Shown: in pieces, positions 1-64,000 of the stretch
How the letters are laid out: each line of letters starts with the position of its first letter
Numbering within the stretch: position 1 is the stretch's first letter
DNA from: a virus
Virus record (IMG/VR): IMGVR_UViG_3300045988_101367
Location: 11,047-75,046 of that record
DNA length: 64,000 nucleotides
Reading direction: 5' to 3' (one strand)
Program-made: the position numbers and the translations under genes
Notes under the pieces: generated by a model
Database searches by the model: none
What the model was told of the DNA's origin: nothing
What the model saw: the letters and a program-made list of their open reading frames with translations, nothing else

Positions 1-632
1 GATTCTTCTAACTCTCCTTTACGAAATTTCTAATTAAGCCACTTTTTAAAATCTTCCATAGTTCCTCCATCGTCAAATTTTAAAAGACCTCCTTCAGCAT
101 TATAAGATATAGGTTGATTATCCTAACTCCACTATTTAAAGATAGCTTCAACATCCTATCCAGAATTTAAGGCTTTTCTCAGAGCCTTTCTCTAACCTCC
201 AGTATAAGCATATGGATCTAGTCCTCTACTAGACATAAAAGCTCTTACTTGTGATCGATTAAAATTATTAATTGGGGCATTTATAGAAGTTATTTCCTAT
301 ATACTAGGAGGAAGAGTAGCCTAATCTATTAACTGATTAGTAGCAGGACTATTAAACTATGGTTTAAAATATATTCCAATATTATAATCTTGTCCTGCAT
401 ATTTACCTTTAGTAGGATTCTAAAATACTCCCATCATTTGAGAACCCATATTAGAGGCAGCCTTCTAAAAATTAGAATTATCTCCAACATTACCTTTGAA
501 TTTACTAAAATAATCCCCAATTCCGGAATTCTATTCCTCTTTAGTCATAGTATTATAATCATTTCCATTCCAAGAAAAATAGCGATTACCTGCTTTTCTA
601 GCAGCATTAAATGCCTGTTTAAATTTCAACAT
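1..632 (-). CDS. late-region protein, 3' partial (gene runs past window start); TAG-recoded
   Basis: ATG at 632-630 (minus). A long protein-like frame (MLKFKQAFNAARKAGNRYFSWNGNDYNTM...) is open only if plus-strand cta (minus TAG) codons are read as sense. Plus-strand ORFs 390-665 and 705-908 are antisense to it. Confidence 0.4.
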
Positions 633-661
633 TTTTATTTGGATATTTTATATAAAAATAA

Positions 662-892
662 TTAGGAAAATTTGGATTTTTCAATCTTCTAAAGGTCCTT
701 AGTATTGAAAATTGCTTCCTACAAAACTCCATCTGTAGTAAACCATCTACACTTTATTCCAATTAATACATCAGTATCTTTATTTTTAAATACAGTAGTT
801 ATTTTTTTAACTACTAGCATCTTAGGAACATTTCCAATGTCCTACTTTAAAGTAACAACCTCACCTGGTTGGAAATATATTTTATCTTCCAT
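662..892 (-). CDS. small late protein (76 aa) with 3 in-frame TAG
   Basis: MEDKIYFQPGEVVTLK(Q)DIGNVPKMLVVKK...; ATG overlaps the 3' end of the upstream gene by 11 nt. Confidence 0.35.
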
Positions 893-1463
893 TGAATCTC
901 TCTGTTAAATCATCATTTACTATTGCTATTAATCTTGCTTCATTTACAAGCTCTAAGCCTTGTTTATAGAAAGGCACTGGAATAATACTAGTTCTAGGAT
1001 AGAATACACAATCTCCTATCTGTGCCCATTTACATTCAGGACCTACCTCTACAATTACTCCTGATTTGGTAATATTCTCTTCTTCCTCAATTTCGCCATT
1101 ATCATTATTTTTATATTGAGGTTTTTGACCTCCTAAATCAATGATAAGTCCGCCAACCTTTTTAATACGTTGAAAAGGATTCTCAGCAAAAGGTTTTATA
1201 ATAATATAATTACCAATAGGTCTAATCTCAGCTTTAGATGACATAGTAAATTCTTCAACGGCTTTCTCTAAAGCTTTAGCATGTTCTTCAAAACGATTTA
1301 CATACTCATCTACTTGAGTATTAAACTTACTAATAGCTTCATTCTTTACTAAATCATCTGCTTGTTTCTCATTAACATTAAAGTGCATACCACCACTTTC
1401 TAAGCCATTAACTGTCATGGCTAACTTTTCATTCTGATTAAAAATTGCTCTGTCTTTACTCAT
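882..1463 (-). CDS. GroES/Cpn10-like co-chaperonin domain protein with N-terminal coiled-coil extension
   Basis: C-terminal IRPIGNYIIIKP...GGLIID...KSGVIVEVGPEC...IGDCVFYP...LIAIV resembles the GroES beta-barrel pattern; standard ORF from the track. Confidence 0.5.
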   Translation of the reverse strand: MSKDRAIFNQNEKLAMTVNGLESGGMHFNVNEKQADDLVKNEAISKFNTQVDEYVNRFEEHAKALEKAVEEFTMSSKAEIRPIGNYIIIKPFAENPFQRIKKVGGLIIDLGGQKPQYKNNDNGEIEEEENITKSGVIVEVGPECKWAQIGDCVFYPRTSIIPVPFYKQGLELVNEARLIAIVNDDLTERFNGR

Positions 1464-1464
1464 A

Positions 1465-1737
1465 TCACCATTTATTTACAGGACAGTGTGCATTTACAAG
1501 TCTAGTCTTAGCATTAAGACGACATCCACAACCATTTTGATAACCTGGTCGTGCATTTGTACTCACATCTCCCGTTTCTACATTTAACCATAATCTACTA
1601 TTACACATTCCGCCTAGAGCGTTACTAAATAACGGGCATCTATGACAGATTTTTAATCTAGCTTCAGAAATATCAGTATCTAACCCTAGGGCTTCTTTAG
1701 CATGACCTTCTATAATCTAAGCAATAGGTAATTTCAT
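1465..1737 (-). CDS. small Cys-rich zinc-ribbon protein (CxxC...CxxC), one in-frame TAG
   Basis: Manual minus-strand translation: MKLPIA(Q)IIEGHAKEALGLDTDISEARLKICHRCPLFSNALGGMCNSRLWLNVETGDVSTNARPGYQNGCGCRLNAKTRLVNAHCPVNKW. Confidence 0.4.
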
Positions 1738-1738
1738 A

Positions 1739-2656
1739 TTAATATACAATAGGTTTACGTCTCGCTACTTTTAATTGTTGTTTTTTCTTTTTGTAGTAGT
1801 CAGCAAGCATACGTTCTACTTCATCTTTTCGATAAATACAATGATATAGAGTATTTTTCATATTATGATCATAATGATTAAGAATTAAATCTTTAATCAC
1901 ATATTCTGGATGTCTCTGTTGAAGCATAAATGCATAAGTAGAAAGTTGCATCTCATAGTGACCATAATTGCAATCCTCAATAGTGTTTAAAGGGTATTGC
2001 ATTTTAGTAGTACCTCTAGTAACTGTATTAAATCCTCCTTTTAAGTCTATTTTTTTATTAGTTTTATGGTCTACAATAGTAACTTCATTACCATATTTAA
2101 CCATTAAATCAATTTGTCCTGCTAAGTTTAAAACATTATCAGGAGTAGACCAGGAAATTAAATACTCAGGATATACACCATTTTCTAAGTCTAATTTAGT
2201 ATATCCCTCTTTACATATAAATTTACCTCCTAATCCAAATTTCTGTAAAGGCTTATCATCCTTCATATTGTAAAAAGAATGTTCTAATTGAGAATGAATT
2301 TTTGTTCCTCTCTCACAAGACTCTATTTTATTAGCTTCCCATTCATCAAGAATGTTCTGTTGTTCCTTATTAAGGTCATTAATGTCTACAGAATAAGCCT
2401 CTAAAATTTCTTTAGTAATTCTGTGTGTATTAAGTAAAGTCTTTTTTAAATCTTTCCATACATCTGTATCTAGAATTTTTTCCAAAGCTTTATACTTAGA
2501 CCAAAAATCTGAATCAAAAGGTTGTGCATAACTTCCTATTAAAGTAGTTACTGAGATATACTCTTTTTTTGGATTATTAATATCCCAATAAACGTGAGTA
2601 GAATCATTGAAAGCTACTCCATCATTTTCTTTATCAATCTTCATTGTCATTGCCAT
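1739..2656 (-). CDS. PD-(D/E)XK family nuclease (RecB/Cas4/YqaJ-like fold)
   Basis: Motif GQIDLMV-x12-TIVDHKT fits D...(D/E)XK; 305-aa ORF from the track. Confidence 0.5.
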   Translation of the reverse strand: MAMTMKIDKENDGVAFNDSTHVYWDINNPKKEYISVTTLIGSYAQPFDSDFWSKYKALEKILDTDVWKDLKKTLLNTHRITKEILEAYSVDINDLNKEQQNILDEWEANKIESCERGTKIHSQLEHSFYNMKDDKPLQKFGLGGKFICKEGYTKLDLENGVYPEYLISWSTPDNVLNLAGQIDLMVKYGNEVTIVDHKTNKKIDLKGGFNTVTRGTTKMQYPLNTIEDCNYGHYEMQLSTYAFMLQQRHPEYVIKDLILNHYDHNMKNTLYHCIYRKDEVERMLADYYKKKKQQLKVARRKPIVY

Positions 2657-3344
2657 TTACAGTATCATCAAGTATTGTAGATAATCGTTGAATTTGTGGA
2701 GAAATAACTGTATTATAATAACCTAACTCATATTGTTTAGGCTATTTATACAAAACTACTATTATTCCTATAGGATTTCTAACTCCTTCTATAGGATATA
2801 AAGCAGCTGAGTATGCCCCACTCTATTCTAACTTTTTATATAATCTAGGGAAAGTGTTTTTAATTTGAGGAAGACTATCAACTCTTAAATAAGTAGTATC
2901 ATCAATTTTACTTAATTCTTCTTGGTAATTAGTATACTATAAAGTCTACCAATAATCTCCGACATATTCATCAGAATATGATTTTACACTTTCTCTTATA
3001 CAATCTAAATAAATATAACTAAAACCCTGTAAGCTATGCTTAGTATTATGATAACTTAATAGCAAAACATTACTACAATCAGGATCTTTTATTTTTATAT
3101 TATCAATACACTAAGCTATATAAGGAGCTTGTTTAAATCCATTATCTTCTTCTTTACGTAATTCTTCTTTCTATTTTTTTAAAGCACTAGAAAGAGTTTC
3201 TTCATAATAACTTCTAGGAATTGGATTTAGTATAAATATTAATAATACAAAAATAATTATAGTTTTAGTTTCTGAAGTTAAGTTGGAAATAAGATTCCAT
3301 AATTTTTTTAAATAATCTAAAATAACCATTACAATTTTTTCCAT
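2634..3344 (-). CDS. hypothetical late protein (~236 aa) with several in-frame TAG
   Basis: ATG at 3344-3342 and TGA at 2636-2634. Gene length is a multiple of 3 only in the TAG-readthrough frame; it overlaps the nuclease gene start. Confidence 0.4.
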
Positions 3345-3490
3345 ATTACTATAAGTAATATTTGTATATATGTTATCTATAATAACATTATTACTATATT
3401 TAATAGGTAAAGTTATTATTATTTTGTACTATTTAAGTATATATATAGGTTATTTATATTCAAAAGTATTTTAATCTTATTTATTACATT
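3345..3490. promoter_or_regulatory. divergent intergenic region between minus-strand and plus-strand late operons
   Basis: AT-rich 146-bp gap with genes diverging on both sides; no specific promoter motif verified. Confidence 0.25.
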
Positions 3491-4255
3491 ATGACTAATT
3501 CTGAATTACAAGAAAGAATTTGTTCTGCCTATTAGGATTTTAAGATTAAAAATCAGTATAGTTTTATAAATAAACTAAAGAAAGGCGGATAGATAAAAGA
3601 TAGAAAAGATACTATTCATATAAAAGATAAAAATAAGGGTAAGTTTACTGCCTCAGCTAAAGCAGCTGGAGAATCTGTACAGGAGCATGCTAAATCTATA
3701 TTAAATAATCCTAATGCTACTCCTTTACAAAAACGTCGAGCTAATTTTGCTAGAAATGCTGCTAAATGGAAACATGCTAATGGAGGCACTATTCTTAAAA
3801 TGTAGTTAGCAGGTAAGATGCCTGGAACTAGGAGTCAATATAATAATGTGACTTAGATATATCAAGCTTTAGTAGATAAAGGAGTTACCCCACAGGCAGC
3901 TTTAGATTTAACTAACCAAAAGGTTGCAGAAAAAGGTTGGACTGGATTCGCTACTGGAGATAATAAAAAATATCCTAATGCACAATCTTTTGCAGACCAT
4001 ATAATTAATTGGCATAGTAGAATGTATCCAGACTCACTTAAAGCCTAGAATTTTTAGTAGTACTATGATGGAATACAAAAAAATGCTAAGTACATGTATA
4101 ACTCTGAAAAAGGCTATAATGGTTACAGAAAAGATTTATTACTTACAAGACCTGGGGTAAAGAAAAGAATTAATTATTATAGAGCTACTAAAGGATTAGG
4201 ACCATTAGCTTTAGTTAATTTTAATTAGCCTGGTAATTATTCTAGTTATGCGTAA
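3491..4255 (+). CDS. hypothetical late/virion protein (254 aa) with 7 in-frame TAG
   Basis: Continuous protein-like frame MTNSELQERICSAY(Q)DFKIKN...GWTGFATGDNKKYPNAQSFADHIINWHSRMYP... only if TAG is sense; ends TAA 4253-4255. Confidence 0.45.
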
Positions 4256-4493
4256 GAATAAATATTATAAAGAAAATAAAAAGATTTTAAATGAACATAA
4301 AACACAATGTATAATATGTGGTGAATCAGCTAAATGTTGTTTAGAATTTCATCATACTGGAGAAAAATTATTTAATATATCACAAGCTGTAAGTCATATA
4401 CCTACAGATTTATTTATTAAAGAATTATCTCAAACAGTTTGTGTTTGTAAAAATTGTCATTCTAAAATACATAATGGTTTGATAAAATTATGA
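4248..4493 (+). CDS. HNH endonuclease (small, free-standing)
   Basis: CIICGESAKCC-LEFHH-x-N...CKNCHSKIH matches the HNH zinc-finger nuclease signature; standard code; overlaps neighbours by a few nt. Confidence 0.6.
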   Translation: MRKNKYYKENKKILNEHKTQCIICGESAKCCLEFHHTGEKLFNISQAVSHIPTDLFIKELSQTVCVCKNCHSKIHNGLIKL

Positions 4494-5152
4494 GTGAATA
4501 TTTTAAATATGAAGCTTTAGATATTCCTGATAAACCTGCTACAGAAGTACTAAAAAGTAAAGGTTTAGATTTAGATTTTACTCCTAAACAATATTAGTAT
4601 ATTCCTGAATTAAATACTGGAGATTTTCATATTAATGGTTTAAATTTAGATGGATATTTTTCTATTAATAAAGCTAAAGAGCCTGTACAATATAAATATA
4701 CTCAGCTTAAATTAAACCATAATACTCCTAGTAAAAATAAATAGGTACTAGAATAGACTTTAGATAAATATGGTATCACTGGAAACAAGAAAACTACTTT
4801 AATGAAGATAGCTTCTCTAGAATCAGGATTTAATTCTAAAGCTCAATCTAAAAATAGTTCTGCTGCTGGATGGTTCTAGTTTATAGATAGTACTAGAAAT
4901 AAATATTCTAATTTATCTAGAGAACAGTTTAAAAATAGTCCTGATGCACAAGTATTAGCCGCATCACAATTATATGATGATAATGCAAGATTTTTAAGAA
5001 ATAATGGTATAGCAGCTACTGGAGAAGCTATAGCAGCATCATGGTTAAATCCAAAATGGACTAAAAATTATTATAAGTATGGTATTGCAGGAGGGTCTGA
5101 TGCCAATGGTACTAGTGTTGCAAAATATATAAATAAATTTAGAAATGCCTAA
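4490..5152 (+). CDS. lytic transglycosylase (SLT-domain) peptidoglycan hydrolase, TAG-recoded
   Basis: LESGFNSKAQSKNSSAAGWF(Q)FIDSTRNKY matches the SLT ES...AxGLMQ motif. The motif Gln is encoded by TAG, which supports TAG=Gln. Confidence 0.6.
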
Positions 5153-5788
5153 AATTTTGGAAGAATTGGATCGTCAAGTAGATAAATGGGAACCTACCGC
5201 GGCAGCTATATCTTTAGGTAGTTTAGGACTAGGTGCAGGTATAAGTACTACCGCTGTAGGTGCTCCTATAGGAGGAATTATTGCTGGAGTAGGTTAGTTG
5301 CCTTCTTTAGTTATAGATGGTTATCAAGCTGGTAGAGGATGGTACAAGACTTTTAAAGAATCCCCAAGTAATTTTGGAAATGCCGTATGGAATACTTTGG
5401 AAACTGGGGCAGATATATTAGGAGCTAAATTTGCATCAGCTTTAGCTAAGGGAGGTTCTAATTTTCTTAGATCTAGCGTATACAAACCTGGTTATTACCC
5501 TAAACATCATTCTCCAAGAGTTAATGCTATGCGAAAGAGACAAGTCGACGTAGTATTAAATTAGCAGAAAAAGAAGCTACTGAAAAATTGGCTAAAAGAG
5601 GAGTTCGATCAAGTCAAGGTTCATACTTTACATCTAAATTAAACTAGGAATTAAATAAACCTTATTTAGAGTAGGTAGCTAAAAGGAATACTGTAGTAGC
5701 AAATGATGTTACTAAATTAAGTCCTAAAATATAGTTACCTATTTAGATTATACCTAATATTATTGATATACATGCCAGAAATAAATAA
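5145..5788 (+). CDS. Gly/Ala-rich membrane-associated late protein; reading frame switches -1 between about 5525 and 5564
   Basis: Frame 0 gives MPKILEELDRQVDKWEPTAAAISLGSLGLGAGISTTAVGAPIGGIIAGVG(Q)LPSLVIDGYQAGRGWY.... A protein-like frame with 5 TAG continues in the -1 frame (…AEKEATEKLAKRGVRSSQGSYFTSKLN(Q)ELNKPYLE(Q)VAKRNTVVANDVTKLSPKI(Q)LPI(Q)IIPNIIDIHARNK) to TAA 5786-5788 and has no ATG of its own. Confidence 0.3.
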
Positions 5789-6287
5789 TAATAATTATAA
5801 TATTTGGAATAAATAGTTATCTCAAGCATGGGGTAATTAGGATTTATCTAAAGACCATTACGATTATAGAAAATACTATAATGACCAACCTATAGTAGCT
5901 TGGCTATAGTTAAATAGTATTCTAGCACATAATTGGAATAGGTATATTCCTACTGGGCATTTTCCTGATGAAGGAGCTTCAGGGACTTATAAAACTAAAA
6001 CTCATCCGACTTATCCAGATTTAGGAGATAAATCTTGGAGTAGAGATAATAAGATATATTATTTAAGTAAAGATCAATATATAAAACCTAATAGTGGTTA
6101 GCCTTTAGATTATACTATGGACTATCTAGGTTCCGATTATGACTATAATAATGGTGGAACTAAAGTAGTTTATGATGGAGCTAATGTTCTCCCAACATTG
6201 TATATTACTAAAACTAAAGGTAGTGGATTTAATTTAAAACCCAATAAAAATAATAATGGATACATATATTTTGACAGAAAAGATTGA
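5772..6287 (+). CDS. hypothetical late protein (171 aa), TAG-recoded
   Basis: MPEINNNNYNIWNK(Q)LSQAWGN(Q)DLSKDHYDYRKYYNDQPIVAWL(Q)LNSILAHNWNRYIPTGHFPDEGASGTYKTKTHPTYPDLGDKSW...; ends TGA 6285-6287. Confidence 0.45.
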
Positions 6288-6471
6288 GGAATTACAAAGA
6301 TTTTTAGATTTTGTAAGTGAGAGGGATAAATAGTTATGGGATAAATATTTAAAAAAATATGAAACAGGTGATTAAAACTGGAAAAGGATTACTATGGAAA
6401 ATAGAACACCCAGTAGAAATATCATATTCTAAGATTACTCTAGATTCTTTATTAAAACTATGTGAAAAAAT

Positions 6472-6687
6472 ATGAAATAGTTTTTAATTAAATTAATAAC
6501 AGCACATACTGGAATAAGTAGTAAAAGAGTGTGTGGAATATTAGGATGGATAGTAAGTTTAATTATTCTAATATACTGTTCTATTAGTTAGATACAAGCT
6601 CCTGATATGATAGATACAGTTTTATATTGTTGTATGGGATTACTAGGTATAGATAGTATAACTAGTATATGGAAAAATAAAGTATAA
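6472..6687 (+). CDS. small two-TM membrane protein (holin-like candidate), 2 in-frame TAG
   Basis: MK(Q)FLIKLITAHTGISSKRVCGILGWIVSLIILIYCSIS(Q)IQAPDMIDTVLYCCMGLLGIDSITSIWKNKV; two hydrophobic helices. Confidence 0.3.
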
Positions 6688-6689
6688 AT

Positions 6690-7826
6690 ATGCCAATAGT
6701 AGATGAGAGTAAACAAAATAAAGGAGTAAATAATAATACTCGGAATAAATAGATGGCTATAGATATGGAATATTATAATAGATTAAATCATCCTAGATTT
6801 AAATCTTCATATCTTGGTGCTAAATATTAGTAGAGAGTTATTCCCGTTAGAACTTTAAATGGGGTACAAGATGTATTTGTAGATAATAGAGGGACTATAA
6901 AATAGGGTGGGCATACTAATTTTAAATTATATAATTATAGTAATAAGAATAGAACCCATCCTATAAAAGGAGCTTATGCTAGAGAAGTAGATAGTTGGAA
7001 TAATAATACTAGTCCTATTAAAGCATTAGTTAATTCAGGAATAGGTTATGCTTTAGCTCCAGCTGCTTAGGCAGTATATGATTATACTAAAGGTGCTTTA
7101 GATATATCTAAGAATCTAACTAAAGCTAGTAATTATTTAGTAATGCTTCCTGTAATAGGATATGCTGTAAAAGTTCCTTTAAAACGTGGAGTAGAAGTAG
7201 CTATGAGAACTTCTAATAATGCGAATCCTATAGAAGACATAGTATATAATATGCATAAGGCAAGTCCTAAAAAACATGCTGGAGTATTTTCTTATATATC
7301 AACTGGTGTAGGTTACAATACCTATGCTCCTGAAGCATATACTGGATTTTAGAAAGCAGCTAAAGGCAATGATATGATTGATGCTTATTTATATAATAAA
7401 ACTATAAATCCTTCTTATGGAGTAAGAAAGATAAATGTAGATTATGGTCCACATGAAAATTATATAAGAAAGATATATCCTTATAAAGATATTCCTGTAT
7501 ATGAAAATACAGAAACTTTAGATTTCTTTACTAAGAAACCTATGTAGAAAGCTTCTAATATAACTAATAAAACTCCTTGGAAAGGTGCTAATAATAATCT
7601 AGATTTTGGAGATAATGGAGTTGAGGCTGCTGGACATTTAGTTTAGGAAGGAACATCTAATGGTAAGAAAGTATATAGAGCACAAGATATTTGGAAGTTT
7701 AATCCTGATGAATATAAGTAGAAATGGAGTTCATATGATTTAGACAGTAAAGCTGTATTAGGATTAAAAATATTAGATAAATTAGGAACTCCAGTAATAG
7801 TAAGAACACCATGGCTGTATAGATAA
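6690..7826 (+). CDS. hypothetical late/structural protein (378 aa) with about 9 in-frame TAG
   Basis: ATG 6690 to TAA 7824-7826 is a multiple of 3. The frame is continuous and protein-like, and includes track ORF 7143-7352, only when TAG is sense. Confidence 0.5.
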
Positions 7827-8042
7827 TTACTGATAATGATTCAATACTGATATGAAGATGGGTAGTTGTATGGTAGAAGAAAATCAAATAAGATCCCTTT
7901 TAAAATTAATTCTGATAAAGCTAATAGTATAATATTTCCATAGGTTTAGGCTAAAGGAGTAGATCCTAACATCTACTTTAGTATACCACTCGGCAAAATA
8001 TAAAGAAATGCCCACTGCTAAAAAAATATCTACTCCTAAATA

Positions 8043-8918
8043 GAAAGAAGAAACAATAGTGGTAAATAGTTGATTAATTTAGTAGGAAATGGATTAAGTA
8101 GAAAACTATAGTTATTTTTTGATTCAGAACCTGAGCATACTAGTAAAAGAATTAAAATTCCTAATAAAAAAGTAACTAGAAATAAGAGGAGAGAAAATTT
8201 AGAAATAGAAATATCTCCAAATAGTTATACTATAAATGATACTACTAAAATAAACTCTAGAAGATATCGTATACCAGAATCCATAAATTTAACAAAGTAT
8301 ACTTTTGGTTATAGAAATAGAGGTGATTATACTCCTATAAATAGTATAGCAGCTCCTATTACTGCTTTTTCTAATTTCAAATCTAAAGAAAGTATATCTC
8401 CTAATAATTAGAATTATATAGGTATAGATTCTATTGGTAAATTTGTTTTTGGTAAATATTCAGATATTCCTAATGGAAGTATGATTTCTCCAACATTTAA
8501 AAATATAGTTACTGGTTTTAAAACAGATTCTAAAGATAATGTATTATTCATGGAAAGTAATTCTAATGGTTCTAAAAAAAGTCCTATATTAAATGCTATA
8601 GTAAATGGTAAATCTGTAAATAACAGATTAAATTTCTTAGCTAATAATAATAGAACTGATGAATATGGTTCTATAGCTGGAGGAAGAATAATTATATAGG
8701 CTGGTAAAGAAGTTCGTTTAGTTTCTGGAAGTATAGATAATATTAGAGATGAGATAGAGGCTATGAAATCTAGAAACAATGTTAAAACAGTAGATTTATA
8801 TACTCTAGATAATGGTACTTATCATTCAGGATTAAGAACCTTTGATAAAATATTTACCAGAGATGATTTATTAGAATATGATGCTGGTGGAGGAAATTTT
8901 TTGTATATAAAGCAATAA
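8043..8918 (+). CDS. hypothetical late protein, C-terminal ~290 aa; start unresolved
   Basis: Frame open from 8043 with TAG as sense and includes track ORF 8481-8699. No ATG in the first ~60 codons. An upstream short ORF 8008-8073 lies in the +1 frame, so a -1 shift or indel is possible. Ends TAA 8916-8918. Confidence 0.35.
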
Positions 8919-8925
8919 TACCACA

Positions 8926-8969
8926 ATAGCCGAAGTTTCTCAAATGAGAAGCCTCGGCTATTTTTTTTT
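8926..8969 (+). terminator. rho-independent terminator
   Basis: atagccgaagtttctc / gagaagcctcggctat stem (~14 bp, 2 mismatches) followed by T9. Confidence 0.6.
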
Positions 8970-9002
8970 AAAATTAATAAATATCCATCCCCAAATATTT
9001 AT

Positions 9003-9160
9003 TAATAAGTAACAGATAATTCATTTAACTTATCGCAAAAATCAAGAGTTAATTGATTATCTTGTAAATCATTATCTCCTATAGTATCAATAATCTACTG
9101 TACTTCATTAAGTACTTTGTTCATTTTAGACTTTAAGTCTTTTAATTTTTGGTTAGTCAT
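9003..9160 (-). CDS. small protein (52 aa) with 1 in-frame TAG
   Basis: MTNQKLKDLKSKMNKVLNEV(Q)IIDTIGDNDL...; start overlaps the stop of the upstream gene. Confidence 0.25.
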
Positions 9161-9444
9161 TAATTAATTTTTATATAATCATTAACATCTAGATTATCAT
9201 ATATAGAAGTCATTGTATATCCTGTAATTGGATTTCTATAATGATATTTTTTAATTTCTATATCTTCCTCTTCTGAATTAGAATTTATATTTTGGTTGTC
9301 TTTAATCCATTGGTCTAAATCAGCTTCTGTCCCATTCTCTAATTGAAATAGAATCTTAGGTTCTGATTTTAATCGTTTTAATTTTTTAGTAAGATTAGTT
9401 GTTTTTAAAATCTTACCATTTAATTCATAAATTGCTGCTATCAT
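9160..9444 (-). CDS. hypothetical acidic protein (~94 aa)
   Basis: Track ORF 9160-9456 uses a TTG start inside the tRNA; the first ATG (MIAAIYELNGK...) is at 9444-9442. Confidence 0.4.
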   Translation of the reverse strand: MIAAIYELNGKILKTTNLTKKLKRLKSEPKILFQLENGTEADLDQWIKDNQNINSNSEEEDIEIKKYHYRNPITGYTMTSIYDNLDVNDYIKIN

Positions 9445-9445
9445 G

Positions 9446-9517
9446 TTCTCCCACAAGGATTCGAACCCTGACTAAAAGATTTAGAGTCTTCTGTGCTAAC
9501 CATTACACCATAGGAGA
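9446..9517 (-). tRNA. tRNA-Sup(CUA), amber suppressor
   Basis: Hand-folded cloverleaf: acceptor TCTCCTA/TGGGAGA, D-stem GTGT/GCAC, anticodon stem GAAGA/TCTTT with loop CTCTAAA (U33, anticodon CTA, A37), T-arm CAGGG-TTCGAAT-CCTTG, discriminator A. No CCA encoded. Confidence 0.7.
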
Positions 9518-9705
9518 ATATTATCTTATAAATAACTACTAACACTAAAAGGATTTTCAGTAGAAGTAGTTTTATTATCACTAGTGTTTATTGTAATAAA
9601 TCCATTATGTGGTATATCTTTTAAAACCATATAGTTAATTTAGGTCCATTAATAATATTTACTAGTTCTATTAATTGAGATACTGTAAGATTAGAAACTA
9701 TCTTA

Positions 9706-10008
9706 TTAATTTTTTGTAATGTTTCTATCATTTAAAAAATCCACTATGTGTTTAAATTCTTGTTTATATTTTTTATATTTAGAATTATCTAAATTAGAAG
9801 AAAAATCTTCTAAAGATATATCTGAGATAATTCCAAATATTAGACAAGCATTGTTAAATGTTTCATCATCTAATTTACTACAATATTCTTCAAATTCATC
9901 TACCTTTTTAGTCATGGTTATATGAATTACATTATCAATAACCTATAAATTTATATTATACTAATCAGGAAGGTCTTTAATACTTTGTATTAGTTGTTCT
10001 TTATTCAT
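9706..10008 (-). CDS. hypothetical protein (~100 aa) with 2 in-frame TAG in an N-terminal extension
   Basis: Track ORF 9706-9915 extends upstream through two TAG to ATG 10008-10006 (MNKEQLIQSIKDLPD(Q)YNINL(Q)VIDNVIHITMTKKVDEFEEY...). Confidence 0.35.
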
Positions 10009-10125
10009 TTAATATTTCTTTTTGATTACACGAGTAATATAGTCGAGGTAGGGAATATTAAAAGTTAATTTTTGTAAAAGTTAATATTCTAAGATTTTTA
10101 AATTAAAATTTTAAAAATTCAATTA

Positions 10126-10593
10126 CTAAATAAACTTATACTCAATTATATTTTTTATAATTTGAGTTCTATCAGATATTTTACCTTTAAAAAAGTATTC
10201 AGGATTTAAATAGTAAACAGCTTTATATCTAGAATCTTTTAATAACATCTTTTTCTTTACTAAAGAAGTAATAGTATTACGTATAGTTCCAGCAGCTAAG
10301 TTAGTTTTAATTTTAATAGTATCTCTAAGTTCTTCATCTAAAGAAATCTTATTTCCTGGAAGTGCCCTATCTTTATCTTCATAATAATTAGAAGTATACC
10401 ATAAAACAGCTAATACATTAGACTCTGCTTTAGATAACTTATAAAATTCTTCATTATCTCTTAAATATATCTGGCAGAATTGTTCAGCACTAACAGTTTT
10501 AATAGCTGATAATATCTCTCCACCCACTCCAACTTTAATTGACTCTATTTGTTTCATATTAACATTTGTTTTAATTAAAATTAATTTATTCAT
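10126..10593 (-). CDS. hypothetical protein (~155 aa), possible DNA-binding regulator
   Basis: Track ORF uses a TTG start; the first ATG gives MNKLILIKTNVNMKQIESIKVGVGG.... No confident family assignment. Confidence 0.35.
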   Translation of the reverse strand: MNKLILIKTNVNMKQIESIKVGVGGEILSAIKTVSAEQFCQIYLRDNEEFYKLSKAESNVLAVLWYTSNYYEDKDRALPGNKISLDEELRDTIKIKTNLAAGTIRNTITSLVKKKMLLKDSRYKAVYYLNPEYFFKGKISDRTQIIKNIIEYKFI

Positions 10594-10609
10594 ATGATTC
10601 AAAATAAAT

Positions 10610-10637
10610 TCACAAAAATTATGTCACAAAAATTATG
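10610..10637. repeat. 14-bp direct repeat x2 (tcacaaaaattatg)
   Basis: Two tandem copies seen directly, just upstream (in minus orientation) of gene 10126-10593. Confidence 0.8.
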
Positions 10638-10820
10638 AATAGAACAAATGTAGGAATGAATGAAGTGAATCCTCCAATGAATAGAATAAATCTGTGAGTG
10701 CATAAAAAATTTGTAAGTGTCTGATAATCAAGGAGTTATGAAAATACCCTTCTTATCTTATACGTGAAAAATATTTTACATTTTTAAAATTTTAAAATTT
10801 TTAAGGTTACTTTATATATT

Positions 10821-10830
10821 CCCCCCCCCC
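10821..10830. repeat. C10 homopolymer tract
   Basis: cccccccccc in a genome with <30% GC. Further C-runs (ccccttagagcccccc) lie at 10919-10936. Confidence 0.9.
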
Positions 10831-10993
10831 GTTATTTTTTAGGAACTGTTACATTAATGGCTTTTATTGAAGTAGTTAATTTTTAAATTAAATTTAGTGA
10901 TTTACACGGGTGTTCACTGCCCCTTAGAGCCCCCCACATATTTGGAGTAAAAACCAAACAAAAAAATTATTAACAAATTTAAAAATTAAAACT

Positions 10994-11413
10994 ATGTCAC
11001 AGATTACAGTAGGTAAAGATGGCGATGTTCGCCACAGCGCTATGTCAGCTAGACAAATAGCTGAAGAAACAAAGCAGAGTACAAACATCAGATTGGCATT
11101 TGGTGCCATAGTACAACTGAATGCGCAGGATTTTACAATTCCTGCGAACATGATGACTGGGCAGCCAGCTCAGCCATCGCAAATACTCACCGCCAGCGGT
11201 ATCACCGTTGGTAATTTGGAAGGGGAGCGTACTGTGAATGTTACTCGCATCTTGTCTTTAGTTTGCCTAGGTTGCAATAACTTAACACAGGCATCTACTT
11301 GGTTGGCTGACCATCATGTAGTAGGTTTTGATGTTGATATTGAAACATTACAGAACTATGGCAACGCACGAAGATTTTCTAATGTGCGTTTGGTAACTGA
11401 GAATGCTGAGTAA
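10994..11413 (+). CDS. hypothetical protein (139 aa), GC-rich moron-like gene
   Basis: ORF composition (~45% GC by eye) differs sharply from the flanks. It is bounded upstream by C-tracts and downstream by a strong terminator. No family recognised. Confidence 0.5.
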   Translation: MSQITVGKDGDVRHSAMSARQIAEETKQSTNIRLAFGAIVQLNAQDFTIPANMMTGQPAQPSQILTASGITVGNLEGERTVNVTRILSLVCLGCNNLTQASTWLADHHVVGFDVDIETLQNYGNARRFSNVRLVTENAE

Positions 11414-11417
11414 CAAA

Positions 11418-11454
11418 GGGGAGAGAGTAATCTCTCTCCTTTAAAATTTTTTTT
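11418..11454 (+). terminator. rho-independent terminator
   Basis: ggggagagag-taat-ctctctcc stem followed by tttaaaattttttttt. Confidence 0.6.
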
Positions 11455-12516
11455 ATAAATTTCTTTGTATTTTTTGTATATGTTCAAAACTATTAAGGGA
11501 GTTTATGGGAAAAATAAACTTGTTGACTTAGAAACTTTAGAATTCTACAATGTTCAACTTCCGACACAAATTGTTGGAATTTTTATGTTGTTGATTATTG
11601 AGAATGATAAAGTTATCGTGGTCAAGTATGCTAATTGGAGAAATAGCTGGAATTGGTGGGGAATAAGTTGGGATTGGGTGAGGAAGGTGAGTTATTTATA
11701 TGGTTTGGTATGAGTTTTTGTGTTCACACAAACCTCCCATCCACCAAACAAACCTTTCCCAATTTCCCAATCTCTCTCACTAAAACCAACTTATATATCA
11801 CTCCAAAAATCATCATCACATCAAATAAATTTTAAGGATATTGTACAATAATATTTTTATTCTTTGTAAGATGTTTAATCAAAAATAATAAAAACAAAAG
11901 GTTTTTACCCAAAAGTTGAAATCCCTGTCTAAAGTTTACTTTAGACGAAATTCTATATCGTAAATTAGCTAAGTTGATGAATCTTATAATTAATGGGAAA
12001 TTTACACAACGAAAAATGTATTATGTATCTATTGATACTGCGATATTTAAACTTATAAACAATTTAACTATTTAAATAAAATGAAGAAATACAACATTTG
12101 GAATAAAATTTTCCATAAAAGGAAATTAAACAAGAATGTTGCGGATTATAAACTTCAACAAAGTCTTGTTAATAGTTATGAGTCTAAACGATACTCCATA
12201 AAAGAATTTGGCGTAAAGGGTTTCGTAATGCTAACCTTGATCCAGATAAATATGGAATGTTTAAGATATATAAATGAGGTTTATATTGGAGGAATCTATG
12301 GTCTTAATACTCGAACTATCGCACGATTCTAAAAAAGAACCATATACACAGACATGCTATGTCTTATGTGCTTATAAAAGATTGTTAAAATCTAATATTA
12401 TAGCACTTGCAGATAATGCTAAGTTATTAGTACCAACAAAATAATTATAAGATTCTTACAATCCTACTTATAGGAATGGGTAAAATAGCATATAATAATT
12501 TTAAAGAAATGAACTC

Positions 12517-12885
12517 ATGAAAAATTTAAATAAAAAAATTATATCAGGTTGTGAGAGTCTTGCCGGTAAAGCTCTCACAATAGATCATGATGCTAAAACT
12601 TATCACATTGGTGATAGAGTAATTCCATTTTCTTCTTGTGTTATTAAAGAAGGTAAAATTTATTACTTGACACCAATGTGTAAAGCTCTTATTAATATGG
12701 GTTTTAATGGCGTAGCAGATTTTACCTCTAATACAGTTATTTGTACTAGTTTTGATAATTGTAATTGCAATATTAAAACTGTAGGACCTGTAACTATCGA
12801 CGATAGAGTCTTTATTAAGATTACTCTTAATTCAGAATTTCCAATGTATGAAAGTTACGAATCTTTAAGAAGTGAAGTTTATTAA
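12517..12885 (+). CDS. hypothetical Cys-rich protein (122 aa)
   Basis: Track ORF; its 3' end lies inside the tandem duplication. Confidence 0.4.
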   Translation: MKNLNKKIISGCESLAGKALTIDHDAKTYHIGDRVIPFSSCVIKEGKIYYLTPMCKALINMGFNGVADFTSNTVICTSFDNCNCNIKTVGPVTIDDRVFIKITLNSEFPMYESYESLRSEVY

Positions 12886-13286
12886 GTAAAAGAATGAATC
12901 TGCACTCTAGTACTATAGAGTATAATGAATAGTTGGCATCTTGGAAAGAAAATTGGTTAATCATAAGACAAGACTTATGTATTTTTAAAATAAAATAGTT
13001 ATCAACTAATACAGTTATTTGTACTAGTTTTGATAATTGTAATTGCAATATTAAAACTGTAGGACCTGTAACTATCGACGATAGAGTCTTTATTAAGATT
13101 ACTCTTAATTCAGAATTTCCAATGTATGAAAGTTACGAATCTTTAAGAAGTGAAGTTTATTAAGTAAAAGAATGAATCTGCACTCTAGTACTATAGAGTA
13201 TAATGAATAGTTGGCATCTTGGAAAGAAAATTGGTTAATCATAAGACAAGACTTATGTATTTTTAAAATAAAATAGTTATCAACAA
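12729..13286 (+). repeat. perfect tandem duplication, 2 x ~279 bp
   Basis: Sequence from taatacagttatttgtactag... to ...aaaatagttatcaac occurs twice back to back (12729-13007 and 13008-13286). Copy 2 carries a fragment of the 3' end of gene 12517-12885. Confidence 0.8.
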
Positions 13287-13425
13287 TATACAGTTTAGAT
13301 CATTTCGCTAGTTCGGTCTGTGATAGATAGAGCTCTAGTGTAAACCTACATCCTGCATATCCAAAGTAGCAGACTCTTAATGAGAAAGGTGATGGCACAT
13401 TATTAATAATTAAATTAAAAAAAAA

Positions 13426-13596
13426 TGGAGACAAAAGACATTATTAAGATTACAGCATTAGTCTTTTCTAAAAAGAAAACTATTGCACAAGTAAGTAAGG
13501 AGTACAAAGCTATTCATGGTAAAGAACTTCCAATCAAGAGTGACTTAGAAACATTACAAGCACAATTATCTTTGGGAGGAATTTATCAATGGTGAC
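13426..13596 (+). CDS. small hypothetical protein (56 aa)
   Basis: METKDIIKITALVFSKKKTIAQVSKEYKAIHGKELPIKSDLETLQAQLSLGGIYQW. Confidence 0.3.
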
Positions 13597-13948
13597 AATG
13601 AATCACAATACTCTGGGAGAATTAGTAATAATGCTCTCAGCACAGATTGATGCAGAGTACAATATTTCTAAGACTACACATGCTAACTATGTTAATGCTT
13701 TCAATAAGAAGTATCAATATCTTAATAATACATTAAGAATTATTTCTGGAGAAAGTATAAAGGGGGGAACATTTGCAGCATATATTAGAAATCCTTTGTT
13801 AGTATTATCGGGACTAATTATGGATAAGTACAAGAAAATATTATTTACAGATATAAAAGGTAACACTTTTGTTGTAAATAATGTTAAATGGCTTTACCAA
13901 TATATGAGTTCTAAAAACATTAATACAGAACCAAGAATATATGGATAA
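13589..13948 (+). CDS. hypothetical protein (119 aa)
   Basis: Track ORF, standard code. Confidence 0.4.
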   Translation: MVTMNHNTLGELVIMLSAQIDAEYNISKTTHANYVNAFNKKYQYLNNTLRIISGESIKGGTFAAYIRNPLLVLSGLIMDKYKKILFTDIKGNTFVVNNVKWLYQYMSSKNINTEPRIYG

Positions 13949-14339
13949 AGGTTTGCTAGGAATTGTTATACTTGCTTTTATTCTATGTGTGATTTGGGCT
14001 ATTGCCAATCATAATAAAGAAATAAAACAAGTAAAACTTAATCAGCTAAGAGATATAAGAAGCAATATAAACAATGCTTTAAGTCTCTACGATTGTTTGT
14101 ATATACATATTAATATGTATAATAAAGGATTTACTAGGAGTAAATCTTTGACATCTGATGGAATAGTATTTCTATCAGATAACTTATCATCTAAAACTGT
14201 AATGTTCAAAGAAGGAACTTTAGAATATATCGAAGGTCATTATGAAGCTGACTCTGAAATTTATAAAACAGCATTAGCTACATATAAATCTAGATTAATT
14301 TCTGAAGTTAATCTTGAACTAGTTAGATATAACTATTAA
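13941..14339 (+). CDS. hypothetical protein with N-terminal TM helix (132 aa)
   Basis: Track ORF; the GLLGIVILAFILCVIWAIA segment is hydrophobic. Confidence 0.4.
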   Translation: MDKGLLGIVILAFILCVIWAIANHNKEIKQVKLNQLRDIRSNINNALSLYDCLYIHINMYNKGFTRSKSLTSDGIVFLSDNLSSKTVMFKEGTLEYIEGHYEADSEIYKTALATYKSRLISEVNLELVRYNY

Positions 14340-14350
14340 TTTTAAAAATT

Positions 14351-14746
14351 ATGGAATTATTATTTAATGTTAAACAGAAAAATGTTGTGGCTAAGATTGG
14401 TGAAGATTACTTCTTTCTTAGCAAGAAACCAAAGAAGCTAGAGTTTGCTGATTCAGTGCATAAGACTTTAGTCTTAAAGCATTTTAAAGCTCTGAAACCA
14501 ACTATTGAAGAACATTCAGTTATTGATGAGTCATTAACTGTAGATGAGTGGAAAGATTTTCCAGTATGGTTAGAGAATGAATCTAATGGCGCTGAAGGAA
14601 ATCTTGAAATTACTAAATTTACTTATGGTAATATTAAACTGTATGTAAATGGTGGATGCCTTTGTGGAAATGTTCCAGAATATGCTTTAAAAGGCATCAT
14701 TAAATTGTTCAAACAATCTAAAACGAAAGAAAATGCAGACAATTAA
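14351..14746 (+). CDS. hypothetical protein (131 aa)
   Basis: Track ORF. Confidence 0.4.
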   Translation: MELLFNVKQKNVVAKIGEDYFFLSKKPKKLEFADSVHKTLVLKHFKALKPTIEEHSVIDESLTVDEWKDFPVWLENESNGAEGNLEITKFTYGNIKLYVNGGCLCGNVPEYALKGIIKLFKQSKTKENADN

Positions 14747-15227
14747 GAAAGTAAAGTACAGCATTGAAAGAATTGGTAACAGTACGTTTTGTACTATGTC
14801 TTGTGATTTAGAGTACATAATGGATTACTTAGAAGGAGCTAATACAAAAGTTTCAAGTGCTGATACTTCTGTATTCCTTAAAATTGCGACTTCTAAAGAA
14901 AGAAAGATTTTCATTAAAAATCTTGCTTCTTGGGGACTTACTGTTGATAATTCTACTGTAACAGTCGTTTCTAAAATTACTTTAAGTAAAAATGATAAGG
15001 ACGACCAGGTAGTAGCTAATCGAATTGTAAGAGATAAAGCTATGCATACTATGTGTAAAGTTATTGCAAATGCTTTGAATCAGGCTTTGGATTCTACTTA
15101 TAATAGATTAGCTAAAGTAAACAATATTATTAATAAGTTAGAGCACATTGCTTATCATTTAAAATACAATGAGAATTATATATGTGATATTTGTCCAGAC
15201 TCAGAAGATAATAATGTGATACTATAA
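14733..15227 (+). CDS. hypothetical protein (164 aa)
   Basis: Track ORF. Confidence 0.4.
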   Translation: MQTIKKVKYSIERIGNSTFCTMSCDLEYIMDYLEGANTKVSSADTSVFLKIATSKERKIFIKNLASWGLTVDNSTVTVVSKITLSKNDKDDQVVANRIVRDKAMHTMCKVIANALNQALDSTYNRLAKVNNIINKLEHIAYHLKYNENYICDICPDSEDNNVIL

Positions 15228-15335
15228 AATTGTCTATGTTAAAGTTTAAAATTTGCAAAATATGATGATTTAAACTATAAAATTTGAAATTAACAAATTT
15301 TTACTTTTACAATGGATATTTGAAACTATAGTAGA

Positions 15336-15599
15336 GTGTTGTTAAGAAACAATGCTCTATATACTATTAACTTTATAAAAATTATAATTATGAAAGTTTT
15401 AAGAAAGATATATAATGTTATTAACAATAGCATTCAGTCTCGCGTAGTCAATTCTAAAGAAGAGGCTAACAAATACATTATTTCTCTCAATAGAACTTTA
15501 GAAAATAAAGTATCTCTTGAGACAGTAAATAATAAACAGGTAGAAGCCGTTAAAATTAATGGTAAATGGTGTATATCTGAAACTGAAATAATAGAGTAA
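15336..15599 (+). CDS. hypothetical protein (87 aa)
   Basis: Track ORF. Confidence 0.35.
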   Translation: MLLRNNALYTINFIKIIIMKVLRKIYNVINNSIQSRVVNSKEEANKYIISLNRTLENKVSLETVNNKQVEAVKINGKWCISETEIIE

Positions 15600-15619
15600 T
15601 TCTGTAAAGTTCATATATA

Positions 15620-15650
15620 TTGTTGGCAACTAGCAGATAATTAGTTGCAC
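15620..15650 (+). promoter_or_regulatory. conserved hairpin element upstream of a tRNA (copy 1)
   Basis: attgttGGCAACTAgcagataatTAGTTGCac is repeated almost exactly at 18826-18858; both copies immediately precede a tRNA gene. Confidence 0.4.
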
Positions 15651-15652
15651 TT

Positions 15653-15725
15653 GGTCCTGTAGCTCAGTGTATAGAGCAGGAATCTTCTAAATTCCGGGTC
15701 GTGAGTTAGATTCTCACCAGGACCA
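15653..15725 (+). tRNA. tRNA-Arg(TCT)
   Basis: Acceptor GGTCCTG/CAGGACC, D-arm GCTC-AGTGTATA-GAGC, anticodon stem GGAAT/ATTCC with loop CTTCTAA, T-arm GTGAG-TTAGATT-CTCAC. Confidence 0.65.
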
Positions 15726-15730
15726 CACAT

Positions 15731-15811
15731 GCGGAGTTAGCTTAATGGCTAGAGCACCTCACTTCCACAATTCATAGAGAGGTTATATTGGTTCGAATCC
15801 TTTACTCCGTA
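15731..15811 (+). tRNA. tRNA-like gene with non-canonical anticodon region
   Basis: Acceptor GCGGAGT/ACTCCGT, normal D-arm, T-arm ATTGG-TTCGAAT-CCTTT (two U-U mismatches). No 5-7-5 anticodon hairpin is present; only ACCTC...GAGGT pairs, around an 18-nt loop, so the anticodon is unresolved. Confidence 0.3.
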
Positions 15812-15825
15812 CTAACATTAAAAGA

Positions 15826-16185
15826 TTGAGTAATATGAAAAAGATTATTTTATTAATGAGTTTTATTGTATTAACTACAATAGCTCATGCGTTTAATTAT
15901 GGTTCTATCACTATTTATCAAGATGGTGAATGGGGCAAACCATTGTATATTAAAACTTCAGTAGTATATAATGAAGCCAGAAAAACTATTACTTTTAGTA
16001 ATAGTAAGTTTGGTAAAATGGTATTAAAAATATACTCTTCTGAAATGAAGGATGGAGTAGAAATCCATAATTGTGGAGAGGTTAATACAGGAAGACGCTT
16101 TGTTGTCTTTATTACAGTAAGAAATAATATTCCTTATGTAACTCTCAGCGCTTCCGCAGATACCATGTTTTCATTTGGCTTTTAA
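15826..16185 (+). CDS. secreted protein (signal peptide) (119 aa)
   Basis: MSNMKKIILLMSFIVLTTIAHA signal-like N-terminus; track ORF. Confidence 0.45.
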   Translation: MSNMKKIILLMSFIVLTTIAHAFNYGSITIYQDGEWGKPLYIKTSVVYNEARKTITFSNSKFGKMVLKIYSSEMKDGVEIHNCGEVNTGRRFVVFITVRNNIPYVTLSASADTMFSFGF

Positions 16186-16240
16186 GTTTCCATAATAATG
16201 TGTTAACGTTTTACTAGTTTTCCGATATAAACTAGTACTT

Positions 16241-16324
16241 ACGGTAGTAGCTCAGTGGTTAGAGCATCTCTTTTTATAATAGGTCATTTCGAGAAGGTCA
16301 TTGGTTCGAATCCTTTCTACCGTA
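16241..16324 (+). tRNA. tRNA-like gene, long extra arm, anticodon loop TTTTATA (nominal anticodon UUA)
   Basis: Acceptor ACGGTAG/CTACCGT perfect, D-arm GCTC-AGTGGTTA-GAGC, weak anticodon stem TCTCT/ATAGG (one mismatch), same unusual T-arm ATTGG-TTCGAAT-CCTTT as the 15731 gene. Confidence 0.3.
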
Positions 16325-16406
16325 CAAATTTAATTTGATATATTGTTAGTGTGTTTGGATAAATCCTGTATTAGTACGTTACCACTATTCTCCTTTATAG
16401 AAATGT

Positions 16407-16462
16407 AGGCTATAGCTCAAAAGGTTAGAGCACCCCGAGATTGTGGTTCGATTCCACATATC
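16407..16462 (+). tRNA. tRNA-like remnant (D-arm-like plus T-arm TGTGG-TTCGATT-CCACA, no anticodon arm)
   Basis: Only about 56 nt of tRNA-like sequence; no acceptor pairing found. Confidence 0.2.
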
Positions 16463-16469
16463 TCCCTAT

Positions 16470-16545
16470 ATACGGATGCCTGAGTGGTCGAAAGGGTAGG
16501 TCTCCAAAACCTATAGAGACGAAAGTTGAACAACTACTCCGTGTG
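16470..16545 (+). tRNA. tRNA-like gene with anticodon arm TAGGT-CTCCAAA-ACCTA (anticodon CCA); T-arm not canonical
   Basis: Acceptor ATACGGA/TCCGTGT pairs and the D region GAGTGGTCGAAAGGG is class-II-like, but the 3' part lacks a TTCGAAT-type T-arm. Confidence 0.3.
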
Positions 16546-16565
16546 CAAAATAAGATTATAAATTA

Positions 16566-16639
16566 GCTTTCTAAGCTTTAAGGTGAAGTACGAAACTTTT
16601 AATTTCGGGAAGACAGGTCAGTACTGTCAGGGAGCACCA
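16566..16639 (+). tRNA. tRNA-Lys(TTT), CCA encoded
   Basis: Acceptor GCTTTCT/AGGGAGC (two G-U), anticodon arm CGAAA-CTTTTAA-TTTCG, T-arm GACAG-GTCAGTA-CTGTC, 3' ACCA. Confidence 0.6.
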
Positions 16640-16680
16640 TTAATTTTTAATTTATTAAAAGTATTCATTTGTAATACACG

Positions 16681-16710
16681 AGATTCTCAGTCTGTGAAGA
16701 TAGAGAATCT
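16681..16710 (+). promoter_or_regulatory. hairpin with conserved loop gtctgtgaagata (copy 1)
   Basis: agattctc-AGTCTGTGAAGATA-gagaatct; a second hairpin with the same loop lies at 16861-16890. Both precede tRNA genes. Confidence 0.4.
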
Positions 16711-16714
16711 ACTT

Positions 16715-16787
16715 GGCACTATCGTCTAGCTGGTTAGGACGGGATTCTTTCAAGATCCAAAGGCGATCTCGAGCATCGCTAGTGCTA
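16715..16787 (+). tRNA. tRNA-Glu(TTC)
   Basis: Acceptor GGCACTA/TAGTGCT, anticodon arm GGATT-CTTTCAA-GATCC, T-arm GCGAT-CTCGAGC-ATCGC. Confidence 0.65.
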
Positions 16788-16860
16788 CTCTTCCATATTT
16801 AAAAAACTAATACAATTAATATTTAAAATATAAAGTCAGCGAACGTTAAAGAGTTGTTAG

Positions 16861-16890
16861 GCTTCTTGTCTGTGAAGATAGGAAGCTTTA
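16861..16890 (+). promoter_or_regulatory. hairpin with conserved loop gtctgtgaagata (copy 2)
   Basis: gcttctt-GTCTGTGAAGATA-ggaagc. Confidence 0.4.
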
Positions 16891-16892
16891 TT

Positions 16893-16964
16893 GGAGAAAT
16901 GACTGAGTGGTCCACCCTGCTAAGGTGTTAGTCATGCTCGAAGGTTCGAATCCTTCTTTCTCCG
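16893..16964 (+). tRNA. tRNA, atypical; candidate anticodon GCT (Ser)
   Basis: Acceptor GGAGAAA/TTTCTCC and T-arm GAAGG-TTCGAAT-CCTTC are perfect. The D and anticodon regions fold only as CACC-CTGCTAA-GGTG. Confidence 0.4.
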
Positions 16965-17020
16965 CTTTATACATACTTGTAATTATAAAATATGGTTCGT
17001 GAGAATAGTATTTTATTCTT

Positions 17021-17092
17021 GGGATATTGGTGTAACGACAGTCACGTTGGGATTTGACCCCAAAAGAAGAGGTTTGACTCCTCTATATCCTT
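17021..17092 (+). tRNA. tRNA-Gln(TTG)
   Basis: Acceptor GGGATAT/ATATCCT, anticodon arm TTGGG-ATTTGAC-CCCAA, T-arm AGAGG-TTTGACT-CCTCT. A gagaata...tattctt hairpin lies upstream. Confidence 0.65.
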
Positions 17093-17106
17093 CTAATTTT
17101 AACAAT

Positions 17107-17780
17107 ATGAAATATGATTGGTCAAAAGAAAGAATTGAATCAGTTATTGCAGACTGCGATTCATTATCTTAGGTATTAGAAACATACCTAGAGCAGGTAA
17201 TAATACTGCTACATTAAGAAAGAAATTAGAGGAATTTAACATAGATTATTCACATTTTACTTATGGAGCAAAAGGTAAAAAAGGAATTGAAAATTATGTT
17301 CCAGTAAAAGAATATTTAGGTACTGGAAAATACATTCAAACTACCAAATTAAAAGAAAAGTTAATTAAAGAAGGTCTTAAAAAGAATGAATGTGAAAATC
17401 CTAAGTGTCCTTGTAAGAATGGATATTGGTTAGACAATCCTTTGATATGCTAACTACATCATATTAACGGCAATAATAGAGATAATAGATTAGAAAATTT
17501 ACAGATGTTGTGCCCAAATTGCCATTCACAAACAGATAATTATTGTGGACAAGCTGCAAAATATTTCTGTGGTGCAAAAAAGAAGACAAAAGCTGCACGA
17601 TATTGTCCTAAATGTGCAGCCAAAATGGCACAAAAAGTAGATTTACCAACTAAAGATGATCTTATAAATAAATTTAAAGAACTAAAATCTTTTGTTGCTG
17701 TAGGTCAATTTTATAAGGTATCAGATAACACCGTTAGAAAATGGTGTAAGAAATACCATATACTAAAAAAGAATTAGTAT
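17107..17780 (+). pseudogene. HNH endonuclease, disrupted (frame change plus internal TAA)
   Basis: C-terminal frame carries CPCKNGYWLDNPLIC-(TAA)-LHHINGNNRDNRLENLQMLCPNCH, a classic HNH motif. The N-terminal MKYDWSKERIESVIADCDSL... frame is offset by one and itself contains a TAG. Confidence 0.5.
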
Positions 17781-17812
17781 TATTCTTAAAAGATTTTAAC
17801 TAAGAATTTTAA

Positions 17813-17850
17813 GTGGACTGTCAGCCCCAGTTCGAATCTGGGTAGCCCAA
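17813..17850 (+). tRNA. tRNA 3'-half fragment (T-arm CCCAG-TTCGAAT-CTGGG plus acceptor strand TAGCCCA)
   Basis: No matching 5' acceptor strand, D-arm or anticodon arm upstream. Confidence 0.3.
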
Positions 17851-18038
17851 CAACTGAAATAGGTACTAAACAACTCTCAGTAACTCTATTAAATAGCGTA
17901 ATTACCTTAAAATTAATCATTTGGGTTAAAAAGAGAAAGAACGTTAGATAGCTGAGGACAATGGAATAGTTTAAATATAACCAGTGAATATCGCCTATTA
18001 TTTAAATAGATTATTAACACATTAATTATAGATAAATT

Positions 18039-18428
18039 ATGACAAGACAAGATTATTTTATTAGTAAAACCAATTTAATAGCACAAATAGAAAGTGCTAA
18101 GAAATTTGGTTGTAAACATGTACTCAAGTGTGCAAAGTTAAACTTAGCTGAACTTGAAAAGAAATACAAAAAAGAACATCTTTCTAATCCTCTGTTCAGT
18201 TACATGGTAACTGATGAAGAACTGGACGAACTTATTAGAAATGATGAAAAGCCTACATTTAAAATCAAAGTAACTTTTAAAAGTGGAGAAGCTTATGATT
18301 TAATGTTTTATCATGAACTTAAAAGTGGAGTTAAACATTCTGATGTTGTGAAATGGGCGATGATAGGATTAACTAAAACTATTCATCATCCTGAAAATAT
18401 TGTAAATGCTCGTTTTATTATGGGTTAA
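18039..18428 (+). CDS. hypothetical protein (129 aa)
   Basis: Track ORF. Confidence 0.4.
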   Translation: MTRQDYFISKTNLIAQIESAKKFGCKHVLKCAKLNLAELEKKYKKEHLSNPLFSYMVTDEELDELIRNDEKPTFKIKVTFKSGEAYDLMFYHELKSGVKHSDVVKWAMIGLTKTIHHPENIVNARFIMG

Positions 18429-18433
18429 GAGAT

Positions 18434-18793
18434 ATGGAAATAAAAACAATACAGATTGACTCTGATACATTTTTAGTGTTTAAGGGACGAGAGTACAGAC
18501 AGATAAACATAAATGACATTGTATGTATAAAAACATCTGGTAAATATAGTACTATAATAGATGTTCATGGCAATAGTATTATTGTGTGTTGTTCATTAAA
18601 AAATATTTCACGTGTTTTATGTATTAATTTTATTCTTGCAACACAAGGATTTTTAATAAATCATAAATACATATCTGAGATAACTAGAAAGAATGATGAA
18701 AACAATACATATATCTTAAAATTAAATGATGATATTCATACAACTGTGGATATTTCATTACATATAGCTACAAACATGTTAAAACAATTGTAA
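18434..18793 (+). CDS. hypothetical protein (119 aa)
   Basis: Track ORF. Confidence 0.4.
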   Translation: MEIKTIQIDSDTFLVFKGREYRQININDIVCIKTSGKYSTIIDVHGNSIIVCCSLKNISRVLCINFILATQGFLINHKYISEITRKNDENNTYILKLNDDIHTTVDISLHIATNMLKQL

Positions 18794-18825
18794 TACCATA
18801 ATAATTTAAGGTTTATAAAATAAAT

Positions 18826-18858
18826 ATTGTTGGCAACTAGCAGATAATTAGTTGCTCC
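18826..18858 (+). promoter_or_regulatory. conserved hairpin element upstream of a tRNA (copy 2)
   Basis: attgttGGCAACTAgcagataatTAGTTGCtc; near-identical to 15620-15650. Confidence 0.4.
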
Positions 18859-18860
18859 TT

Positions 18861-18943
18861 GGCTCAGTATCCGAATTGGTATAGGAGATGGTCTTAAACA
18901 CCATTGGACATGTGTCCGTACGGGTTCGAGTCCCGTCTGAGCT
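18861..18943 (+). tRNA. tRNA-Leu(TAA), class II
   Basis: Acceptor GGCTCAG/CTGAGCT, anticodon arm ATGGT-CTTAAAC-ACCAT, long variable arm GGAC-ATGT-GTCC, T-arm ACGGG-TTCGAGT-CCCGT. Confidence 0.65.
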
Positions 18944-19029
18944 AGAATAGCAAATGAGAAACCTCCACGTGGTGCTATTCGGATAACGCTAATTCTCATA
19001 AAATTAATATAGTTCAGATTATAAGCTAA

Positions 19030-19134
19030 TTAAATATGGCGGAATTGGTATACGGCAGTAGATTGACGGAAGCGCCTCTAAAGTCGTCGTTAAATATTTC
19101 TTGAGGATTAAAGGTTCGAATCCTTTTGTTTAAG
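19030..19134 (+). tRNA. tRNA-like element (~105 nt) with canonical T-arm AAAGG-TTCGAAT-CCTTT but unresolved body
   Basis: AT-only acceptor pairing TTAAATA/TGTTTAA. It contains a CTCTAAA loop identical to the suppressor tRNA anticodon loop, but I could not fold a stem around it. Confidence 0.2.
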
Positions 19135-19268
19135 TTAGCTTGTCTGAACTACATAATTGATTATTTATTATGTTTTGAAAAATTAAAATCATTCATAATT
19201 ACTATGAATTTGTGAAAATTTATAAGTAATGTAAAATTTTCGTTTTGTAAAAGATTTTATCTTTTTTT

Positions 19269-19305
19269 AAACTCATACTGCTTGCGAAAGTAGTATGAGT
19301 TTTTA
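19269..19305 (+). terminator. hairpin terminator with conserved loop (gcttgcgaaagt)
   Basis: aaactcatact-gcttgcgaaagt-agtatgagttt followed by ttttaaat. A related hairpin with the same loop core (aagagct-ttgcttgtgaaagtag-agctctt) lies at 19565-19595. Confidence 0.5.
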
Positions 19306-19451
19306 AATAAGGCTATATAGCAATACTAGTATAAAAGCATGTCCAGATGCTTAATCCCTAGAATAGGCTGTCTGATTCAATATGGCGGCACATAGTCAAC
19401 TAACTAGGCAAAGCGTTTAATAAAAACAAATGCTCTTACTGAATTGTAATG

Positions 19452-19523
19452 AAATGTGTAGCTCAGTGGTTAGAGCATCTATCGTTGAGTAGAAGGTTGG
19501 CAGTTCAAATCTGTCCACATTTC
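19452..19523 (+). tRNA. tRNA with atypical anticodon arm (possible 8-nt loop)
   Basis: Acceptor AAATGTG/CACATTT perfect, D-arm GCTC-AGTGGTTA-GAGC, T-arm GGCAG-TTCAAAT-CTGTC. The anticodon region folds as TCTA-TCGTTGAG-TAGA. Confidence 0.4.
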
Positions 19524-19719
19524 CTTTTTCTATCATTATTTTAATTTTTAATTTATTAAAAATAAAAGAGCTTTGCTTGTGAAAGTAGAGCTCTTATCAA
19601 AATTATGCGAAAACTTTAATAAGTCGGAGGACTTACAAAAACTCAAAAACAGTGTGTCTTAGTTGCAACGTTCTCTTGACTGAGAAAGGAGAGGATTAAC
19701 GACCCTCAGACACATCTTC

Positions 19720-19792
19720 GGGCTTGTAGTTCAATCGGTTAAAACGGGAGACTCATAATCTCTTATTCTCGGTTCAATCCCGGGCGAGCCCA
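19720..19792 (+). tRNA. tRNA-Met(CAT) (elongator or Ile-lysidine type; 1-72 pair is G-C)
   Basis: Acceptor GGGCTTG/CGAGCCC, anticodon arm GGAGA-CTCATAA-TCTCT, T-arm CTCGG-TTCAATC-CCGGG. Confidence 0.6.
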
Positions 19793-19941
19793 CTATTTCT
19801 TTTATTATATTATTCTATTTTAAAAAGTCTAATTAGTTAATCTAGTTAGGCTCTTTTTTGTTTAATTAAATAGCACATTAACATATAGATTTTACAAATG
19901 AAATAAACACTCTTGAATCTGAGAAGCTCAGATTAGAGGAA

Positions 19942-20304
19942 ATGTTGGAACGTAATAATGATCGTTTGCAACTTTTAAAGGAGGTATCTACAAAACCTAG
20001 TTCTGATGGATATAGAAGATTCTTTAAATTAAAAGGATATTCTTTATTATACACTGGAGGTAAGTGTCTTAATTCTGACTATTTTGTATTTAATTGTACT
20101 TTAATAAGTACGGCAGGGCATCTTAGCCGTAGATATTGGAATGTAGAAGAGTTAAGTAAGCAAGTGCTAAGGAAATATCCAAAGAAGAATTTATTAAGTG
20201 GGCAACAGAGTATCAGCAAAGAAAGCTTAATAATATTAATAGTGACTATACTCAATTATTCAAATATATTAATAGTATACCTAATGATGGTAAAGAATAC
20301 TTAG
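19942..20304 (+). CDS. hypothetical protein, N-terminal part; protein-like signal moves to the -1 frame near 20170-20300
   Basis: The first ~85 codons of the track ORF look protein-like and the tail looks like out-of-frame AT-rich text. The -1 frame is open from ~20160 and runs into ORF 20340-20540. Confidence 0.3.
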   Translation: MLERNNDRLQLLKEVSTKPSSDGYRRFFKLKGYSLLYTGGKCLNSDYFVFNCTLISTAGHLSRRYWNVEELSKQVLRKYPKKNLLSGQQSISKESLIILIVTILNYSNILIVYLMMVKNT

Positions 20305-20339
20305 TATCTGATTTATGCGGAGAACAGTTTTGCTTTAAT

Positions 20340-20540
20340 ATGTTTCGAACTAAGGCAGGTAGAGATGAACTATTAATTACTAAAATAAAAGTAAATAATG
20401 GTATTATTATGTTTTATGTTAATTCTAAGAAACAGTGGTACTATTATGAGGATTTAGGAGAAAGTAAATGGTATGCTGATCAGCTTATCAATTATTTAGA
20501 TTTAACTAAATTTATGCACAAAGATGAAGGATATAAATAA
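20340..20540 (+). CDS. hypothetical protein (66 aa, or C-terminal part of a longer frameshifted gene)
   Basis: Its frame is open for ~60 codons upstream of the ATG (…KEEFIKWATEYQQRKLNNINSDYTQLFKYINSIPNDGKEYLVSDLCGEQFCFN-MFRTKAG...). Confidence 0.35.
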   Translation: MFRTKAGRDELLITKIKVNNGIIMFYVNSKKQWYYYEDLGESKWYADQLINYLDLTKFMHKDEGYK

Positions 20541-20648
20541 AATTATTGATTTGGAATGGATAAAATAGTATTATAGGTAAATGGCATCTTTTCTCAAGCG
20601 TAGAAAGGATGCCATAGAACTAGGATTCTATAAATTAGTTAAATAATT

Positions 20649-20945
20649 ATGTGTTGGATAGAAATTTTAAGAAATGTAAAATATCAAGTTGCAGATAAAG
20701 ATATTGAAATTTATAAAATAGTTACATTGGCTAATAAGCAATCGTGTGTATCTATCATTAAAAACTTTAATTATACTGCAAATATATTATATAAAATACC
20801 AACCCTTGAATGTAATGAGATAGCTAGAAGGTATGGGACGCTTAAGATAGAAAAAGCTTATCATAGTTATACTGGAGTACAATTTGTATGTAATTCTGCC
20901 TTTCACATAGTCAAGGGGATGCAAACGTATGATATTCGGAAATAG
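20649..20945 (+). CDS. MCW-family paralog 1 (homologous C-terminal ~30 aa continues in the +1 frame to ~21037)
   Basis: Shares MCW start, xYKIV and GYHSY-x-V-FVC(N/D)S motifs with paralogs 2 and 3. After ...DIRK-TAG the +1 frame reads RRMFIPFENDSYIATFIIPKGAVYTINNCV, matching the paralog 2 C-terminus (…RIFRVDNSLYLATFIIPSGFVYF…). Confidence 0.45.
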   Translation: MCWIEILRNVKYQVADKDIEIYKIVTLANKQSCVSIIKNFNYTANILYKIPTLECNEIARRYGTLKIEKAYHSYTGVQFVCNSAFHIVKGMQTYDIRK

Positions 20946-21077
20946 AAGAATGTTTATACCTTTTGAAAATGATAGTTATATAGCAACTTTTATAATTCCT
21001 AAAGGTGCTGTCTATACTATTAATAATTGTGTCTAATAAAATTATGTATACTGGTAGATATTTAAAACTGTAAAATT

Positions 21078-21515
21078 ATGTGTTGGACTTGTAATATTAA
21101 TAAATTAAAAGCTCAAATAGCTAAAGAAGATATTAATGTATATAAAATAGTTAAGAAAGCTACTAAGAAATATTGTATATCTCCATTTATGGATTATACT
21201 TACTATTCAAAAGATATACAGCCTTCTTTAACTTTAGGAGTAATGATTGAACCTTGTTCAATTTTTGCAAAAATTACAGAAGGTTATCATAGTTACTCTT
21301 CTGTAAATTTCGTATGTGATTCAATAGTGCCGGACATCTTTGGAGGTTGTGTAAAAACTATACAGTGTGGAAATCGTAATAGAATATTTAGAGTAGACAA
21401 TTCTTTATATTTAGCTACCTTTATAATTCCCTCAGGTTTTGTATATTTTACAAACGAAGAAGGTGAAATTGTTTCTAATAAAATTCGCTACACAGGTAAA
21501 TATATAAAATTATGA
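21078..21515 (+). CDS. MCW-family paralog 2 (145 aa)
   Basis: Track ORF; see paralog motifs above. Confidence 0.5.
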   Translation: MCWTCNINKLKAQIAKEDINVYKIVKKATKKYCISPFMDYTYYSKDIQPSLTLGVMIEPCSIFAKITEGYHSYSSVNFVCDSIVPDIFGGCVKTIQCGNRNRIFRVDNSLYLATFIIPSGFVYFTNEEGEIVSNKIRYTGKYIKL

Positions 21516-21733
21516 AAAAAAGTATTATTAATTATAGGATTATTATTAATTGTTGTTTTAGTCAATAGTTACAATTATCCTGACACGTGGACAGGTAAGA
21601 GAAGCTGGGCTTATGAGAATAAAACATTAGAAATAATGTATGATTCTAAAAAGAAACTTCATAAGATAGTTATTTATTCCGAATTTAGAGAAGGAATGAC
21701 AGCTATTGATTTGGATACCAATACATATAAATA
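21512..21733 (+). CDS. small secreted/lipoprotein-like protein; frame broken in an A7 run right after the ATG
   Basis: With one A fewer the frame reads MKKVLLIIGLLLIVVLVNSYNYPDTWTGKRSWAYENKTLEIMYDSKKKLHKIVIYSEFREGMTAIDLDTNTYK. As written, ATG+A7 shifts the frame to an early stop. Confidence 0.3.
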
Positions 21734-21736
21734 ATT

Positions 21737-21955
21737 ATGCCTTGGTTTATTCAATTAATAATGGCTATATTTATGATAATACTTTATATTGCTATATTTA
21801 TGGGAATGTATACTAGTTCCAGTTATTCAGATAAACGAATATTTTATAGTTTTGGAATAGGAACGTATAGTACACTTCTATTGTTATTTTGGATATTACA
21901 ATATAGTATTCATCATACAATCATCTATTGGAGAATTATAGAATTATTTAAATAA
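21737..21955 (+). CDS. small membrane protein (72 aa, two hydrophobic helices)
   Basis: Track ORF MPWFIQLIMAIFMIILYIAIFMGMY.... Confidence 0.4.
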   Translation: MPWFIQLIMAIFMIILYIAIFMGMYTSSSYSDKRIFYSFGIGTYSTLLLLFWILQYSIHHTIIYWRIIELFK

Positions 21956-21979
21956 AGTAAAACAATTTATAATTAAATT

Positions 21980-22375
21980 ATGTGTTGGTCAAATTATATG
22001 GTAACTCCAATTGTATTGAAGAAGCCTTTGAAAGTTTATAAAGTAGGCACGGCAAAAACTTTAGGTATCTTTATAAGTTTATATCAAAATTTTAGATACT
22101 ATAAATCTCAGACTATGCCTACAGTAAAGATAGGACCTAAATTTGAAAGGTTTAAATCTGTTATGGGATGTGTGGGAGAACTTTGGAATTATGATCGTTT
22201 TTATATACATGAAGGTTATCATTCATACTTAACTGAAGAAATGGCTAAGGGTAGAATGTATAGTGCTGAAATAGGAATATTTGAAATTCCAGTAGGTGCT
22301 ACTGTATATATCAACTATGCATATAGAGAAGTAGTTAGTACTGATATTAAATATTTAGGATTATTAGAAGAATAA
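21980..22375 (+). CDS. MCW-family paralog 3 (131 aa)
   Basis: MCW...VYKV...EGYHSY... motifs shared with 20649 and 21078. Confidence 0.5.
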   Translation: MCWSNYMVTPIVLKKPLKVYKVGTAKTLGIFISLYQNFRYYKSQTMPTVKIGPKFERFKSVMGCVGELWNYDRFYIHEGYHSYLTEEMAKGRMYSAEIGIFEIPVGATVYINYAYREVVSTDIKYLGLLEE

Positions 22376-22751
22376 CCAATTTGGGGGATACCTATATAGT
22401 CGTGAATATTATAGGGCAGATTGATAAGAAACGGAAACAATGAATGGGTAATTCTAGTAACCCTCAGGAATTGTGAACGAAAGTTTCAAAGTACGTTAGA
22501 TTCGTAAGTCCTCCACTGCGAAGTTTCAATCATTGTACCTAATTAGGGAAAAGAGAAGTTACCTACATAATCCGGAGTATGTAGGACAGGTGATAAGGCG
22601 AAACATGATTATTATCTAAGTAGTCGAAGTACGTTCGATTCGTATTACTTCTCCAAAGTCTTTGATAGACTGAAATGCCAGGTTTCATAGGAGTATATTA
22701 ACTTTTAGTTAGTATACTCCTTTTTATATTTAATACATTAACAAATAAATT

Positions 22752-23087
22752 ATGGACAATCAAGAAATTTTTAATCAAATTAGAGAATTGCAAAAGCAAC
22801 GAACTCTATTAAGTGCGCAAGATACAGCTTTAGTAAATAAGATTAATGAGCTAAAAGATAAAATAGCATTAAAGAATATCAAGAAGGGCTATTATACTGA
22901 TAATAATGGTTTATACTGTAAAGTCTATGATATTAAAGAAGATGTTATATTTGTGTATGAAGTTAATACATCTGAGCTGTATGCTACCATGGAAGTTTAT
23001 CCTTATTATAGAGCCTTCAGTAATGCATATTGTAGAGAGTGCACTAGAGAAGAGTATGACAAAGCTCTAGATTATTTTAAAAGTTAA
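22752..23087 (+). CDS. hypothetical protein (111 aa), N-terminal coiled coil
   Basis: Track ORF. Confidence 0.4.
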   Translation: MDNQEIFNQIRELQKQRTLLSAQDTALVNKINELKDKIALKNIKKGYYTDNNGLYCKVYDIKEDVIFVYEVNTSELYATMEVYPYYRAFSNAYCRECTREEYDKALDYFKS

Positions 23088-23106
23088 GCATATATACAAA
23101 AGGATT

Positions 23107-23286
23107 ATGGAAAGAAAAATAGGTGAAATATTTACTTATAATGGTAAAATTTATCAGGTAGTAAAATCTGATATATGTGCGAATTGTGCATTTAGAGAGA
23201 ACGATTGTAGTATTATTAGATCACGTATAGGTCTATGCGTCTTTAGTATAAGATTTGATAAAACTAATGTAGTTTTTAAAAAATAA
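23107..23286 (+). CDS. small Cys-containing protein (59 aa)
   Basis: MERKIGEIFTYNGKIYQVVKSDICANCAFRENDCSIIRSRIGLCVFSIRFDKTNVVFKK. Confidence 0.3.
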   Translation: MERKIGEIFTYNGKIYQVVKSDICANCAFRENDCSIIRSRIGLCVFSIRFDKTNVVFKK

Positions 23287-23292
23287 AATAAT

Positions 23293-23451
23293 ATGGCACA
23301 AGAAGGATGGATATGCCCTAGATGTGGAAAGGTAAACGCACCTTGGGTGATGCAATGTTCCTGTAATATGGGTACTCAAGTATTACCTAAAGTTGGTGCT
23401 CCTTACTATGAAGGAGACCAAACAACATGTAATACAAAGGAGAGAAAGTAA
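23293..23451 (+). CDS. small zinc-ribbon protein (52 aa)
   Basis: MAQEGWICPRCGKVNAPWVMQCSCNMG... Confidence 0.3.
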   Translation: MAQEGWICPRCGKVNAPWVMQCSCNMGTQVLPKVGAPYYEGDQTTCNTKERK

Positions 23452-24021
23452 TGAGCAAAATTAAGAAATTATTAAGTCAAGCATTCAGTCAGCTTGATGA
23501 ATACAATAAAGGTGGTGCTACTCAGCATAATCTTCTTTGGAAGGCTATGGGCAATATTGAGGATGCACTTAAAGAATTGGAGGATGGGTAAAATAAATGT
23601 TAAAAAGTCAATTCTAGAAATTGTCGAAAGAATAATCTAGAAATACTCAAAATAGACTTAGTAAATAGTGATGAAGCTTTTGCTAGACGCTATAATGAAG
23701 ATAGAAATATATTTTCCTGTAAAGTCTATATCACTTTAGAGGACTTAGACTTTGAAGTAGATTCTGTCTTTTGGCATGATGACGTTTTAGGTACTGTATA
23801 CTGTCAAGATAAAGATACTAAAGAACCAGTATGGATAGTGTCTCGTGGCAATGAAGGAGGTTCTTGGTGGGAAGTTAATAGAGTTCCAGAGTTTTACAAA
23901 AATCAATTTAAAACTAAAGAATGAAGCACTCCTACGAAATTAAAACTGTCTATGTTGGTCATAGAGATAAAAATAGTTAATGGATTCTCAATTCGTGTTA
24001 ATATTAATGTAAAAGAAAAGT

Positions 24022-24225
24022 ATGACAAGAAATGAAGCAATGGCTTTCGCTATCAGCGTAGGAAAGCCAATAAGACATAACTCATTTTCAAAGGGTGAGT
24101 TTGTCCGATATAAAGGAAAGGAGTTAGTTGACGAAGAAGGAACTATCCTTCCTCAACAAGAGTTTTGGGCTATCCGTTCAGGTGGCTTTTGGGAGAATGG
24201 GTGGGAAGAATATAAAGATAATTGA
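24022..24225 (+). CDS. hypothetical protein (67 aa)
   Basis: Track ORF. Confidence 0.35.
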   Translation: MTRNEAMAFAISVGKPIRHNSFSKGEFVRYKGKELVDEEGTILPQQEFWAIRSGGFWENGWEEYKDN

Positions 24226-24227
24226 TT

Positions 24228-24593
24228 ATGACTAGAGAAGAAGCAAAAAAGTTATTGCCTATTATTAAGGCATACGCAGAAGGAAAGAAAATTATAGTAA
24301 AAGATAAAAGACTCTCTGATAAAGAGTATAACTGATCTGAAGTAAATGATTGCTCTTTTAATATAAAGCAATTTGATTACCGTATCAAACCAGAACCTAT
24401 TTACAGACCTTTTAAGGACGCAGAAGAGTGCTGGAATGAAATGCAAAAACATCAGCCAATTGGATGGACTAAACTAAAAGGAGCAATCGAGTACAGTTTT
24501 ATAACAGATGTTAATGATAGTATTAATTATTCAGATGCTATTAAAGAATATACATTTGCAGATGGGACTCCATTTGGTATAAAAGAAGAATAG
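24228..24593 (+). CDS. hypothetical protein with one in-frame TGA (24333-24335); terminates with TAG
   Basis: MTREEAKKLLPIIKAYAEGKKIIVKDKRLSDKEYN-TGA-SEVNDCSFNIKQFDYRIKPEPIYRPFKDAEECWNEMQKHQPIGWTKLKGAIEYSF...; frame is continuous across the TGA. Confidence 0.35.
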
Positions 24594-24595
24594 TT

Positions 24596-24844
24596 ATGAG
24601 CAAAACAGATTTACATTCATCATTGCTTTTTTTAATGATTAAACTGGAAGAGGCTAAAAACAATTCAATGTCTGACAAAAACTTTGTTGCTGCATTAACA
24701 GATGTTCTCAGATATTTCCGTGATAATGGAGAATTAAAGAAAGCTTATGAAATCCAAAAGGATTCATTAACAAATATGGCTAATAGTCCTTGGGCGAAAT
24801 TGGTATGTTCACTTCAAAAGTACAAGAAGATAAAGTTGATGTAG
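24596..24844 (+). CDS. hypothetical protein (82 aa)
   Basis: Track ORF. Confidence 0.4.
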   Translation: MSKTDLHSSLLFLMIKLEEAKNNSMSDKNFVAALTDVLRYFRDNGELKKAYEIQKDSLTNMANSPWAKLVCSLQKYKKIKLM

Positions 24845-25087
24845 AGTTGCCTGACATTGATGCTCTAATAAAAGAAAATACTTCTGATGAGTTTATTGAA
24901 AGGAAAATCAACGATATTCTAGGTATTAAAGAAAAATGAACATGAATAATAACGATAATAACTTAGAAATCTTAGAAGAATTTACATACTCCATTCTCAA
25001 AGACCTAAAAAGTTTAGAACCCGATATATCTCAACTAGTAGATGGATATTTTTGGCATTTAGTAGTATAGAACTTAAAAAAAAATAA

Positions 25088-25387
25088 ATGATATTCTATA
25101 GATTTGGTGAAATTCCAGAAGATGAATGTTCATCTATATGGAACAATAATAATGAAGTAATAGGTAAAGAAAAAGGTGTGTCTGTTTATGAAGCTCATAA
25201 AAACATAAATGGAATATACTCTCCTGTTCTTCCATTTCCAACAAATGAGATAGCATTTAATGATTTTATATATAATGTAAAATACTTTACTGGCAATAAA
25301 TATCTAGTAACTGGTGATTTGTTAGATGAAACTGGTACTGATGGCGAACCATTAATTAAGAATGTAAAAATATTAAAAAAATTATAG
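25088..25387 (+). CDS. hypothetical protein (99 aa)
   Basis: Track ORF. Confidence 0.4.
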   Translation: MIFYRFGEIPEDECSSIWNNNNEVIGKEKGVSVYEAHKNINGIYSPVLPFPTNEIAFNDFIYNVKYFTGNKYLVTGDLLDETGTDGEPLIKNVKILKKL

Positions 25388-25389
25388 TT

Positions 25390-25794
25390 ATGGAAACAGA
25401 AAATATAAATAACTATTCGGAAATGTCTATTGAGGACTTGGAAAAACTTAAAATAAAGTTTCTAAGTCAAAGAGATAATATAGAGAATACTATAGGAAAA
25501 ATAATAAATAATATAAGAGCTAAAAAACTGCAAGTTAGTAATCACGCTCTTAGAGAACATCCTTACTATAAAGATAACACATCTTATCTAAAAGTAGTTA
25601 TCAATGATGGTACTGGCTATACTGTAACTAAAATCACTCCTGGTGGTAAATGTATAGGTATATACCAATTTAATGCAGATAATACTAACTTTTTAAAATA
25701 TTATAAAATCTGTTCTCAATCTGAATGGGAAAGTGCCATAGATAGACTTAATATATGGTTTAAAGATGCTAGTTTAAAAATTAAAAAGTTATGA
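25390..25794 (+). CDS. hypothetical protein (134 aa)
   Basis: Track ORF. Confidence 0.4.
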   Translation: METENINNYSEMSIEDLEKLKIKFLSQRDNIENTIGKIINNIRAKKLQVSNHALREHPYYKDNTSYLKVVINDGTGYTVTKITPGGKCIGIYQFNADNTNFLKYYKICSQSEWESAIDRLNIWFKDASLKIKKL

Positions 25795-26030
25795 TTAAAG
25801 CAACAGAAGCAAAGACTATATCTAGGTCTGCTGTATTAGACCCGCATATATTAGATCAAATAAACTTTGCTATAATTAAAGAAGCTAGTAAAGGTAATTA
25901 TGCAGCTTGGATTGGTGCTATACTTCCGACAACTAATGTTGACAAATATTATAATTACCTTAAAAAGTTAGGATTTGAGATTAGTCTTCGTTATAAGGGT
26001 GAATATGGAGTTTATGTAGTTTGGTGTTAA
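25791..26030 (+). CDS. hypothetical protein (79 aa)
   Basis: Track ORF. Confidence 0.4.
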   Translation: MIKATEAKTISRSAVLDPHILDQINFAIIKEASKGNYAAWIGAILPTTNVDKYYNYLKKLGFEISLRYKGEYGVYVVWC

Positions 26031-26051
26031 AAATAAAAAAAAATAAAAAAT

Positions 26052-26261
26052 ATGAATAAACTTTGGATATTACCAACAATTTGTTTTATAATTGTTTTAG
26101 CTTGGTCAGTTCCTAGCTACTATTATCAGAAAGCAAAAATTCTGGAATTGCAAATAATTGTAGATAGACAGTCAAACGCTATTCAGCAACTTGAAAGAGA
26201 AAAGAATAATATTGAAGTAACTATTCCTCAGTATTTAGATAGTTTGCCTGGTGGTGATTAA
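26052..26261 (+). CDS. small membrane-anchored protein (69 aa)
   Basis: Hydrophobic N-terminus LWILPTICFIIVLAW. Confidence 0.4.
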   Translation: MNKLWILPTICFIIVLAWSVPSYYYQKAKILELQIIVDRQSNAIQQLEREKNNIEVTIPQYLDSLPGGD

Positions 26262-26277
26262 TTAAATATTTAAAAAT

Positions 26278-26622
26278 ATGTATTTAGAAGGAGATAAATG
26301 GAAAAATTGGCACACTAGATGTTCTGATGCTGCCATTAAAGAGAACAAAAGTGAAGAAGATACTAAACTAAGTACTATATCAGTGTCTAAATTACTTGAG
26401 TATGCACATACTGCATTGCATCATTGTGAGATTAATAATTTAGACCCTTATAAAGTCCCAGTATTTCTTACACTAGATCATAATGAGAACTTGTATTCTT
26501 ATGTAGGATTATCTATATGTAGTAGTAGTCAGTTGGGAACTTATGTAACTTTAGGTTCTTCAGATTATTATAAAATGTTCTATGTTGCTCCAGATTCTAA
26601 ACCTGAAGTTGGTGAATATTGA
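26278..26622 (+). CDS. hypothetical protein (114 aa)
   Basis: Track ORF. Confidence 0.4.
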   Translation: MYLEGDKWKNWHTRCSDAAIKENKSEEDTKLSTISVSKLLEYAHTALHHCEINNLDPYKVPVFLTLDHNENLYSYVGLSICSSSQLGTYVTLGSSDYYKMFYVAPDSKPEVGEY

Positions 26623-26658
26623 AGAAGTAGAGGTGTAGGTTATGATTTATCTGGTTTT

Positions 26659-26904
26659 GTGGTATCTAAACTAGCTGGAGAACGTTTAACTAGACTAGTT
26701 AAATATGTATTAAATACAGATGAACCTCTGTCTCATCTAGATTACAGAGAATTTGAACCTAATTGGATTCAATTCAAGTTTCAAAAAGAAGAATTTAATC
26801 TGGAATTACTAGATAAACTCGCAAGAGCAAATGATAATATAGTTAATGAAGCTATATTAAGACAATGTATGATTAATGATTCCGAAAAAGAGACAGATTT
26901 ATAA
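26659..26904 (+). CDS. hypothetical protein (81 aa)
   Basis: Track ORF. Confidence 0.35.
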   Translation: MVSKLAGERLTRLVKYVLNTDEPLSHLDYREFEPNWIQFKFQKEEFNLELLDKLARANDNIVNEAILRQCMINDSEKETDL

Positions 26905-27205
26905 TTTCTTTGACGATGGTAAATGTTCGCCAAGTAGGTTATATAAAGCTTATATAAAGAAAGTAATTCCTTTTAATAAAGCTGATATACATCTAAAGAT
27001 ACATTTAGTTAATAGTGCTCTTAACTGTAGTTGGATATGGAATGGAGATACTGACTATTTTATAGGTTGTTATATTCCTGAGTACGACGATCATCTTATT
27101 TGGTTTGCAAGAACTAAATATGATACATGGTTCAGTATGGATATTCAATCTAATTGGCAAGGAGGATTATTAGATGTCAATAGAGATATTCAATTTAGTT
27201 TTTAA
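26876..27205 (+). CDS. hypothetical protein (109 aa)
   Basis: Track ORF. Confidence 0.4.
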   Translation: MIPKKRQIYNFFDDGKCSPSRLYKAYIKKVIPFNKADIHLKIHLVNSALNCSWIWNGDTDYFIGCYIPEYDDHLIWFARTKYDTWFSMDIQSNWQGGLLDVNRDIQFSF

Positions 27206-27321
27206 CATTAATTAAGTTTTAAATTATGGGTAATGAAGATAGAATAGATCCAGATGATTGGTATAATAATTACAATTATTTACGTGGTAGACACTAATTT
27301 ATAAAAGAGTTCTTTTAAATT

Positions 27322-27654
27322 GGGGCATTCGTGGTTTTGATTGTATAGGAGATAAGAAACACAGCAAGACAGTTGGAGAGACAACAAAACAATAATCGCT
27401 AGAGTTATCAATATGACTCCTGTTTCTTACGCTATTGCAGCCTAAGAAACCGAGCAGCACTTGCTTGGGAACGGAAAGGTGCATTATTCTTTTATTTCTT
27501 TATTAGTTCTCTGTATACTTTAGGAACAGAGTGGTGGAAGTTGGCAATGTTAATCTTGTCAACCCTAACAGACAAGGATAGTCTTTAAAACCTATGCTGT
27601 AAGAACGTTTTGATGCAAATATGCAAGACTGGAGTTCGACTCTCCAATGCTCCA
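27322..27654 (+). ncRNA. ssrA: tmRNA (SsrA-like) candidate
   Basis: 5' GGGGCAT pairs with 3' ATGCTCC (one G-U), giving a tRNA-like acceptor with discriminator A. 3' T-arm TGGAG-TTCGACT-CTCCA. Internal tag-like reading frame ...aat atg act cct gtt tct tac gct att gca gcc TAA (…SYAIAA*) resembles the ...YALAA tmRNA tag ending. No protein ORF in the region. Confidence 0.55.
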
Positions 27655-27688
27655 CTAGTTCATAGAACTATTTTATTATTTGTTTTTA

Positions 27689-27730
27689 ATCCCTGGGCTA
27701 TTATTATAGTTCAGGGATTTTTGTTTAATT
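27689..27730 (+). terminator. rho-independent terminator
   Basis: aatccctg-ggctattattatagtt-cagggatt followed by tttg/ttt. Confidence 0.5.
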
Positions 27731-27886
27731 TTAACTGTTAATTATGGGAATTTTTAGTAATTTTTTAAAAGAAAACAAAAAAGAACAGAAGCCTTTAATA
27801 ACTATAGATAAAGAATTATCTAAGTTAGCGGTGGATTTAGTAGGGTTTCAGAAGGCACAGCATTAATTCCTTTAAAGTCTAATGAT

Positions 27887-28594
27887 ATGTCTGGAGAATA
27901 TGCCAGATTATGTGGATTAGGCAATAGTGCAAATGCTAAATTCTTAAAAGACAGAATACGTGATATTGATGCATATAACAGAAATATCATAAAAGCTTGT
28001 GAGTTGTTAGCTTATATAAAAACTATAAATGAGTTTTTAGGAGACTCTGTTGTATTAGTTAGTAAAGATTCTTTTTATAAATTGTGTCATAAATATAAAT
28101 TATCTGTTGGATCTCTTGAACAATTCACCGGAGTTATACCTGATGCTAATTTAAAGGAGTTCTCAGATATAAAGTATAAGATGGATCATTACTCTGGTTA
28201 TGTGAAATTAAATACAAACCATCACACAATAGAAATTAAACGTATATATAATCGTAGTGATAAGAGTGATTCTAGTATTAGTAAATACTTTGATTATAAT
28301 TTTAATATTATTTCTTATCCTGCCTATCTATATCGTATGAGTGATATTAAAGAATTTAAAGATAAGGAATGGGCTGAAAAAGTCTCTCTTGATGTACGTT
28401 ACATACATAGAGACGAAATATTCATAGCTTGTCCAAAATCAAATCTACAAGAGAAGGAAGTTATAGTTTCTCACCCTGTAGATCCAATAATATTTCAATA
28501 TTGTCCTTATGGAGTATTAATATATACTATGTGGGGAAAAGAAGCTGAAGATAAAGTATTTGAAGAATATAAAAAGTTAAGAACTATAAAATAA
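27887..28594 (+). CDS. hypothetical protein (235 aa)
   Basis: Track ORF. Confidence 0.45.
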   Translation: MSGEYARLCGLGNSANAKFLKDRIRDIDAYNRNIIKACELLAYIKTINEFLGDSVVLVSKDSFYKLCHKYKLSVGSLEQFTGVIPDANLKEFSDIKYKMDHYSGYVKLNTNHHTIEIKRIYNRSDKSDSSISKYFDYNFNIISYPAYLYRMSDIKEFKDKEWAEKVSLDVRYIHRDEIFIACPKSNLQEKEVIVSHPVDPIIFQYCPYGVLIYTMWGKEAEDKVFEEYKKLRTIK

Positions 28595-28699
28595 ATATGG
28601 AAGAACATATTAATAACTCTATTAAAATAATTGATAATATGTTATATAACATAGATATTCTTATAAATTTATTAAAGTAATTATTAAACATTTATCAAA

Positions 28700-28966
28700 A
28701 TGGGTAAACAAATTTGGTTGCAAGATGGCAACGTTTTTAGTCAGGGTAGTGCGACAACAGTATCTCATCCTGAAGGATTACCGAAAGGTATTTATGAAGT
28801 AAAAGTCTCAATGACTGGATTTTACTTAAGTAAAATCGCTGAGTCTTTTACGTTTGATTACAAACTGTATGGTCTAAACCAAAAATTTATTAATTATGTC
28901 TTAAAGACATATGATAACACTACAGGTAATTTAGGTGTTCTGTTAGACGGAATCAAAGGAACTGGT
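28700..28966 (+). CDS. AAA+ ATPase, exon 1 (ends in Walker A ...LLDGIKGTG)
   Basis: The ORF terminates right after GIKGTGKI. Joining ...ggt (28966) to exon 2 aaa aca gtt... restores the GxxxxGKT Walker A. Confidence 0.5.
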
Positions 28967-30277
28967 AAAATTTAAGCAAATTCAGTAAGCTTAAATTTTT
29001 AAAAATTTTATATTTATTTGGATTTAATAAAATTTCATATATATTATAATAATATTAATTTTAACTATATGAATATGAAATTTGTAATTAATGAAGAATT
29101 AGGAGAAAAAATTAAAACTTTGTACTTAATAGATGGATTAAGTTGTACTAAGATTGGTAAAGAGGTTGGAATTTCTACTTCTACTATAAGTTCATTTCTA
29201 AAAAGAAATGGAATTGAAGTAGTTAATAAACAAAACAAATTATTATTTGATCTAGATAAAGATATTATTCCTAAATATAAGCAAGGGATAAGTTTATCTA
29301 AATTAGCTAAAGAGTATCATACTTCTATCCAAACTTTGTCTAGAAAATTAAAAGCTAAAGGGATTGAAATAATCAATCATCAAAATGAAACTAAATTTAA
29401 TGAACATATCTTCGATGTTATAGATACCGAGGAGAAGGCTTATTGGTTAGGATTTATATTTGCTGATGGTTATATTTCATCAAGAGATAACGGTTTTGAA
29501 CTATCTTTAAAAGGCTCTGATATTGAACACTTACATAAATTTAATAAGTTTATGGAGCATAATAAAGATAATGTCAAATTAGGGGAAGTTAAGAATAAAG
29601 ATAAAACTTTTTTAAGATGTCGCTGGGGAATAGTCAATAAGCACTTATGGAATACTCTAAATAATTTAGGATGTATTCCAAGAAAAAGTTTAACTCTTCA
29701 ATTTCCTAATATTTCTGAAGAATTAAAAATTCCTTTTATTAGAGGATACTTTGACGGAGATGGTTGTCTAAGTTATTATTAGAGAGCTAAAATTTTACCA
29801 AAAGTTTCATTTCTAGGAACTGAGCAATTTTTAGTAAAGATACAATCAATATTAAATAATTTTAATATAAAAAGTTCTTTAGTAAAAGATGCGCGAATGG
29901 AAAATACTCTAGTATTAAATGTATCTTCAACAAATTCTTTAGATTTTTTAGACTTAGTATATAGTAATAGTTCCATTTATTTAGACAGAAAATATAAAAG
30001 ATATAAAATTTTTAAAACTTGCCGTTCTAAACAGGAATGTTTAGAATTATTAGCGGGTGAAAACGGAGAAGGCTGTGATGCTAATTCCGTGGTAAATGAA
30101 GATAGTAACGAATCTTCATCACTGTAACGCGTAGAAGTTGAAACTCTTATAAGAGAATATAATACTTCCAAGAGCACCCGCTCTCCCAATCATTTGAATG
30201 GAGAAAAAGGTACGCTGAGCTATAACAAACAAGAAGTTATAGAAATATAGATAAAAAGCTATATGATAACAATACTG
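28967..30277 (+). mobile_element. group I-like self-splicing intron carrying a LAGLIDADG homing-endonuclease ORF; approximate boundaries
   Basis: It splits an ATPase gene between Walker A and Walker B. The 5' exon ends in U and the intron ends in G (…atactg|aaaacag). Its 3' ~230 nt and first ~20 nt are homologous to the ORF-less intron at 60123-60374. Confidence 0.5.
29018..30127 (+). CDS. LAGLIDADG homing endonuclease (two motifs) with N-terminal HTH repeats; needs readthrough of TAG 29780-29782
   Basis: AYWLGFIFADGYIS and IRGYFDGDGCLSYY are the two LAGLIDADG motifs. The track ORF stops at TAG immediately after motif 2, yet the same frame continues (…(Q)RAKILPKVSFLGTE(Q)FLVKIQSILNNFNIKSSLVKDARMENTLVLNV…) to TAA 30125-30127, as expected for a full-length enzyme. 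Confidence 0.6.
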
Positions 30278-31165
30278 AAAACAGTTACCGCAAAGGAACT
30301 TTGTAATCATTTACAGCTTCCTGTGATCTTAGTACAATCAATGGGTGTTGATACTAATAGTAAATTAATAAAATATTTATCTACCTCTATTGATTTTGAC
30401 TGTATCTTCTTCTTTGATGAATATGAGAAAGAATTTAAAAATTCTTCAGATGTTCTTTCTTTCATGGATGGTACTTATAACTCTATTTATCGTAAGGTAT
30501 TTTTACTTACTACTAATGAGTTAAATGTAGACCCAGATCTTCTTGGTAGACCTTCTAGAATAAGATATAAAAAGTCTTTCAGTAATCTTTCTGAGGAAGT
30601 TACTAGAGAGATTCTTAATGATATCTTGGAAGATAAAACTGCTATAGAAAAGGTTATAGAGCTAACTCATTCTATGAATATTATTACTATAGACTTAATT
30701 AAAGCTATAGCAACTGAAATTAATATTCATGGAGTAGAAGCTCTTCCTGATATTAAAGAAACCTTTAATATTGAATTCTCTAGGTTTACTTATTTGTATA
30801 GAGAAGTACAAATCAGACATTGTGACTTGAAATTTACTCCTGAAAATATAAAGAATATATTAAAAGCTTTTTATAAGTTTAAAGAAATTAAAAAGAAAGA
30901 TTGGAAGAAACATACTCGTGAAGAAAGCAAATTCTATAACGAATGGTCTACTAAGTTCAATGAGGATTATGGTTCCACTACTGAGGATAAAGAGTTAAAA
31001 TATCTGGAACCTGGAGATTATTTTGAGGATGATCGTATATTGATGGTAAGTATTAAAGAAAAATATGTAGTAACTATGACTGATTATGGGAATATTAGAA
31101 TATATATAATTAATAGTTGCTATTCTACAAGTAAAGCTACAGGTCTTGTAAATTACGAATTATAA
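30278..31165 (+). CDS. AAA+ ATPase, exon 2 (Walker B FFFDEYE, sensor LLTTN, Arg-finger-like RPSR)
   Basis: KTVTAKELCNHLQLPVILVQSMGV…CIFFFDEYE…VFLLTTNE…LLGRPSRIRY; the track ORF 30263-31165 begins inside the intron 3' end. Confidence 0.5.
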   Translation, partial: KTVTAKELCNHLQLPVILVQSMGVDTNSKLIKYLSTSIDFDCIFFFDEYEKEFKNSSDVLSFMDGTYNSIYRKVFLLTTNELNVDPDLLGRPSRIRYKKSFSNLSEEVTREILNDILEDKTAIEKVIELTHSMNIITIDLIKAIATEINIHGVEALPDIKETFNIEFSRFTYLYREVQIRHCDLKFTPENIKNILKAFYKFKEIKKKDWKKHTREESKFYNEWSTKFNEDYGSTTEDKELKYLEPGDYFEDDRILMVSIKEKYVVTMTDYGNIRIYIINSCYSTSKATGLVNYEL

Positions 31166-31243
31166 AAAATAAATGCCCCCCTGGAATTAATATCAGTTAG
31201 TTCTTAGATATTTAATTTTTATTATTTAAACATTTACAAATTT

Positions 31244-32797
31244 ATGGAACATTTAGTTCTTATTGGTGTTATCGCAGTCGTTATTATTGTACTACTTGTT
31301 ATTATTGCTACAATGTATGTTAAAGCTCCTCCTTCGATGGCGTACATTCTTTCAGGTTTTCGTAAGGAGCCACGAGTACTTATCGGTGGTGGTGGAGTAA
31401 AAATTCCTGTACTTGAACGATTAGATAAAGTATATCTTGGTCAAGTAACAGTTGATGTTAAGACTTCACAACCAGTTCCTACTCATGATTTCTTGGATGT
31501 AATGGTAGATGCCGTATGTAAAGTTAGGGTAAAACCTGATACAGAAGGCACTAGACTTGCAGCTAAGAACTTCTTGAATATGAATTCTGTGCAGATTGCT
31601 GCTCAGGTGAAAGATTCTTTGGAGGGTAATATGCGTGAAGTAGTAGGTTCTCTTGACTTGATTAAGATTAACACTGATAGAGATGCATTCTCTGATGAAA
31701 TTCAGAAGAAGGCAGCTCCTGATATGGCTAAGTTAGGTCTTGAGATTTTGTCTTGCAATATTCAGAATATTACTGATGAGAAAGGCTTGATCCGTGATTT
31801 GGGAGCTGATAATACAGCAGCTATTCAGAAGAATGCTAAGATTACCCGTGCTAATGCTGATAGAGATGTAGCTAAGGCTCAGGCTGAGGCTGACAATGAG
31901 GCTAATGAAGCACGAGTAAAGGCTGACACCATTATTGCTGAACGTAATAATGAATTAGCTATTAAGAGAGCTGAACTGAAGAGATTGTCTGATATTAAGA
32001 AGGCTGAATCTGATGCCGCATATGAAATTCAGCAGCAGGAGCAGCAGAAAACTATTAATATCAAGACTGTAGATGCTGATATTGAGAAGACTCGTAAAGA
32101 ACAAACCTTGTCTGAGGAGAAGATTAAGATTAAGCAGAATGAGTATCTTGCAGATGTAAATGCTAAGGCTGATGCTGACAAGTATCAGACAGAAATTGAT
32201 GCTCAGGCTGCTTTAGAGAAGCAGAAGCGTGAGGCTGAGGCTGAAGCTTATAAAGCAGAGCAAACTGCTAAGGCTGTAAAAGCTAAGGCTGAAGCTAATC
32301 GTTATTCTCAGGAGCAGGAGGCAGCAGGTATTCGTGCTAAGGGTGAAGCTGAAGCATATGCTACTCAGCAGACCTTGACTGCGGAAGCTGAAGGTACTAA
32401 AGCTAAACTTTTGGCAGAAGCTGAAGGTGTGAAGGCTAAGGGTCTTGCAGAAGCTGAGGCTATGCAGAAGAAGGCTGAAGCATACAGTAAGTATGGCTCT
32501 ATTGCTGTAATTGACATGCTTTCTAAACTTAATGAGAAAGTTCTTCCTGATATGGCTAAGTATATTGCTGAACCTATGAGTAAGATTGGCAATATGACAG
32601 TTTATGGAACTAATGGTTCTGAGGCTTCTGGTATTTCTGGTAATGTACCTGCTATTATTAAGCAGACTCGTGACATTGTAAAAGATGCCACAGGTGTAGA
32701 TATGGCAGACATTATGAAGGCTAACACCATTGATGCTAAGGTTAACAAGAATGTTAACGTTAATGGCGATGTAGAAAACACCAATGTAAATGTATAA
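31244..32797 (+). CDS. SPFH/band-7 flotillin-like protein (517 aa), N-terminal TM helix, long Ala/Glu/Lys-rich coiled-coil region
   Basis: N-terminal membrane anchor, SPFH-type core (…YILSGFRKEPRVLIGGGGVKIPVLERLDKVYLGQVTVDV…), then extended EAEA/AKA repeats typical of flotillins (FloT/YqiK-like). Higher GC than the flanks. Confidence 0.7.
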   Translation: MEHLVLIGVIAVVIIVLLVIIATMYVKAPPSMAYILSGFRKEPRVLIGGGGVKIPVLERLDKVYLGQVTVDVKTSQPVPTHDFLDVMVDAVCKVRVKPDTEGTRLAAKNFLNMNSVQIAAQVKDSLEGNMREVVGSLDLIKINTDRDAFSDEIQKKAAPDMAKLGLEILSCNIQNITDEKGLIRDLGADNTAAIQKNAKITRANADRDVAKAQAEADNEANEARVKADTIIAERNNELAIKRAELKRLSDIKKAESDAAYEIQQQEQQKTINIKTVDADIEKTRKEQTLSEEKIKIKQNEYLADVNAKADADKYQTEIDAQAALEKQKREAEAEAYKAEQTAKAVKAKAEANRYSQEQEAAGIRAKGEAEAYATQQTLTAEAEGTKAKLLAEAEGVKAKGLAEAEAMQKKAEAYSKYGSIAVIDMLSKLNEKVLPDMAKYIAEPMSKIGNMTVYGTNGSEASGISGNVPAIIKQTRDIVKDATGVDMADIMKANTIDAKVNKNVNVNGDVENTNVNV

Positions 32798-32803
32798 ACA
32801 TTA

Positions 32804-32840
32804 AGTATCACAGAGGGAGGGAATAATCTCTCCCTCTTTT
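32804..32840 (+). terminator. rho-independent terminator
   Basis: agagggagggaataatctctccctc stem followed by tttttct. Confidence 0.55.
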
Positions 32841-32859
32841 TCTAACTTTTAAAAATTTT

Positions 32860-34893
32860 ATGGAATACTTAGATTTTAGAAATCTTGTTACAGAAGCATG
32901 TAATAAGATGATTAAAGAGAACAAACATCTCTTTATTCTTGACACTCAAAAAGAGTTTTTATGGATGGCTTATATGGAATCTTTCCCTGAAGGAGCCGTA
33001 CGTCAAGAATTTAACTGTGTAAATTGTAAACATTTCATTACTCGCTATGGAGTATTAGTCTCTGTAGATGAGAATTATAAAATACATTCTTACTGGGAGG
33101 ATGTTCACGCTGAAGGAATGTTTGCTAAAGTTGTAGACAATATGTTACAAGTGCTTAAAAATACTAAAATTAGGAATGCATTTGTTACGAAAGAGACTAC
33201 GATGGGTTGTAAATGTAATCAGCAGATACTACCTTCTAAAGAAATAATTACTTGGAACCATTTTTATGCTACTCCTACAAGTAATTTAATTATGGATAAG
33301 TCTCAGATTCCAACATTCCGTGCAGGTGCTAAATCTTCACATGATGTATGGGTAAGAACTTTATCTGAAATTAACTATAATTCTGTACAAACAGTATTAG
33401 ACTTAATTGTAGATGATAACCTCTATAGAGGTGACACTTATCTACGTCAAGTGAGTGCTTTAAAGACTGCTCTTGATACAATAGAGAGTAAGCACTTGGA
33501 AGGTTTTGAGTTAGATAATTATGCTTGGATATCTTCTTGTGTACTTCCTGATGCTGTAACACATATACTTAATAGTGCTATAGGTCAACTTCTTAAAGAC
33601 ATAACTGATACTAACAATGTTGAAAGTTCAGTTAAAAAGTTTGAAGCTATGGTTGCTCCTTATAATTATAAGAGACCTAAGGGTATTATCACCAAAACTC
33701 AGGTAGAAAATGCTTATAAAACTGTAGTAGAACTTGGTTATGAAGATTCTTTAGAGCGCCGTCATGCTAAAGTAGAAGATATATCTATTGAAGATGTTAT
33801 CTTTGTAAATAGAGAAACTCGTAAGAGAATGTTAGGAGGATTTGATTCTCTTATGAATGAAACTTCTAATACTAGCAAAACTGCTACAGACTTTGAGAAG
33901 ACTGCTATTCCAACAACTATGGAAGAGTTCCTTAATAATATTGTTTCTAAGGCTAGTAAGCTTGAATTATTCTTTGACAATAAGTTAAATAATAATTTAG
34001 TAACTCTTACTGCCCCAGTTAATAAAGAAGCTCCTTCTATGTTTAAATGGAATAATGGGTTTGCTTGGGCATATAATGGTAATATCTCTGATGCTATTAA
34101 ACAACGTGTTAAAGAAGTAGGAGGTAAGGTAGATGGCTATATGAGAATCTCTCTTCATTGGTATAATTACGATGATTTGGATTTACATATGGATAGTCCT
34201 TATGGACACATTTATTATAGTAATAAAGCGGACCTTCTTGATGTAGATATGAATGCCTATGGAGGTAGTGCTTTTGAAGAACGTAATAATCCTAAGAAAT
34301 TCTCTCGCAATGCTGTAGAAAATATCATTTTCTCAGGAATTCCTAAAGCAGGTACTTATAAAGTATTTGTTAACAACTTTGCTAAAGTTGAAAATATTGA
34401 TTTAGGATTTGAAGTAGAAGTAGAACTCAATGGAGTTGTTCATACTTATGTGTATGATAAAGACGTCCCTCATAAGAGCGATGTTTCAGTATTAGACTTT
34501 ACTTCTAATGGGCGTGAAGTTATCTTTACTAAAGAACATTTAAGTAGTACTACAGCATCTAAAGAAATTTGGGGAGTAAAGACTCAGAACTTCGTTGAAG
34601 TATCTGCTATATGCTTATCTCCAAATTACTGGGGAAATAATAAAGTAGGTGCTAAGCACTATTTCTTTATATTGAAGGATTGTAAGAATCCAGATGCTGT
34701 TCGTGGATATTTTAATGAATATCTTAAAGATGAACTCACTAAAAATCATAAGAGAGTATTTGAAGTATTAGCATCTAAAGCTTTAACTCCTTATGATGAT
34801 AATCAGATGAGTGGTTTAGGATTTATAGCTACTTCTCGTAATTCACTTATGGTTAGAGTAGATTCAGGTAAAATTTATAAAGTAAACATTTAA
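32860..34893 (+). CDS. large hypothetical protein (677 aa) co-located with the flotillin gene
   Basis: Track ORF. N-terminal FNCVNCKHF Cys pair. No family recognised by eye. Confidence 0.5.
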   Translation: MEYLDFRNLVTEACNKMIKENKHLFILDTQKEFLWMAYMESFPEGAVRQEFNCVNCKHFITRYGVLVSVDENYKIHSYWEDVHAEGMFAKVVDNMLQVLKNTKIRNAFVTKETTMGCKCNQQILPSKEIITWNHFYATPTSNLIMDKSQIPTFRAGAKSSHDVWVRTLSEINYNSVQTVLDLIVDDNLYRGDTYLRQVSALKTALDTIESKHLEGFELDNYAWISSCVLPDAVTHILNSAIGQLLKDITDTNNVESSVKKFEAMVAPYNYKRPKGIITKTQVENAYKTVVELGYEDSLERRHAKVEDISIEDVIFVNRETRKRMLGGFDSLMNETSNTSKTATDFEKTAIPTTMEEFLNNIVSKASKLELFFDNKLNNNLVTLTAPVNKEAPSMFKWNNGFAWAYNGNISDAIKQRVKEVGGKVDGYMRISLHWYNYDDLDLHMDSPYGHIYYSNKADLLDVDMNAYGGSAFEERNNPKKFSRNAVENIIFSGIPKAGTYKVFVNNFAKVENIDLGFEVEVELNGVVHTYVYDKDVPHKSDVSVLDFTSNGREVIFTKEHLSSTTASKEIWGVKTQNFVEVSAICLSPNYWGNNKVGAKHYFFILKDCKNPDAVRGYFNEYLKDELTKNHKRVFEVLASKALTPYDDNQMSGLGFIATSRNSLMVRVDSGKIYKVNI

Positions 34894-34905
34894 TAATTAA
34901 CAACA

Positions 34906-35274
34906 ATGTACAAAGAAGCATTACAAAAGAAATTACGTTTTAAGACAAACAAGGGTATGCTTACTACAGAAGATTTGTTCGACTTATCTCTGCAGAATCT
35001 TAACACTTTAGCTATTATGCTGGATAAGAAAATTAGTGAGGCTCCTAAGAAGTCTTTCATTGAAGAGCTCCCAGCTGAAGAAAATGATGATGAACTTCGT
35101 TTCAGCATCGTAAAAGATGTAATTAATATTAAATTAAAGGCTCGTAAAGACAATATTGATAAAGCACAAGCTGATGCTCAAAAGAAACGCATCCTTGAGA
35201 TCCTCGCAAAGAGAAATGACGAAGAGCTTGAGAAGAAATCTACTGAAGAACTTCGTGCTATGCTTCAGAATTAA
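34906..35274 (+). CDS. hypothetical coiled-coil protein (122 aa)
   Basis: Track ORF, charged and helical. Confidence 0.4.
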   Translation: MYKEALQKKLRFKTNKGMLTTEDLFDLSLQNLNTLAIMLDKKISEAPKKSFIEELPAEENDDELRFSIVKDVINIKLKARKDNIDKAQADAQKKRILEILAKRNDEELEKKSTEELRAMLQN

Positions 35275-35391
35275 AATTTTTAAGATTTTATTTTTAGAAA
35301 AAAAATTCACAACTATAATAACTTCAGTAATAAGGAGTACTTATTGAACGTTGTGAAACGTGAATTATAGTCGTGATAATTAAAGGAAACT

Positions 35392-35430
35392 CAATCTTTT
35401 GAGGGGACTCTATTTAGAGTTCCCTCTTTT
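35392..35430 (+). terminator. rho-independent terminator
   Basis: gaggggactct-attt-agagttccctc followed by ttttgg. Confidence 0.5.
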
Positions 35431-35438
35431 GGTTTATT

Positions 35439-35660
35439 ATGACTAGCAAATTTAAATTGTATGAAAGTATTGTTTTAGACAATATCAAATTTACAGTTAT
35501 TAATATTAGTGTAATTCCACAATGTGCTCAATATATAGATGATAAATTTGTCTATTTATTTGATTTTAATTATTCTTTAAGTTATGGGGATTACAAGATA
35601 GAACTCACAGAGACAGAAATAAATAATTTAATTAAAAATAATAAAGTAAACAAAAATTAA
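35439..35660 (+). CDS. hypothetical protein (73 aa)
   Basis: Track ORF. Confidence 0.35.
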   Translation: MTSKFKLYESIVLDNIKFTVINISVIPQCAQYIDDKFVYLFDFNYSLSYGDYKIELTETEINNLIKNNKVNKN

Positions 35661-35813
35661 CTTTTATAGTTAAATTATATTTATATCACAAACGGGTTAG
35701 GACTGTTATAGTTACGAATTTCATGATTCCCAGATGTATATATCTATAAATATACTGACTTTTTTGAAGATTTCAACATGAAATTGGAAGGGTCGTACTT
35801 ACCTTAGTACACA

Positions 35814-35848
35814 GAACCGAGAATTGGGAAGTTCTCGGTTCATTTTTA
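35814..35848 (+). terminator. rho-independent terminator
   Basis: gaaccgagaa-ttgggaag-ttctcggttc followed by atttttaaatttt. Confidence 0.55.
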
Positions 35849-35922
35849 AATTTTATTAAAATTATATTTTGAATAATAAAATTTAGATTTATAATAGTCA
35901 ATACGATAAAAAAGAATAAAAA

Positions 35923-36078
35923 ATGAAGAAATTACTTGTATTTAGTGTGTTATTTACACTCTTAAGTTGTTCTACTGGTTCAAATAATTCAGTAAATTCA
36001 ACTTCAAATGATTCTATTAATGTTGATACTACAGTAGTTGATACTACTGCTATTGATTCAACTGTATGTCCTGATTAA
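35923..36078 (+). CDS. small lipoprotein (51 aa; signal peptide plus LLSC lipobox)
   Basis: MKKLLVFSVLFTLLSCSTGSNNSVNSTSNDS... Confidence 0.4.
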   Translation: MKKLLVFSVLFTLLSCSTGSNNSVNSTSNDSINVDTTVVDTTAIDSTVCPD

Positions 36079-36089
36079 TCAGGACTTTC

Positions 36090-36170
36090 GTCTAGATAAC
36101 CAAGTGGTCAACGGCAGCAAGCTGTTAACTTGCCCCGAAAGGTTCCTAGGTTCGAATCTTAGTCTAGACG
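36090..36170 (+). tRNA. tRNA-Asn(GTT) with unusually long variable arm
   Basis: Acceptor GTCTAGA/TCTAGAC perfect, anticodon arm GCAAG-CTGTTAA-CTTGC, ~12-nt variable region, T-arm CTAGG-TTCGAAT-CTTAG. A palindrome gtcctgattaatcaggac precedes it. Confidence 0.5.
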
Positions 36171-36241
36171 CAATAATATATGCCTCTTATTTCTAAGGTT
36201 AGCTACCTTCTCGAAAAGAAATGTGTACACAAGAGGCGCCT

Positions 36242-36318
36242 GGAGTATTAAGCCCTGTTGGTAAGGGAACTAGACTGTCATTCTAGTAAAACTAAGGGTT
36301 CGAATCCCTTATATTCCG
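36242..36318 (+). tRNA. tRNA-Asp(GTC)
   Basis: Acceptor GGAGTAT/ATATTCC, anticodon arm CTAGA-CTGTCAT-TCTAG, T-arm AAGGG-TTCGAAT-CCCTT. Confidence 0.6.
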
Positions 36319-36343
36319 CAACTAATTAAAAAAAATAAATAAT

Positions 36344-36820
36344 ATGAAAAAAACTTTTAATTATCAATCTGATGCAAATTTTTATGATAAAAAGGATTTT
36401 ATTATAGCTACTTTAAAAAGAAAAATAAATAGTTTTAAAGAGTATGATGCTGAAAGAAAAAAGCATTATGCGGGACTAGAACAAAAAATCGGAGAGTTAG
36501 AATCTTATATAGATGAATTAGAAAATGGATCGACTATAGCTTCCTTAAATAATAAGATTCAGTCTTTAGAAAATGAGATTGAGAAACAGAATCTTAAAAT
36601 TAGAGAGTTAAGAGCTAAAGTTAATATATCTTTATTTGATAATACTAAGTCTTTTAGAGAATTGGAATCTATAGCAAATAATTTGAAAGACTTTAATAGC
36701 ATGAAATTAGCTATTAAAGCTCTCAAAAAACATCTTAAAGATAATAAAAAAACTATATCTGATTTAGTATATGAATTAACACAAGCTAAACTTAAAATAA
36801 AACAATTAACTGGAGAGTAA
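36344..36820 (+). CDS. hypothetical coiled-coil protein (158 aa)
   Basis: Track ORF, followed by ggaga-gtaa-tctcc hairpin terminator (36800-36830). Confidence 0.45.
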   Translation: MKKTFNYQSDANFYDKKDFIIATLKRKINSFKEYDAERKKHYAGLEQKIGELESYIDELENGSTIASLNNKIQSLENEIEKQNLKIRELRAKVNISLFDNTKSFRELESIANNLKDFNSMKLAIKALKKHLKDNKKTISDLVYELTQAKLKIKQLTGE

Positions 36821-36830
36821 TCTCCAATTT

Positions 36831-36904
36831 GGGCTCGTAGTTCAGTTGGCTAGAACGCTACTTTTGCAAGGTAGATGTCGTGGGTTCGAGTCCCACCGTG
36901 GTCC
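36831..36904 (+). tRNA. tRNA-Ala(TGC)-like with mismatched acceptor stem (possible pseudogene)
   Basis: D-arm GTTC-AGTTGGCTA-GAAC, anticodon arm CTACT-TTTGCAA-GGTAG, T-arm GTGGG-TTCGAGT-CCCAC. The 3' strand CGTGGTC does not complement the 5' GGGCTCG (2-3 mismatches). Confidence 0.4.
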
Positions 36905-36923
36905 ACTATTAAATTAAATATTT

Positions 36924-37262
36924 ATGAAAATAACTATTGATACAGACAATTTAGAAACATTAAAGTATAAAACTGAAGATGTTCCTATTTTAATGAAGAC
37001 TTTCCAACAATTAATAAATAAATTAATGTATGAAGTAATAGGGAATTATTATTCTGTAGACAATGTTCCTGAAGATGCTCCAAAATGGGTAAAAGAAGAA
37101 CTACTTAATGTAGGAAAAACCTGTTATATGGATGGGCATATGAATAAAGAATATGTCTTTAAAGGTATTCAAGAAACATTTGAGGATTATTATTATATAT
37201 TAGAAGATAATAATAAAAAAATTTCTTATTCTTCATGCGTTGGAAAGATATCTTATAAATAA
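36924..37262 (+). CDS. hypothetical protein (112 aa)
   Basis: Track ORF. Confidence 0.4.
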   Translation: MKITIDTDNLETLKYKTEDVPILMKTFQQLINKLMYEVIGNYYSVDNVPEDAPKWVKEELLNVGKTCYMDGHMNKEYVFKGIQETFEDYYYILEDNNKKISYSSCVGKISYK

Positions 37263-37264
37263 AT

Positions 37265-37342
37265 GCAAGATTAGTGTAGCTGAAGGCGCATATCTGGCTT
37301 CCAACCAGAAGGCTTGCGTGGGTTTGATTCCCACATCTTGCA
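37265..37342 (+). tRNA. tRNA-Gly(TCC)
   Basis: Acceptor GCAAGAT/ATCTTGC perfect, anticodon arm TCTGG-CTTCCAA-CCAGA, T-arm GTGGG-TTTGATT-CCCAC. Variable region is longer than usual. Confidence 0.55.
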
Positions 37343-37436
37343 CTATGATAAAGCTCTAGAATACTAGTTACAGGAGCAACGTAACTTATAGGGTGCCTCT
37401 CAACGATGCATACTCGCCTATTAGGTGTCGTAGAAC

Positions 37437-37467
37437 CTACGAACTGGAATGGTTCGACGTTTTTTGC
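37437..37467 (+). terminator. rho-independent terminator
   Basis: acgaac-tggaatg-gttcgacgt followed by tttttt. Confidence 0.45.
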
Positions 37468-37739
37468 ATTCCTACAGAATCCTAAATAATAAAAATAGAG
37501 ACCATAAGATTGTCTCTAACAGGGGTGATTTACCTGGGATTCTTAATTTTTTAAACTCTCCTCCTAGATATTTTATAAGTTAAACTTTAAATTTGATTTA
37601 TTATGATGAAAATTTTAAAAAGAACTTTAAAAGCATTTAAGAAGGGTTGGACTTGGTATGCTAATCAGTATTGTAGATTATACATGCCTCCAATTATTTA
37701 ATCTTATTATTTAATTTGTAAGTACCAAAGGGGTACTTA

Positions 37740-37775
37740 CTGATGTTGAGTCGGGCAATAAGCTCGACTTTTTTG
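37740..37775 (+). terminator. rho-independent terminator
   Basis: gagtcgggcaataagctcgac hairpin followed by tttttt; preceded by a 9-bp-stem hairpin gtaagtacc-aaagg-ggtacttac. Confidence 0.45.
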
Positions 37776-37805
37776 TTTGTATACATTTTAAAAATTTTAT
37801 ATATT

Positions 37806-38174
37806 ATGGGAATAATTAACACAATTAAAACAACATTAAATGGTATTAATGGTGCTACTTGAATTAACAATGTTAAAATAGAAGGAGCACAAACCATTAG
37901 TATTAATAATGGTAAAATTTATGTAAATGGAAATTTAAGAGAAGGTCTTGAAAGTCCATCTATAGAAGTAAAAATAGAAGGTAATGTAGCTAGTGTACGT
38001 ACTGATAGTGGGGATGTCTCAATTACAGGGGATGTTTCAACTGTTAATACAACTAGTGGTGATGTATCCTGCAAAGACGTTAAAGGTGGAGTATTAACAA
38101 TGAGTGGCGATGTTACTTGTAGTAATATTGGTGGAAATGTTAGTACTATGAGTGGTAACATATGCCATAACTAA
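37806..38174 (+). CDS. repeat-rich (GDVS/GNVS) beta-helix-like protein with one in-frame TGA (37860-37862)
   Basis: MGIINTIKTTLNGINGAT-TGA-INNVKIEGAQTISINNGKIYVNGNL...SGDVSITGDVSTVNTTSGDVSCKDVKGGVLTMSGDVTCSNIGGNVSTMSGNICHN; frame continuous across the TGA. Confidence 0.35.
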
Positions 38175-38188
38175 AAAGATTATTTATA

Positions 38189-38569
38189 ATGAGAAGATTT
38201 AAATTTATATTAATATTATTATGTTTCTTATACGCTAAAAGTATTGCTCAAACTGTAACTCATGTAACTCTTACTTGTTATCAACCAGTAAAGAGTCAGT
38301 GTGATAATAAACCATTAGTTACAGCTGATGGTTCTAAAATAAATTTACACCATTTAAAACATAATAAAATTAAGTGGTGTGCTATATCTCGTGATTTACT
38401 TTATTTATTTCCAAAGAATAAACCTAAAAAAGTGTTTATAGAAGGATTTGGGATATATGAAGTTAGAGATATTACTAATAAACGATTTAAACATAGAGTC
38501 GATATATTAGTGCATCCAAAAAATTCAAAAAAGATTTTATTAAAAAATGTAAAAATTAAAATATTATAA
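38189..38569 (+). CDS. secreted protein (126 aa), possibly 3D-domain/RlpA-like peptidoglycan-binding
   Basis: Signal peptide MRRFKFILILLCFLYAKSIA. Segment TLTCYQPVKSQCDNKPLVTADGSKI weakly resembles a 3D-domain motif; low confidence. Confidence 0.4.
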   Translation: MRRFKFILILLCFLYAKSIAQTVTHVTLTCYQPVKSQCDNKPLVTADGSKINLHHLKHNKIKWCAISRDLLYLFPKNKPKKVFIEGFGIYEVRDITNKRFKHRVDILVHPKNSKKILLKNVKIKIL

Positions 38570-39075
38570 TGGAAGAAGTATGGAAAGACATTGAATGGCA
38601 TAAGGGAGCATATAAAATATCCAATTTAGGAAGAGTCTACTCTGTGCAAAGAAAAAAGATTAAAAATACTTTTATAGATAAAGGTGGATATGTGAGAGTG
38701 TAACTCTATCATAATTATACTCAAAAAAGATTTTTGGTACATCGCTTAGTAGCTGAAGCGTTTATACCTAACTCTAATAATTATCCACAAGTGAATCATA
38801 TAGTAAATAATTGTGTAGATAATTTAGAATGATGTACTAATAAGTATAATTGCAATTTTGGTACTAAACCTGAAAAATCTAGAAAAAATTCATCAAAGTT
38901 ACAGTTAAACAAAAGATCAGTAGCAATATATGATTCCGAAAATAATTATATAGATACTTGTAAAAGTATGATGGATGTTGCAAGAAAACTAAATTGTAGC
39001 TATTCAAATGTTCAATCTGTACTTTATGGTCGAACTAAAACTTGTAAAGGATATGTACTTAAATATACTGAATAA
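38569..39075 (+). pseudogene. NUMOD4/HNH_3-type homing endonuclease with in-frame TAA and TGA
   Basis: MEEVWKDIEWHKGAYKISNLGRVYSV...GYVRV-TAA-LYHNYTQKRFLVHRLVAEAFIPN...VDNLE-TGA-CTNKY...; the TGA sits at the conserved Trp of the NLEW motif. Confidence 0.5.
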
Positions 39076-39157
39076 AAGACATAAACATCGTATTAATACA
39101 CCCCAAAAATTCTAAACGAATCAGTATCAAACATGTAAAAGTTAAAATTCTTAAATA

Positions 39158-39586
39158 ATGTGTTTATATTTGCAATATAAAGAAGAATGTGTAACTACTT
39201 CTAACATATATGTATGGAAAGCTCTAATAAATTATGGTAGGTTCGGTTATTATTCACCAATATTTAATTATAGATATAATATAGGAGAAACTTATACATC
39301 ATACTTAGACCGAAATAAGAATAGTGTATCTGTAGATATAGGACTACATTCTTTTGGATATAATATAAAGATAGTAAGTCCTTATGCTGGAAGATATGAA
39401 TGTCGTGAAGATACACATAATAGTTTTGATATTGATGAATCTATTGATACTATAGGTTTATTTATAATTCCTGAAGGAAGTCACTATTATACTGATGGAT
39501 ATTTCTACGCAAGTGATACTTTAAAATTATTAAGAACTCTTCCAAAAAATAAATTTTTTAATTATATGATGAACAGACGACATTAA
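39158..39586 (+). CDS. hypothetical protein (142 aa)
   Basis: Track ORF. Confidence 0.4.
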   Translation: MCLYLQYKEECVTTSNIYVWKALINYGRFGYYSPIFNYRYNIGETYTSYLDRNKNSVSVDIGLHSFGYNIKIVSPYAGRYECREDTHNSFDIDESIDTIGLFIIPEGSHYYTDGYFYASDTLKLLRTLPKNKFFNYMMNRRH

Positions 39587-39688
39587 AAGAAATTATAGAA
39601 GCCTTTGATGGCAAGGAGAAAGGGACTAGTAAGTTTATCTTATTAGTCCCTATTTTTGTATTAACATTACTAATATTTATTAATTTAA

Positions 39689-39889
39689 ATGGTTAAGTAT
39701 AAAAAGTGTGGAGCATTACGAATTAGAATAGATGGTAATAAATGTATTGTAGTAAATCTTAAATTACCATCTATTACTAGTCGTAGTACTTCATATTTAG
39801 GGTTTTTAAGAGAAACTATTTTAGATAGTAATAAGCAAGAGTTTAATAATGCTGTAGAAACGATCTGTACTAGGATTAAATCTTTATAG
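39689..39889 (+). CDS. hypothetical protein (66 aa)
   Basis: Track ORF. Confidence 0.3.
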   Translation: MVKYKKCGALRIRIDGNKCIVVNLKLPSITSRSTSYLGFLRETILDSNKQEFNNAVETICTRIKSL

Positions 39890-39954
39890 TATTATATTAT
39901 CTTACTTATCATAACGTAGATGATTATTATAGAAAATTATTAATATGATTAAAT

Positions 39955-40137
39955 GTGTTTATTGATTTAACATTAGACAATGACAATATTAATAGAAGAT
40001 ATTTAATAGCCGTAGATGATATTTCCTTAGTAGAAGAAGTTGGTGAAAGCTCTTACATTATGTTAAAGAGTGGAGGCTGCTTATCTGTGAAGGAATCTAT
40101 TGATTATATAAAGTCTTTATTAAATGTTGTCAAGTGA
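39955..40137 (+). CDS. hypothetical protein (60 aa)
   Basis: Track ORF. Confidence 0.3.
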   Translation: MFIDLTLDNDNINRRYLIAVDDISLVEEVGESSYIMLKSGGCLSVKESIDYIKSLLNVVK

Positions 40138-40351
40138 TAAAGTAAATGTAAATTTAGGATGTGGAGGATGGGTTATTCCAGTAACTTTTATTATTTTATT
40201 AGTTGCTAAAGTTATTTTACATTCAGATATTTCATGGTTAGTTGTTTTTAGCCCATTCTTAATAGGAATAGGACTTATAATTATACTCTGTATTATATTG
40301 CTAATTTTATATTGTATACCTGATGGAAAATTTAACAGATATTATAAGTGA
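40124..40351 (+). CDS. small membrane protein (75 aa)
   Basis: Two hydrophobic helices. Confidence 0.35.
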   Translation: MLSSDKVNVNLGCGGWVIPVTFIILLVAKVILHSDISWLVVFSPFLIGIGLIIILCIILLILYCIPDGKFNRYYK

Positions 40352-40387
40352 TCTAGATGATTATTGGAATGATCTAGAAGCAGACTA

Positions 40388-40573
40388 TTGGAATTCCTTA
40401 GAAAAAGAAGGATTATGAATTCAGATACTCTTGAAATAAAAGTAAATAAAGCTTGGAAAACATTAATTGCAGAGTCTCCTATATATCTATTAATGTTTAA
40501 TAGAGAGTTAGGAAAGTGTAAAGACTTTTTTATTCTAGGATATTATACAGCAATTAGGGATTCTCACTTATGA
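40388..40573 (+). CDS. hypothetical protein (61 aa)
   Basis: Track ORF. Confidence 0.3.
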   Translation: MEFLRKRRIMNSDTLEIKVNKAWKTLIAESPIYLLMFNRELGKCKDFFILGYYTAIRDSHL

Positions 40574-40797
40574 ATTATCAAAAAGCTAATCAAGTATCTT
40601 TATTAGTAGAATTAGTTAAATCTTCTGAAATAGTGTCTAAAGAATATTCTGAAGCACATATACCAGAAGATTTAATTTCTAATATAAAGATATTGTGTAT
40701 GAAAGATAGCAGTTTTAGAAGAAGTTTCTATAGTATAATGCAAAAACTTGGAAAGAAATATTCAGATATTTATATAAATAAATTATCAGCATTATAA
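40570..40797 (+). CDS. hypothetical protein (75 aa)
   Basis: Track ORF. Confidence 0.3.
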   Translation: MNYQKANQVSLLVELVKSSEIVSKEYSEAHIPEDLISNIKILCMKDSSFRRSFYSIMQKLGKKYSDIYINKLSAL

Positions 40798-40896
40798 ACT
40801 TAGTTTGTTTGAAATTAATAAAGCGAATCTTAACTCATAAGTATTATGTTGCTAAATATTGCTTTCAAATAGGATTATATTGGCAAGGTATTACTC

Positions 40897-41196
40897 ATGA
40901 TTTGTCTAAATTTAGTTTTACAGAATTTTCAAGAGCTATTAAGTATTGGGATACATTCCTTAGATAATGGAGAAATTCCTGCTAAAATGCCTAAAAAATA
41001 TGTTCTAGAACTTATATGTGATTATTTAGCAGCAGCTAAAACATATGGAGCTGACCCTAGAAGAGAATATACATGGTGGCTTAAACAACAGCCTCATATG
41101 AAAATCCACAAAAAAACTAAGAGTTATATAACTGAAGTGTTTTATAAATATAGTATAGGTTTAACATTAAAAGAATCAATTAATGGAAATTATTAA
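40897..41196 (+). CDS. hypothetical protein (99 aa)
   Basis: Track ORF. Confidence 0.35.
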   Translation: MICLNLVLQNFQELLSIGIHSLDNGEIPAKMPKKYVLELICDYLAAAKTYGADPRREYTWWLKQQPHMKIHKKTKSYITEVFYKYSIGLTLKESINGNY

Positions 41197-42473
41197 TGCA
41201 ACTGATGGCTACAAGCTTGGTCATCATCGTATGTACCCAGAGGGTACACAAATGGTCTATAGTAATTGGACTCCTAGAAGTAATCGTTACTTCCCAGAAG
41301 CTACAGAAGGTTCTGTAGTATTTGGTATTCAGTACTTTGTAAAGAAGTATTTGATAGAGGAATTTAACAAATGGTTTGCTCTTCCTAAGGAAGAAGCTAT
41401 TAAGCAATTTGCTTATCGTGTAGGCAACTTTGTAGACCTTAATCAGGTTGGAACAAAACATATTGAAGAACTTTATGATTTGGGGTATCTTCCTATTGAA
41501 ATTAAAGCTCTTCCTGAAGGTTCTATCTGCCCTATAAGAGTGCCTATGATGACTATTAAGAACACTCTTCCTGATTTCTTCTGGTTGACTAATTACTTGG
41601 AAACTTTAATTAGTTGTACTCTATGGCTCCCTTGTACTTCTGCAACAAGTGCTCGTCTTTATAAGAAGAGACTTATAGAACATGCTAGAAAGACTGGATT
41701 CCCAGAGGAAGTAAATCTAGGTTTCTCTTGTCACGATTTCTCAATGAGAGGTATGGCAGGACTTGATGCTGCTATTATCTCTGGTATGGCTCATATGACT
41801 TCATTCTGTGGTAGTGAAACAATTCCTGCTATTGAAGCAGTAGAACATTATTACAATGCAAATGTTACTGAAGAACTTGTAGCTGCAACTGTTCCGGCTT
41901 CAGAACATTCAGTAATGTGCGCAGGAGGTGAGGATGGTGAGATTGAAACATACCGCCGTCTTATTAATGACCTATATCCAACAGGTATTATCTCAATAGT
42001 ATCTGATACTTGGGATTTTTGGCAGGTAGTTGAGAAATTCTTGCCTAAGCTTAAGGCAGATATTATGAAACGTGTTGGTCGAGTAGTAATTCGTCCTGAT
42101 AGTGGTGATCCAGTAGACATTATTTGTGGTCTTCGTACAAATCCTCACTATCATACTGCTATGAAAGAAGGTAAGTATTACTGTGATTTTAATCCATTTA
42201 TGGACGATGATGAAAATCATTATGTAGAAGTATCTGAAGGTCAGTACTATGGAGCATATTATATGCTAGGAAAAATCTTTGGATGGAATACTACTGTAAA
42301 TGACTATCGTTATCCAAGTACCAAGGTTGGATTACTTTATGGAGATTCTATTACTCTGGAGCGTCAGCGTGATATCTATGCTAGATTGGAAAACGCTCAT
42401 ATGGCAGCTTGTAATCTTGTTCTAGGTATTGGATCTTATACTTATCAGTTTAAGAGTAGGGATTCACTTGGCT
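41183..42473 (+). CDS. nicotinamide phosphoribosyltransferase-like enzyme (NAMPT family; Namat-type candidate), exon 1
   Basis: N-terminus MEIINATDGYKLGHHRMYPEGTQMVYSNWTPRS matches the NAMPT start (…[23 protein letters not shown]…). The frame stops 7 codons after ...SRDSLG inside the intron. Confidence 0.65.
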
Positions 42474-42686
42474 TAACTGCGAGGCCCTTTATATAGTAAT
42501 GTATATCGAATAACCGGAAGAATTGCTGGGAAGAGTTTGTTAATTCTTAATCAGCAGCCGAGCCACAGGGAAGACTGAGGAAGGTTCAGAGACTAAGGAC
42601 ACTACGGTGAGCCTACAGCCTCCGGAATCCCTAAATATAGGGATTATGATATAGTCCATAAAAATTAACATAATTTAGCTTTTATG
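42474..42686 (+). mobile_element. group I self-splicing intron (IA2-like core, no ORF), 213 nt
   Basis: Contains P (ccggaagaattgctgggaagag), Q (aatcagcagcc), R (ggttcagagactaa) and S (gatatagtcc) consensus-like elements. 5' exon ...cttggcU can pair with gaGGCC (P1 with U-G at the splice site). Intron ends in G before tcgcag...; splicing restores the NAMPT C-terminus in frame. Confidence 0.65.
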
Positions 42687-42949
42687 TCGCAGTAAAAGCA
42701 ACTGCTTGTATAATTAATGGAAAGCTTATAGAAATCTATAAGCATCCAAAGACTGATGATGGAACAAAGAACTCTCTCAAAGGTCTTATTAGAATTGAAG
42801 AAGAGAATGGTAAGTATGTCGCTTATGACCAGCAGACTAAGGATGCAGAACTGCAAGGTTGTCTTAAAACAGTCTTTGTAGATGGAGAATTAGTAAGAGA
42901 ATATTCTCTTTCTGAGATTCGTGAACGTGTAAATTCAACATTAGTATGA
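42687..42949 (+). CDS. NAMPT-family enzyme, exon 2 (C-terminal 87 aa)
   Basis: …FAVKATACIINGKLIEIYKHPKTDDGTKNSLKGLIRIE…CLKTVFVDGELVREYSLSEIRERV aligns with the NAMPT C-terminus (…[29 protein letters not shown]…[21 protein letters not shown]). Confidence 0.6.
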
Positions 42950-43440
42950 TAGAAATTGTTAATGGAGATTTACTTCAGTCAAATTTACCTCTTATAGCCC
43001 ATCAAACTAATTGTTTAGGAGTAATGGGGGCAGGTATAGCTAAGGCTATTAAAAATAAATGGAATAGCGTATATACACGATATGCCAATTATTGTAAATA
43101 TTTTAAATATTCTAAAGAATTATTAGGGAAATGTCAAGTATGTATAACAGGAGATGAACCTATTAATCTCGTAGCTAATTTATTTGGAGAATATTCTTTT
43201 ACTGAATCAGTAGCTCCCTATGAAAATAGACATACTGATTATGATGCTCTTAAAAAAGCTTTATTAGATTTAAAAGACTTTTGTAAAGATAACGAGATTA
43301 CAGAGATAGGCATTCCTTATAAATTAGGATGTGGATTAGCAGGAGGAGATTGGGACGGAGTAGTTTATCCTATGCTCCAAGAACTTTTTGCTAATGATTT
43401 AACAATAACCCTTTATATTTATAAATTATGCAACAATTAA
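42946..43440 (+). CDS. macro domain protein (ADP-ribose binding/processing)
   Basis: GDLLQSNLPLIAHQTNCLGVMGAGIAKAIKNKW matches the macro-domain GDIT…VNAAN…GGGVxGAI pattern. Confidence 0.55.
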   Translation: MIEIVNGDLLQSNLPLIAHQTNCLGVMGAGIAKAIKNKWNSVYTRYANYCKYFKYSKELLGKCQVCITGDEPINLVANLFGEYSFTESVAPYENRHTDYDALKKALLDLKDFCKDNEITEIGIPYKLGCGLAGGDWDGVVYPMLQELFANDLTITLYIYKLCNN

Positions 43441-44237
43441 ATTTAGTACATTTAGAAGATAGTGATATTAAGTATTCTATCTCTAGATTCCCTGATGGAG
43501 AAGTTCAAATTTCATTAGAAGAATTCAGTCATAAGGAGCAAGTATTAGTTAACTGTAGAGTTACTAATGCTGAAGACTTATTTATACTTATACAAGTTTT
43601 AGATATTCTTGATAGACATGAAGTTCTGTATAAGTTAAATATCTATTACTTAATGAGTATGAGAATGGATAGAGTAATGGATTTCAATAGACCATTCACT
43701 TTAAAAATAGTCTTAAACATATTAAAAAATTGTAATGCAGAGACTATTGAAATTTTAGAACCTCATTCTGATGTTTATTATGATCCTAGATTCGGAGTTA
43801 AATTTATGCCTCTCTATAGTGAAAAGAATCCATCTAATAATACTTGGAAAGAATTTCAATTAGTTTTCCCAGATGCTGGAGCTGTAAAGAGAAATGAATT
43901 CAGATATAATCGCGTAGGAATTACTTGTAGTAAAGTCCGAGATTTAACTACTGGAAAAATCTTAGAGATTAAAATAGATAATCCTGAAAATATACAGGAT
44001 AAACCTCTGTTAATTCTTGATGATTTATGTGATGGTGGTGGAACCTTCTGTGGTATTGCTAAAGCATTTAATGCTTTAGGTATTTCTAAAGAGCGTTTAA
44101 ATATTGCAGTTACTCATATGGTAAATTCTAAGGGTATAAAGAATCTGTCAGAAAATTTTAATCACGTATGGTTTACTAATTCTTATAAAGACTGGGACAA
44201 TCTTCCTGAGAATGTTACAATGTTTAAGGTTATCTAA
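43428..44237 (+). CDS. ribose-phosphate pyrophosphokinase (PRPP synthetase) family enzyme; Adps-type candidate
   Basis: FPDGE (cf. Prs FSDGE), PDAG and the PRPP-binding loop DDLCDGGGT (cf. DDMIDTGGT). Confidence 0.65.
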   Translation: MQQLNLVHLEDSDIKYSISRFPDGEVQISLEEFSHKEQVLVNCRVTNAEDLFILIQVLDILDRHEVLYKLNIYYLMSMRMDRVMDFNRPFTLKIVLNILKNCNAETIEILEPHSDVYYDPRFGVKFMPLYSEKNPSNNTWKEFQLVFPDAGAVKRNEFRYNRVGITCSKVRDLTTGKILEIKIDNPENIQDKPLLILDDLCDGGGTFCGIAKAFNALGISKERLNIAVTHMVNSKGIKNLSENFNHVWFTNSYKDWDNLPENVTMFKVI

Positions 44238-44378
44238 TGTATATTTTGGGACTTATTATAACTATTATTTTGGTAATAATTATAATTGATCCAAGATTAG
44301 ATATTACAGATAACCAATGTATATTGTGGTATTCAAATTTAGAAGGAGAACGTTGTTATTTAATACTTTGGAATAAAA

Positions 44379-44705
44379 ATGATCATTATAAATAAAAATG
44401 AATTAGATCCTAACTTAATTCATGACATTAATTTGGAGTTAGAAGCATTATTTACAGATAATAGAACTTGGGAAATTAGTTCTAGTACTGGAGATTTAGA
44501 TGATGCTTCAGATATACGAATTGTTATTAAAGGTGAGGGACACTGTTATATTTCCACAACAGAGGATACTGAAGAGTATGTTAGGGATTTATTAAATGGT
44601 TATAGAAAAGCTCATAGTTTTAATACTTTTTGTATGTCTACAACGTATTTTGATCCTGAAAAGAACGGAATAGTATTTGAATATGCAAATTACATATCTT
44701 TATAA
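44379..44705 (+). CDS. hypothetical acidic protein (108 aa)
   Basis: Track ORF. Confidence 0.4.
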   Translation: MIIINKNELDPNLIHDINLELEALFTDNRTWEISSSTGDLDDASDIRIVIKGEGHCYISTTEDTEEYVRDLLNGYRKAHSFNTFCMSTTYFDPEKNGIVFEYANYISL

Positions 44706-44707
44706 CT

Positions 44708-45121
44708 ATGTTACAGATTTATACTGATGGTGCTTATAAATCTTCTATTGACCAGGGAGGTATTGGAATAGTATGGATGAAGGATGATGAAGTATTTAAA
44801 AAATACTCTAAAGGCTTTAAACATACTACTAATAATAAAATGGAATTAATTGCTATGCTATGTGCTTTTAAGTCCATTAAAACTCCAATAGATGAAGTAG
44901 AATTTATAAGTGACAGTCAATATGTATTAGGATGTCTTACTAAAGGATGGAAGAAAAAAAAGAATGTAGAGCTCTGGAATATTTTAGATAAAGAATATGA
45001 AAGAGTTAAATCTTTAATAAAAAATATTAAATTTACCCATGTTAGGGGACATCAAGATTGTTTTGGTAATAATCTAGCGGATGAATTAGCTAGTAATGCT
45101 AGTTTAGAATTATTAGAATAA
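44708..45121 (+). CDS. ribonuclease H (RNase HI type)
   Basis: IYTDGA…GGIGIV…NNKMELIA…SDSQYV…THVRGHQD…NNLADELA follows the RNase HI catalytic motif order. Confidence 0.7.
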   Translation: MLQIYTDGAYKSSIDQGGIGIVWMKDDEVFKKYSKGFKHTTNNKMELIAMLCAFKSIKTPIDEVEFISDSQYVLGCLTKGWKKKKNVELWNILDKEYERVKSLIKNIKFTHVRGHQDCFGNNLADELASNASLELLE

Positions 45122-45336
45122 TGTATTTAGTTATATCAATAATAATTGTTGCAGGTATGGCTATTTATATTGGATCTGCATTTGCTGTTATAGACAGATG
45201 GACTGAAATTAATGTTCCTACTAATATAATAACAATATTAATATTAGTATGTCCAATTATAAATACGTTATTAGCACTGTATTACCTGTATCCTGAGTTA
45301 ACAGAAACTTTAAGTAAAATTTTTAAAAATAATTAA
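45121..45336 (+). CDS. small membrane protein (71 aa)
   Basis: Two hydrophobic helices. Confidence 0.35.
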   Translation: MYLVISIIIVAGMAIYIGSAFAVIDRWTEINVPTNIITILILVCPIINTLLALYYLYPELTETLSKIFKNN

Positions 45337-45338
45337 TT

Positions 45339-45518
45339 ATGGCTAAAGAAATTGTAAAAGCAACAGTGGATACTATTACTATTTATTGTACTACTGGTGG
45401 TAAAATTGCGGTAAAACGTAGTGACCGATTAAAACCAAGTAGATATTTCGATGATATCAAAGATGCTCGTAAGTATGCTGATGAGCACTTTGAAGGTAAT
45501 GTCTCAGAGTCTCTCTAA
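45339..45518 (+). CDS. small hypothetical protein (59 aa)
   Basis: MAKEIVKATVDTITIYCTTGGKIAVKRSDRLKPSRYFDDIKDARKYADEHFEGNVSESL. Confidence 0.3.
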   Translation: MAKEIVKATVDTITIYCTTGGKIAVKRSDRLKPSRYFDDIKDARKYADEHFEGNVSESL

Positions 45519-45795
45519 GACATTTTCATTTCTAGAGTGGTAAATTGTTCATGATTCTAAATTTAGAAGTTTGTAGGCTATTCTAGATGTGTCTATGACT
45601 AAATTATGGTATTTTACCTAGATAATTTTAATATTACACAGATGATTAATTTTCTTTTAATTTTCAATTCTAGTTAAAATGAAGTATAAGGCAAAGCTTG
45701 AAAGACTTCGTCAGAAGCAGGTATGGTGGGATAAGCTCCCTCAAACAGTAAAGAATGCAACAACAAGACCTGGTGGTATTGGATCAAAGTAATCT

Positions 45796-46113
45796 ATGAT
45801 AATTAAAGAGTCTGATTTTGAATTAAGATCTTCAACAAATGATGAAAGTTGTCCTCATTGGGATTTATATATTATGAAGACCATTAATGCCAAATCTAAA
45901 ACTAGAGAGGCTAGAGAGGAACTTACTTTAGCAGGATATGGATTAACCTTATCTGGAGCTATGGCATCAATTGCTAGATATAGAGTAGCTAAAGCTAATT
46001 CTGAAAAGGCTTTTACTATGCAACAATATTTAGATTCCTATACAAAAGAACTTCATAGATTATATGATATTGTGGGGGAAACTCCTAACAATACTACTTT
46101 GATGGAGGAATGA
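45796..46113 (+). CDS. hypothetical protein (105 aa)
   Basis: Track ORF. Confidence 0.4.
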   Translation: MIIKESDFELRSSTNDESCPHWDLYIMKTINAKSKTREAREELTLAGYGLTLSGAMASIARYRVAKANSEKAFTMQQYLDSYTKELHRLYDIVGETPNNTTLMEE

Positions 46114-46379
46114 TTAAGTCCATTCCTATAACTACTTGGAGAGACGAACATCATAGAGATATTACAGTTTCTAAGATGTTCGTTTATGAACTTACAGCAT
46201 ATACTCACTATAAAGATAGAGAGGAATTGCTAGGTAGCAAGTTTATATCTTCAAGTAAACCTCTTAAAGAGAGGATACAAGTTACTAAAAAAATTGGATA
46301 CAGAATTATAAAATCCATTGACTTAGTATCAGCTCCTCTAGATTATATTATTAATAATTCCAAATTTAAAAAATTATGA
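46110..46379 (+). CDS. hypothetical protein (89 aa)
   Basis: Track ORF. Confidence 0.4.
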   Translation: MIKSIPITTWRDEHHRDITVSKMFVYELTAYTHYKDREELLGSKFISSSKPLKERIQVTKKIGYRIIKSIDLVSAPLDYIINNSKFKKL

Positions 46380-46798
46380 CAAACACTAAACAGAAACTTG
46401 TAGATTACAGAGAAGGTAGTTTTGTAGACTTTGAAGGTAAAGATCATTACTTTGTAGTATGCGCTGTTCTTAGAGAAAGTGCTGTATTTGAAAATCCTAC
46501 TAGAATTCTTAGTTTTGGAGTATCTTTCTGTAATCCGGTAGATAAACACAACAACGAACTTGGTAAGAAAATTGCTTATGGTAAAAGTATTAGTGATAGA
46601 AATACCAACGTACTATTAGGTAGAGCAGGACTTCTTAATATTGAGACTGTAAAATATATACTTGATAATGAAGTTAATCACGTAAAACAATATCCTGAGC
46701 AGTATAGTGTGGCATATGCCAAAGCTAAAGATAAATATGAAAAAGATAAAGCTTTAGCTCAAAAAGCAGCTTTATATAATAAGGCAGTAGCAGATTAA
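46376..46798 (+). CDS. hypothetical protein (140 aa)
   Basis: Track ORF; GVSFCNPVDKHNNELGKKIAYGK motif, family not recognised. Confidence 0.4.
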   Translation: MTNTKQKLVDYREGSFVDFEGKDHYFVVCAVLRESAVFENPTRILSFGVSFCNPVDKHNNELGKKIAYGKSISDRNTNVLLGRAGLLNIETVKYILDNEVNHVKQYPEQYSVAYAKAKDKYEKDKALAQKAALYNKAVAD

Positions 46799-47371
46799 TG
46801 AAACTTTTAGATAGATTAATTTTAATATTAATTTTTATTACTATTATAGGAGCTACTATCTTTTTATATAAAGGGTTTAAATCTATTACTGTAATGCCTA
46901 CAGATACCTTAGAAAGAAAAATAGACTCATTAAATAGTAAGAAAAATTCTATTAAAGTTGATATCAATAAGTGTGATACTGCTATCTACTATAATAAAAC
47001 TATCTATGTTAAAGAGAAGGACAATATTATTAAGCAGTCTCCTGATAGCGACATGCAGTTTTTCACAAACTACATTCAAGAAGTCGGGAGAAAACTTCTT
47101 ATTGACACCGTATCAATTAAAAATAACTAATCTTATTTTTAATGAGCATAAATATTTACTAGTAAATGATAGTCTACAAAAAATTCAAATAAATAACTAC
47201 AAATCTTTAGTAAATACGCTGGATAGTACGCTAACATATAAAAATTATCAAATAAAGATTCAATCTGATAAAAATAATGAATTGTATATACAAAATAAAA
47301 AATTATCAAAATTGAATTATTTATTTGGAGGTATAAGTATATTATCTATAATATGTGCTCTAATACATTAG
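46798..47371 (+). CDS. membrane-anchored protein; apparent +1 frame change within T5 run 47059-47063
   Basis: Track ORFs 46798-47130 and 46958-47371 overlap in different frames. Each is protein-like on its own side of a gtttttc run, and removing one T joins them into a ~190-aa protein with N- and C-terminal hydrophobic segments. Confidence 0.35.
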
Positions 47372-47520
47372 ATACTTGCATAAAGGATACTGACGGTAAG
47401 AAATTTAAATTTCCAGATAGAGATTGTAAGAATTGTAAAAGATATAAATGCTTAGTAAATATGGACATGCTTAAATGTAATTTTGCTAAGTATGGATGCA
47501 GAAATTATAATCCTAGATAA
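47353..47520 (+). CDS. small Cys-rich protein (55 aa)
   Basis: MCSNTLDTCIKDTDGKKFKFPDRDCKNCKRYKCLVNMDMLKCNFAKYGCRNYNPR. Confidence 0.3.
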   Translation: MCSNTLDTCIKDTDGKKFKFPDRDCKNCKRYKCLVNMDMLKCNFAKYGCRNYNPR

Positions 47521-47579
47521 CTAAAATTACTAAAAATTGATAAATAATATTTACGCCTTGAAAAAGGATTACCATATTA

Positions 47580-47918
47580 TTGAGGAAATTTATTTATCAA
47601 TTAATGGTTGTTTATAGTAAATTACTTGAGAAATTTAATGATAGCTTAGGCTATGTGATATATGTATTCGAATTGTTAGATAATGAGGATAAGCTTAGAG
47701 AAAAGACTAAATACCTTATGTGTACTCAACCTCCTAATTGGAGCGCTGCTACTATAAATTATGGGGATATTGGTTATCTCGAAGTGAAGCCTGTAATAGC
47801 AGGGATAGATGAATGGTACAATGGAGACACACAACAGAAATACAGATATAATAATGTCTGGTTTATTAAGTTTGTCCCTCAGAGACCTAAAAACGTAGAT
47901 GATATAATAATACAATAA
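47580..47918 (+). CDS. hypothetical protein (112 aa)
   Basis: Track ORF. Confidence 0.4.
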   Translation: MRKFIYQLMVVYSKLLEKFNDSLGYVIYVFELLDNEDKLREKTKYLMCTQPPNWSAATINYGDIGYLEVKPVIAGIDEWYNGDTQQKYRYNNVWFIKFVPQRPKNVDDIIIQ

Positions 47919-47934
47919 ATAATCTTTAAGATTT

Positions 47935-48921
47935 ATGACAACAGTTTTAGGTGATAAACTCAATCAAGCTTTTGAAGCTAAGAATAACGATGTAGAAACA
48001 TTTCTCTGGAAAGGTTCCAGAAAAATTGTAGATGGTGAACGCATTCAGTCTTCCATGAAAATGATAGATATGACTGAAGAAGAATTATGTAAAGCATATA
48101 AACATTGTGAATCAATGCTTTATAGTGACAACTATGAAAATCCTGGACGACAAGTTTTGTTGGAACAGATTGAAGATCAAAGAACTCGCTGTAATGCTGA
48201 GTTGTTCTTAATTTGGCTATTGTACCCAGGTGAAGGTAGTACTAGACAAGGTATTGTAAGAACTAGTTTCTTTAATATGCTCAATCAGCAGATTACTGCT
48301 CAGGCAGAACAGTTTGCTAAAGAGAATGCAGAAAGTGGTGAGGGCGAAACAAATGTTAGTGCTATTGCAGAAACTCTCTTTAAAGAGTGGACTCTTAATG
48401 ATATTATGAATAGTGATGAAGATTCATTTACCATGTTTGCTTCATTACCATTGTATATCGTTAGAGAAGCTTGTTTATCTGCTTTAGGTAAATGTATCCG
48501 TAAACACATTACTCTTACATTTATTACTGAGCTTGGATTGTGGTTTACACGTTCTGAGTTATTAGAATTAAATAAAAAAGACGAGAATGGTCGTTTAGTA
48601 GATAGAATTAAGCAAGTTGCTGAACTTCTAAATATTAAACTGAGAGACCCTAAGAATCCTGAAGATAGAAAAGGTCTTGTTTTAAAAATTAATGATAGAA
48701 AAGGCTTAACTCTAAAAGAGTTTAGCGCAATGCTTACCTTCCGTAAGGATAAATATGATAAGCGTTATAATGATCTGACTAAAGTACAATTGGAAACCTT
48801 AAGAGATAAAGTTTTACTGCATCTCGAAAATAAGGTTAGATGGCAAGCTTCAGAGTGGGAGAAGCGTATTAAACAAATCAAAGCAGTAGCTGATTACAAT
48901 GGCTACAAACTCTCTGATTGA
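47935..48921 (+). CDS. hypothetical protein (328 aa)
   Basis: Track ORF. Confidence 0.45.
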   Translation: MTTVLGDKLNQAFEAKNNDVETFLWKGSRKIVDGERIQSSMKMIDMTEEELCKAYKHCESMLYSDNYENPGRQVLLEQIEDQRTRCNAELFLIWLLYPGEGSTRQGIVRTSFFNMLNQQITAQAEQFAKENAESGEGETNVSAIAETLFKEWTLNDIMNSDEDSFTMFASLPLYIVREACLSALGKCIRKHITLTFITELGLWFTRSELLELNKKDENGRLVDRIKQVAELLNIKLRDPKNPEDRKGLVLKINDRKGLTLKEFSAMLTFRKDKYDKRYNDLTKVQLETLRDKVLLHLENKVRWQASEWEKRIKQIKAVADYNGYKLSD

Positions 48922-50188
48922 AGGAGAACTATTTCATAAAATCACTAGAGATGAACGACAAGAAGAGTGTCGTAGAAAATGGATAAAAAATCGTTGTGTG
49001 GGGACAATAGTCGCATCTACTGGATTTGGTAAGAGCAGAATAGGACTAAACTGTATTAAAACAGTGCTAAAACACTTTCCACAATATCGAGTACTAATAA
49101 TTGTACCAACAGAAACTTTACAAAAACAATGGTGTGGTCATATAGATTCTAATGGGCTAGGATTAAGTTGTGATGTACAAATAATAAACACTGTAATAAA
49201 ACATCCTGCCAAATATGATCTTTTAGTACTGGATGAAGCGCATAGATATGCAGCTGAGACTTTTGTAAGATTATTTGAAGTAGTAAAATACCAATTTATC
49301 TTAGGTCTTACAGCTACTTTTGAGCGTCTTGATGGTAGAGATAAAATATTAGCAAAATACTGTCCAGTAATTGATACTATTGATATTAATACTTGTCTTG
49401 CAAATGGTTGGGTTAGCCCATATAAAGAATATCTAGTCTTAGTAAATGTTGATGATTTAGAAGAATATGAAAAAATAAATAAAGAATTCATTTCTCATTT
49501 TGAATTCTTCGGATTCTCTTGGGAGTTAGTTAATAAATTAGCCGGTCCTATGGGTTGGCGAAATAAACTACTCCTAAGAGATTCTATGTGTAGTGATCCT
49601 AATAAAAAGTCTGAAGTATTACAAAGTATAAATTATCATGCTATCAGATTTTGGTCTACTATGCATGAGAAAAAAGCTTTCATAAATAATCATCCAAAGA
49701 AAATTGAAATAGTAAAGAAAATTATAGAAGCTAGAAAGGATAAAAAAATAATAACTTTTGCTAATAATATTAAAATGGCAGAAAAAATTCCTAATGCTAC
49801 TGTATATTCTAGTAGAACTTCTAAGAAAAGAAGTGCTACAGCTATTGAAGATTTTAACTCTGGAAAGATAACTTTATTATCTACAGTAAAAAAAGCTGAT
49901 GAAGGACTTGATGTAAAAGGTCTTTCTGTAGCTATTATATTTGGATTAGATAGTTCAACTACTAGAGCTTGTCAACGGAGAGGAAGATCAATCCGCTTTG
50001 AGAAAGGTAAGACAGCAGAGATATTCAATATAGTATTAAATAGGACTCAAGAGACCAAGTGGTTTTATGATTCTCATAAGAGAGATTCTTTTATAACTAT
50101 AGACGAATCAGAATTGGATAAAGTATTACAAGGTAAAGACTTTACCCCAGGTGAAAAGATAGTTCCTAAATTTGATTTTAGATTCTGA
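48899..50188 (+). CDS. superfamily-2 DEAD/DEAH-box helicase
   Basis: Walker A-like TGFGKSRIG, motif II LVLDEAHRY, SAT-like TAT, and C-terminal helicase motifs (QRRGRSIR). Confidence 0.65.
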   Translation: MATNSLIEGELFHKITRDERQEECRRKWIKNRCVGTIVASTGFGKSRIGLNCIKTVLKHFPQYRVLIIVPTETLQKQWCGHIDSNGLGLSCDVQIINTVIKHPAKYDLLVLDEAHRYAAETFVRLFEVVKYQFILGLTATFERLDGRDKILAKYCPVIDTIDINTCLANGWVSPYKEYLVLVNVDDLEEYEKINKEFISHFEFFGFSWELVNKLAGPMGWRNKLLLRDSMCSDPNKKSEVLQSINYHAIRFWSTMHEKKAFINNHPKKIEIVKKIIEARKDKKIITFANNIKMAEKIPNATVYSSRTSKKRSATAIEDFNSGKITLLSTVKKADEGLDVKGLSVAIIFGLDSSTTRACQRRGRSIRFEKGKTAEIFNIVLNRTQETKWFYDSHKRDSFITIDESELDKVLQGKDFTPGEKIVPKFDFRF

Positions 50189-50266
50189 ATCTATGTATTA
50201 ATATCACTCTGAGAAGAGATTAACTTAATTACAGTATGGAAGACTTTTAATTATTCGAATTACTGT

Positions 50267-50878
50267 ATGTTTGATTTAAACATTGATGAAGAAATAACAA
50301 TTTTAGAAAAATATAATATTACTCCTACTGAATTATTTGTTATTAAAGCTATTAATGCTTATATAGAAGATTATTCAGAAGATTATCTTCGTAGGTATTT
50401 GGCTATTGATAAAAAGTATGTAGGAAGTTTTATAGATATACTTAAATCTTTACAAGATAAAGGTCTTATCCTTAAAAGTTATAAAATTATTCCAGGAATG
50501 AAACTAGTTCCTGAAGAGATACCATTTAATAAAAACTTCCTAAAATGTTTAGCTAAGAGTTCCTTTGAAATGGGAAAAGAACTTAGAGAACATTATCCTA
50601 GATTTAGAAATATTAATGGATGCTTAACTAGTATGCTAGGTGTTTCTAAAAAGTTTAATAGTCTTGAAGATGCTTATAGAACTTATGGAAAGAAAATCCA
50701 TTGGAATGAAGAACTTCATAAAAAGATTATTGATTTACTAGATTGGGAAGCTAATACTGATAATGGTATTATTAATTATAGCTTAGCTACATTTATTGTA
50801 GATGAAAAATGGGAAGACCTTGAAGCTTTAAAGAATGGAGATTCAGGTATGAATTATAATTCAATCACCACTCTGTGA
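50267..50878 (+). CDS. hypothetical protein (203 aa)
   Basis: Track ORF. Confidence 0.4.
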   Translation: MFDLNIDEEITILEKYNITPTELFVIKAINAYIEDYSEDYLRRYLAIDKKYVGSFIDILKSLQDKGLILKSYKIIPGMKLVPEEIPFNKNFLKCLAKSSFEMGKELREHYPRFRNINGCLTSMLGVSKKFNSLEDAYRTYGKKIHWNEELHKKIIDLLDWEANTDNGIINYSLATFIVDEKWEDLEALKNGDSGMNYNSITTL

Positions 50879-51957
50879 GTTTAGAAAGTTTTAAACGTTC
50901 GATAGAGCTTGGTAGACAAGGATTTAATCAAGGATTTAGTATGGGTCTTCCTAAATTGGAAGAATTAATAGGAGGTATTACTAAAAGTACCATGACTCTT
51001 TTATTTGCGAGTTCAGGACAAGGTAAAAGTTCATGTGTATTATATTCTTACATATATGCTCCTTTAAAAGAACATTTAGAAGATAATAAATTAAAAATTA
51101 TTTTCTTTGCTCTTGAAATGAAAGAAGACTTTATTATAGCTAAATTATTAAGTACCTATTTATATGATACCTATCATATTGTTGTAACTGCTAAACAAAT
51201 ATTATCTATAGGTAAAGATTATATTTTACCTGATGATTTATATGAGTATGTACAACTAGGATATGATTGGCTAGAAAAAGTATATAAAGTACTAACTATA
51301 TACGAAGGCTCTTTTAATTCTGATAGGCTCATAAAAGTTACAATGGAAGAGCTTAAAAAAGAAGGAGAATTTACAGAGAATAAATATATTCCGAAAGACC
51401 CTGAAAAAGTAATACTTTCAGTAACTGACCATGTTGGATTGATCCAACCATCCAATGGAAGGAACAGAAAAGGAGAAATTGATGATTATACTAATAAATT
51501 AGTTATCATTAGAAATAAAACAGGATTATCTCCAATTATTGTTATGCAATCCAATAGAGCAGTGGCTAACATGGAAAGAAAAAAGAATGAAGCTTTCATG
51601 GAGCCAATGGTGGAGGATATTAAGGAAACATCCACTGTTTCAGAGAATTCTGAAATTATTTTAGCTGTATATAATCCTCAAGTTGATAAAAGAAAAACTT
51701 ATAGAGGTTACCAAGTTAAAGAAATGGGTTATAGGTTTCGAAGTATTCTTGTACTAAAGTCAAGATATGGAGAAAACCAAGTAGCTGATTGCTGTTTCTT
51801 TGACGGAGCAGTAAATAAGTGGATGGAAATGCCTAAGCCAGAAAAAATCTTTGATTATTCTAGATATCGAGCTACAAATAACAGTTCAACAGATAATACA
51901 ATAAAGAATGAAGATAAAGATGAAAAAGTGAAAAATAAATTAGACTATAATTTATGA
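50875..51957 (+). CDS. DnaB-like replicative helicase (RecA-fold C-terminal domain)
   Basis: Walker A LLFASSGQGKSSCV, Walker B-like ILSVTDHVGLIQ, RecA/DnaB-like layout. Confidence 0.55.
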   Translation: MSLESFKRSIELGRQGFNQGFSMGLPKLEELIGGITKSTMTLLFASSGQGKSSCVLYSYIYAPLKEHLEDNKLKIIFFALEMKEDFIIAKLLSTYLYDTYHIVVTAKQILSIGKDYILPDDLYEYVQLGYDWLEKVYKVLTIYEGSFNSDRLIKVTMEELKKEGEFTENKYIPKDPEKVILSVTDHVGLIQPSNGRNRKGEIDDYTNKLVIIRNKTGLSPIIVMQSNRAVANMERKKNEAFMEPMVEDIKETSTVSENSEIILAVYNPQVDKRKTYRGYQVKEMGYRFRSILVLKSRYGENQVADCCFFDGAVNKWMEMPKPEKIFDYSRYRATNNSSTDNTIKNEDKDEKVKNKLDYNL

Positions 51958-52709
51958 TTATTGGTTTAGCAGGTTTGAGTGGTACCGGAAAAAGCACTTC
52001 TTTGCGTTATTTAGATTATAAATCAACATTTATCATTAGTTGTACTAACAAGCAACTTCAAATTCCTGGATTTAGACGTAAGTACAAGAAAGCTGAAGTT
52101 GTAAATAAGAAGCCAGTTGGAAATTGGCTTGTGTCTAATGATTATACTACTATTGGTAAGTGGTTAAAGATTATTGATAAATTACGTTCTGATATTAAGA
52201 CAGTAGTCATAGATGATGCTAACTATTGTCTTTCAAATAATATAATGGATTCTGCCCTTGAAAAAGGTTGGGATAAGCACGTTGTGTTTGCTAAAAATTA
52301 CTATGATTTAATCATGGAAGCTAGTGAACTGCGTGAAGATCTTAATGTAGTATTCATTAGTCATATTATTAATGCTGGTACTGACCTCGATGAACATTGG
52401 CAGTTATATTCTAGTGGTAAAATGTTGGATAGAACTGTAAATATTGATGGTTTATTTTCTTATATTTTATATACTGAACGCCAGGTTGATAATGAGGGCA
52501 ATATTAGTTATTTCTTTAGAACCAAAACCAATGGTAACGATACTTGTCGTAGTGTTGATGGATGTTTTAAAGATAAACTGATTGAACCTAATATGCAGAA
52601 GGTTTTAGATACTATCCATAACTTTGAATATGGTGAGGAAGAAGAAGAAATCGCAGATGACCATAATGAAACCAATAATGATGACAATATTTTAAATGAA
52701 GCTAATTAA
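51954..52709 (+). CDS. P-loop NTPase (AAA/RecA-like recombination or replication ATPase)
   Basis: Walker A GLAGLSGTGKST near the N-terminus, Walker B VVIDDAN. Confidence 0.5.
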   Translation: MIIGLAGLSGTGKSTSLRYLDYKSTFIISCTNKQLQIPGFRRKYKKAEVVNKKPVGNWLVSNDYTTIGKWLKIIDKLRSDIKTVVIDDANYCLSNNIMDSALEKGWDKHVVFAKNYYDLIMEASELREDLNVVFISHIINAGTDLDEHWQLYSSGKMLDRTVNIDGLFSYILYTERQVDNEGNISYFFRTKTNGNDTCRSVDGCFKDKLIEPNMQKVLDTIHNFEYGEEEEEIADDHNETNNDDNILNEAN

Positions 52710-53301
52710 AATGACAATTAAGTCCGAGTGGCTTAATGAAGAAACTGGAGAAATTTTTACTGATACACGTGAATTGAAGGATGATTCTGTAAAGAAGCCG
52801 TCTACTCGTAAGTCTTCTTCTAAAAAGAAAGATTCAGAAGTAGATGATACAAATCCTAATCCACTATTAATTCTTGAGGAGAATAAGTATATTCTTAATA
52901 AGGCTGCTGTTGAGGCTCTTGGTGTAGAACCAGGAGATAAGGTAGACATTAAACAGCAGAAACTTAATAAGAAGGAGTGCTTAGTTATCGGAGCTGCTGA
53001 AACATTTGGTACGCAGTCAGGTAATAAATTAACTCAGAAGAATGCAGTTTCATATAGAGGAAAGAATAACCAGAACCTTGCTGAGCATGGTAATGAGTTT
53101 ACTTTCACTCCACATCCTAAAATTGATGGATTGTTTATATTAACAGGTAATCGAGAGCCTGAGATTAAAGAAGATGTAGTTCCTGAAGCAGAGGATATTG
53201 CATCAGAAGATGAATTAGATGACGAAATGGCTAGTCTTATTGACGGCAACGCAGATGATACAGAAATCTCAGATAATGATTTTAATTTCGATAATCTTTA
53301 A
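52696..53301 (+). CDS. hypothetical acidic protein (201 aa)
   Basis: Track ORF. Confidence 0.4.
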   Translation: MKLIKMTIKSEWLNEETGEIFTDTRELKDDSVKKPSTRKSSSKKKDSEVDDTNPNPLLILEENKYILNKAAVEALGVEPGDKVDIKQQKLNKKECLVIGAAETFGTQSGNKLTQKNAVSYRGKNNQNLAEHGNEFTFTPHPKIDGLFILTGNREPEIKEDVVPEAEDIASEDELDDEMASLIDGNADDTEISDNDFNFDNL

Positions 53302-53313
53302 TAATATAGCAAT

Positions 53314-54084
53314 ATGAATTTAAATTTTGGTGGTCTTGGTGATATTAATCCTACAAGTAAGAAAGGTCTTCGTCCTTATGGAATTTATCTCGTTCAGTTG
53401 AAAAGTGTAGAAACTAAGGAAGGTCAAGGTAAACAAGACCCTAGTACAACTTGGAAATCTCTGGTACTTCATTTTGAAGGAGAACAAGGAACTTATCAAG
53501 AATCATTGTTTTATCCTAATGAAAGTTCTGCTAAAAGATATGAGGGTAAGAGAAAGGATTCTAAGGGTGTAGAATTCCCATATGTACTTCCTTCAGCATT
53601 TGAACAGCTTAAAGGTTTTATGCTGCATATTATAACAGTAGTAGGTGGTGATAAAGCTAAAGAATTGTTTGTAACTAAAGCTCCTACTTGTAAGAGTACT
53701 GACCAATTCATGCAGCTTTTCCAGGCAGTATTGACTAAGTATTGTATGAATAAAAACTTTTATTTAAAGCTTAGCGGTCATAAGGAAAAGAAAAAGGATG
53801 AAAAGGGAATTTCAAAGGAAACTGGTAATGTATTTGCTAAGATTCCTGATATTGGAGCTATTAATAGTGATGGACAGTTCTATATCCGTGATAATTTTGC
53901 TAGCTTAGAGGAAGATAAATTGTCATTCTCTAGTTATGAGATTAAGCAGAAAGAGGATATGGAGAAGCGTAAGCCTACTGCTCCTGTGCCAGCAGCTGAT
54001 TCAGAAGAGGCTAAATCTATTGACTCTACTGAAGGCAAGGAGGCTCAAGATGAAGACTTCGATGCTATGCTAGCAGATATGTAG
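53314..54084 (+). CDS. putative single-stranded DNA-binding protein
   Basis: Acidic C-terminal tail …DEDFDAMLADM typical of SSB proteins; replication-gene context. Weak call. Confidence 0.35.
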   Translation: MNLNFGGLGDINPTSKKGLRPYGIYLVQLKSVETKEGQGKQDPSTTWKSLVLHFEGEQGTYQESLFYPNESSAKRYEGKRKDSKGVEFPYVLPSAFEQLKGFMLHIITVVGGDKAKELFVTKAPTCKSTDQFMQLFQAVLTKYCMNKNFYLKLSGHKEKKKDEKGISKETGNVFAKIPDIGAINSDGQFYIRDNFASLEEDKLSFSSYEIKQKEDMEKRKPTAPVPAADSEEAKSIDSTEGKEAQDEDFDAMLADM

Positions 54085-54107
54085 TAATTATAAAGTAAGT
54101 AGTTTTT

Positions 54108-55118
54108 ATGGAATTAGATTTTTCTTATAAACCAGATATTACTAAGGACTACTTACTTAAATATAACACAGAGGAAGCCTATATGGAGTATTATCTTGGC
54201 GTAAAAGTTTCAAAAAAATTAATTTGTAATCCTTTACGTAAAGATAAAAATCCTACGGCTTCCTTTTTTCGTAACTCTAAAGGAGAACTTATATTCCATG
54301 ATTTTAATGGGAGCTTTTATGGAAACTTTATATCAGTAGTTATGACTAAATATGCTTGTAAATACCATCAAGCATTAGACATTATAGCTAAAGATTTTGG
54401 CTTATTAAAAGGACAAAATAATTATCATTCTGTAATACAATCAAGCACTTCTTTTGTTAAAACAAATGAGCCAGCAGATATACGAGTAGAAATAAAAGAT
54501 TTCTCAGAAGATGAATTAAAATGGTGGGGTAAACAAGGAGTTTCTTTAGAATTACTAAATAAATATAAAGTATATTCTTGTCGTACTGTATTTTTAAATG
54601 GTAATATTCAAACTATAAAGACTAAAGATAACTTTATCTTCGGATATTATGGAGGAACAATGCAAGGTAAAGAATTGTGGAGAATTTATTATCCTAAACG
54701 TAAGGAATATAGATTTCTAACAAATTGGCCCTCTAAAAAGGTTCAAGGTTATAGTCAGTTACCTAAAAAAGGTACTTTATTAGTTATAACTAAAAGTATG
54801 AAGGATACTATGTGTTTAAGAGGTTTAGGTGTAACAGCCTGTGCTCCAAATAGTGAAACACAATGGTTATCTGAAAATATGTTAAATGATCTAAAAGAAA
54901 GATTTACTTATATAGTAACTTTTTATGATAATGATAGACCTGGAATGTTTAATATGGCTAAGATAAGAAGAAATCATCCAGAATTACTTTATTTCTTTAT
55001 ACCTCATAAATTCAAAGTAAAAGATATAAGTGATTTTTATAAAAAATATGGTCGACAGAATACTTTAAAATTTATAAAGTATTATATAAAAAAATTAAGT
55101 AACTATGTCAAAAAGTAA
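54108..55118 (+). CDS. DNA primase (TOPRIM domain)
   Basis: TOPRIM-like YIVTFYDNDRPG (DxD) and upstream E residue; lies next to the helicase genes. Confidence 0.5.
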   Translation: MELDFSYKPDITKDYLLKYNTEEAYMEYYLGVKVSKKLICNPLRKDKNPTASFFRNSKGELIFHDFNGSFYGNFISVVMTKYACKYHQALDIIAKDFGLLKGQNNYHSVIQSSTSFVKTNEPADIRVEIKDFSEDELKWWGKQGVSLELLNKYKVYSCRTVFLNGNIQTIKTKDNFIFGYYGGTMQGKELWRIYYPKRKEYRFLTNWPSKKVQGYSQLPKKGTLLVITKSMKDTMCLRGLGVTACAPNSETQWLSENMLNDLKERFTYIVTFYDNDRPGMFNMAKIRRNHPELLYFFIPHKFKVKDISDFYKKYGRQNTLKFIKYYIKKLSNYVKK

Positions 55119-55164
55119 TTAGAATCTGAATACTGCTATTAGAATAACATATAAAAACGGCGAT

Positions 55165-55674
55165 GTGCACGATTATACATCTATAGAGGAATGCTCTGAG
55201 AAAACTAAAATAAGTCAAGCAGCTCTTAAAATTAGATGTAATAAATCTGGAAAAATGGCTGATGGCACTTTATATGAATGGATAGATAGCCATACTAAGA
55301 AGAGTTATCAAGCTAAAAAATCTAGAAATAAAGGAAGTGCATGGGAAGCAGATATAATTCATCATCTTAGAGATATGGGGTATACTGAGTGTGTAAGTAC
55401 TAGAGGAGAGAGTAAGTTTACAGATAATAATAAAGTTGATATCATTGATAGGTCTGGAAAATTACCTATAAATATTCAAGCAAAACATACTGCTAATACT
55501 CCAGCATATTTTAAGATAGAAAATTCTTGTCCTTATAAGGACAAGTCATTTGTGCTATGCTGGAAGAAGGCTCCAACAGAAGGTAGTGTTAGTCCAGGAG
55601 CAATAGCAATGATTCCTATGGATTTCTTTTATACTTTATTAGAATGTTATTCTAAAAGTAATAATTTAATATGA
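55165..55674 (+). CDS. hypothetical protein (169 aa)
   Basis: Track ORF. Confidence 0.4.
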   Translation: MHDYTSIEECSEKTKISQAALKIRCNKSGKMADGTLYEWIDSHTKKSYQAKKSRNKGSAWEADIIHHLRDMGYTECVSTRGESKFTDNNKVDIIDRSGKLPINIQAKHTANTPAYFKIENSCPYKDKSFVLCWKKAPTEGSVSPGAIAMIPMDFFYTLLECYSKSNNLI

Positions 55675-55859
55675 GAGAACTATTAGCCTTAGGAGTAATA
55701 GATTTTATAATAAGTACAATATTAATTTTACTTAAGATTTTTGGAATATTGTTATGGAGTTGGATAACATTAGCAGTGGTAATATTTTTATCACTCCCAA
55801 TTACCATAATGATATTATTTATTATTATAATGATAATTATATATAACAATACCAAATGA
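55671..55859 (+). CDS. small membrane protein (62 aa)
   Basis: Hydrophobic throughout. Confidence 0.3.
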   Translation: MRELLALGVIDFIISTILILLKIFGILLWSWITLAVVIFLSLPITIMILFIIIMIIIYNNTK

Positions 55860-56101
55860 ATAATTATATTTTTGCAATTTGTCAGAGTAATAAAAATAAA
55901 CTTCATAAGTTAACTGCATCTTCATATGAGGAAGCTGTTGAAAAGGCTAAAGAAGAAGTTGATAAGTACTTAAATTTAGACGATGATACATATGCTATTC
56001 TTGATAACAATGATAGCTGGATAAATATCAGAGCTGAATTGGCTAAGAAAGGTATTGGGGTAACATATATAAGAGATATTGAGGAATTATTTAATCTATG
56101 A
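55856..56101 (+). CDS. hypothetical protein (81 aa)
   Basis: Track ORF. Confidence 0.35.
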   Translation: MNNYIFAICQSNKNKLHKLTASSYEEAVEKAKEEVDKYLNLDDDTYAILDNNDSWINIRAELAKKGIGVTYIRDIEELFNL

Positions 56102-56634
56102 AATTAAAAATTGGTTTAGATTTAGATGATACATTAAATGAGTTTATGAATCCATATTTAAAAAGATTTGGATATCCTAAGTCTGATGGAGAAATAACAA
56201 AAAATGTACAACAAGTTTTAATAAAAGACAGAGAATGGTGGATAAATCTTCCAATAAAAAATAAAATAAACTTTATACCTGAATTATATTGTACTAAAAG
56301 AGTATGCAATAAAGACTATAGTAAAACATGGCTAAAGAATAATGGTTATCCTAGTAAACCTGTTTATCAAGTCTTGTGCCAGCGTGCTAATAAAGCTCGG
56401 TATATAAAAGGTAGAGTTGATATTTTCATTGATGATTCTATTAGTAATTTTATTCAGATGAATCTAGCAGGATTGCCTTGTTTATTAATAGCTTCTGAAT
56501 CTAATGAAAAATGGGGTCCTTATGGTAAGATTTATAGTTTAGATAAAGAAGAGATAGAATATGGGTATGAATGTATAAAAGAGTCGGAAGACTTTAACAA
56601 TTACTTACGTGAAATTAAGTCAAATTTCTATTAA
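56098..56634 (+). CDS. HAD-family 5'(3')-deoxyribonucleotidase
   Basis: N-terminal IGLDLDDTL is a DxDxT HAD motif I; size and layout match NT5C-type nucleotidases. Confidence 0.55.
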   Translation: MKLKIGLDLDDTLNEFMNPYLKRFGYPKSDGEITKNVQQVLIKDREWWINLPIKNKINFIPELYCTKRVCNKDYSKTWLKNNGYPSKPVYQVLCQRANKARYIKGRVDIFIDDSISNFIQMNLAGLPCLLIASESNEKWGPYGKIYSLDKEEIEYGYECIKESEDFNNYLREIKSNFY

Positions 56635-57655
56635 ACCTCTGATAGAGACTTTAAGAGTTGAAGATATTGATGATAATACTTATTTCTCAGAAAAGTATAA
56701 TAATTATATCTCAAACTCTAGATTATCTAAGATAAATCCAGATCAAGATGGTTCTCCAACAGAGTTCTTTGATAATTGGGGTAAGACTAAGTTAAATACA
56801 ACTAGTTTGGAATTTGGTAGTTGGTTACATACTTTAGTTTTACAACCTGATGACTTCTTTCTAACAGATGTTAGCAGACCTACTGCTAAAATGGGGTCAA
56901 TGGCAGACTATATTTATAAGAAAACACAAGGTATCAATGTTACTAATGATATTATATTAGAAGCATCTGATAAATGTGATTATTATAAAGATAAAATGTC
57001 AGATAAAAAAATAGAAAAAGTGTTAGCAGACTGTGCTCAATACTGGTGTGATAGAAAAGCTTTTGAAAAAGAAAATAATGATGCTAGAACACCAATATTT
57101 ACAGATCCTAAAAATCATGCTAAACTGAAAGTCTGTCTAGAGTCTCTAGATAGTGATACACAAATTCAATCTTTACTAAACCCTGAAGGATTACTAGAAC
57201 AACCAATTATTGGTAATGAAATAGCTTTCCTTATAGATGTTTTAGTAGAGGCTCCAGAGCATAAACCTTTTATATTAAAAATTAAGTCTAAACTTGATAA
57301 TTATAGTATAGATAAAGAAGAAGGAATAATCACTGTAAATGATTTAAAAACCACAGGAGATTTAATAAATAACTTTGCTAAAGGAGCTCTTATTAAATAT
57401 CACTATTATAGAGAGATGGCTTTATATAGTTGGTTATTAACTATGGCTGTTAAGAAGAATTATAACATTGAGAATCCTAAAATTAGAAGTAATTTCTTAG
57501 TAGTAGAAACTATTCCAAATTTTAATACTAAAGTAGTTCCTATGACTAGAGAACTTTTTAATAAAGGATTTAAAGAGTTTACTCACCTTCTTAAATTAGT
57601 AGCATTCTATTGTATGCATGGTTATGAGGGATTCGGAATTACTCAAGAGACCTGA
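56609..57655 (+). CDS. hypothetical protein (348 aa), possible recombination exonuclease
   Basis: Track ORF; weak resemblance to YqaJ-type nucleases. Low confidence. Confidence 0.35.
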   Translation: MKLSQISIKPLIETLRVEDIDDNTYFSEKYNNYISNSRLSKINPDQDGSPTEFFDNWGKTKLNTTSLEFGSWLHTLVLQPDDFFLTDVSRPTAKMGSMADYIYKKTQGINVTNDIILEASDKCDYYKDKMSDKKIEKVLADCAQYWCDRKAFEKENNDARTPIFTDPKNHAKLKVCLESLDSDTQIQSLLNPEGLLEQPIIGNEIAFLIDVLVEAPEHKPFILKIKSKLDNYSIDKEEGIITVNDLKTTGDLINNFAKGALIKYHYYREMALYSWLLTMAVKKNYNIENPKIRSNFLVVETIPNFNTKVVPMTRELFNKGFKEFTHLLKLVAFYCMHGYEGFGITQET

Positions 57656-57977
57656 TTATACTAAACTTTCCGATTTATATCGTAAATACTTTAGTTTAGG
57701 GTCTTTAGGGGAAAGTATAAATTTAAAATTTGCACTTATATCGTTACTTGGATATATGGTAAATTCTATGAAGAAGAAAAAACCTGGAGTTACTTATTAT
57801 GAAGTAACTGCTAAATTAGCAGAAAAAACAGGTCTTGATGAAGATACAATACAAGCTATTGCTATCATCACTGAGGATTTTTCATATGGATGTACCGATT
57901 TTCCAACATTTGGCGTGCAACCAAAAGACATGCCAACAAAAATAAGAGAATTAATGGGAAAATTTCTTCCATTCTAA
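57618..57977 (+). CDS. hypothetical protein (119 aa)
   Basis: Track ORF. Confidence 0.3.
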   Translation: MVMRDSELLKRPDYTKLSDLYRKYFSLGSLGESINLKFALISLLGYMVNSMKKKKPGVTYYEVTAKLAEKTGLDEDTIQAIAIITEDFSYGCTDFPTFGVQPKDMPTKIRELMGKFLPF

Positions 57978-58105
57978 AAAAATTAATTTTTTTATAATTT
58001 TCTTTTTGGAGGCAAAAAATATAGAGTATATTAGCCTTACAAAGATAAAGAAAAAACATCGCAGATGATTTGATAATAAGAATTAATGTTAATATATTTT
58101 TGAAA

Positions 58106-58750
58106 ATGAGTGAAATTTTTAATTTTAAGAGTTTTGAAGTAAGTGCAGAAACAAAGGAAGCAGCAGTAGCACAGGTAGAGAAAGAGAATTTTCATATTAA
58201 TGGTGATGCAACACAGGCATGGAAGAAGTTCCATGAGAAGACTGCTAAAGTAACTTCTAATGATGAGAAGGAATTTAAGCTGGAGTATTTGAAGAAAAAG
58301 ACTAAGAATGCTCCTGGTAGTGGTTTCATTGTAACTCTTTCTAGTGCTGTTGCAAGTACACGTGAGCGTCCTTGGAAGGTTGTTGATATTAAGACTGAGG
58401 GTAAGCGTGATACTCAGAAGAAGTTTGATTTGGTAGACCACGATACAAAGGAAGTACTGAAGACTTTGAAGTCTGAGCGTGTAAAGAACGAAAAGGCTGG
58501 TGAAGCAATTCTTGATAAGGATGGTAACGATACTGGTCGTGTTGAGCCAGATACAAAGGTTATTCGTCCTACTAAGACCGCAGCTAAGGAAATGGCTAAG
58601 GAACTTATTAAGAAGGGCTTTAAGGGTCAGATAGATATCGTTCAGGGTAAGGAGTCTATTGGCTCTGACCCAGTAGTAGCTACTGTAACTTATACTCCAT
58701 CTAAGAGTACTCGTAATGGAAGATGGATGGTTTTTGGTCTGGAATTTTAA
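58106..58750 (+). CDS. abundant-looking basic/acidic hypothetical protein (GC-richer)
   Basis: Track ORF 58070-58750 with the likely ATG at 58106 (MSEIFNF...); followed by a strong terminator. Confidence 0.45.
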   Translation: MSEIFNFKSFEVSAETKEAAVAQVEKENFHINGDATQAWKKFHEKTAKVTSNDEKEFKLEYLKKKTKNAPGSGFIVTLSSAVASTRERPWKVVDIKTEGKRDTQKKFDLVDHDTKEVLKTLKSERVKNEKAGEAILDKDGNDTGRVEPDTKVIRPTKTAAKEMAKELIKKGFKGQIDIVQGKESIGSDPVVATVTYTPSKSTRNGRWMVFGLEF

Positions 58751-58769
58751 TTTTATTCATAATTTTTAA

Positions 58770-58808
58770 AGTAAGGCAGGTGCTCGCGAGAGTATCTGCC
58801 TTTTTTAA
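58770..58808 (+). terminator. rho-independent terminator
   Basis: aaggcag-gtgctcgcgagagtat-ctgcctt followed by ttttt. Confidence 0.55.
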
Positions 58809-58880
58809 TTTAGATACCTTTTATTTTACTAGATACTTTTATTTATAAAGGCGTAACAGCTATCTAATTTTTAAAAAAGT

Positions 58881-60122
58881 ATGAAACAAGCAACAAAATC
58901 TTCTTATATTAAGTTCTTTAATGATGCAATTAATAATAATCGTTCTTTAAAAGCTCAGTGTACTATATCAGGAAAAAATATAAATACTGTATATATTACA
59001 ATGAGAAATCTTAGAAAGAAAGAAAATAAAGATGAAGATGACAAGAAGATATTGGAATTATATGATAGACTAAAGGATACTAAGAAAAAAGAAGTAAAGA
59101 AAGATACAGATGATGCTTCTAATACTTGGGAAATAAGAGACGAGGAGACTGGTAAAATTACTGGATATAAGTTTGAGATTTTCAGAAGAAATAAGCCCGC
59201 AATCACAGGAGTCTTTACTAGAAACGAAATGAATAGTGTATATAGAATGTATACTTATTACGGTTCTGGTTTAACCCAGCAGATTGTCAGCAGATATTTC
59301 CCAGATTATTCTCTTATTGACTTTAAAAGAATTTTACGAGCTTTTAATATTACTAAAGCATCCTCTCCGTTTGCTCCTCATATGTATGAAGAATATACTG
59401 AGGATGAATTAAAAGAAATGCATCTTAGGGAAAAAGAGAATGATTTCTTAAAAAGAATAGAGAAAGATGAGGTAAAGGATTTAAGAGCTTTAGTTACTAA
59501 GTTAACTAAGGAAACCTCTAAGTCTTTAAATAAGGAACTTATAGAAGACACTATTAAAAATACAGTAAAGGATTATAAAGAGCTTCCAGTAAATATTAAT
59601 AATAAAGAAGCGAAATATCCTGATTTAATTATATGGTTATCTGATTTACATATCGGAGCTTATAATGCTAAATATAGTAGTTTTGTACAGTTACCTTCTT
59701 ATGATGTTCCAGAAATTAAATCTAGATTATCTAGAATTGTGGAATCTTTTGTGGGACAAGAATATCATTCTGTATATGTAGTTAATCTTGGAGATTCTAT
59801 TGATGGATTCAATAAAGAAACTACTAGAGGGGGTCATGAGCTTCCTGAGATTCTTGATAATAAAGAAATTAGTGAAGCATTTATAGAGTGTATGATGGAG
59901 TTCTTTGCTACTCTTACAGTAAAAGTAAAAAGTGAAGATTTTAATTATCTCTCTATAGGAGAATCTAATCATGGTGGGGATTTTGAATGGTTAAATCAAA
60001 AACTCTTAGCTGCATATTTAACTAAATATAATATTAAGAGTTATATTAGTAACTATCCTATTGATAATTTTATTATTGGAGATCATCAATTCCTGTATGC
60101 TCACGGTAGAGTTTTGCCGTAT
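58881..60122 (+). CDS. calcineurin-like metallophosphoesterase (Mre11/SbcD-like), exon 1
   Basis: Motifs IIWLSDLHIGA, NLGDSIDG, GESNHGG and GDHQFLYAHG, in the order expected for this family. The ORF ends a few codons later inside the intron. Confidence 0.5.
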
Positions 60123-60374
60123 ATTTGAGAAATCAAATATGTTAAAACAAACCAATATCGGTGAAGGCTGTGATGCTAATACCGAGATAACTACAGAAAC
60201 TAAAGAGTCTGTAGCATCGTAGAGCGTAGAACTTGAACCTGAGAAATCAGAATAAAATAGTTCCAAGAGTGGTTTGCCCTCAGCACGTAAAGGTGGAGGT
60301 GAATATGTACGCCGAGCTATAGTAAATAAGAAACTATAGAAATACAGATAAAAAGCTGTATGATAACAAAACTG
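60123..60374 (+). mobile_element. group I-like intron without ORF, homologous to intron 28967-30277; approximate boundaries
   Basis: ~230 nt share ~85% identity with 30050-30277 (e.g. gaaggctgtgatgctaat…, tacgccgagctatag…, tatagaaatacagataaaaagctgtatgataacaaaactg). The start atttgagaaatcaaata resembles atttaagcaaattcagta of the other intron. Confidence 0.5.
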
Positions 60375-60674
60375 AAAGATAATAATTCTCAGACTAGACA
60401 ATTTCCTCTTACTTTAAATCCTCAGACTGAATTATTCTTTGCTAATTATATAGCAGAAAAAGGTATATATAGTCCTCATATTTATGTAGTAAAAGGTGAT
60501 TTACATAATTATGCTTATACTACTGGTAAACGATTTGATTATATATCAGTAGGTAGTATGTATGGTAGTAGTAATTATATTACAGCTAATTTTGGATATA
60601 CTAAATGGAGTATTAATTATACTATTGTAAAAGATAAAGATATTTTGATGGGAACTATTAAAGGAAATAATTAA
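60375..60674 (+). CDS. metallophosphoesterase, exon 2 (…VVKGDLHNYAY… GHxH-like motif)
   Basis: The track ORF 60360-60674 begins within the intron 3' end. The frame matches exon 1 when spliced at …tat|…ctg|aaa gat. Confidence 0.45.
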   Translation, partial: KDNNSQTRQFPLTLNPQTELFFANYIAEKGIYSPHIYVVKGDLHNYAYTTGKRFDYISVGSMYGSSNYITANFGYTKWSINYTIVKDKDILMGTIKGNN

Positions 60675-60937
60675 TGAAGGACATAAGACTTCCAGAAACA
60701 TCCGATAAATCTATAGACATTTCTGCTATAGATACAAATACTGAAGGTATTATCTTAGCATACAAAGGTAATAAACCAATAGGATTTATTGGATATGACG
60801 ATGATAATAATGAGTGGGTATACTTAGATGATATTACTATAAACTGTAGTTACAAACGAGACGAAAATTTATTAGCTTTACTAAGAAACGTAATAGCTAG
60901 TAATTACGCCGATAGTTTTAAATTAGTTGATTTTTAA
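60674..60937 (+). CDS. small protein, paralog family member A (87 aa)
   Basis: …IDISAIDTNTEGIILAYKGNKPIGFIGYDDDNNEWVYLDDI… resembles 60941-61114 and 61832-62068. Confidence 0.4.
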   Translation: MKDIRLPETSDKSIDISAIDTNTEGIILAYKGNKPIGFIGYDDDNNEWVYLDDITINCSYKRDENLLALLRNVIASNYADSFKLVDF

Positions 60938-60940
60938 ATA

Positions 60941-61114
60941 ATGAAATATATTACTATTCCTAAAAATAGTGAACACACTATAGACTTAGCAGCTATTACT
61001 GATGATTATAAAGGCATAATTATTGTTTACAAAGAAGGTATGGCTGTAGGAAGAATTTCATATTGCTCAGATACCGAGTTGTGGTATTTTTATGACAATA
61101 TAGATAATGCTTAA
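60941..61114 (+). CDS. small protein, paralog family member B (57 aa)
   Basis: MKYITIPKNSEHTIDLAAITDDYKGIIIVYKEGMAVGRISYCSDTELWYFYDNIDNA. Confidence 0.35.
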   Translation: MKYITIPKNSEHTIDLAAITDDYKGIIIVYKEGMAVGRISYCSDTELWYFYDNIDNA

Positions 61115-61217
61115 TTTGATACATGTAAAGATACATTATTAGAAGTAGTCAATGAATTAATAGATATTAAACATATAGCAGATAGTTTTAAATTATTAGA
61201 ATTTTATACTAACAACG

Positions 61218-61838
61218 ATGATTGATAGAGAAGACGTTTTACAGGAAGCTTTACATAAGTGTTTTGTAGAAATGTATAGATGGGCTCAACCTTCTATAGA
61301 TTTGGATGAGCTTATTAAGAAGGGATTTAAAGATAGTACAGAATATCCTTTATATGCTAGACATTATTTATCTCAAGATAATTTTAATTATATAAGAGAT
61401 ACTTATATGTATGCATATGGTATTAAGGATACTTGGGATGATACTTTTGAAATATTAATTAAGCAACTTTTAGAAGGAGGTATAGAAGATGACTATAAAA
61501 AAGCTACTCCTGATAAACCTGCTTATAGAGATTATAAAAAAGTTCTCCCACTAAAAGAAGTTATTACTTGCCCAGGAGAAGTTGATACTATTATTGACTA
61601 TATAAAGAAATGTCAAAACTTTTATAAAGAACATTGCTATGAAACTAATAAATTTTCTTGTAGTATTGCATTAGGTCCTAGTCCCAATTGTAATGCAAAA
61701 CATGTTACAGAATATTGGCATAGTCATGGCAAACCAGAGTTTAAAATAGTAGAATATAATATCTCAGATGTTATTTACGGAGACGGAGACTTTGAAGAAG
61801 TATCTGATGAAGAGTTTCTCACTACATTAAGATGGTAA
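61218..61838 (+). CDS. hypothetical protein (206 aa)
   Basis: Track ORF. Confidence 0.4.
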   Translation: MIDREDVLQEALHKCFVEMYRWAQPSIDLDELIKKGFKDSTEYPLYARHYLSQDNFNYIRDTYMYAYGIKDTWDDTFEILIKQLLEGGIEDDYKKATPDKPAYRDYKKVLPLKEVITCPGEVDTIIDYIKKCQNFYKEHCYETNKFSCSIALGPSPNCNAKHVTEYWHSHGKPEFKIVEYNISDVIYGDGDFEEVSDEEFLTTLRW

Positions 61839-62068
61839 CTAATGAAATTACTAAAGATAACAAGACACTACTTATCTGCTATAAAAATTCATATCCCTGT
61901 GGGCAAATATTATACAACGGGAGTAAGTGGATATATATTACTAGTGTAGATATAAATAAAGTTAATTATGCGGAAGATACTCCCCATAATTTAGTACAAA
62001 AATTATTAGATAAAGAAATTATTGATAATATAATGTTTTTCACATACAATGGAGAGAATGCCAACTGA
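61832..62068 (+). CDS. small protein, paralog family member C (78 aa)
   Basis: …LICYKNSYPCGQILYNGSKWIYITSVDINKV…. Confidence 0.4.
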   Translation: MVTNEITKDNKTLLICYKNSYPCGQILYNGSKWIYITSVDINKVNYAEDTPHNLVQKLLDKEIIDNIMFFTYNGENAN

Positions 62069-62843
62069 ATTTACTTTAGAAGAAGTATTAAAAGGAAAAG
62101 CTACTAGTATTAAAGGTAAAGATTATCTTCCTACTAGAGGATATATTGAGCCTTTTCTAGAAAGAGTTCAAAAATTAACTTCTGATATTAGAGTACATGT
62201 AAAATTACCTGATCAAATCACTTATAATAAAAATGGTGACATAGATACTGCTGATTTAACTTTTAATAGAGTATGGTTGGAAGCAGTATTACCAAATGAA
62301 TATCAATATGCTAATCATCAGCAAGTAATTGGTATGGTATATGGTCTAGATACTAGAAAAGCTGTTGTAAAAATATACTCAGGTGCCGTAAATTCTGCTT
62401 GCACTAACCTTTGTGTGTTTAATCCAGACAGTTTAGTAGTTAATGAAATAGAACCCGAGACTCCTATTGACTTTAAGCCAATTACAAGACTTGTAGAGCA
62501 AACTACAGAGATAGGAGTTACTCTCAGACGTTTTGCAGATACAGATTTTGACTATACTAATAAAAGTTTTGTAAATGAACATTTGGGTAGATGGATTCGT
62601 AACTGTATGTCTGAATCTGTTGATAATGGTTTTGGTAAAGTAAAATTATCTACATCAACTCCTATTGATGCTTATAAATTATTATTTGATAAAAAAGATA
62701 GTCCATATCTTATATCAGATGATAACGCAAATATGTTTACTGTATATAATGCATTCACTCAAATTATAACTGATTCTATGAAAAAGGATATTATGAATCA
62801 GGTTGAGAAAACTTTACTAGTAAACAGCATTTTAACTTTGTAA
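62049..62843 (+). CDS. hypothetical protein (264 aa)
   Basis: Track ORF. Confidence 0.45.
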   Translation: MERMPTEFTLEEVLKGKATSIKGKDYLPTRGYIEPFLERVQKLTSDIRVHVKLPDQITYNKNGDIDTADLTFNRVWLEAVLPNEYQYANHQQVIGMVYGLDTRKAVVKIYSGAVNSACTNLCVFNPDSLVVNEIEPETPIDFKPITRLVEQTTEIGVTLRRFADTDFDYTNKSFVNEHLGRWIRNCMSESVDNGFGKVKLSTSTPIDAYKLLFDKKDSPYLISDDNANMFTVYNAFTQIITDSMKKDIMNQVEKTLLVNSILTL

Positions 62844-62940
62844 ATAATATTTTGAAATAACTATATAAGCACTATATTATTAGTTCAATACTAGTATTAT
62901 AATGCTTATTTCGTAGATGATTTAAAATGTTAATTTATAA

Positions 62941-64000
62941 ATGTTATTTATGGTAATAAAGAGAGACGGAATTAAAGAAGAGTTTAACAGAAACAAAATT
63001 AGAGATGCTGTACTAAAGGCTTTTGGAATTACCCAAAATTCTAGTAAAACAATGGACGAAGATATTTACAGAGCAGTTACTGAGATAACTAATTCTGTAG
63101 TAGAGACTGAAGATCAATCTATTGAGGATATTCAAGACCAAATTGAAGAACTTTTAATGGATTTAGGATATCACGATGTGGCTAAAAAATATATTCTATA
63201 TCGTAAAGAACGTGAAGATATTAGAAATCATGCTACTAGGGATATTAAATTTATTCATAATTTTGTAAAATCTGATAATACTGCTAATGCTACTATTGAT
63301 GATAATAGTAATGTAGGAACTAAAGGTATTGGAGTATTAAACGCTGAAATACATAAAGTCGATAATAAACTTACTAATACAGAATGGTGGGAAAGTTTTG
63401 TAAAGAAGAGAGACCCTAACTTTAATATAAAAGTTATGAGGAATGACTTTAAAACTATTTTGTATCCTCATGACTCATCTTCTCAAGTAGGGGAACCATA
63501 TTGTATGGCAGCTTCTATGTATCCTTTCTTGTTGTTTGGATTAGAGAAATTAGGAGGTAAATCAGCTGTTCCAAAGAACCTTGATTCATTCTGTGGTATT
63601 TATGTAAATTTAAACTTTGCATTAGCCTCTGAAATTAAAGGAGCAGTAGCTACTCCTGAGTTTCTGATGTATATGGATTATTTCTGTAGAAAAGAATGGG
63701 GAAATAATTATTATCTCAAACCAAGTGTAAAAATAACTACAGATTATTGTATAAAACAGAAAACTATTGGCAGTCAAATTGATCAGTATTTCCAACAGGT
63801 AACTTATTCCATTAATCAAATAGCGGGAGCTAGAGGAATGCAGTCTCCATTTACAAATTTTTCATTCTTCGATAAATATTTCTTTGAAGGTATGTTTGGA
63901 GAATTTGTATTTCCAGATGGAACAAAGCCAGAATGGAATTCTACTAATTGGTTACAAAGACGTTATTTACATTGGTTAAATCAAGAAAGATTAAAATGTA
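62941..64000 (+). CDS. nrdD: anaerobic ribonucleoside-triphosphate reductase (class III RNR), 5' partial at window end
   Basis: N-terminal ATP-cone (VIKRDGIKEEFNRNKIRDAVLKA…) followed by NrdD-like core (…GEPYCMAASMYPF…). No stop before the window end. Confidence 0.55.
   Translation, partial: MLFMVIKRDGIKEEFNRNKIRDAVLKAFGITQNSSKTMDEDIYRAVTEITNSVVETEDQSIEDIQDQIEELLMDLGYHDVAKKYILYRKEREDIRNHATRDIKFIHNFVKSDNTANATIDDNSNVGTKGIGVLNAEIHKVDNKLTNTEWWESFVKKRDPNFNIKVMRNDFKTILYPHDSSSQVGEPYCMAASMYPFLLFGLEKLGGKSAVPKNLDSFCGIYVNLNFALASEIKGAVATPEFLMYMDYFCRKEWGNNYYLKPSVKITTDYCIKQKTIGSQIDQYFQQVTYSINQIAGARGMQSPFTNFSFFDKYFFEGMFGEFVFPDGTKPEWNSTNWLQRRYLHWLNQERLKC

Follow-up and report, generated by a model that had tools for sequence, protein, structure and literature searches.

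Late-gene reassignment of TAG or TGA with suppressor tRNAs has been published for the Zeta group of crAss-like phages (Yutin et al. 2021, PMC7886860; Borges et al., preprint, bioRxiv 10.1101/2021.08.26.457843), whose genomes range from 145 to 192 kb (Yutin et al. 2021, Nat Commun 12:1044, PMC7886860; Babkin et al. 2025, PMC12386605). Borges et al., whose clades are named Lak, crAss-like, Jade, Sapphire, Agate, Garnet, Amethyst and Topaz, proposed an early-to-late code-switch model (bioRxiv 10.1101/2021.08.26.457843), and genetic code 15 has been validated in crAss-like phages by metaproteomics (Peters et al. 2022, Nat Commun 13:5710, PMC9523058). The window analyzed here is a 64,000-nt stretch of viral DNA (positions 11,047 to 75,046 of IMG/VR record IMGVR_UViG_3300045988_101367). 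Late-gene amber recoding is real in the phage it comes from, but the strategy is one already published for the Zeta group. In our reading, to which we give a probability of about 0.88, one genome uses two codes: late genes read TAG as glutamine by means of the phage's own suppressor tRNA(CUA), early genes keep the standard code, and timing, charging and competition with release factor 1 (RF1) are proposed.

The window most likely derives from a large gut phage of ~176 kb in the Zeta group, judging from similarity and shared traits. Among named phages, the portal and the primase have relatives only in Crassvirales and among Flavobacterium phages, and the window's traits agree with those of the Zeta group (PMC7886860), making the crAss-like comparison drawn in the initial annotation an apt one. 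The portal and primase similarity, the ~176 kb genome and the intron load fit this group, with membership based on similarity searches and shared features rather than on a tree of TerL, MCP or portal sequences. The likeness extends to gut origin, size (the two scaffolds of a close, 95% relative total 176.6 kb, and related contigs are as long as 185 kb), a glutamine reading of TAG mostly in late genes, a suppressor tRNA plus many further tRNAs, very dense introns and homing endonucleases, a replication block with DnaG, DnaB, SNF2 and an AAA+ ATPase, and TAA codons following TAG stops. As in the phages of Borges et al., structural and lysis modules are recoded, replication genes are standard and a suppressor tRNA is present; unlike in those phages, no release factor/aminoacyl-tRNA synthetase (aaRS) "code change module" is detectable in the window, and the tRNA stands alone at the junction. 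No release factor, aaRS or amidotransferase that could aid the switch turned up in the 64 kb, which we count against the two-code reading. TAG-to-glutamine reassignment in a human gut crAss-like phage is shared with Peters et al., who had peptides where we have sequence alone, and the window belongs to a different lineage with a larger genome. Phassvirus/phAss-1 is another large gut phage in which TAG stands for glutamine in structural genes; it carries tRNA-SUP-CTA genes and lacks a dedicated aaRS. Its layout, however, is siphovirus-like, its tape measure is 3149 aa long and its relatives have Firmicutes hosts (Babkin et al. 2023, PMC10607447); the window gave no nucleotide match to it in the phage collection.

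Layout of the recoded and standard-code regions

In the genes for the virion, packaging and cell-wall degradation, TAG serves as a glutamine codon. Only the final ~9 kb of this module, its right edge, lies in the window, whose left edge cuts the block:

1-632, minus strand: late gene, N-terminal 210 codons, 11 in-frame TAGs; runs past the window's left edge (complete homologue in the relative, about 350 aa)
662-892, minus strand: small late gene, 76 aa, 3 TAGs, the last of which (689-691) may be the terminal codon; weak phrog_3261 match
882-1463, minus strand: GroES-like co-chaperonin, no TAG, 8 CAA/CAG
1465-1737, minus strand: Cys-rich small protein, phrog_13558, faint DUF6171 match; 1 in-frame TAG, at 1717
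1739-2656, minus strand: PD-(D/E)XK exonuclease, no TAG, 12 CAA/CAG
2634-3344, minus strand: late gene, 6 in-frame TAGs; hydrophobic N-terminus, by eye a putative membrane helix
3491-4255, plus strand: late gene, 8 in-frame TAGs; opens the rightward arm, divergent from the leftward late genes
4248-4493, plus strand: HNH endonuclease, no TAG
4490-5152, plus strand: SLT lytic transglycosylase, 4 in-frame TAGs (4595, 4742, 4754, 4877)
5145-5788, plus strand: Gly/Ala-rich hydrophobic protein, 6 in-frame TAGs; in two frames through a 1-base deletion in an A-run at ~5567, a single 219-aa ORF in the relative
5772-6287, plus strand: late gene, 4 in-frame TAGs
6690-7826, plus strand: late gene, 378 aa, 9 in-frame TAGs
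8070-8918, plus strand: late gene, 3 in-frame TAGs; last clearly recoded gene ahead of the tRNA
9002-9160, minus strand: small ORF, 52 aa, coding status uncertain, 1 in-frame TAG; on the tRNA's strand, downstream of it
9706-10008, minus strand: small ORF, 100 aa, uncertain, 2 TAGs if started at the first ATG; upstream of the tRNA

Between 1 and 8918, ten genes carry 55 in-frame TAGs, and their frames are open and coding-like only when TAG is translated; TAG alone breaks them, with no TAA or TGA interruptions. About 15 genes had initially been thought to need TAG translation. Read-through is indeed required, but the clear cases number ten, with 9002-9160 and 9706-10008 as possible additions and with 882-1463, 1739-2656 and 4248-4493 free of TAG. 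Counting stop-to-stop ORFs of at least 120 aa, TAG read-through raises coverage from 0.38 to 0.88 in the bin 1-4000 and from 0.00 to 0.78 in the bin 4001-8000 and leaves the remaining bins nearly unchanged, while TGA read-through has no effect. A codon-usage log-odds model trained on standard-code genes of 27-64 kb only scores the TAG-spanning frames at 0.36-0.63 bit/codon, compared with 0.43-0.76 for the displayed training genes and at most 0.17 for all off-frames. The Pfam SLT match (E=1.7e-8) extends across TAG, 42 of 50 TAG positions are retained in the 95% relative, and TAG-bearing homologues of block genes number in the thousands in metagenomes (2945 matches below 1e-5 for the portal alone).

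The block was originally placed at 1-9520; it is recoded there, but the window edge truncates it and its full extent is far greater, about 95 kb with portal, terminase and tail genes in the ~176 kb relative. Its continuation in that genome includes a portal with 46 TAGs, the large terminase, tail-fibre-like ORFs, an ORF of 2072 aa (64 TAGs) and one of 3401 aa (128 TAGs), which together with the SLT transglycosylase of the window bear out its description as a late-gene block.

From ~10.9 to 64 kb the plus strand carries tRNA genes along with genes for replication and nucleotide metabolism, and the standard code applies; the early genes include helicases, primase, Sak4, NrdD, NAMPT and PRPP synthetase. 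In-frame TAGs number 1.9 per 100 block codons (51/2660, to which a separate count adds 4 more) versus 0.08 in early genes (9/11529). The 84 early genes end in TAA (57), TGA (18) or TAG (9), and the claim that they keep TAG as a stop holds. The two ORFs offered as examples do terminate in TAG, but their coordinates need correction: 24228-24593 has its TAG at 24591-24593 but also an in-frame TGA at 24333 after the start at 24228, and the TAG of 17107-17780 lies at 17775-17777, not 17778-17780. A sigma-70 promoter scan (56 sites versus 58 expected) was uninformative on transcription units.

Recoding had been described as confined to the block. The early region does follow the standard code, but a single clear sense TAG lies outside the block, in this gene:

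29069-30127, plus strand: homing endonuclease, phrog_4645, apparently LAGLIDADG-type from motifs read by eye; internal TAG at 29780-29782

The partition is not absolute, because three block genes lack TAG and this endonuclease outside the block has one; we count these exceptions against the two-code reading. The endonuclease sits in a ~1.3 kb intervening sequence that splits an early AAA+ ATPase gene within Walker A (exons at roughly 28700-28969 and 30281-31165), a direct parallel to the Agate phages, in which a recoded group I intron endonuclease lies within an early gene (Borges et al., bioRxiv 10.1101/2021.08.26.457843).

A proposed early-to-late switch

The nucleotide sequence demonstrates the sense use of TAG, its glutamine-like behavior, the presence of the tRNA and the two-part split of the genome; from gene content and layout we infer a link to the stage of infection. 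At entry, the host ribosome would terminate at TAG, and under this proposal full-length products would therefore come from standard-code genes only. The suppressor tRNA would then build up, charged with glutamine by host enzymes, and outcompete RF1 at UAG so that late proteins could be completed; the timing, the charging enzyme and the competition with RF1 are what we infer here. Early genes ending in TAG would be shielded because a TAA or TGA follows within a few codons. Backup stops are nearer after early TAG stops (median 3 versus 6 codons; Mann-Whitney p=0.035, n=9), and 3/9 of these stops are exact TAG-TAA tandems. One backed-up TAG stop is that of 53314-54087 and another is found in the following gene:

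41183-42499, plus strand: nicotinamide phosphoribosyltransferase, early gene; TAG stop with backup, as a TAG-TAA tandem end

It is also conceivable, if unlikely, that the recoding is real but mainly serves a purpose other than timing. The suppressor tRNA could be an anti-host weapon that reads through TAG-ended host or defence genes, or part of a lock, with dependence on it barring other elements or non-permissive cells from late-gene expression; TAG accumulation in late genes would then be a tolerated consequence. An anti-defence reading was proposed by Yutin et al. (PMC7886860), and some Zeta phages keep suppressor tRNAs without recoding, every TAG then being followed by TAA (Babkin 2025, PMC12386605). 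The close backup stops of the window's early TAG genes are in line with such a role, although this statistic is weak (n=9), and a phage-borne tmRNA (27322-27655) could handle read-through products. However, the sharp split between TAG-free replication genes and TAG-rich structural genes is predicted by timing or gating and is not required by an anti-host role, and the TAG-free exonuclease and GroES-like genes within the block also suit gene-by-gene timing.

Probable glutamine at TAG and the suppressor tRNA

Returning to the two-code reading, codon comparisons indicate that TAG in the block most likely encodes glutamine, as the initial annotation argued from the SLT gene. The TAG at 4877-4879 in its AAGWF-TAG-F motif does fall on a glutamine site: GWF-TAG-F aligns with GWFQF of phiKZ gp144 (PDB 3bkh, 9xps), a conserved glutamine of the catalytic domain. 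Among portals ~57% identical, CAA/CAG stands opposite TAG in 20/50, 15/51 and 22/41 non-TAG codons, followed by K, E and D codons, and 9 of the 12 TAG substitutions between the window and the 95% relative are exchanges with CAA/CAG. The block is also depleted of CAG (CAG/CAA 14/53 versus 112/172 in early genes), and TAG makes up about 43% of glutamine-type codons in structural genes. At the TAG columns of the portal, Q fills 1943 of about 3900 cells among homologues of less than 65% identity, with four columns 85/85 Q, counts that are not fully independent because database translations presuppose the recoded table.

The tRNA reported at 9446-9517 (minus strand) is called by both ARAGORN (73 nt, anticodon CTA, 9445-9517, minus strand) and Rfam RF00005 (63.6 bits, E=1.8e-11, 9446-9517, minus strand), and its fold is a canonical cloverleaf. 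The gene marks the boundary of recoded and standard-code DNA, a junction position it also holds in 7 relatives, within a short leftward gene group that starts beside divergent early genes:

9445-9517, minus strand: suppressor tRNA, anticodon CUA, tRNA-Gln type with U1-A72; intron-less allele
10123-10593, minus strand: first gene of the leftward unit containing the tRNA; ends in a TAG-TAA tandem stop

Similarity places the tRNA in a tRNA-Gln lineage: it is 79-86% identical to the Azobacteroides phage tRNA-Gln(CUG), the phage AM24 tRNA-Gln(UUG) and the crAss cr7_1 CTA tRNA, all of which share its U1-A72. E. coli supE, the classical amber suppressor, is likewise a tRNA-Gln with a CUA anticodon, inserting glutamine at UAG against RF1. 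It is, however, a host mutation giving partial suppression, whereas the tRNA of the window is phage-borne, serves a genome-wide strategy and has C2-G71, U3-A70 and A73 in its acceptor. The E. coli GlnRS acceptor-stem identity set is G2-C71, G3-C70 and G73, and the absence of these pairs counts against glutamine, as does the tRNA-Arg(UCU) of phAPEC8-like phages, which is equally similar in the core (87% identity).

Even so, an amino acid other than glutamine, such as pyrrolysine, Tyr, Trp, Leu or Arg, is very improbable. TAG interchanges overwhelmingly with CAA/CAG and is rarely found opposite a Tyr, Trp, Leu or Arg codon, and both the phiKZ alignment and, within the limit just given, the Q-rich portal columns point the same way. 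The acceptor stem agrees with the tRNA-Gln relatives and not with tRNA-Arg(UCU). ARAGORN's "tRNA-Pyl" label is one it gives to any CUA anticodon; the tRNA forms an ordinary cloverleaf, unlike the atypical Pyl tRNA, and Pfam scans found no Pyl genes. Next to no likelihood attaches to undecoded TAGs in a decayed or mis-assembled block with an incidental tRNA(CUA), a reading for which the one genuine frameshift in the window and the many block proteins without a family match could be cited, and which is refuted by the TAG-only breaks, the full coding signal, the TAG conservation and the metagenomic recurrence.

Split suppressor tRNA genes in relatives

A less expected side finding is that in some relatives a probable group I intron splits the suppressor tRNA gene within the anticodon, and tRNA finders miss the gene; such an intron is absent from the text of Yutin 2021 (PMC7886860) and Babkin 2025 (PMC12386605). 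One version of the insertion is 223 nt long and has no ORF, another bears an endonuclease, and the insertion is present or absent at one exact site, with U as the last base of the 5' exon and G as that of the intron. Its Rfam scores of 16.8 and 13.6 bits are far under the gathering threshold of 50. Group I introns sit in the anticodon loops of bacterial tRNAs, for example cyanobacterial tRNA-Leu(UAA). The two resemble each other in an insertion in or next to the anticodon, the U at the exon end and the G at the intron end, the existence of versions with and without an endonuclease ORF, and the presence or absence at a single precise position, but in the relatives the interrupted gene is a phage suppressor tRNA and self-splicing is putative.

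Coding and extent of the TAG-recoded block

The left edge of the window reads as protein only when TAG is translated. We compared ORF coverage in 4-kb bins, counting stop-to-stop ORFs of at least 120 aa, with TAG, TGA, or TAA read through. With TAG read through, coverage in the first two bins reaches 0.88 and 0.78, up from 0.38 and 0.00 with the standard code, and in the other 56 kb it is nearly unchanged. Read-through of TGA has no effect on coverage, which rules out recoding of that codon; read-through of TAA lengthens ORFs throughout, as expected for removal of the most frequent stop in an AT-rich genome, and is uninformative. A codon-usage log-odds model trained on long standard-code genes between 27 and 64 kb, and on nothing else, gives the TAG-spanning frames 0.36–0.63 bit per codon, compared to 0.43–0.76 for the training genes shown, with each of the five alternative frames at 0.17 or below. 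Additionally, 1.9% of the codons of the block genes are in-frame TAGs, versus 0.08% in the early genes. The initial annotation, made from the sequence alone, had described these frames correctly, but its figure of about 15 genes was an over-count: ten genes within 1–8918 need read-through, with 55 TAGs in total (51 in a first count and 4 more past the frameshift of one gene), and three genes of the block are free of TAG. In the TAG-bearing block genes, TAG accounts for roughly half of the Gln-type codons.

The sole strong functional call among the window's recoded genes in PHROG and Pfam is an SLT transglycosylase (4490-5152), whose Pfam SLT domain match (1.7e-8) extends across the TAG codon at 4877-4879. 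PHROG and Pfam gave no match for seven of the ten recoded genes (1-632, 2634-3344, 3491-4255, 5145-5788, 5772-6287, 6690-7826, and 8070-8918), and as a consequence the label "structural" for the window's own block genes derives from the SLT gene and from synteny with a close relative. At ~5567, within gene 5145-5788(+), an A-run has lost one base (A5 in the window, A6 in the relative), and as a result this TAG-containing late gene of 219 aa falls into two overlapping frames; an assembly error, slippage, and a true frameshift are each conceivable causes. Two small TAG-containing ORFs, 9002-9160(-) and 9706-10008(-), adjoin the suppressor tRNA gene described below, and related contigs are 98–100% identical over both, so close that conservation is uninformative about them.

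The three TAG-free genes inside the block are the following:

882-1463, minus strand: GroES-like gene, no TAG, 8 CAA/CAG
1739-2656, minus strand: PD-(D/E)XK exonuclease gene, no TAG, 12 CAA/CAG
4248-4493, plus strand: HNH endonuclease gene, no TAG, 3 CAA/CAG

By our own arithmetic, the chance of finding no TAG beside 12 and 8 CAA/CAG codons is about 0.45^12 and 0.45^8, respectively, and the absence is thus unlikely to be fortuitous. It suggests that these genes must be translated before the code switch or that they were recently acquired.

The block continues well beyond the window. MT835539.1, an unannotated human-faecal phage scaffold, is 95% identical across window positions 1-12000 and extends the block 26.5 kb leftward, entirely on the minus strand and readable only with TAG translated. 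MT835492.1 (121.6 kb), a sister scaffold of the same relative, matches the window from 24.4 to 64 kb at 87–96% identity and, past this match, carries ~23 kb of standard-code genes followed by 58 kb of minus-strand TAG-recoded ORFs. Features of the two scaffolds are:

MT835539.1, block extension, minus strand: portal gene, 46 TAGs
MT835539.1, block extension, minus strand: 2072-aa ORF, 64 TAGs
MT835539.1, block extension, minus strand: tail-fibre-like ORFs
MT835539.1, r20628-25406 after reorientation, minus strand: large terminase in two pieces, split by two endonuclease ORFs matching phrog_4645
MT835492.1, recoded stretch, minus strand: 3401-aa ORF, 128 TAGs

The layout of the terminase gene (TerL) is consistent with interruption by introns or inteins. 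The two scaffolds of 121.6 and 54.9 kb sum to 176.6 kb and, if they abut, the recoded part of the genome amounts to roughly 95 kb. Window positions 1-9000, which the initial annotation had described, are therefore just the right-hand rim of the recoded region. The check it had proposed, whether the translated products match structural families, yields the SLT gene in the window and the portal and large terminase in the relative, and no family for the seven window genes that lack a match.

Glutamine as the probable meaning of TAG and the candidate decoding tRNA

A tally of the residues opposite TAG in portal proteins is not independent evidence, as the database proteins are full-length and evidently were translated with a recoded table, and for this reason codons were compared at the DNA level instead. 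In codon-by-codon portal alignments of the 95% identical relative and two relatives of ~57% identity, CAA/CAG stand opposite TAG in 20 of 50, 15 of 51, and 22 of 41 non-TAG codons; Lys, Glu, and Asp codons come next, and Tyr, Trp, Leu, and Arg are rare. Between the window and the 95% relative, 42 TAGs are conserved; TAG sites have undergone 12 substitutions, and in nine the other codon is CAA or CAG. The CAG/CAA counts are 14/53 in the block versus 112/172 in the early genes, and this depletion of CAG is the pattern expected from C-to-T change of CAG to TAG. When the SLT protein was compared with PDB sequences with its TAG masked as X, it aligned to the phiKZ gp144 lytic transglycosylase (SSATGWFQF in gp144, SSAAGWFxF in the window), placing a conserved Gln opposite TAG 4877-4879. 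The assignment of TAG to glutamine, first proposed from this motif, is thus upheld, and codon interchange agrees with it. Together with the kinship of the tRNA, the SLT glutamine, the portal codons, and the substitutions between window and relative make four lines of sequence comparison that point to glutamine as the meaning of TAG.

The predicted suppressor is also present. ARAGORN calls a 73-nt tRNA with anticodon CTA at 9445-9517(-), the Rfam tRNA model scores it at 63.6 bits (E = 1.8e-11), and its fold is a regular cloverleaf whose anticodon loop reads CU-CUA-AA. It is 79% identical to the tRNA-Gln(CUG) of an Azobacteroides phage and 85% identical to the tRNA-Gln(UUG) of Acinetobacter phage AM24, and a crAss-like tRNA that RefSeq labels Gln and that itself has the anticodon CTA is also kin to it (identity range 79–86%). 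A U1-A72 acceptor end is common to the window tRNA and these three Gln-labelled kin. In the core, the tRNA-Arg(UCU) of phAPEC8-like phages resembles the window tRNA just as closely, but its acceptor stem is different.

The identity set of E. coli GlnRS comprises U35, G10, a weak 1-72 pair, G2-C71, G3-C70, and G73. The window tRNA keeps U35, G10, and U1-A72 and has C2-G71, U3-A70, and A73 in place of the remaining acceptor elements, which lowers the likelihood that it is supE-like by E. coli rules without counting against insertion of glutamine. ARAGORN labels the gene tRNA-Pyl. Pyrrolysine tRNAs have an atypical pylT architecture and are accompanied by pylS and pylBCD genes; the window tRNA is an ordinary cloverleaf with normal D- and T-loops, which dismisses this label, and Pfam scans of part of the window's proteins found no pyl genes.

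The gene lies at the border of the two codes. Rightward late genes reach 8918 on its left, the tRNA sits within a leftward gene group running from 10593 down to 9002, and the early genes beyond 10.9 kb run divergently from that group. Seven relatives for which flanking sequence is available have the tRNA gene in the same position, between TAG-recoded and standard-code DNA. No second suppressor tRNA was found on the sister scaffold MT835492.1, no GGQ release-factor motif in the window, and no release factor, aminoacyl-tRNA synthetase, amidotransferase, or peptidyl-tRNA hydrolase in Pfam scans of 40 early proteins.

With the coding partition, the glutamine meaning of TAG, and the presence of the tRNA established at the level of sequence, the published code-switch model is the best-supported account of how the two parts of the genome work together, and from it we infer the timing, the charging, and the competition for TAG. 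Standard-code genes would be translated first; meanwhile the phage tRNA(CUA) would accumulate, be charged with glutamine by host enzymes, and compete with release factor 1, so that the TAG-containing virion and lysis proteins would be completed only after the suppressor had built up. Recoding is concentrated in structural and lysis genes and the replication genes are standard, with one exception, an intron-borne endonuclease.

The standard-code region and the lineage of the phage

From ~10.9 to 64 kb the window carries plus-strand genes for helicases, a DnaG primase, a Sak4-like protein, exonucleases, and NrdD, as well as NAMPT, PRPP synthetase, RNase H, a macro domain protein, and a dozen tRNAs. 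PHROG assigns the following:

54108-55118, plus strand: DnaG primase
50875-51957, plus strand: DnaB helicase
48899-50188, plus strand: SNF2 helicase candidate (the PHROG annotation reads "DNA helicase" and nothing finer)
28700 and 30281-31165, plus strand: AAA+ ATPase in two exons

Early genes stop at TAA (57), TGA (18), or TAG (9). The next TAA or TGA lies a median of 3 codons beyond the early TAG stops versus 6 in other genes, a statistically weak difference (Mann-Whitney p = 0.035, n = 9). Exact TAG-TAA tandems occur at three of the nine, 10123-10128(-), 42494-42499, and 54082-54087, and further early TAG stops, including those at 17775, 24591, and 25385, have a TAA or TGA nearby. TAG stops of Zeta-group crAss-like phages are likewise backed by a second stop (Babkin et al. 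2025, PMC12386605). The two early ORFs that the initial annotation had cited do end in TAG (24591-24593 and 17775-17777), but the starts that it gave them are invalid.

Beyond the block, the one codon that is clearly an internal TAG (29780-29782) belongs to a homing endonuclease gene; apart from it, the claim that recoding is confined to the late genes holds for the early region. Read through, the endonuclease covers 9-301 of 308 positions of phrog_4645 (190.6 bits); cut at the TAG, it covers 9-223 (151.7 bits). The gene lies in a ~1.3-kb insert that splits the early AAA+ ATPase gene (28700-31165) in its Walker A motif (...GIKGTGK | TVTAKEL...). With its exons joined, the ATPase matches phrog_2376 over 7-336 of 363 positions (171.7 bits), compared to 87-336 (100.7 bits) for the second exon alone. 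The same layout, a recoded intron endonuclease within an early gene, has been described in Agate phages (Borges et al., bioRxiv 10.1101/2021.08.26.457843).

Three tRNA-like genes of the early region have unusual anticodon regions. One of them, at 16241-16325(+), is called by ARAGORN as a tRNA-Stop(UUA) but is mispaired at two U-U positions of the T-stem and at one position of the anticodon stem; ochre suppression by this gene is rejected because of these mismatches and because most early genes (57 of 84) stop at TAA. Its alternative fold has an enlarged anticodon region, and it is conserved in the 95% relative. A second, at 15731-15811(+), was found by Rfam alone (47.1 bits) and has an 18-nt anticodon loop by eye, and a third, at 19452-19524(+), has a 2-base "anticodon". 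A tmRNA is called at 27322-27655(+) by ARAGORN (tag peptide ARVINMTPVSYAIAA) and by Rfam (49.1 bits, gathering score 47); it could have a part in ribosome rescue upon read-through of TAG stops. The only strong terminator is a bidirectional, hairpin-like element with a 12-bp stem and a T-run at 11415-11442, directly 3' of the first rightward early gene (10994-11413). A sigma-70 promoter scan of the window returned 56 sites versus 58 expected and is uninformative.

The comparison with crAss-like phages made at the outset is well founded. The named tblastn relatives of the portal, taken from the relative, are Crassvirales only (23–31% identity), and the window DnaG primase matches Crassvirales and Flavobacterium phages, with 31–35% identity among the Crassvirales matches listed. 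Contigs with a near-identical portal or the same tRNA reach 162–185 kb, and genomes of the Zeta group span 145–192 kb (Yutin et al. 2021, PMC7886860). With this group the phage shares a genome of ~176 kb, a large tRNA complement, and the set of DnaG, DnaB, candidate SNF2, and AAA+ proteins. Furthermore, it shares the group's load of introns and endonucleases, seen here in the split ATPase, the split TerL of the relative, the probable tRNA intron in relatives, and the HNH gene at 4248-4493. Further marks of the group are IHF, signature structural genes, and giant virion RNA polymerase subunits bearing a DxDxD motif; the relative does have giant ORFs, of 3401 and 2072 aa. Gene content and protein similarity thus make membership in the Zeta group probable. 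The recoding described here is already known as a strategy in a known lineage, its principle having been published for this very group; the late-gene model has been generalised (Borges et al., bioRxiv 10.1101/2021.08.26.457843), and peptides have proven the use of code 15 in crAss-like phages (Peters et al. 2022, PMC9523058). Our phage introduces no new concept and is a further clean example of one with two genetic codes and its own decoder at their border. The practical value lies in annotation, as the standard table turns the first 9 kb of the window and about half of the genome into meaningless fragments, and the TAG=Gln table makes the virion, packaging, and lysis genes readable.

Interrupted suppressor tRNA genes in relatives

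On MT835539.1 (~10010-11090), 1003 nt of inserted DNA with an HNH ORF separate anticodon bases U35 and A36 of the tRNA(CUA) gene, which ARAGORN does not call on this scaffold. The exact 5' exon of this gene recurs in nine IMG/VR contigs; the gene is intact in five of them and carries the 1003-nt insert in three, and in the remaining contig the insert is 223 nt long. This shorter insert (positions 700-922 of L017, a related contig) is ORF-less and occupies the same U35/A36 site. Split alleles number four among the ten related genomes examined (L001, which is MT835539.1, and the related contigs L017, L018, L019, and L021 being those cited); interrupted genes are found, for example, in:

MT835539.1: interrupted tRNA(CUA) gene
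IMGVR_UViG_3300045988_105372: interrupted tRNA(CUA) gene

Every interrupted allele has U as the last base of its 5' exon and G as the last base of the insert, and joining the exons in silico yields tRNA(CUA). The insert thereby displays traits of group I introns, namely U/G ends, one precise site, an optional endonuclease ORF, and joining that restores the gene. The group I model RF00028 scores the L017 insert at 16.8 bits (E = 0.065) and the L001 insert at 13.6 bits (E = 0.41), both far below the gathering score of 50. Group I is the only Rfam family reported for the 223-nt insert (E up to 1); the 1003-nt insert has four weak Rfam matches, of which group I has the lowest E-value. Within the 223-nt insert, the conserved core stretches aligned to the model are AGAGACUAUAC and GAUGAAGAAAUAGUCC, taken here as the R and S elements. 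These weak matches come from narrow scans only, and a wider Rfam search, covering 4 kb that include the tRNA insert of the relative, returned nothing at E up to 0.1.

We tentatively propose, at somewhat less than even odds, that the code-switch tRNA is a recurrent home for group I introns at U35/A36 in this lineage. If this is true, the TAG=Gln switch would depend on RNA self-splicing in some genomes. Ordinary tRNA finders would then miss the gene, and this would account for part of the recoded phages without a detectable suppressor, of which many are known (Yutin et al. 2021, PMC7886860; Borges et al., bioRxiv 10.1101/2021.08.26.457843). The literature that we searched makes no mention of an intron in a phage suppressor tRNA. 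ARAGORN reported nothing in three of the interrupted alleles and miscalled one as a tRNA-His in intron mode. The window's own allele of tRNA(CUA) is intact and intron-less.

Follow-up and report, generated by a model that had tools for sequence, protein, structure and literature searches.

A predicted tmRNA of a large, uncultivated gut phage and the mosaic family of alleles to which it belongs

The window, by which we mean the whole 64,000-nt stretch of viral DNA analysed here, encodes a one-piece tmRNA (ssrA) on its plus strand. The gene is 333 nt long and the mature RNA extends from G1 to the discriminator A. Together with 36 further loci that carry the gene at the same position it forms a family of 37 copies and 30 unique sequences, in which selection has maintained structure and tag features over a large number of alleles. 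With good confidence we predict that it is a functional tmRNA of a large, AT-rich, uncultivated gut phage with a probable host among the Prevotellaceae. Ordinary trans-translation by means of host factors is its most likely function. In addition, about half of the loci carry an aberrant T loop, which ties the tmRNA to a wider and apparently undescribed class of phage tRNAs.

Gene calls and layout of the RNA

ARAGORN called a tmRNA at 27322-27655, with the tag peptide ARVINMTPVSYAIAA followed by a stop. The Rfam model RF00023 aligned end to end (model positions 1-374) with 27322-27657 at 49.1 bits and an E-value of 2e-16, which is 2 bits over the gathering score of 47 bits; the ends of this alignment have high posterior values, the PK2-PK4 region low ones. 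The gene is thus a member of RF00023 by the curated threshold and is detected by ARAGORN as well. The minimum-energy fold gave a modest gain over shuffled sequences (z -1.65). CCA is absent from the gene, and CTA comes after the discriminator A.

A first-pass annotation had proposed, from the letters of the window, that a phage tmRNA whose tag ends in ...SYAIAA is encoded here. The elements it named were all found where it placed them: the pairing of GGGGCAT (27322-27328) with ATGCTCC (27647-27653), which includes a G3:U70 wobble, the discriminator A (27654), the T arm TGGAG-TTCGACT-CTCCA (27630-27646) and a short frame ending in TAC GCT ATT GCA GCC TAA, with the stop at 27443-27445. The proposal itself is borne out by the two independent finders to which it pointed, both of which call a tmRNA, by covariation and by the coding signal in the tag. 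The G3:U70 wobble is an alanine identity element. The parts of the gene are listed in Table 1.

Table 1. Features of the tmRNA gene, its 3' flank and one further tRNA gene of the window. Gene positions convert to window coordinates by adding 27321.
Feature	Window coordinates	Gene positions	Strand	Remarks and basis
tmRNA (ssrA) gene	27322..27654	1-333	+	ARAGORN; Rfam RF00023, full length; 36 homologous loci
Acceptor stem, 5' strand GGGGCAU	27322..27328	1-7	+	G3 in G3:U70; 3 paired versions
D-loop analogue UCGUGGUUUUGA	27329..27340	8-19	+	Contains GG and UUUGA; sequence
H2a, 5' strand UUGUAUA	27341..27347	20-26	+	Pairs with 27620-27626; 3 versions, all paired
H2b, H2c, H2d, 5' strands GAAAC, ACAGC, AAGAC	27356..27370	35-39, 40-44, 45-49	+	Pair with 27607-27611, 27596-27600, 27581-27585
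PK1-position hairpin GUUG-GAGAGA-CAAC	27372..27385	51-64	+	Followed by A-rich tail AAAACAAUAAUC
Tag frame, 15 codons, ARVINMTPVSYAIAA	27398..27445	77-124	+	Resume GCU at 27398 (gene 77); stop TAA at 27443-27445 (gene 122-124)
Stop-codon helix (H5-like), 8 bp	27422..27450		+	GUUUCUUA (27422-27429) with UAAGAAAC (27443-27450)
Region in place of PK2-PK4	27450..27563		+	Candidate helices from alignment enumeration
Candidate PK2	27450-27482		+	CCGAGC/GCUUGG plus GCACU/AGGUGC
Candidate stem CUCUGU/ACAGAG	27509-27514 with 27526-27531		+	Helix enumeration
Candidate hairpin GUUGGCA/UGUCAAC	27540-27546 with 27557-27563		+	Helix enumeration
H2d, H2c, H2b, H2a, 3' strands	27581-27585, 27596-27600, 27607-27611, 27620-27626	260-264, 275-279, 286-290, 299-305	+	Allele comparison, pairing test
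T arm UGGAG-UUCGACU-CUCCA	27630..27646	309-325	+	Canonical T loop; sequence, covariation
Acceptor 3' strand AUGCUCC and discriminator A	27647..27654	326-332, 333	+	Sequence, allele comparison
Small hairpin AGUUCAUAGAACU, upstream of the terminator-like hairpin	~27658-27670		+	3' flank, conserved in the homologues
Terminator-like hairpin and T run, downstream of the tmRNA	27688..27729		+	Scan: 1 found against 0.3 expected
tRNA-Lys(UUU) with odd T loop	16566-16639			T arm GACAG-GUCAGUA-CUGUC; cloverleaf is the minimum-energy fold

The resume codon GCU falls on the consensus resume codon of RF00023 in the Rfam alignment, and UAA-UC stands directly 5' of it. This spacing is the same as in the E. 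coli resume context, UAG-UC-GCA. From the GCU the frame runs through a tag ending in ...AA to its UAA stop. The helix that encloses the stop codon folds in 10 of 10 haplotypes, including those in which its sequence has changed: a Val-to-Ala change (GUU to GCU) is compensated by a change of AAAC to AAGC on the other side of the helix, and a change of UAA to UGA results in a U:G pair.

Neither helix enumeration nor the homologue alignment revealed a second pseudoknot stem at the position of PK1, which looks reduced to a hairpin with an A-rich tail. The hairpin GUUG/CAAC of the type 1 alleles, to which the window belongs, has its counterpart in ACUUG/CAAGU of type 2, and both pair. For the candidate helices further downstream, in place of PK2-PK4, helix enumeration on the alignment found changes that were one-sided and wobble-compatible only, and no two-sided change. 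The flank 3' of the gene, with its small hairpin and terminator-like hairpin, is conserved among the homologues.

Homologous loci, modules and selection

The homologues were collected by exact-pattern scans of viral contigs and by one scan of metagenome contigs. The search word of the latter was a 16-mer, which is too short, so that most rows were chance matches and 11 were true homologues. The tmRNA gene of one metagenome contig, ULJR01000368.1, is 100% identical to that of the window, and MT835492, from human faeces, is the sole deposited phage record with this gene.

Comparison of the copies revealed a mosaic of modules, comprising three tRNA-like domains, three versions of H2a, two versions of PK1 and the start of the tag, and three tags. 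The tRNA-like domain of the window is designated type A; type B reads GGGGCUA...GACGG-GGCAGUA-CCGUC-UAGCUCC and type C GGGGAUG...AGGGG-UUCGACU-CCCCU-CAUCUCC. The tags are ARVINMTPVSYAIAA, GEVNNTS[V/A]SYAIAA and ARVINMTPAYQAAA. Each of the tag types is found with domain A as well as with domain B, implying that recombination is frequent and separates the modules. Although 300 nt separate its 5' half from its 3' half, the tRNA-like domain always has matching halves: among the unique sequences we counted 15 A-A, 12 B-B and one C-C combination and none with mismatched halves, as predicted if selection acts on the acceptor pairing and on the contact between the D and T regions. The population record is unusually clear in this respect, since modules recombine freely and halves are never mismatched; tmRNA structure has here been put to a clean test by nature.

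Pairing was furthermore assessed in a MAFFT alignment of 28 homologues. Over 31 pairs, from the T stem, H2a-d and the PK1 hairpin, 97.9% were paired as compared to 88.2% in shuffles, a level reached by none of 500 shuffles. Eleven pairs had changed on both sides, again a number that 0 of 500 shuffles reached, and controls in which the pairing was slid gave 33-48% paired.

The individual helices follow the same pattern. All three versions of the acceptor stem (GGGGCAU/AUGCUCC, GGGGCUA/UAGCUCC and GGGGAUG/CAUCUCC) are fully paired over 7 bp, and both G3:U70 and the discriminator A73 are invariant in the 28 aligned sequences. The T stem also exists in three versions, with 100% pairing and both sides changed in four of its five pairs. 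In H2a, of which all three versions pair, both sides have changed in 5 of 7 pairs; H2b has four versions, two pairs changed on both sides and 100% pairing; H2c is invariant and H2d 99% paired. Taken over H2a-d, 7 of 22 pairs have changed on both sides with 99-100% pairing, which shows the long helix H2 of a tmRNA. All alleles, as well as ssrA of Prevotellaceae, retain the UUUGA of the D-loop analogue. A canonical UUCRANY T loop together with GG in the D-loop analogue is present in the window but not in type B (18 related loci).

Coding features are conserved too. Within tag types we found four synonymous differences, all at third positions, and one non-synonymous difference. The stop of the tag is TAA in 26 loci and TGA in 11, and in none of them is it TAG.

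Probable host, genome context and function

A scan of bacterial genomes for GENNYALAA, the Bacteroidota-type tag, confirmed it as the uniform host tag: it was present in ssrA of Segatella copri, of several Prevotella and of related genera. The ssrA of Prevotellaceae, exemplified by that of S. copri, resembles the tmRNA of the window in its G3:U70 pair, discriminator A, UUUGA, GAC neck and long H2, and in both the tag ends in Y-A-x-A-A and is followed by a stop. The type 2 phage allele has an exact stretch of 18 nt over the resume codon, AAAAAATTAATTGGCGAA, in common with S. copri ssrA, the resume context AAAAAAUUAAUU|GGCGAA being identical in the two; the type 1 allele of the window differs from both in this region. 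The match points to a Prevotellaceae origin, and to a bacterium of this family as probably the host of the phage.

The phage gene also differs from its presumed counterparts. It is ~64 nt shorter (333 nt compared to ~397 nt) and has a G+C content of 40%, as opposed to 46-49%. By a crude global measure its identity to host ssrA is ~67-71%, compared to 77-84% between hosts. PK1 is apparently a hairpin only, the downstream pseudoknot region is shorter and unalignable, and no CCA is encoded. The tag of the window, ARVINMTPVSYAIAA, has 15 residues and an Ile where the host tag GENNYALAA has Leu; across the phage family tags have 14-15 residues, with ...SYAIAA or ...AYQAAA at the C-terminus.

These comparisons bear on whether the gene could be a passenger, that is a bacterial ssrA that was captured or mis-assembled and has no selected function in the phage. 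The 18 nt shared between the type 2 allele and S. copri do speak for a bacterial origin, but the length, base composition and identity just given speak against a passenger copy. The gene is moreover flanked by phage ORFs in DNA of 29% G+C, and the 36 further copies at the same locus, with their compensatory changes and consistently matched halves, contradict a gene free of selection; covariation thus makes this explanation highly improbable. We find it scarcely credible that the sequence serves as an attachment site, resembling a tmRNA for integration into host ssrA as in many temperate elements. Although ssrA is often an integration target (PMC11915505), the phage copy spans the full length of the gene instead of a 3' part only, none of the host ssrA examined has an identical 3' end, and the window yielded no integrase or recombinase domain.

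Our preferred reading is that of a working phage tmRNA, and the complete tRNA-like domain with its alanine identity pair, the standard resume context UAA-UC-GCU and the stop inside a helix all point to ordinary trans-translation. Host RNase P and 3' exonucleases would trim the transcript, a host enzyme would add CCA, and host AlaRS would charge the RNA with alanine. SmpB and EF-Tu would then bring it to ribosomes that have stalled because their mRNA is broken or lacks a stop. SmpB may come from the host or from a phage copy encoded outside the window. The nascent chain would gain ARVINMTPVSYAIAA and present its ...AA-COOH end as a signal for host proteases, and the ribosome would be released at the UAA; as the tag is longer than that of the host and has Ile in place of Leu, targeting by proteases is assumed only.

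The same differences could be read in another way. The phage RNA may act as a competitor that draws SmpB, AlaRS and stalled ribosomes away from host tmRNA and so block or alter tagging, with the effect of protecting phage products or blunting a host response, a different tag being handled differently by adaptors and proteases. In support of this, the phage tags, with their 14-15 residues and ends in ...SYAIAA or ...AYQAAA, are unlike the uniform GENNYALAA of the hosts, and three tag versions exist side by side in the population. However, tag frame, resume context and stop helix are conserved, with changes that are mostly synonymous, all of which would be needless in a pure decoy, and the usual degradation signal, a terminal Ala-Ala, is retained by every tag. 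We therefore regard competition as unlikely and retain trans-translation as the explanation.

The window has ~29% G+C, nearly all of its genes lie on the plus strand and the tmRNA is situated between phage ORFs. A Pfam search of 104 window ORFs identified genes of replication and nucleotide metabolism, namely SNF2 and DnaB-type helicases, RNase H, NrdD, NAMPT and a macro domain; SmpB, release factor and integrase or recombinase domains were absent from these ORFs. A tblastn search with E. coli and B. subtilis SmpB sequences likewise had no match in the window or around those related loci that it covered. A profile scan of viral contigs yielded 399 relatives of SmpB, and among the best 80 of these none was on a tmRNA-bearing contig.

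The 12-13 tRNA genes of the window include CUA and UUA suppressor types. TAA ends 43 of the 63 long plus-strand frames, and a junction test gave a modest TAG signal, with three in-frame TAG junctions, which suggests that some window genes use TAG as a sense codon. The length of ORFs under alternative stop sets is uninformative on the genetic code in DNA as rich in AT as this. Unassigned UAG codons are a site of tmRNA action in E. coli that lacks RF1, and viruses are hindered by it (PMC6207430). From this published action, the CUA suppressor tRNA, the in-frame TAGs and the lack of TAG among the tag stops, we infer that the tmRNA may be linked to TAG reassignment. A switch of TAG from stop to sense should make ribosomes stall at TAG or read through to the end of the mRNA, and the phage might gain additional rescue capacity both during this switch and during degradation of host mRNA. 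Since it is the viruses that are hindered by tmRNA in recoded E. coli, the direction of any benefit in relation to recoding is uncertain.

The affiliation of the phage was assessed from the helicase at 48899-50188. Its best matches are MT835492 (99%), another faecal contig (46%) and, at ~27%, Cellulophaga phi14:2 and a crAss-like phage. An assignment to the Lak phages, based on megablast patches, was dropped: the helicase has no Lak match, and similarity of the window to Lak is limited to a patch of 315 bp that is 88% identical. The recoded phages of phAss type (PMC10607447) had no match to the window in the phage collection.

The type B T loop and relation to known systems

Type B, with the T loop GGCAGUA, occurs in 18 of the 37 loci. 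Alleles of this type receive no call from ARAGORN, and from Rfam either 34 bits or no match. The same T arm of 17 nt was also found in 21 unrelated viral contigs, in each case as part of a tRNA-like gene that sits in a cluster of tRNAs. At the scanned loci, no tRNA with this T arm was called by ARAGORN, and Rfam missed some of them. A degenerate scan for the T arm, combined with a filter on cloverleaf geometry, gave 27 unique genes. Their T loops are GGCAGUA or GUCAGUA, giving a consensus of G-[G/U]-C-R-G-U-A as compared to the usual U-U-C-R-A-N-N; anticodons are those for Lys, His, Glu, Thr and Gly, and in one case that of a CUA suppressor. Positions 8-9 are mostly AA, and the 3' CCA is usually encoded.

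The D loops vary together with these T loops. GUCAGUA occurs with AAGG in 13 of 13 genes and GGCAGUA with a D loop that lacks GG (A[A/U]AG) in 13 of 14; Fisher's test gives 7e-7, which is no true probability, the sequences being related. The type B tmRNA, with UAGU in its D region, obeys the same rule. Thus, the type B domain appears to connect the tmRNA with a broader class of phage tRNAs. In the literature searched, the coverage of which is incomplete, we found no prior description of a G-[G/U]-C-R-G-U-A T loop.

A member of this class is found in the window itself. The tRNA-Lys(UUU) at 16566-16639 departs from the canonical T loop of RF00005, is not called by ARAGORN and has no Rfam match at E up to 1. 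Others are present in cultured phages: a tRNA-His of the class occurs in Streptomyces phage Warpy and lacks annotation in 13 of its 14 sibling genomes, and Leptolyngbya phage Lbo-JY46 has an unannotated tRNA-Lys. As half of the tmRNA alleles and this class of tRNAs escape ARAGORN, and many of them Rfam too, counts of tRNA and tmRNA genes in phages are underestimates.

CRISPR-associated Schlafen (Cash) nucleases cut the T loop of tRNAs at UUC, and a single mutation of U54 or U55 abolishes cleavage (PMC13462974, 2026). Whether Cash targets phage tRNAs was left open by the authors of that study (PMC13462974). The odd T loops are without U54, and those of one subclass are without U55 as well. We put forward, as a tentative suggestion, that they mark an unrecognised class of tRNA-like molecules whose odd elbow might render phage tRNAs and tmRNA resistant to antiviral nucleases that cut the T loop at UUC, such as Cash. 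Immunity to intron homing is another possible reason for type B. This speculation starts from a type A relative (L013), which carries a group I intron with an endonuclease gene in its T loop. If the T loop is indeed an answer to T-loop-cutting nucleases, this would bear on the question of whether phage tRNAs are targeted, and if nuclease evasion is its role, Streptomyces phage Warpy and its relatives would offer cultured test systems.

The intron of L013 has 867 nt, is inserted after UU of the T loop and was recognised by Rfam at 85.9 bits. Its endonuclease gene is antisense and of EndoVII/HNH type according to PHROGs, Pfam giving only a weak zinc-finger match. Tentatively, and by our own reading of the numbering, the subsite is 'position 3' of the intron-form tmRNAs (PMC11915505), reported only from Bacteroidia. 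The endonucleases reported from tmRNA introns are of LAGLIDADG type, unlike that of L013, and the copy in the window has no intron. An insert with a LAGLIDADG gene was also considered as a group I intron; Rfam finds no such intron in it.

tmRNAs of phages are already known. They are carried by huge phages (PMC7162821, Al-Shayeb et al. 2020) and by phage G (PMC12484599), and the tmRNA database already lists phage-borne examples. The gene described here is thus one more case and in itself unsurprising, but as an example of a phage equipped with a ribosome-rescue RNA of its own it is well supported. As in the window, the tmRNAs of huge phages (PMC7162821) and phage G (PMC12484599) were found by ARAGORN and are accompanied by many tRNA genes; those reports list the tmRNA genes only, without structural or population analysis. 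The Lak phages, to which the lineage of the window is unrelated at the helicase, encode SmpB, whereas none was found near the tmRNA of the window; in Lak-B5 there is no tmRNA within 20 kb of SmpB. Mycobacteriophage DS6A likewise encodes the tRNA-like domain of a tmRNA. However, its gene is devoid of a tag frame and, upon expression in E. coli, behaves as an inhibitor, whereas the tag frame of the gene in the window is conserved.

Divergent tmRNA alleles and their tRNA counterparts

Beside the type A tmRNA with its canonical T loop, homologues with other tRNA-like domains were found in the compared loci (L-numbers). Type B was present in 18 loci (L001, L004, L009, L010, L012, L014, L016, L017, L020-L025, L028, L079, L118 and L132) and type C in one. 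Both the T arm and the D region are odd in type B. ARAGORN made no call for the type B alleles, and in Rfam they either score 34.3 bits, below the gathering threshold, or are not matched.

The same kind of T arm occurs in a class of phage tRNAs, here called odd-elbow tRNAs, which combine the T loop G-[G/U]-C-R-G-U-A with a covarying D loop and often share an identical 17-nt T arm. Their anticodons are those for His, Lys, Thr, Gly and Glu, plus one amber suppressor. We found such tRNAs in L346-L365, L370, L376, L383, L403, L420, L444, L459 and L460, the last two being named phages. ARAGORN gave 0 calls for them in the scanned loci, and in GenBank records they are mostly without annotation.

At L363 and L364, a further phage tmRNA, with a very long predicted tag of 31 residues ending in KAVLVSA, directly adjoins an odd-elbow tRNA-Lys, and a partial match to the permuted (two-piece) tmRNA model, truncated by the contig end, scores 44.6 bits.

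tRNA genes of the window

A tRNA-Lys(UUU)-like gene lies hidden in the window. Its minimum-energy fold is a cloverleaf, with the acceptor GCTTTCT/AGGGAGC, AA at positions 8-9, the T arm GACAG-GTCAGTA-CTGTC and an encoded ACCA. It received no ARAGORN call, nor did Rfam match it up to an E value of 1. Conserved copies are present in the related contigs L004, L368, L390, L445, L447 and L450.

Two suppressor-type tRNAs are also present. The one with the UUA anticodon is 85 nt long; its extra arm is long and some of its stems are weak. Both the window genes and the tmRNA tag mainly use TAA as their stop codon, and an active UAA suppressor would therefore be puzzling. Equivalents of the tRNA with a 6-nt anticodon loop were found in L003, L004 and L007.

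Coordinates of tmRNA, tRNA and associated features in the window and in compared loci (L-numbers)
Feature	Location	Strand	Remarks
Suppressor-type tRNA, CUA (amber)	window 9445-9517	-	
tRNA	window 15731-15811		tRNA cluster; Rfam call, no ARAGORN call
Suppressor-type tRNA, UUA (ochre)	window 16241-16325	+	
Weak tRNA-like match	window 16411-16460		28 bits; tRNA cluster
Weak tRNA-like match	window 16470-16545		28 bits; tRNA cluster
tRNA-Lys(UUU)-like gene	window 16566-16639	+	cloverleaf, T arm
tRNA-like match, 105 nt	window 19030-19134		32.5 bits; tRNA cluster
tRNA, 6-nt anticodon loop	window 19452-19524	+	ARAGORN 'tRNA-???(tt)'; Rfam 54 bits
Split AAA-ATPase-like gene with insert	window 28700-31165		
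LAGLIDADG endonuclease ORF	window 29018-30127		within insert
Unbroken AAA-ATPase-like homologue	L013 11101-12249		
Group I intron	L013 9877-10743		in type A tmRNA gene; Rfam 85.9 bits
EndoVII/HNH-type endonuclease ORF, 209 aa	L013 10044-10673	antisense	within intron
Type B tmRNA, MT835492	L001 3986-4318		
Type C tmRNA	L060 5666-5997		
Further phage tmRNA matches	L363 6510-6874; L364 1234-1345		
Odd-elbow tRNA, Streptomyces phage Warpy	L459 1485-1558		
Odd-elbow tRNA, Leptolyngbya phage Lbo-JY46	L460 about 1497-1570		
SmpB homologue, 158 aa, Prevotella phage Lak-B5	L145 19968-20444		38% identity to E. coli SmpB

Intron and insert with endonuclease genes

The tmRNA gene of L013 is interrupted in the T loop, directly after UGGAGUU, by an 867-nt group I intron, and joining the exons gives back UUCGACU. 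In the window, an AAA-ATPase-like gene is broken directly after the Walker A motif (GIKGTGK/TVTA) by an insert of about 1.2 kb, in which an Rfam search found no group I intron. The endonuclease ORF of this insert has an in-frame TAG at 29780.

Elsewhere, two 278-nt copies with 100% identity stand in tandem at window 12728-13283. This duplication may be either real or an assembly artefact.

Comparison with Lak megaphages

Nucleotide similarity to the Lak megaphages of Prevotella is confined to one stretch of the window, 25072-25386 (315 bp, 88%), which includes a 99-aa ORF that matched nothing in Pfam or PHROG. The isolated similarity suggests exchange between unrelated phages with hosts in common. 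Lak phages encode an SmpB homologue; ARAGORN detected no tmRNA within 20 kb of that of Lak-B5, and a cluster of 18 tRNA genes starts 6 kb downstream of it.

Follow-up and report, generated by a model that had tools for sequence, protein, structure and literature searches.

In the 64,000-nucleotide stretch of viral DNA analysed here (the window), an AAA ATPase gene is interrupted between the glycine (GGT) and lysine (AAA) codons of its Walker A motif. The interrupting segment, 28967-30277, is very probably a mobile group I intron (intron 1; 1311 nt) that carries a homing endonuclease gene in its P1 loop, with an in-frame TAG most likely read as glutamine. A second intron in another gene of the window (intron 2) would be a deletion derivative. 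The two introns and their host genes lie on the + strand.

The earlier note had proposed that one open reading frame, 28700-28975, ends at the Walker A motif, that a second, 30263-31165, holds Walker B, sensor and arginine-finger-like motifs, and that the join ggt|aaaaca restores the motif in phase. All three proposals are borne out. In the list of open reading frames the first ends in ...LLDGIKGTGKI* and the second contains FFFDEYE, TTN and GRPSRIRY. Exon 1 (28700-28966) ends with GGT, the final glycine codon of Walker A (GIKGTG), and exon 2 (30278-31165) opens with AAA ACA, the Lys-Thr of the same motif; both exons are delimited by the reading frames, the spliced translation and domain matches that span the junction. 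When T28966 is joined to A30278, the phase is kept and the product reads GIKGTGKTVTAKEL. The cut GGT|...CTG|AAAACA is the only one that both restores GGTAAAACA and fits the U/G rule, by which the 5' exon ends in U (U28966) and the intron in G (G30277; G60374 in intron 2).

The spliced product is a 384 amino acid AAA ATPase with GIKGTG|KTVTAKEL at the junction, and only in this product are Walker A (GIKGTGKT), Walker B (FFFDE), sensor-1 (TTN) and the arginine-finger-like GRPSR found together. Pfam AAA (PF00004; 4e-11, residues 80-184), PHROG 2376 "ATPase" (6e-50) and the AAA domain of p97 (residues 75-200) all align across the junction. Intron-less relatives, which the earlier note had suggested looking for, are plentiful: about 400 phage records (398) align straight across the junction, and among the matches listed each is one unbroken piece without a gap at that point. 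Four of them were aligned explicitly; in MT838061.1, for example, the ATPase reads GTKGTGKTVTAKEL on unbroken DNA. In the frame of exon 1, a TAA (28973-28975) lies two codons past the 5' splice site (GGT|AAA ATT TAA), and the same early stop inside the intron is present in cr6_1 and cr118_1. Such a stop would keep ribosomes off the ribozyme. We suggest that 28700-28966 and 30278-31165 be annotated as a single spliced ATPase gene.

The endonuclease gene and its in-frame TAG

The LAGLIDADG homing endonuclease gene, with N-terminal helix-turn-helix modules, extends from 29069 to 30127. A two-motif LAGLIDADG enzyme had been placed at 29018-30127; its motifs are confirmed, whereas position 29018 is a mechanical TTG start and an in-frame TAG had been missed. 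The first ATG is at 29069 (alternatives: ATG 29075, TTG 29120), and the stop codon, TAA 30125-30127, is located in J6/7. The two motifs are AYWLGFIFADGYIS and IRGYFDGDGCLS (...FIFADGY... and ...YFDGDGC...). The product matches Pfam LAGLIDADG_3 (8e-11, residues 222-291), HTH_23 (2e-7) and PHROG 4645 "endonuclease" (7e-56, residues 27-313; the alignment crosses the TAG position), as well as the WhiA-type LAGLIDADG domain (1e-4, residues 123-183), the last at 22.5 bits, below the cut-off of 23.2. A PDB sequence search with the endonuclease returned no LAGLIDADG relative and a weak helix-turn-helix match, Sleeping Beauty transposase. Two further points escaped the first reading of this DNA: the gene is placed within the P1 loop, and it extends into the 5' half of the ribozyme core, where its final ~36 codons also form helices P1'-P6.

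The in-frame TAG (29780-29782) closes the reading frame under the standard code and leaves it open if read as glutamine. It is shared with MT835492.1, but at 95% identity between the two genomes this sharing says little. Elsewhere in the window, reading frames at 3.4-8.9 kb stay open only if TAG is read through, and a match to transglycosylase families extends across the TAGs of one of them. The phage also encodes a suppressor tRNA with anticodon CUA (9445-9517, - strand; found by ARAGORN and Rfam), on which any read-through of the endonuclease TAG would depend and whose U1-A72 pair and Gln/Glu-like D arm suggest a Gln/Glu-like identity. Since this phage recodes TAG and carries the CUA suppressor, the TAG of the endonuclease gene is probably a sense codon, and its use as a sense codon in late-type genes makes glutamine the most likely reading. 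In homologous endonuclease genes, TGA is found at a conserved Trp position or TAG at Gln positions. Borges et al. (10.1101/2021.08.26.457843) described stop recoding in the intron endonuclease of Agate phages and proposed that it delays production. On balance we favor the same here: the phage tRNA(CUA) would decode the TAG as Gln and so delay the endonuclease until the suppressor becomes available.

The most serious alternative is that the intron splices while its endonuclease gene is dead. TAG 29780, just past the second LAGLIDADG motif, would then be a true stop, and the intron an immobile passenger heading to an ORF-less state. The substitutions between the window and MT835492.1 speak for it: before the TAG there are 14 synonymous and 3 non-synonymous changes, after it 2 and 9. 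This skew could mean that selection on the protein has been lost past the TAG; three of the nine non-synonymous changes are RNA-structural changes in P4/P5. Loss of the endonuclease ORF is frequent in the lineage (intron 2, cr118_1 and the contig L078, whose intron at this ATPase position contains no ORF), and in MT835492.1 a 38-nt deletion shifts the first ATGs of the gene out of frame. Against it, the frame stays open for 115 codons beyond the TAG, 57 of them nucleotide-identical in MT835492.1, and the match to the PHROG endonuclease profile continues through the TAG position. The read-through elsewhere in this phage, the suppressor tRNA, and the homologues in other recoded phages, in which recoded stops stand for conserved Trp or Gln residues, argue in the same direction. 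We consider a dead endonuclease the less probable reading, and suggest that the gene be annotated with TAG as sense. A single TAG offers a simple test of whether recoded phages time selfish genes by stop-codon suppression.

The ribozyme core and its relatives

The internal guide sequence of intron 1 is UUGCCG (30019-30024), homologous to UUUGCCGU of intron 2. Its GCCG pairs with the exon sequence UGGU (28963-28966) to form P1, with a U28966.G30021 wobble at the splice site, and its UU could form P10 with the AA that opens exon 2. Since the endonuclease gene fills the loop, the two strands of this P1, which has 4 bp including two G.U pairs, must meet across about 1 kb (1054 nt). Another candidate, AUUCAGU (28979-28985), pairs with ACUGG but sets a U against the splice-site U, and was rejected; UUGCCG is preferred because of its homology to the intron 2 guide and its place directly upstream of P2. 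An AT-rich hairpin at the 5' end of the intron (28967-29000) has no demonstrated role. A scan for promoters and terminators carried little information in DNA this rich in AT: 28 promoter-like sites were found where 18 are expected, and no terminator within the intron.

Downstream of the guide, P2 is a hairpin (CUAAACA-GGAA-UGUUUAG, 30027-30044) with a counterpart in the minimum-energy fold of intron 2. The 5' strand of P3 (CGGGUG, 30054-30059) pairs with CACCCG (30175-30180) and crosses P7, forming a pseudoknot; the corresponding strands are AAACCA/UGGUUU in intron 2 and GAGAGCA/UGUUCUC in cr6_1. A 3-nt, A-rich J3/4 leads to P4 (ACGGA/UCCGU), an A-rich J4/5 (GAAG), a short P5 and J5/4 (UAAU), all within 30063-30090, and in MT835492.1 an A-U pair of P4 is replaced by G-C, a compensatory change. 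The P6/P6a hairpin (30091-30123) is followed by the 5' strand of P7 (GCGUA, 30129-30133), which pairs with UACGC (30211-30215). P7.1 (GAAGU/ACUUC, 30134-30138/30164-30168), with an optional P7.2 nested inside it (30134-30168 in all), comes next, directly followed by an invariant CAAGAG (30169-30174). The segment 30175-30215 holds the 3' strand of P3, P8 (UCUCC/GGAGA), J8/7 (AAAAGG) and the 3' strand of P7. The intron closes (30220-30277) with P9 (CUAUAAC/GUUAUAG), P9.1 (AUAUAG/CUAUAU, loop AUAAAAAG) and the tail GAUAACAAUACUG with its terminal G. In subgroup IA (e.g., T4 td), P7.1 and P7.2 characteristically follow the 5' strand of P7 and precede the 3' strand of P3, and this is where the extra helices of intron 1 are located.

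We examined this model in relatives. A pattern scan of viral contigs gave more than 119 loci among the matches listed, and 96 distinct members from viral contigs were placed in an unfitted MAFFT alignment. In these 96 sequences the proposed structure has 89.4% of cells paired, whereas slid controls have 33-41%. For covariation it scores 0.552 and the controls no more than 0.103, and none of 500 shuffles comes up to its score. Pairs change on both sides at 6/6 positions in P3, 4/5 in P4, 6/6 in P6 (P6/P6a 91% paired), 4/5 in P7.1 (97.5% paired) and 5/5 in P8 (93.5% paired). The 93.5% follows a one-column shift of P8, the first register having given 45% pairing only. Every helix except P7 covaries. 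P7 (GCGUA/UACGC) is essentially invariant, 98% paired and, being invariant, without covariation support; it is presumably the guanosine-binding helix, and invariance fits a catalytic helix. An assignment of 30134-30168 as P4 and of GCGUA/UACGC as P3 was dropped, as 30054-30059/30175-30180 covaries. The splice-site rules hold as well: of 100 distinct relatives, 96 have a G 3-5 nt past GATAACAA, the 15 members with a findable 5' exon all form a P1 of 3-6 bp, and the guide changes along with the exon (e.g., GGGGU/GCCCU). The earlier description as group I-like is upheld both by these rules and by the covariation, P3 of the pseudoknot included.

These elements suggest how the intron would work. 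After transcription the RNA would fold, and an external guanosine would attack after U28966; the freed exon would then attack after G30277, ligating the exons and restoring GKT. The endonuclease presumably cuts intron-less alleles around GGTAAA (candidate target GGAACTGGTAAAACAGTTACC), leading to homing, and may also help the intron to fold.

Could the intron instead be a decayed, non-splicing relic, and the ATPase a pseudogene in this phage? With 4 bp, P1 is short, Rfam gives no match, and the copy in the nearest genome is broken: MT835492.1 lacks 30164-30297, a segment that takes in the 3' core, the 3' splice site and 20 nt of exon 2. This means either that MT835492.1 can do without the ATPase or that its scaffold, which is unverified, was assembled wrongly. 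In the window, however, no core helix of intron 1 is damaged, and all of them match the family consensus. The reading frames of both exons persist, as does their conservation (exon 2 and its MT835492.1 copy share 95-96% identity, without stops), and a P1 of 3-5 bp is usual in the lineage, clearly recent insertions included. A relic is improbable.

The missing Rfam match might also point to a self-splicing or processed RNA of some class other than group I. The group I model RF00028 gives no match to 28800-30450 or 60000-60480 at E<=10, nor to 18 family loci from relatives at E<=1, and at the gathering threshold a search of the whole window with Rfam yields tRNAs and tmRNA only. The same model, as a positive control, scores the intron in the NAMPT gene of the window (about 42474-42686) at 58.9 bits. 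A covariance search for group I introns, proposed in the earlier note, thus recovers the NAMPT intron and misses this lineage, and its contention that the two cores differ is sound. The miss is a limit of one model and not a structural criterion. The helices come in the group I order, and the P3/P7 pseudoknot, a J3/4 of 3 nt and a J4/5 that are both A-rich, a U.G pair at the 5' splice site, the G that ends the intron and the possible P10 all conform to the same plan, while 267 nt (intron 2) is too small for a group II intron and group II domains are absent; another class is very improbable.

Least credible of all is that the two reading frames are separate genes, or a two-polypeptide ATPase, flanking a free-standing endonuclease gene: such genes are common between phage genes and the frame 30263-31165 does have an ATG, but the split between the Gly and Lys of GxxxxGK[ST] leaves neither product with a P-loop, 230 nt of covarying RNA structure adjoin the junction, intron-less alleles are collinear, and the ATG, which the earlier note had raised as a possible independent start, sits in the conserved intron tail (U)AUGAUAACAA and is ACG, AGG or GAG in relatives.

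Intron 2 and movement between genomes

A repeat of the 3' region of intron 1 had been noticed at 60123-60374. The recurrence is real and far beyond chance, as direct repeats (30064-30174/60159-60269, 75%; 30205-30280/60302-60377, 86%) and profile matches show, but it is in fact part of a complete, ORF-less sister intron of 267 nt (intron 2, 60108-60374) in a different gene. An nhmmer profile built from the 96 relatives and run on the window matches only 30047-30278 (E=5e-42) and 60147-60375 (E=1e-43). The minimum-energy fold of intron 2 has z=-4.5, and its centroid fold recovers P2, P4/P5, P6, P7.2, P9 and P9.1. The insertion point is again GGT|AAA, and P1 is ACGGU/GCCGU. Exon 1 of the host gene (58881-60107; PHROG 284 "exonuclease", with metallophosphoesterase-like motifs) ends in ...YAHG with GGT as its last codon, and exon 2 (60375-60674; KDNNSQTRQFPLTL...) is supported by the spliced translation and an intron-less allele; the two should be annotated as one spliced nuclease-like gene. 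A remnant of an endonuclease C-terminus (NIGEGCDAN...) is kept in intron 2, and an unrelated contig (L097) has an endonuclease-carrying intron whose core is 94.7% identical to it. Intron 2 derives by deletion from a related intron with an endonuclease gene and occupies another GGT|AAA site.

MT835492.1 lacks intron 2. It is exactly 267 nt shorter at the predicted junction, where it reads YVHG|KDSRNQTRQFPLTLN; the flanks are 90-98% identical, and the divergence of the exon codons around the site (CACGGA|AAAGAC) resembles a co-conversion tract. The reverse is seen in a DnaB-like helicase gene (50860-51957), whose Walker A motif (ASSGQG|KS) holds an empty GGT|AAA target in the window (51022-51027, +); in MT835492.1 (90-96% identical) this site is occupied by an intron of the family. 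Such presence/absence differences between near-identical genomes document recent movement.

This IA-like lineage occurs commonly in phages that infect Firmicutes or gut Bacteroidota; Lak phages have it too, as do cultured phages of Bacillus, Staphylococcus, Clostridioides and Streptococcus. Because the standard Rfam model does not pick it up, resources seeded from RF00028 miss it; surveys of that kind, e.g., the database in PMC11835236, probably undercount phage introns. A literature search for phage group I introns that target P-loops found nothing specific. It is tempting to speculate that the two introns represent a large, uncatalogued, RF00028-invisible sub-lineage of phage group I introns, a sizeable part of it specialized on the Gly-Lys codons of P-loop NTPases (GGT|AAR) by means of a minimal, almost fixed guide (UU-GCC), with a LAGLIDADG gene in L1 that shares ~36 codons with the core and is gated by a suppressor. 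The lineage is a natural case in which guide and homing endonuclease alike are matched to the best-conserved codons of P-loop proteins.

Comparison with known introns

Phage introns of subgroup IA2 (T4 td, nrdB and sunY, and those of Twort and SPO1) reside in conserved genes. In these introns P7.1/P7.2 separate P7 from the 3' strand of P3, an in-frame stop codon soon follows the 5' splice site, a hairpin, an A-rich tail and a terminal G make up the 3' end, and an endonuclease ORF is looped out of the core. Intron 1 resembles them in its extra helices, early stop, tail and looped-out ORF. It differs in the sequences of P4, P7 (here GCGUA/UACGC) and J8/7, in receiving no score from RF00028, in carrying its ORF in L1 rather than in the loops of P6, P7.1 or P9, and in encoding a LAGLIDADG rather than a GIY-YIG or HNH endonuclease. 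The NAMPT intron, too, belongs to group I and interrupts a gene of this same phage genome, but has a conventional core (GGUUCAGAGACUA / GAUAUAGUC), no ORF and no sequence similarity to the lineage of intron 1. The Agate phages (Borges et al., bioRxiv 10.1101/2021.08.26.457843) offer a parallel for recoding: there, too, an intron endonuclease in a standard-code (early-type) gene has in-frame stops that need a phage suppressor tRNA, although these are several TGA codons read as Trp and not a single TAG.

The closest known system is cr6_1 (NC_055894.1, Suoliviridae), in which gp44, gp43 and gp42 are an ATPase fragment, an "intron-encoded endonuclease" and an ATPase, the same arrangement as in the window. 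The ATPase is homologous and interrupted at the same point (GTKGTG|KTV), a homologous LAGLIDADG gene (42% identical) occupies the same place in the intron, the ribozyme core can be aligned, and the endonuclease stop codon again falls in J6/7. In contrast, cr6_1 is a different phage (the only close relative of the window is MT835492.1, an unclassified gut scaffold), and its endonuclease gene has no in-frame stop. Group I introns were reported in core genes of crAss-like phages, "ATP_43b" among them (Yutin et al. 2021; PMC7886860), and the cr6_1 ATPase may be this gene. Those introns were recognized by protein domains, without RNA structure, whereas we give a helix model for the intron in the window. 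Intron 1 is one more member of a lineage already noted in gut (crAss-like) phages.

The ATPase gene and its splice junction

Two plus-strand ORFs of the window, 28700-28975 (ending ...LLDGIKGTGKI*) and 30263-31165 (beginning MITILKTVTAKEL... and holding FFFDEYE, TTN and GRPSRIRY), encode the two parts of an AAA ATPase. When T28966 is joined to A30278 the phase is kept, and the spliced translation is a 384 amino acid protein with GIKGTGKTVTAKELCNHLQLPVILV. The same mRNA could arise from several cut points, but only GGT|...CTG|AAAACA has both a U before the 5' splice site and an intron-final G. We therefore place intron 1 at 28967-30277 (1311 nt), with a predicted exon join (28966|30278) of GGT-AAAACA. 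The junction of the spliced product is spanned by the Pfam AAA domain (4e-11, residues 80-184), by PHROG 2376 "ATPase" (6e-50, residues 10-336) and by the p97 AAA domain, which aligns to residues 75-200. The earlier note, made from the sequence alone, had proposed an ATPase split by an intron with an in-phase ggt|aaaaca join; the 384 amino acid product and the three junction-spanning matches bear this out.

The same note looked to intron-less relatives as a test. With the spliced ATPase as a tblastn query against 50,697 phage records, homologues are found in 398, and each homologue among the matches listed covers the junction in one unbroken piece. In the gut-phage scaffold MT838061.1, for instance, which shares 41% identity, the junction DNA is GGCACTGGAAAGACTGTTACCGCTAAGGAACT, encoding GTKGTGKTVTAKEL. 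That the two ORFs might instead be separate genes with independent starts, which the note saw as the finding that would speak against a split, can be rejected: ATG 30263 sits within the conserved intron tail (..AUGAUAACAA..) and is not conserved as a start codon, the relatives having ACG, AGG or GAG at this triplet. The split of the ATPase gene is confirmed and its interpretation is supported; the exon logic, like the RNA structure described below, is shown by the present analysis. Guanosine-initiated self-splicing of intron 1 would restore the P-loop of this phage ATPase.

Just upstream of the ATPase region lies a tmRNA gene (27322-27655, plus strand; Rfam, 49.1 bits; ARAGORN tag peptide ARVINMTPVSYAIAA). 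Further upstream, at 12728-13283, a 278-nt unit is present twice in tandem with 100% identity between the copies, which may reflect either recent duplication or an assembly error.

Structure of the intron RNA

The covariance model RF00028 does not match either intron 1 or intron 2 (60108-60374, in a second split gene) at E<=10, nor the loci of 18 relatives at E<=1. As a positive control, the model detects an unrelated group I intron of the same window (58.9 bits, E=1e-14, 421 nt searched). This intron of approximately 213 nt (42474-42686) splits a NAMPT-like gene (41183-42473 and 42687-42949), with the join GGCT|...TATG|TCGCAG giving ...SLGFAVKAT.... The whole-window Rfam search at the gathering threshold misses it, so a default scan is unreliable as a negative. 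Thus the covariance search that the earlier note suggested is silent on both introns, while its remark that their core is distinct from the NAMPT intron holds on the RF00028 scores.

Because Rfam is silent, we derived the structure from comparative data. BLAST identifies related cores in the crAss-like phages cr6_1 and cr118_1, in Lak-A1, and in Clostridioides, Bacillus, Staphylococcus and Streptococcus phages, and a pattern scan (CCAAGAG..GTACGC..GATAACAA) finds more than 119 family loci in viral contigs. The structure was first read on intron 2 and then mapped onto intron 1, where all elements lie on the plus strand. P1 pairs exon UGGU (28963-28966) with GCCG (30021-30024) and is followed by P2 (30027-30044). 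P3 (30054-30059/30175-30180) crosses P7 (GCGUA 30129-30133/UACGC 30211-30215) and is separated by J3/4 (AAA) from P4 (30063-30067/30086-30090), with J4/5 (GAAG) and J5/4 (UAAU) around a short P5. P6/P6a (30091-30123) leads into J6/7, which contains the TAA stop of the endonuclease gene. P7.1/P7.2 (30134-30168) precedes an invariant CAAGAG; P8 (30182-30204) comes after the 3' strand of P3 and is followed by J8/7. P9 (30220-30242), P9.1 (30245-30264) and the tail GAUAACAAUACUG, with G30277 as last base, complete the intron. These elements follow one another as the group I plan requires: J3/4 (3 nt) and J4/5 are both A-rich, P3 and P7 form a pseudoknot, and additional helices separate P7 from the 3' strand of P3. 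The placement of P7.1/P7.2 is presumably that of subgroup IA, taking T4 td as the basis.

We tested this structure on 96 distinct members, aligned with MAFFT and not fitted to it. Standard pairs occupy 89.4% of cells, against 33-41% in controls with partners slid by 1-3 columns, and the covariation score is 0.552 (controls at most 0.103), a value reached by none of 500 shuffles. All six pairs of P3, the helix crossing P7, change on both sides, as does every pair of P8 and P6 and most pairs of P4, P7.1, P9 and P9.1; the pairs of P7 are invariant across the 96. For intron 2, the ViennaRNA centroid fold independently yields P2, P4/P5, P6, P7.2, P9 and P9.1, and the minimum-energy fold has z=-4.5. 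Between the window and its closest relative genome, the unclassified gut scaffold MT835492.1, P4 shows a compensatory change from A-U to G-C.

In ORF-less introns the guide lies only a few nucleotides inside the intron. P1 is ACGGU|AGAGUUUU-GCCGU in intron 2, and GGGGU|AAAUCUUU-GCCCU and GUGGU|...UAUU-GCCGU in two viral contigs (L049 and L109), so that P1 varies with the exon. The homologous guide of intron 1, UUGCCG (30019-30024), is 1054 nt from the splice site, which places the endonuclease ORF in the P1 loop; its last 36 or so codons (30019-30127) double as P1', P2, P3, P4, P5 and P6. P1 is short family-wide (3-6 bp in the 15 members with a located Walker A exon), and judging from sequence the two U's ahead of GCC can pair as P10 with the AA opening exon 2. 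In 26 of the 96 members the 3' exon begins with K[ST], as part of Walker A motifs in a range of proteins that includes ATPases like that of the window and DnaB-like helicases. It begins with K in 16 further members, several of which lie in homologues of the second split gene.

The second intron and movement between genomes

The earlier note saw the 3' region of the intron recur near 60 kb. Direct repeats (30064-30174/60159-60269 and 30205-30280/60302-60377) bear this out, and they are parts of a complete 267-nt intron (60108-60374, plus strand). The gene that it splits (58881-60107 and 60375-60674, plus strand) is cut between ...YAHG (GGT) and KDNN (AAA), with a predicted join (60107|60375) of GGT-AAAGAT. 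Once spliced, its product aligns to PHROG 284 "exonuclease" on both sides of the junction. MT835492.1, 95% identical to the window, is exactly 267 nt shorter here and reads ...FLYVHG|KDSRNQTRQFPLTLN (DNA CACGGA|AAAGAC): it is an intron-less allele, with the junction as predicted. The codons adjacent to the site are more diverged, the 3' flank being 90.5% and the 5' flank 98% identical, a pattern that a co-conversion tract would leave. Intron 2 still carries, in frame, the leftover of an endonuclease C-terminus (NIGEGCDANTE...). A viral contig with no other relation to the window (L097) has an intron with an endonuclease gene that shares 94.7% identity with the core of intron 2. Intron 2 therefore arose by deletion from an element that had been transferred recently.

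In MT835492.1 a family intron of approximately 400 nt (positions 2397-2800 of its locus 23816-29099) interrupts a DnaB-like helicase within Walker A (SSGIG|KSS); the window has an empty GGT|AAA at this site (TCAGGACAAGGT|AAAAGT, 51024|51025). Positions 59-242 of that locus contain another endonuclease/intron fragment, which the window lacks at the corresponding place. At the ATPase locus (2947-8373), MT835492.1 lacks the 134 nt corresponding to window 30164-30297, a stretch that runs from the 3' strand of P7.1 past the 3' splice site and takes in the first 20 nt of exon 2. A 4-nt repeat, ACTT, marks both edges of the gap, which is either a real deletion inactivating the ATPase or a misassembly of this "UNVERIFIED" scaffold across the repeated intron core.

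The endonuclease, its in-frame TAG and related systems

The product of the endonuclease gene (29069-30127, plus strand) is a LAGLIDADG protein that has both motifs in one chain and helix-turn-helix modules at its N-terminus (Pfam LAGLIDADG_3, 8e-11; WhiA-type LAGLIDADG domain, 1e-4; HTH_23, 2e-7; PHROG 4645 "endonuclease", 7e-56). The two-motif enzyme of the earlier note is therefore present in motifs and domains; what went unmentioned is a single in-frame TAG (29780-29782), five codons past the second motif. The enzyme would drive homing into GGT|AAA sites, its candidate target being the joined-exon site GACGGAATCAAAGGAACTGGTAAAACAGTTACCGCAAAGGAAC, of which MT838061.1 has a GGA variant. We infer catalysis, endonuclease activity and TAG read-through from sequence.

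We think it fairly probable that TAG 29780 is read through as a sense codon. A tRNA gene with a CUA anticodon lies on the minus strand of the window at 9445-9517. Between 3.4 and 8.9 kb there are ORFs that stay open only when the 2-9 TAGs in each are read as sense, and in one of these, 4475-5152, the alignments to lytic transglycosylase and tail-lysin PHROGs extend over three TAGs. Homologous endonuclease genes of the family have TGA precisely at conserved Trp positions (L013, L096, L115, L089) or TAG at Gln positions (L009; TAG also in L095), so recoded stops recur across phages with different reassignments. The TAG is also kept in MT835492.1 though the next two codons differ. These observations weigh against a dead endonuclease with TAG as a true stop, a reading that we hold to be possible yet rather doubtful. 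In its favor, changes between the window and MT835492.1 shift at the TAG from 14 synonymous and 3 non-synonymous before it to 2 and 9 after it (three of the nine being RNA-structural, in P4/P5), and the gene in MT835492.1 has lost 38 nt, which leaves its first ATGs out of frame.

TAG-dependent ORFs occur on both strands within 2600-9000 (e.g., 3437-4255, 4475-5152, 6681-7826 and 8040-8918), while genes from approximately 27 kb on have essentially no in-frame TAGs; TAG recoding thus seems confined to a late or virion gene block. For Agate phages it has been proposed that recoded stops delay an intron endonuclease until late infection (Borges et al., 10.1101/2021.08.26.457843). The window is consistent with this proposal: if read through, the TAG would likewise hold back endonuclease synthesis. 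Two further tRNA genes are on the plus strand: a putative second suppressor (16241-16325, 85 nt, long extra arm) with anticodon UUA, reading TAA, which would be unusual in so AT-rich a phage, and a tRNA-like gene (19452-19524) whose anticodon ARAGORN could not call.

Yutin et al. (PMC7886860) describe group I introns in core genes of crAss-like phages, "ATP_43b" among them, which they recognized through protein domains, and group I introns are frequent in Jug phages too (PMC12880540). The group I intron database of Selles Vidal et al. (PMC11835236) was seeded with the Rfam model, so a lineage unseen by RF00028 is likely absent from it. Several features of the family may be undescribed, namely its RNA structure, its invisibility to Rfam, a guide tuned to the P-loop and an ORF in L1 that overlaps the core; we found no paper on them within incomplete literature coverage. 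The GTG|KT site of the ATPase is occupied elsewhere too. One viral contig (L078) has an ORF-less intron there, and in crAss-like phage cr6_1 a homologous intron with a homologous endonuclease occupies this site of the homologous ATPase, its gp43 being labelled "intron-encoded endonuclease" in the RefSeq record.
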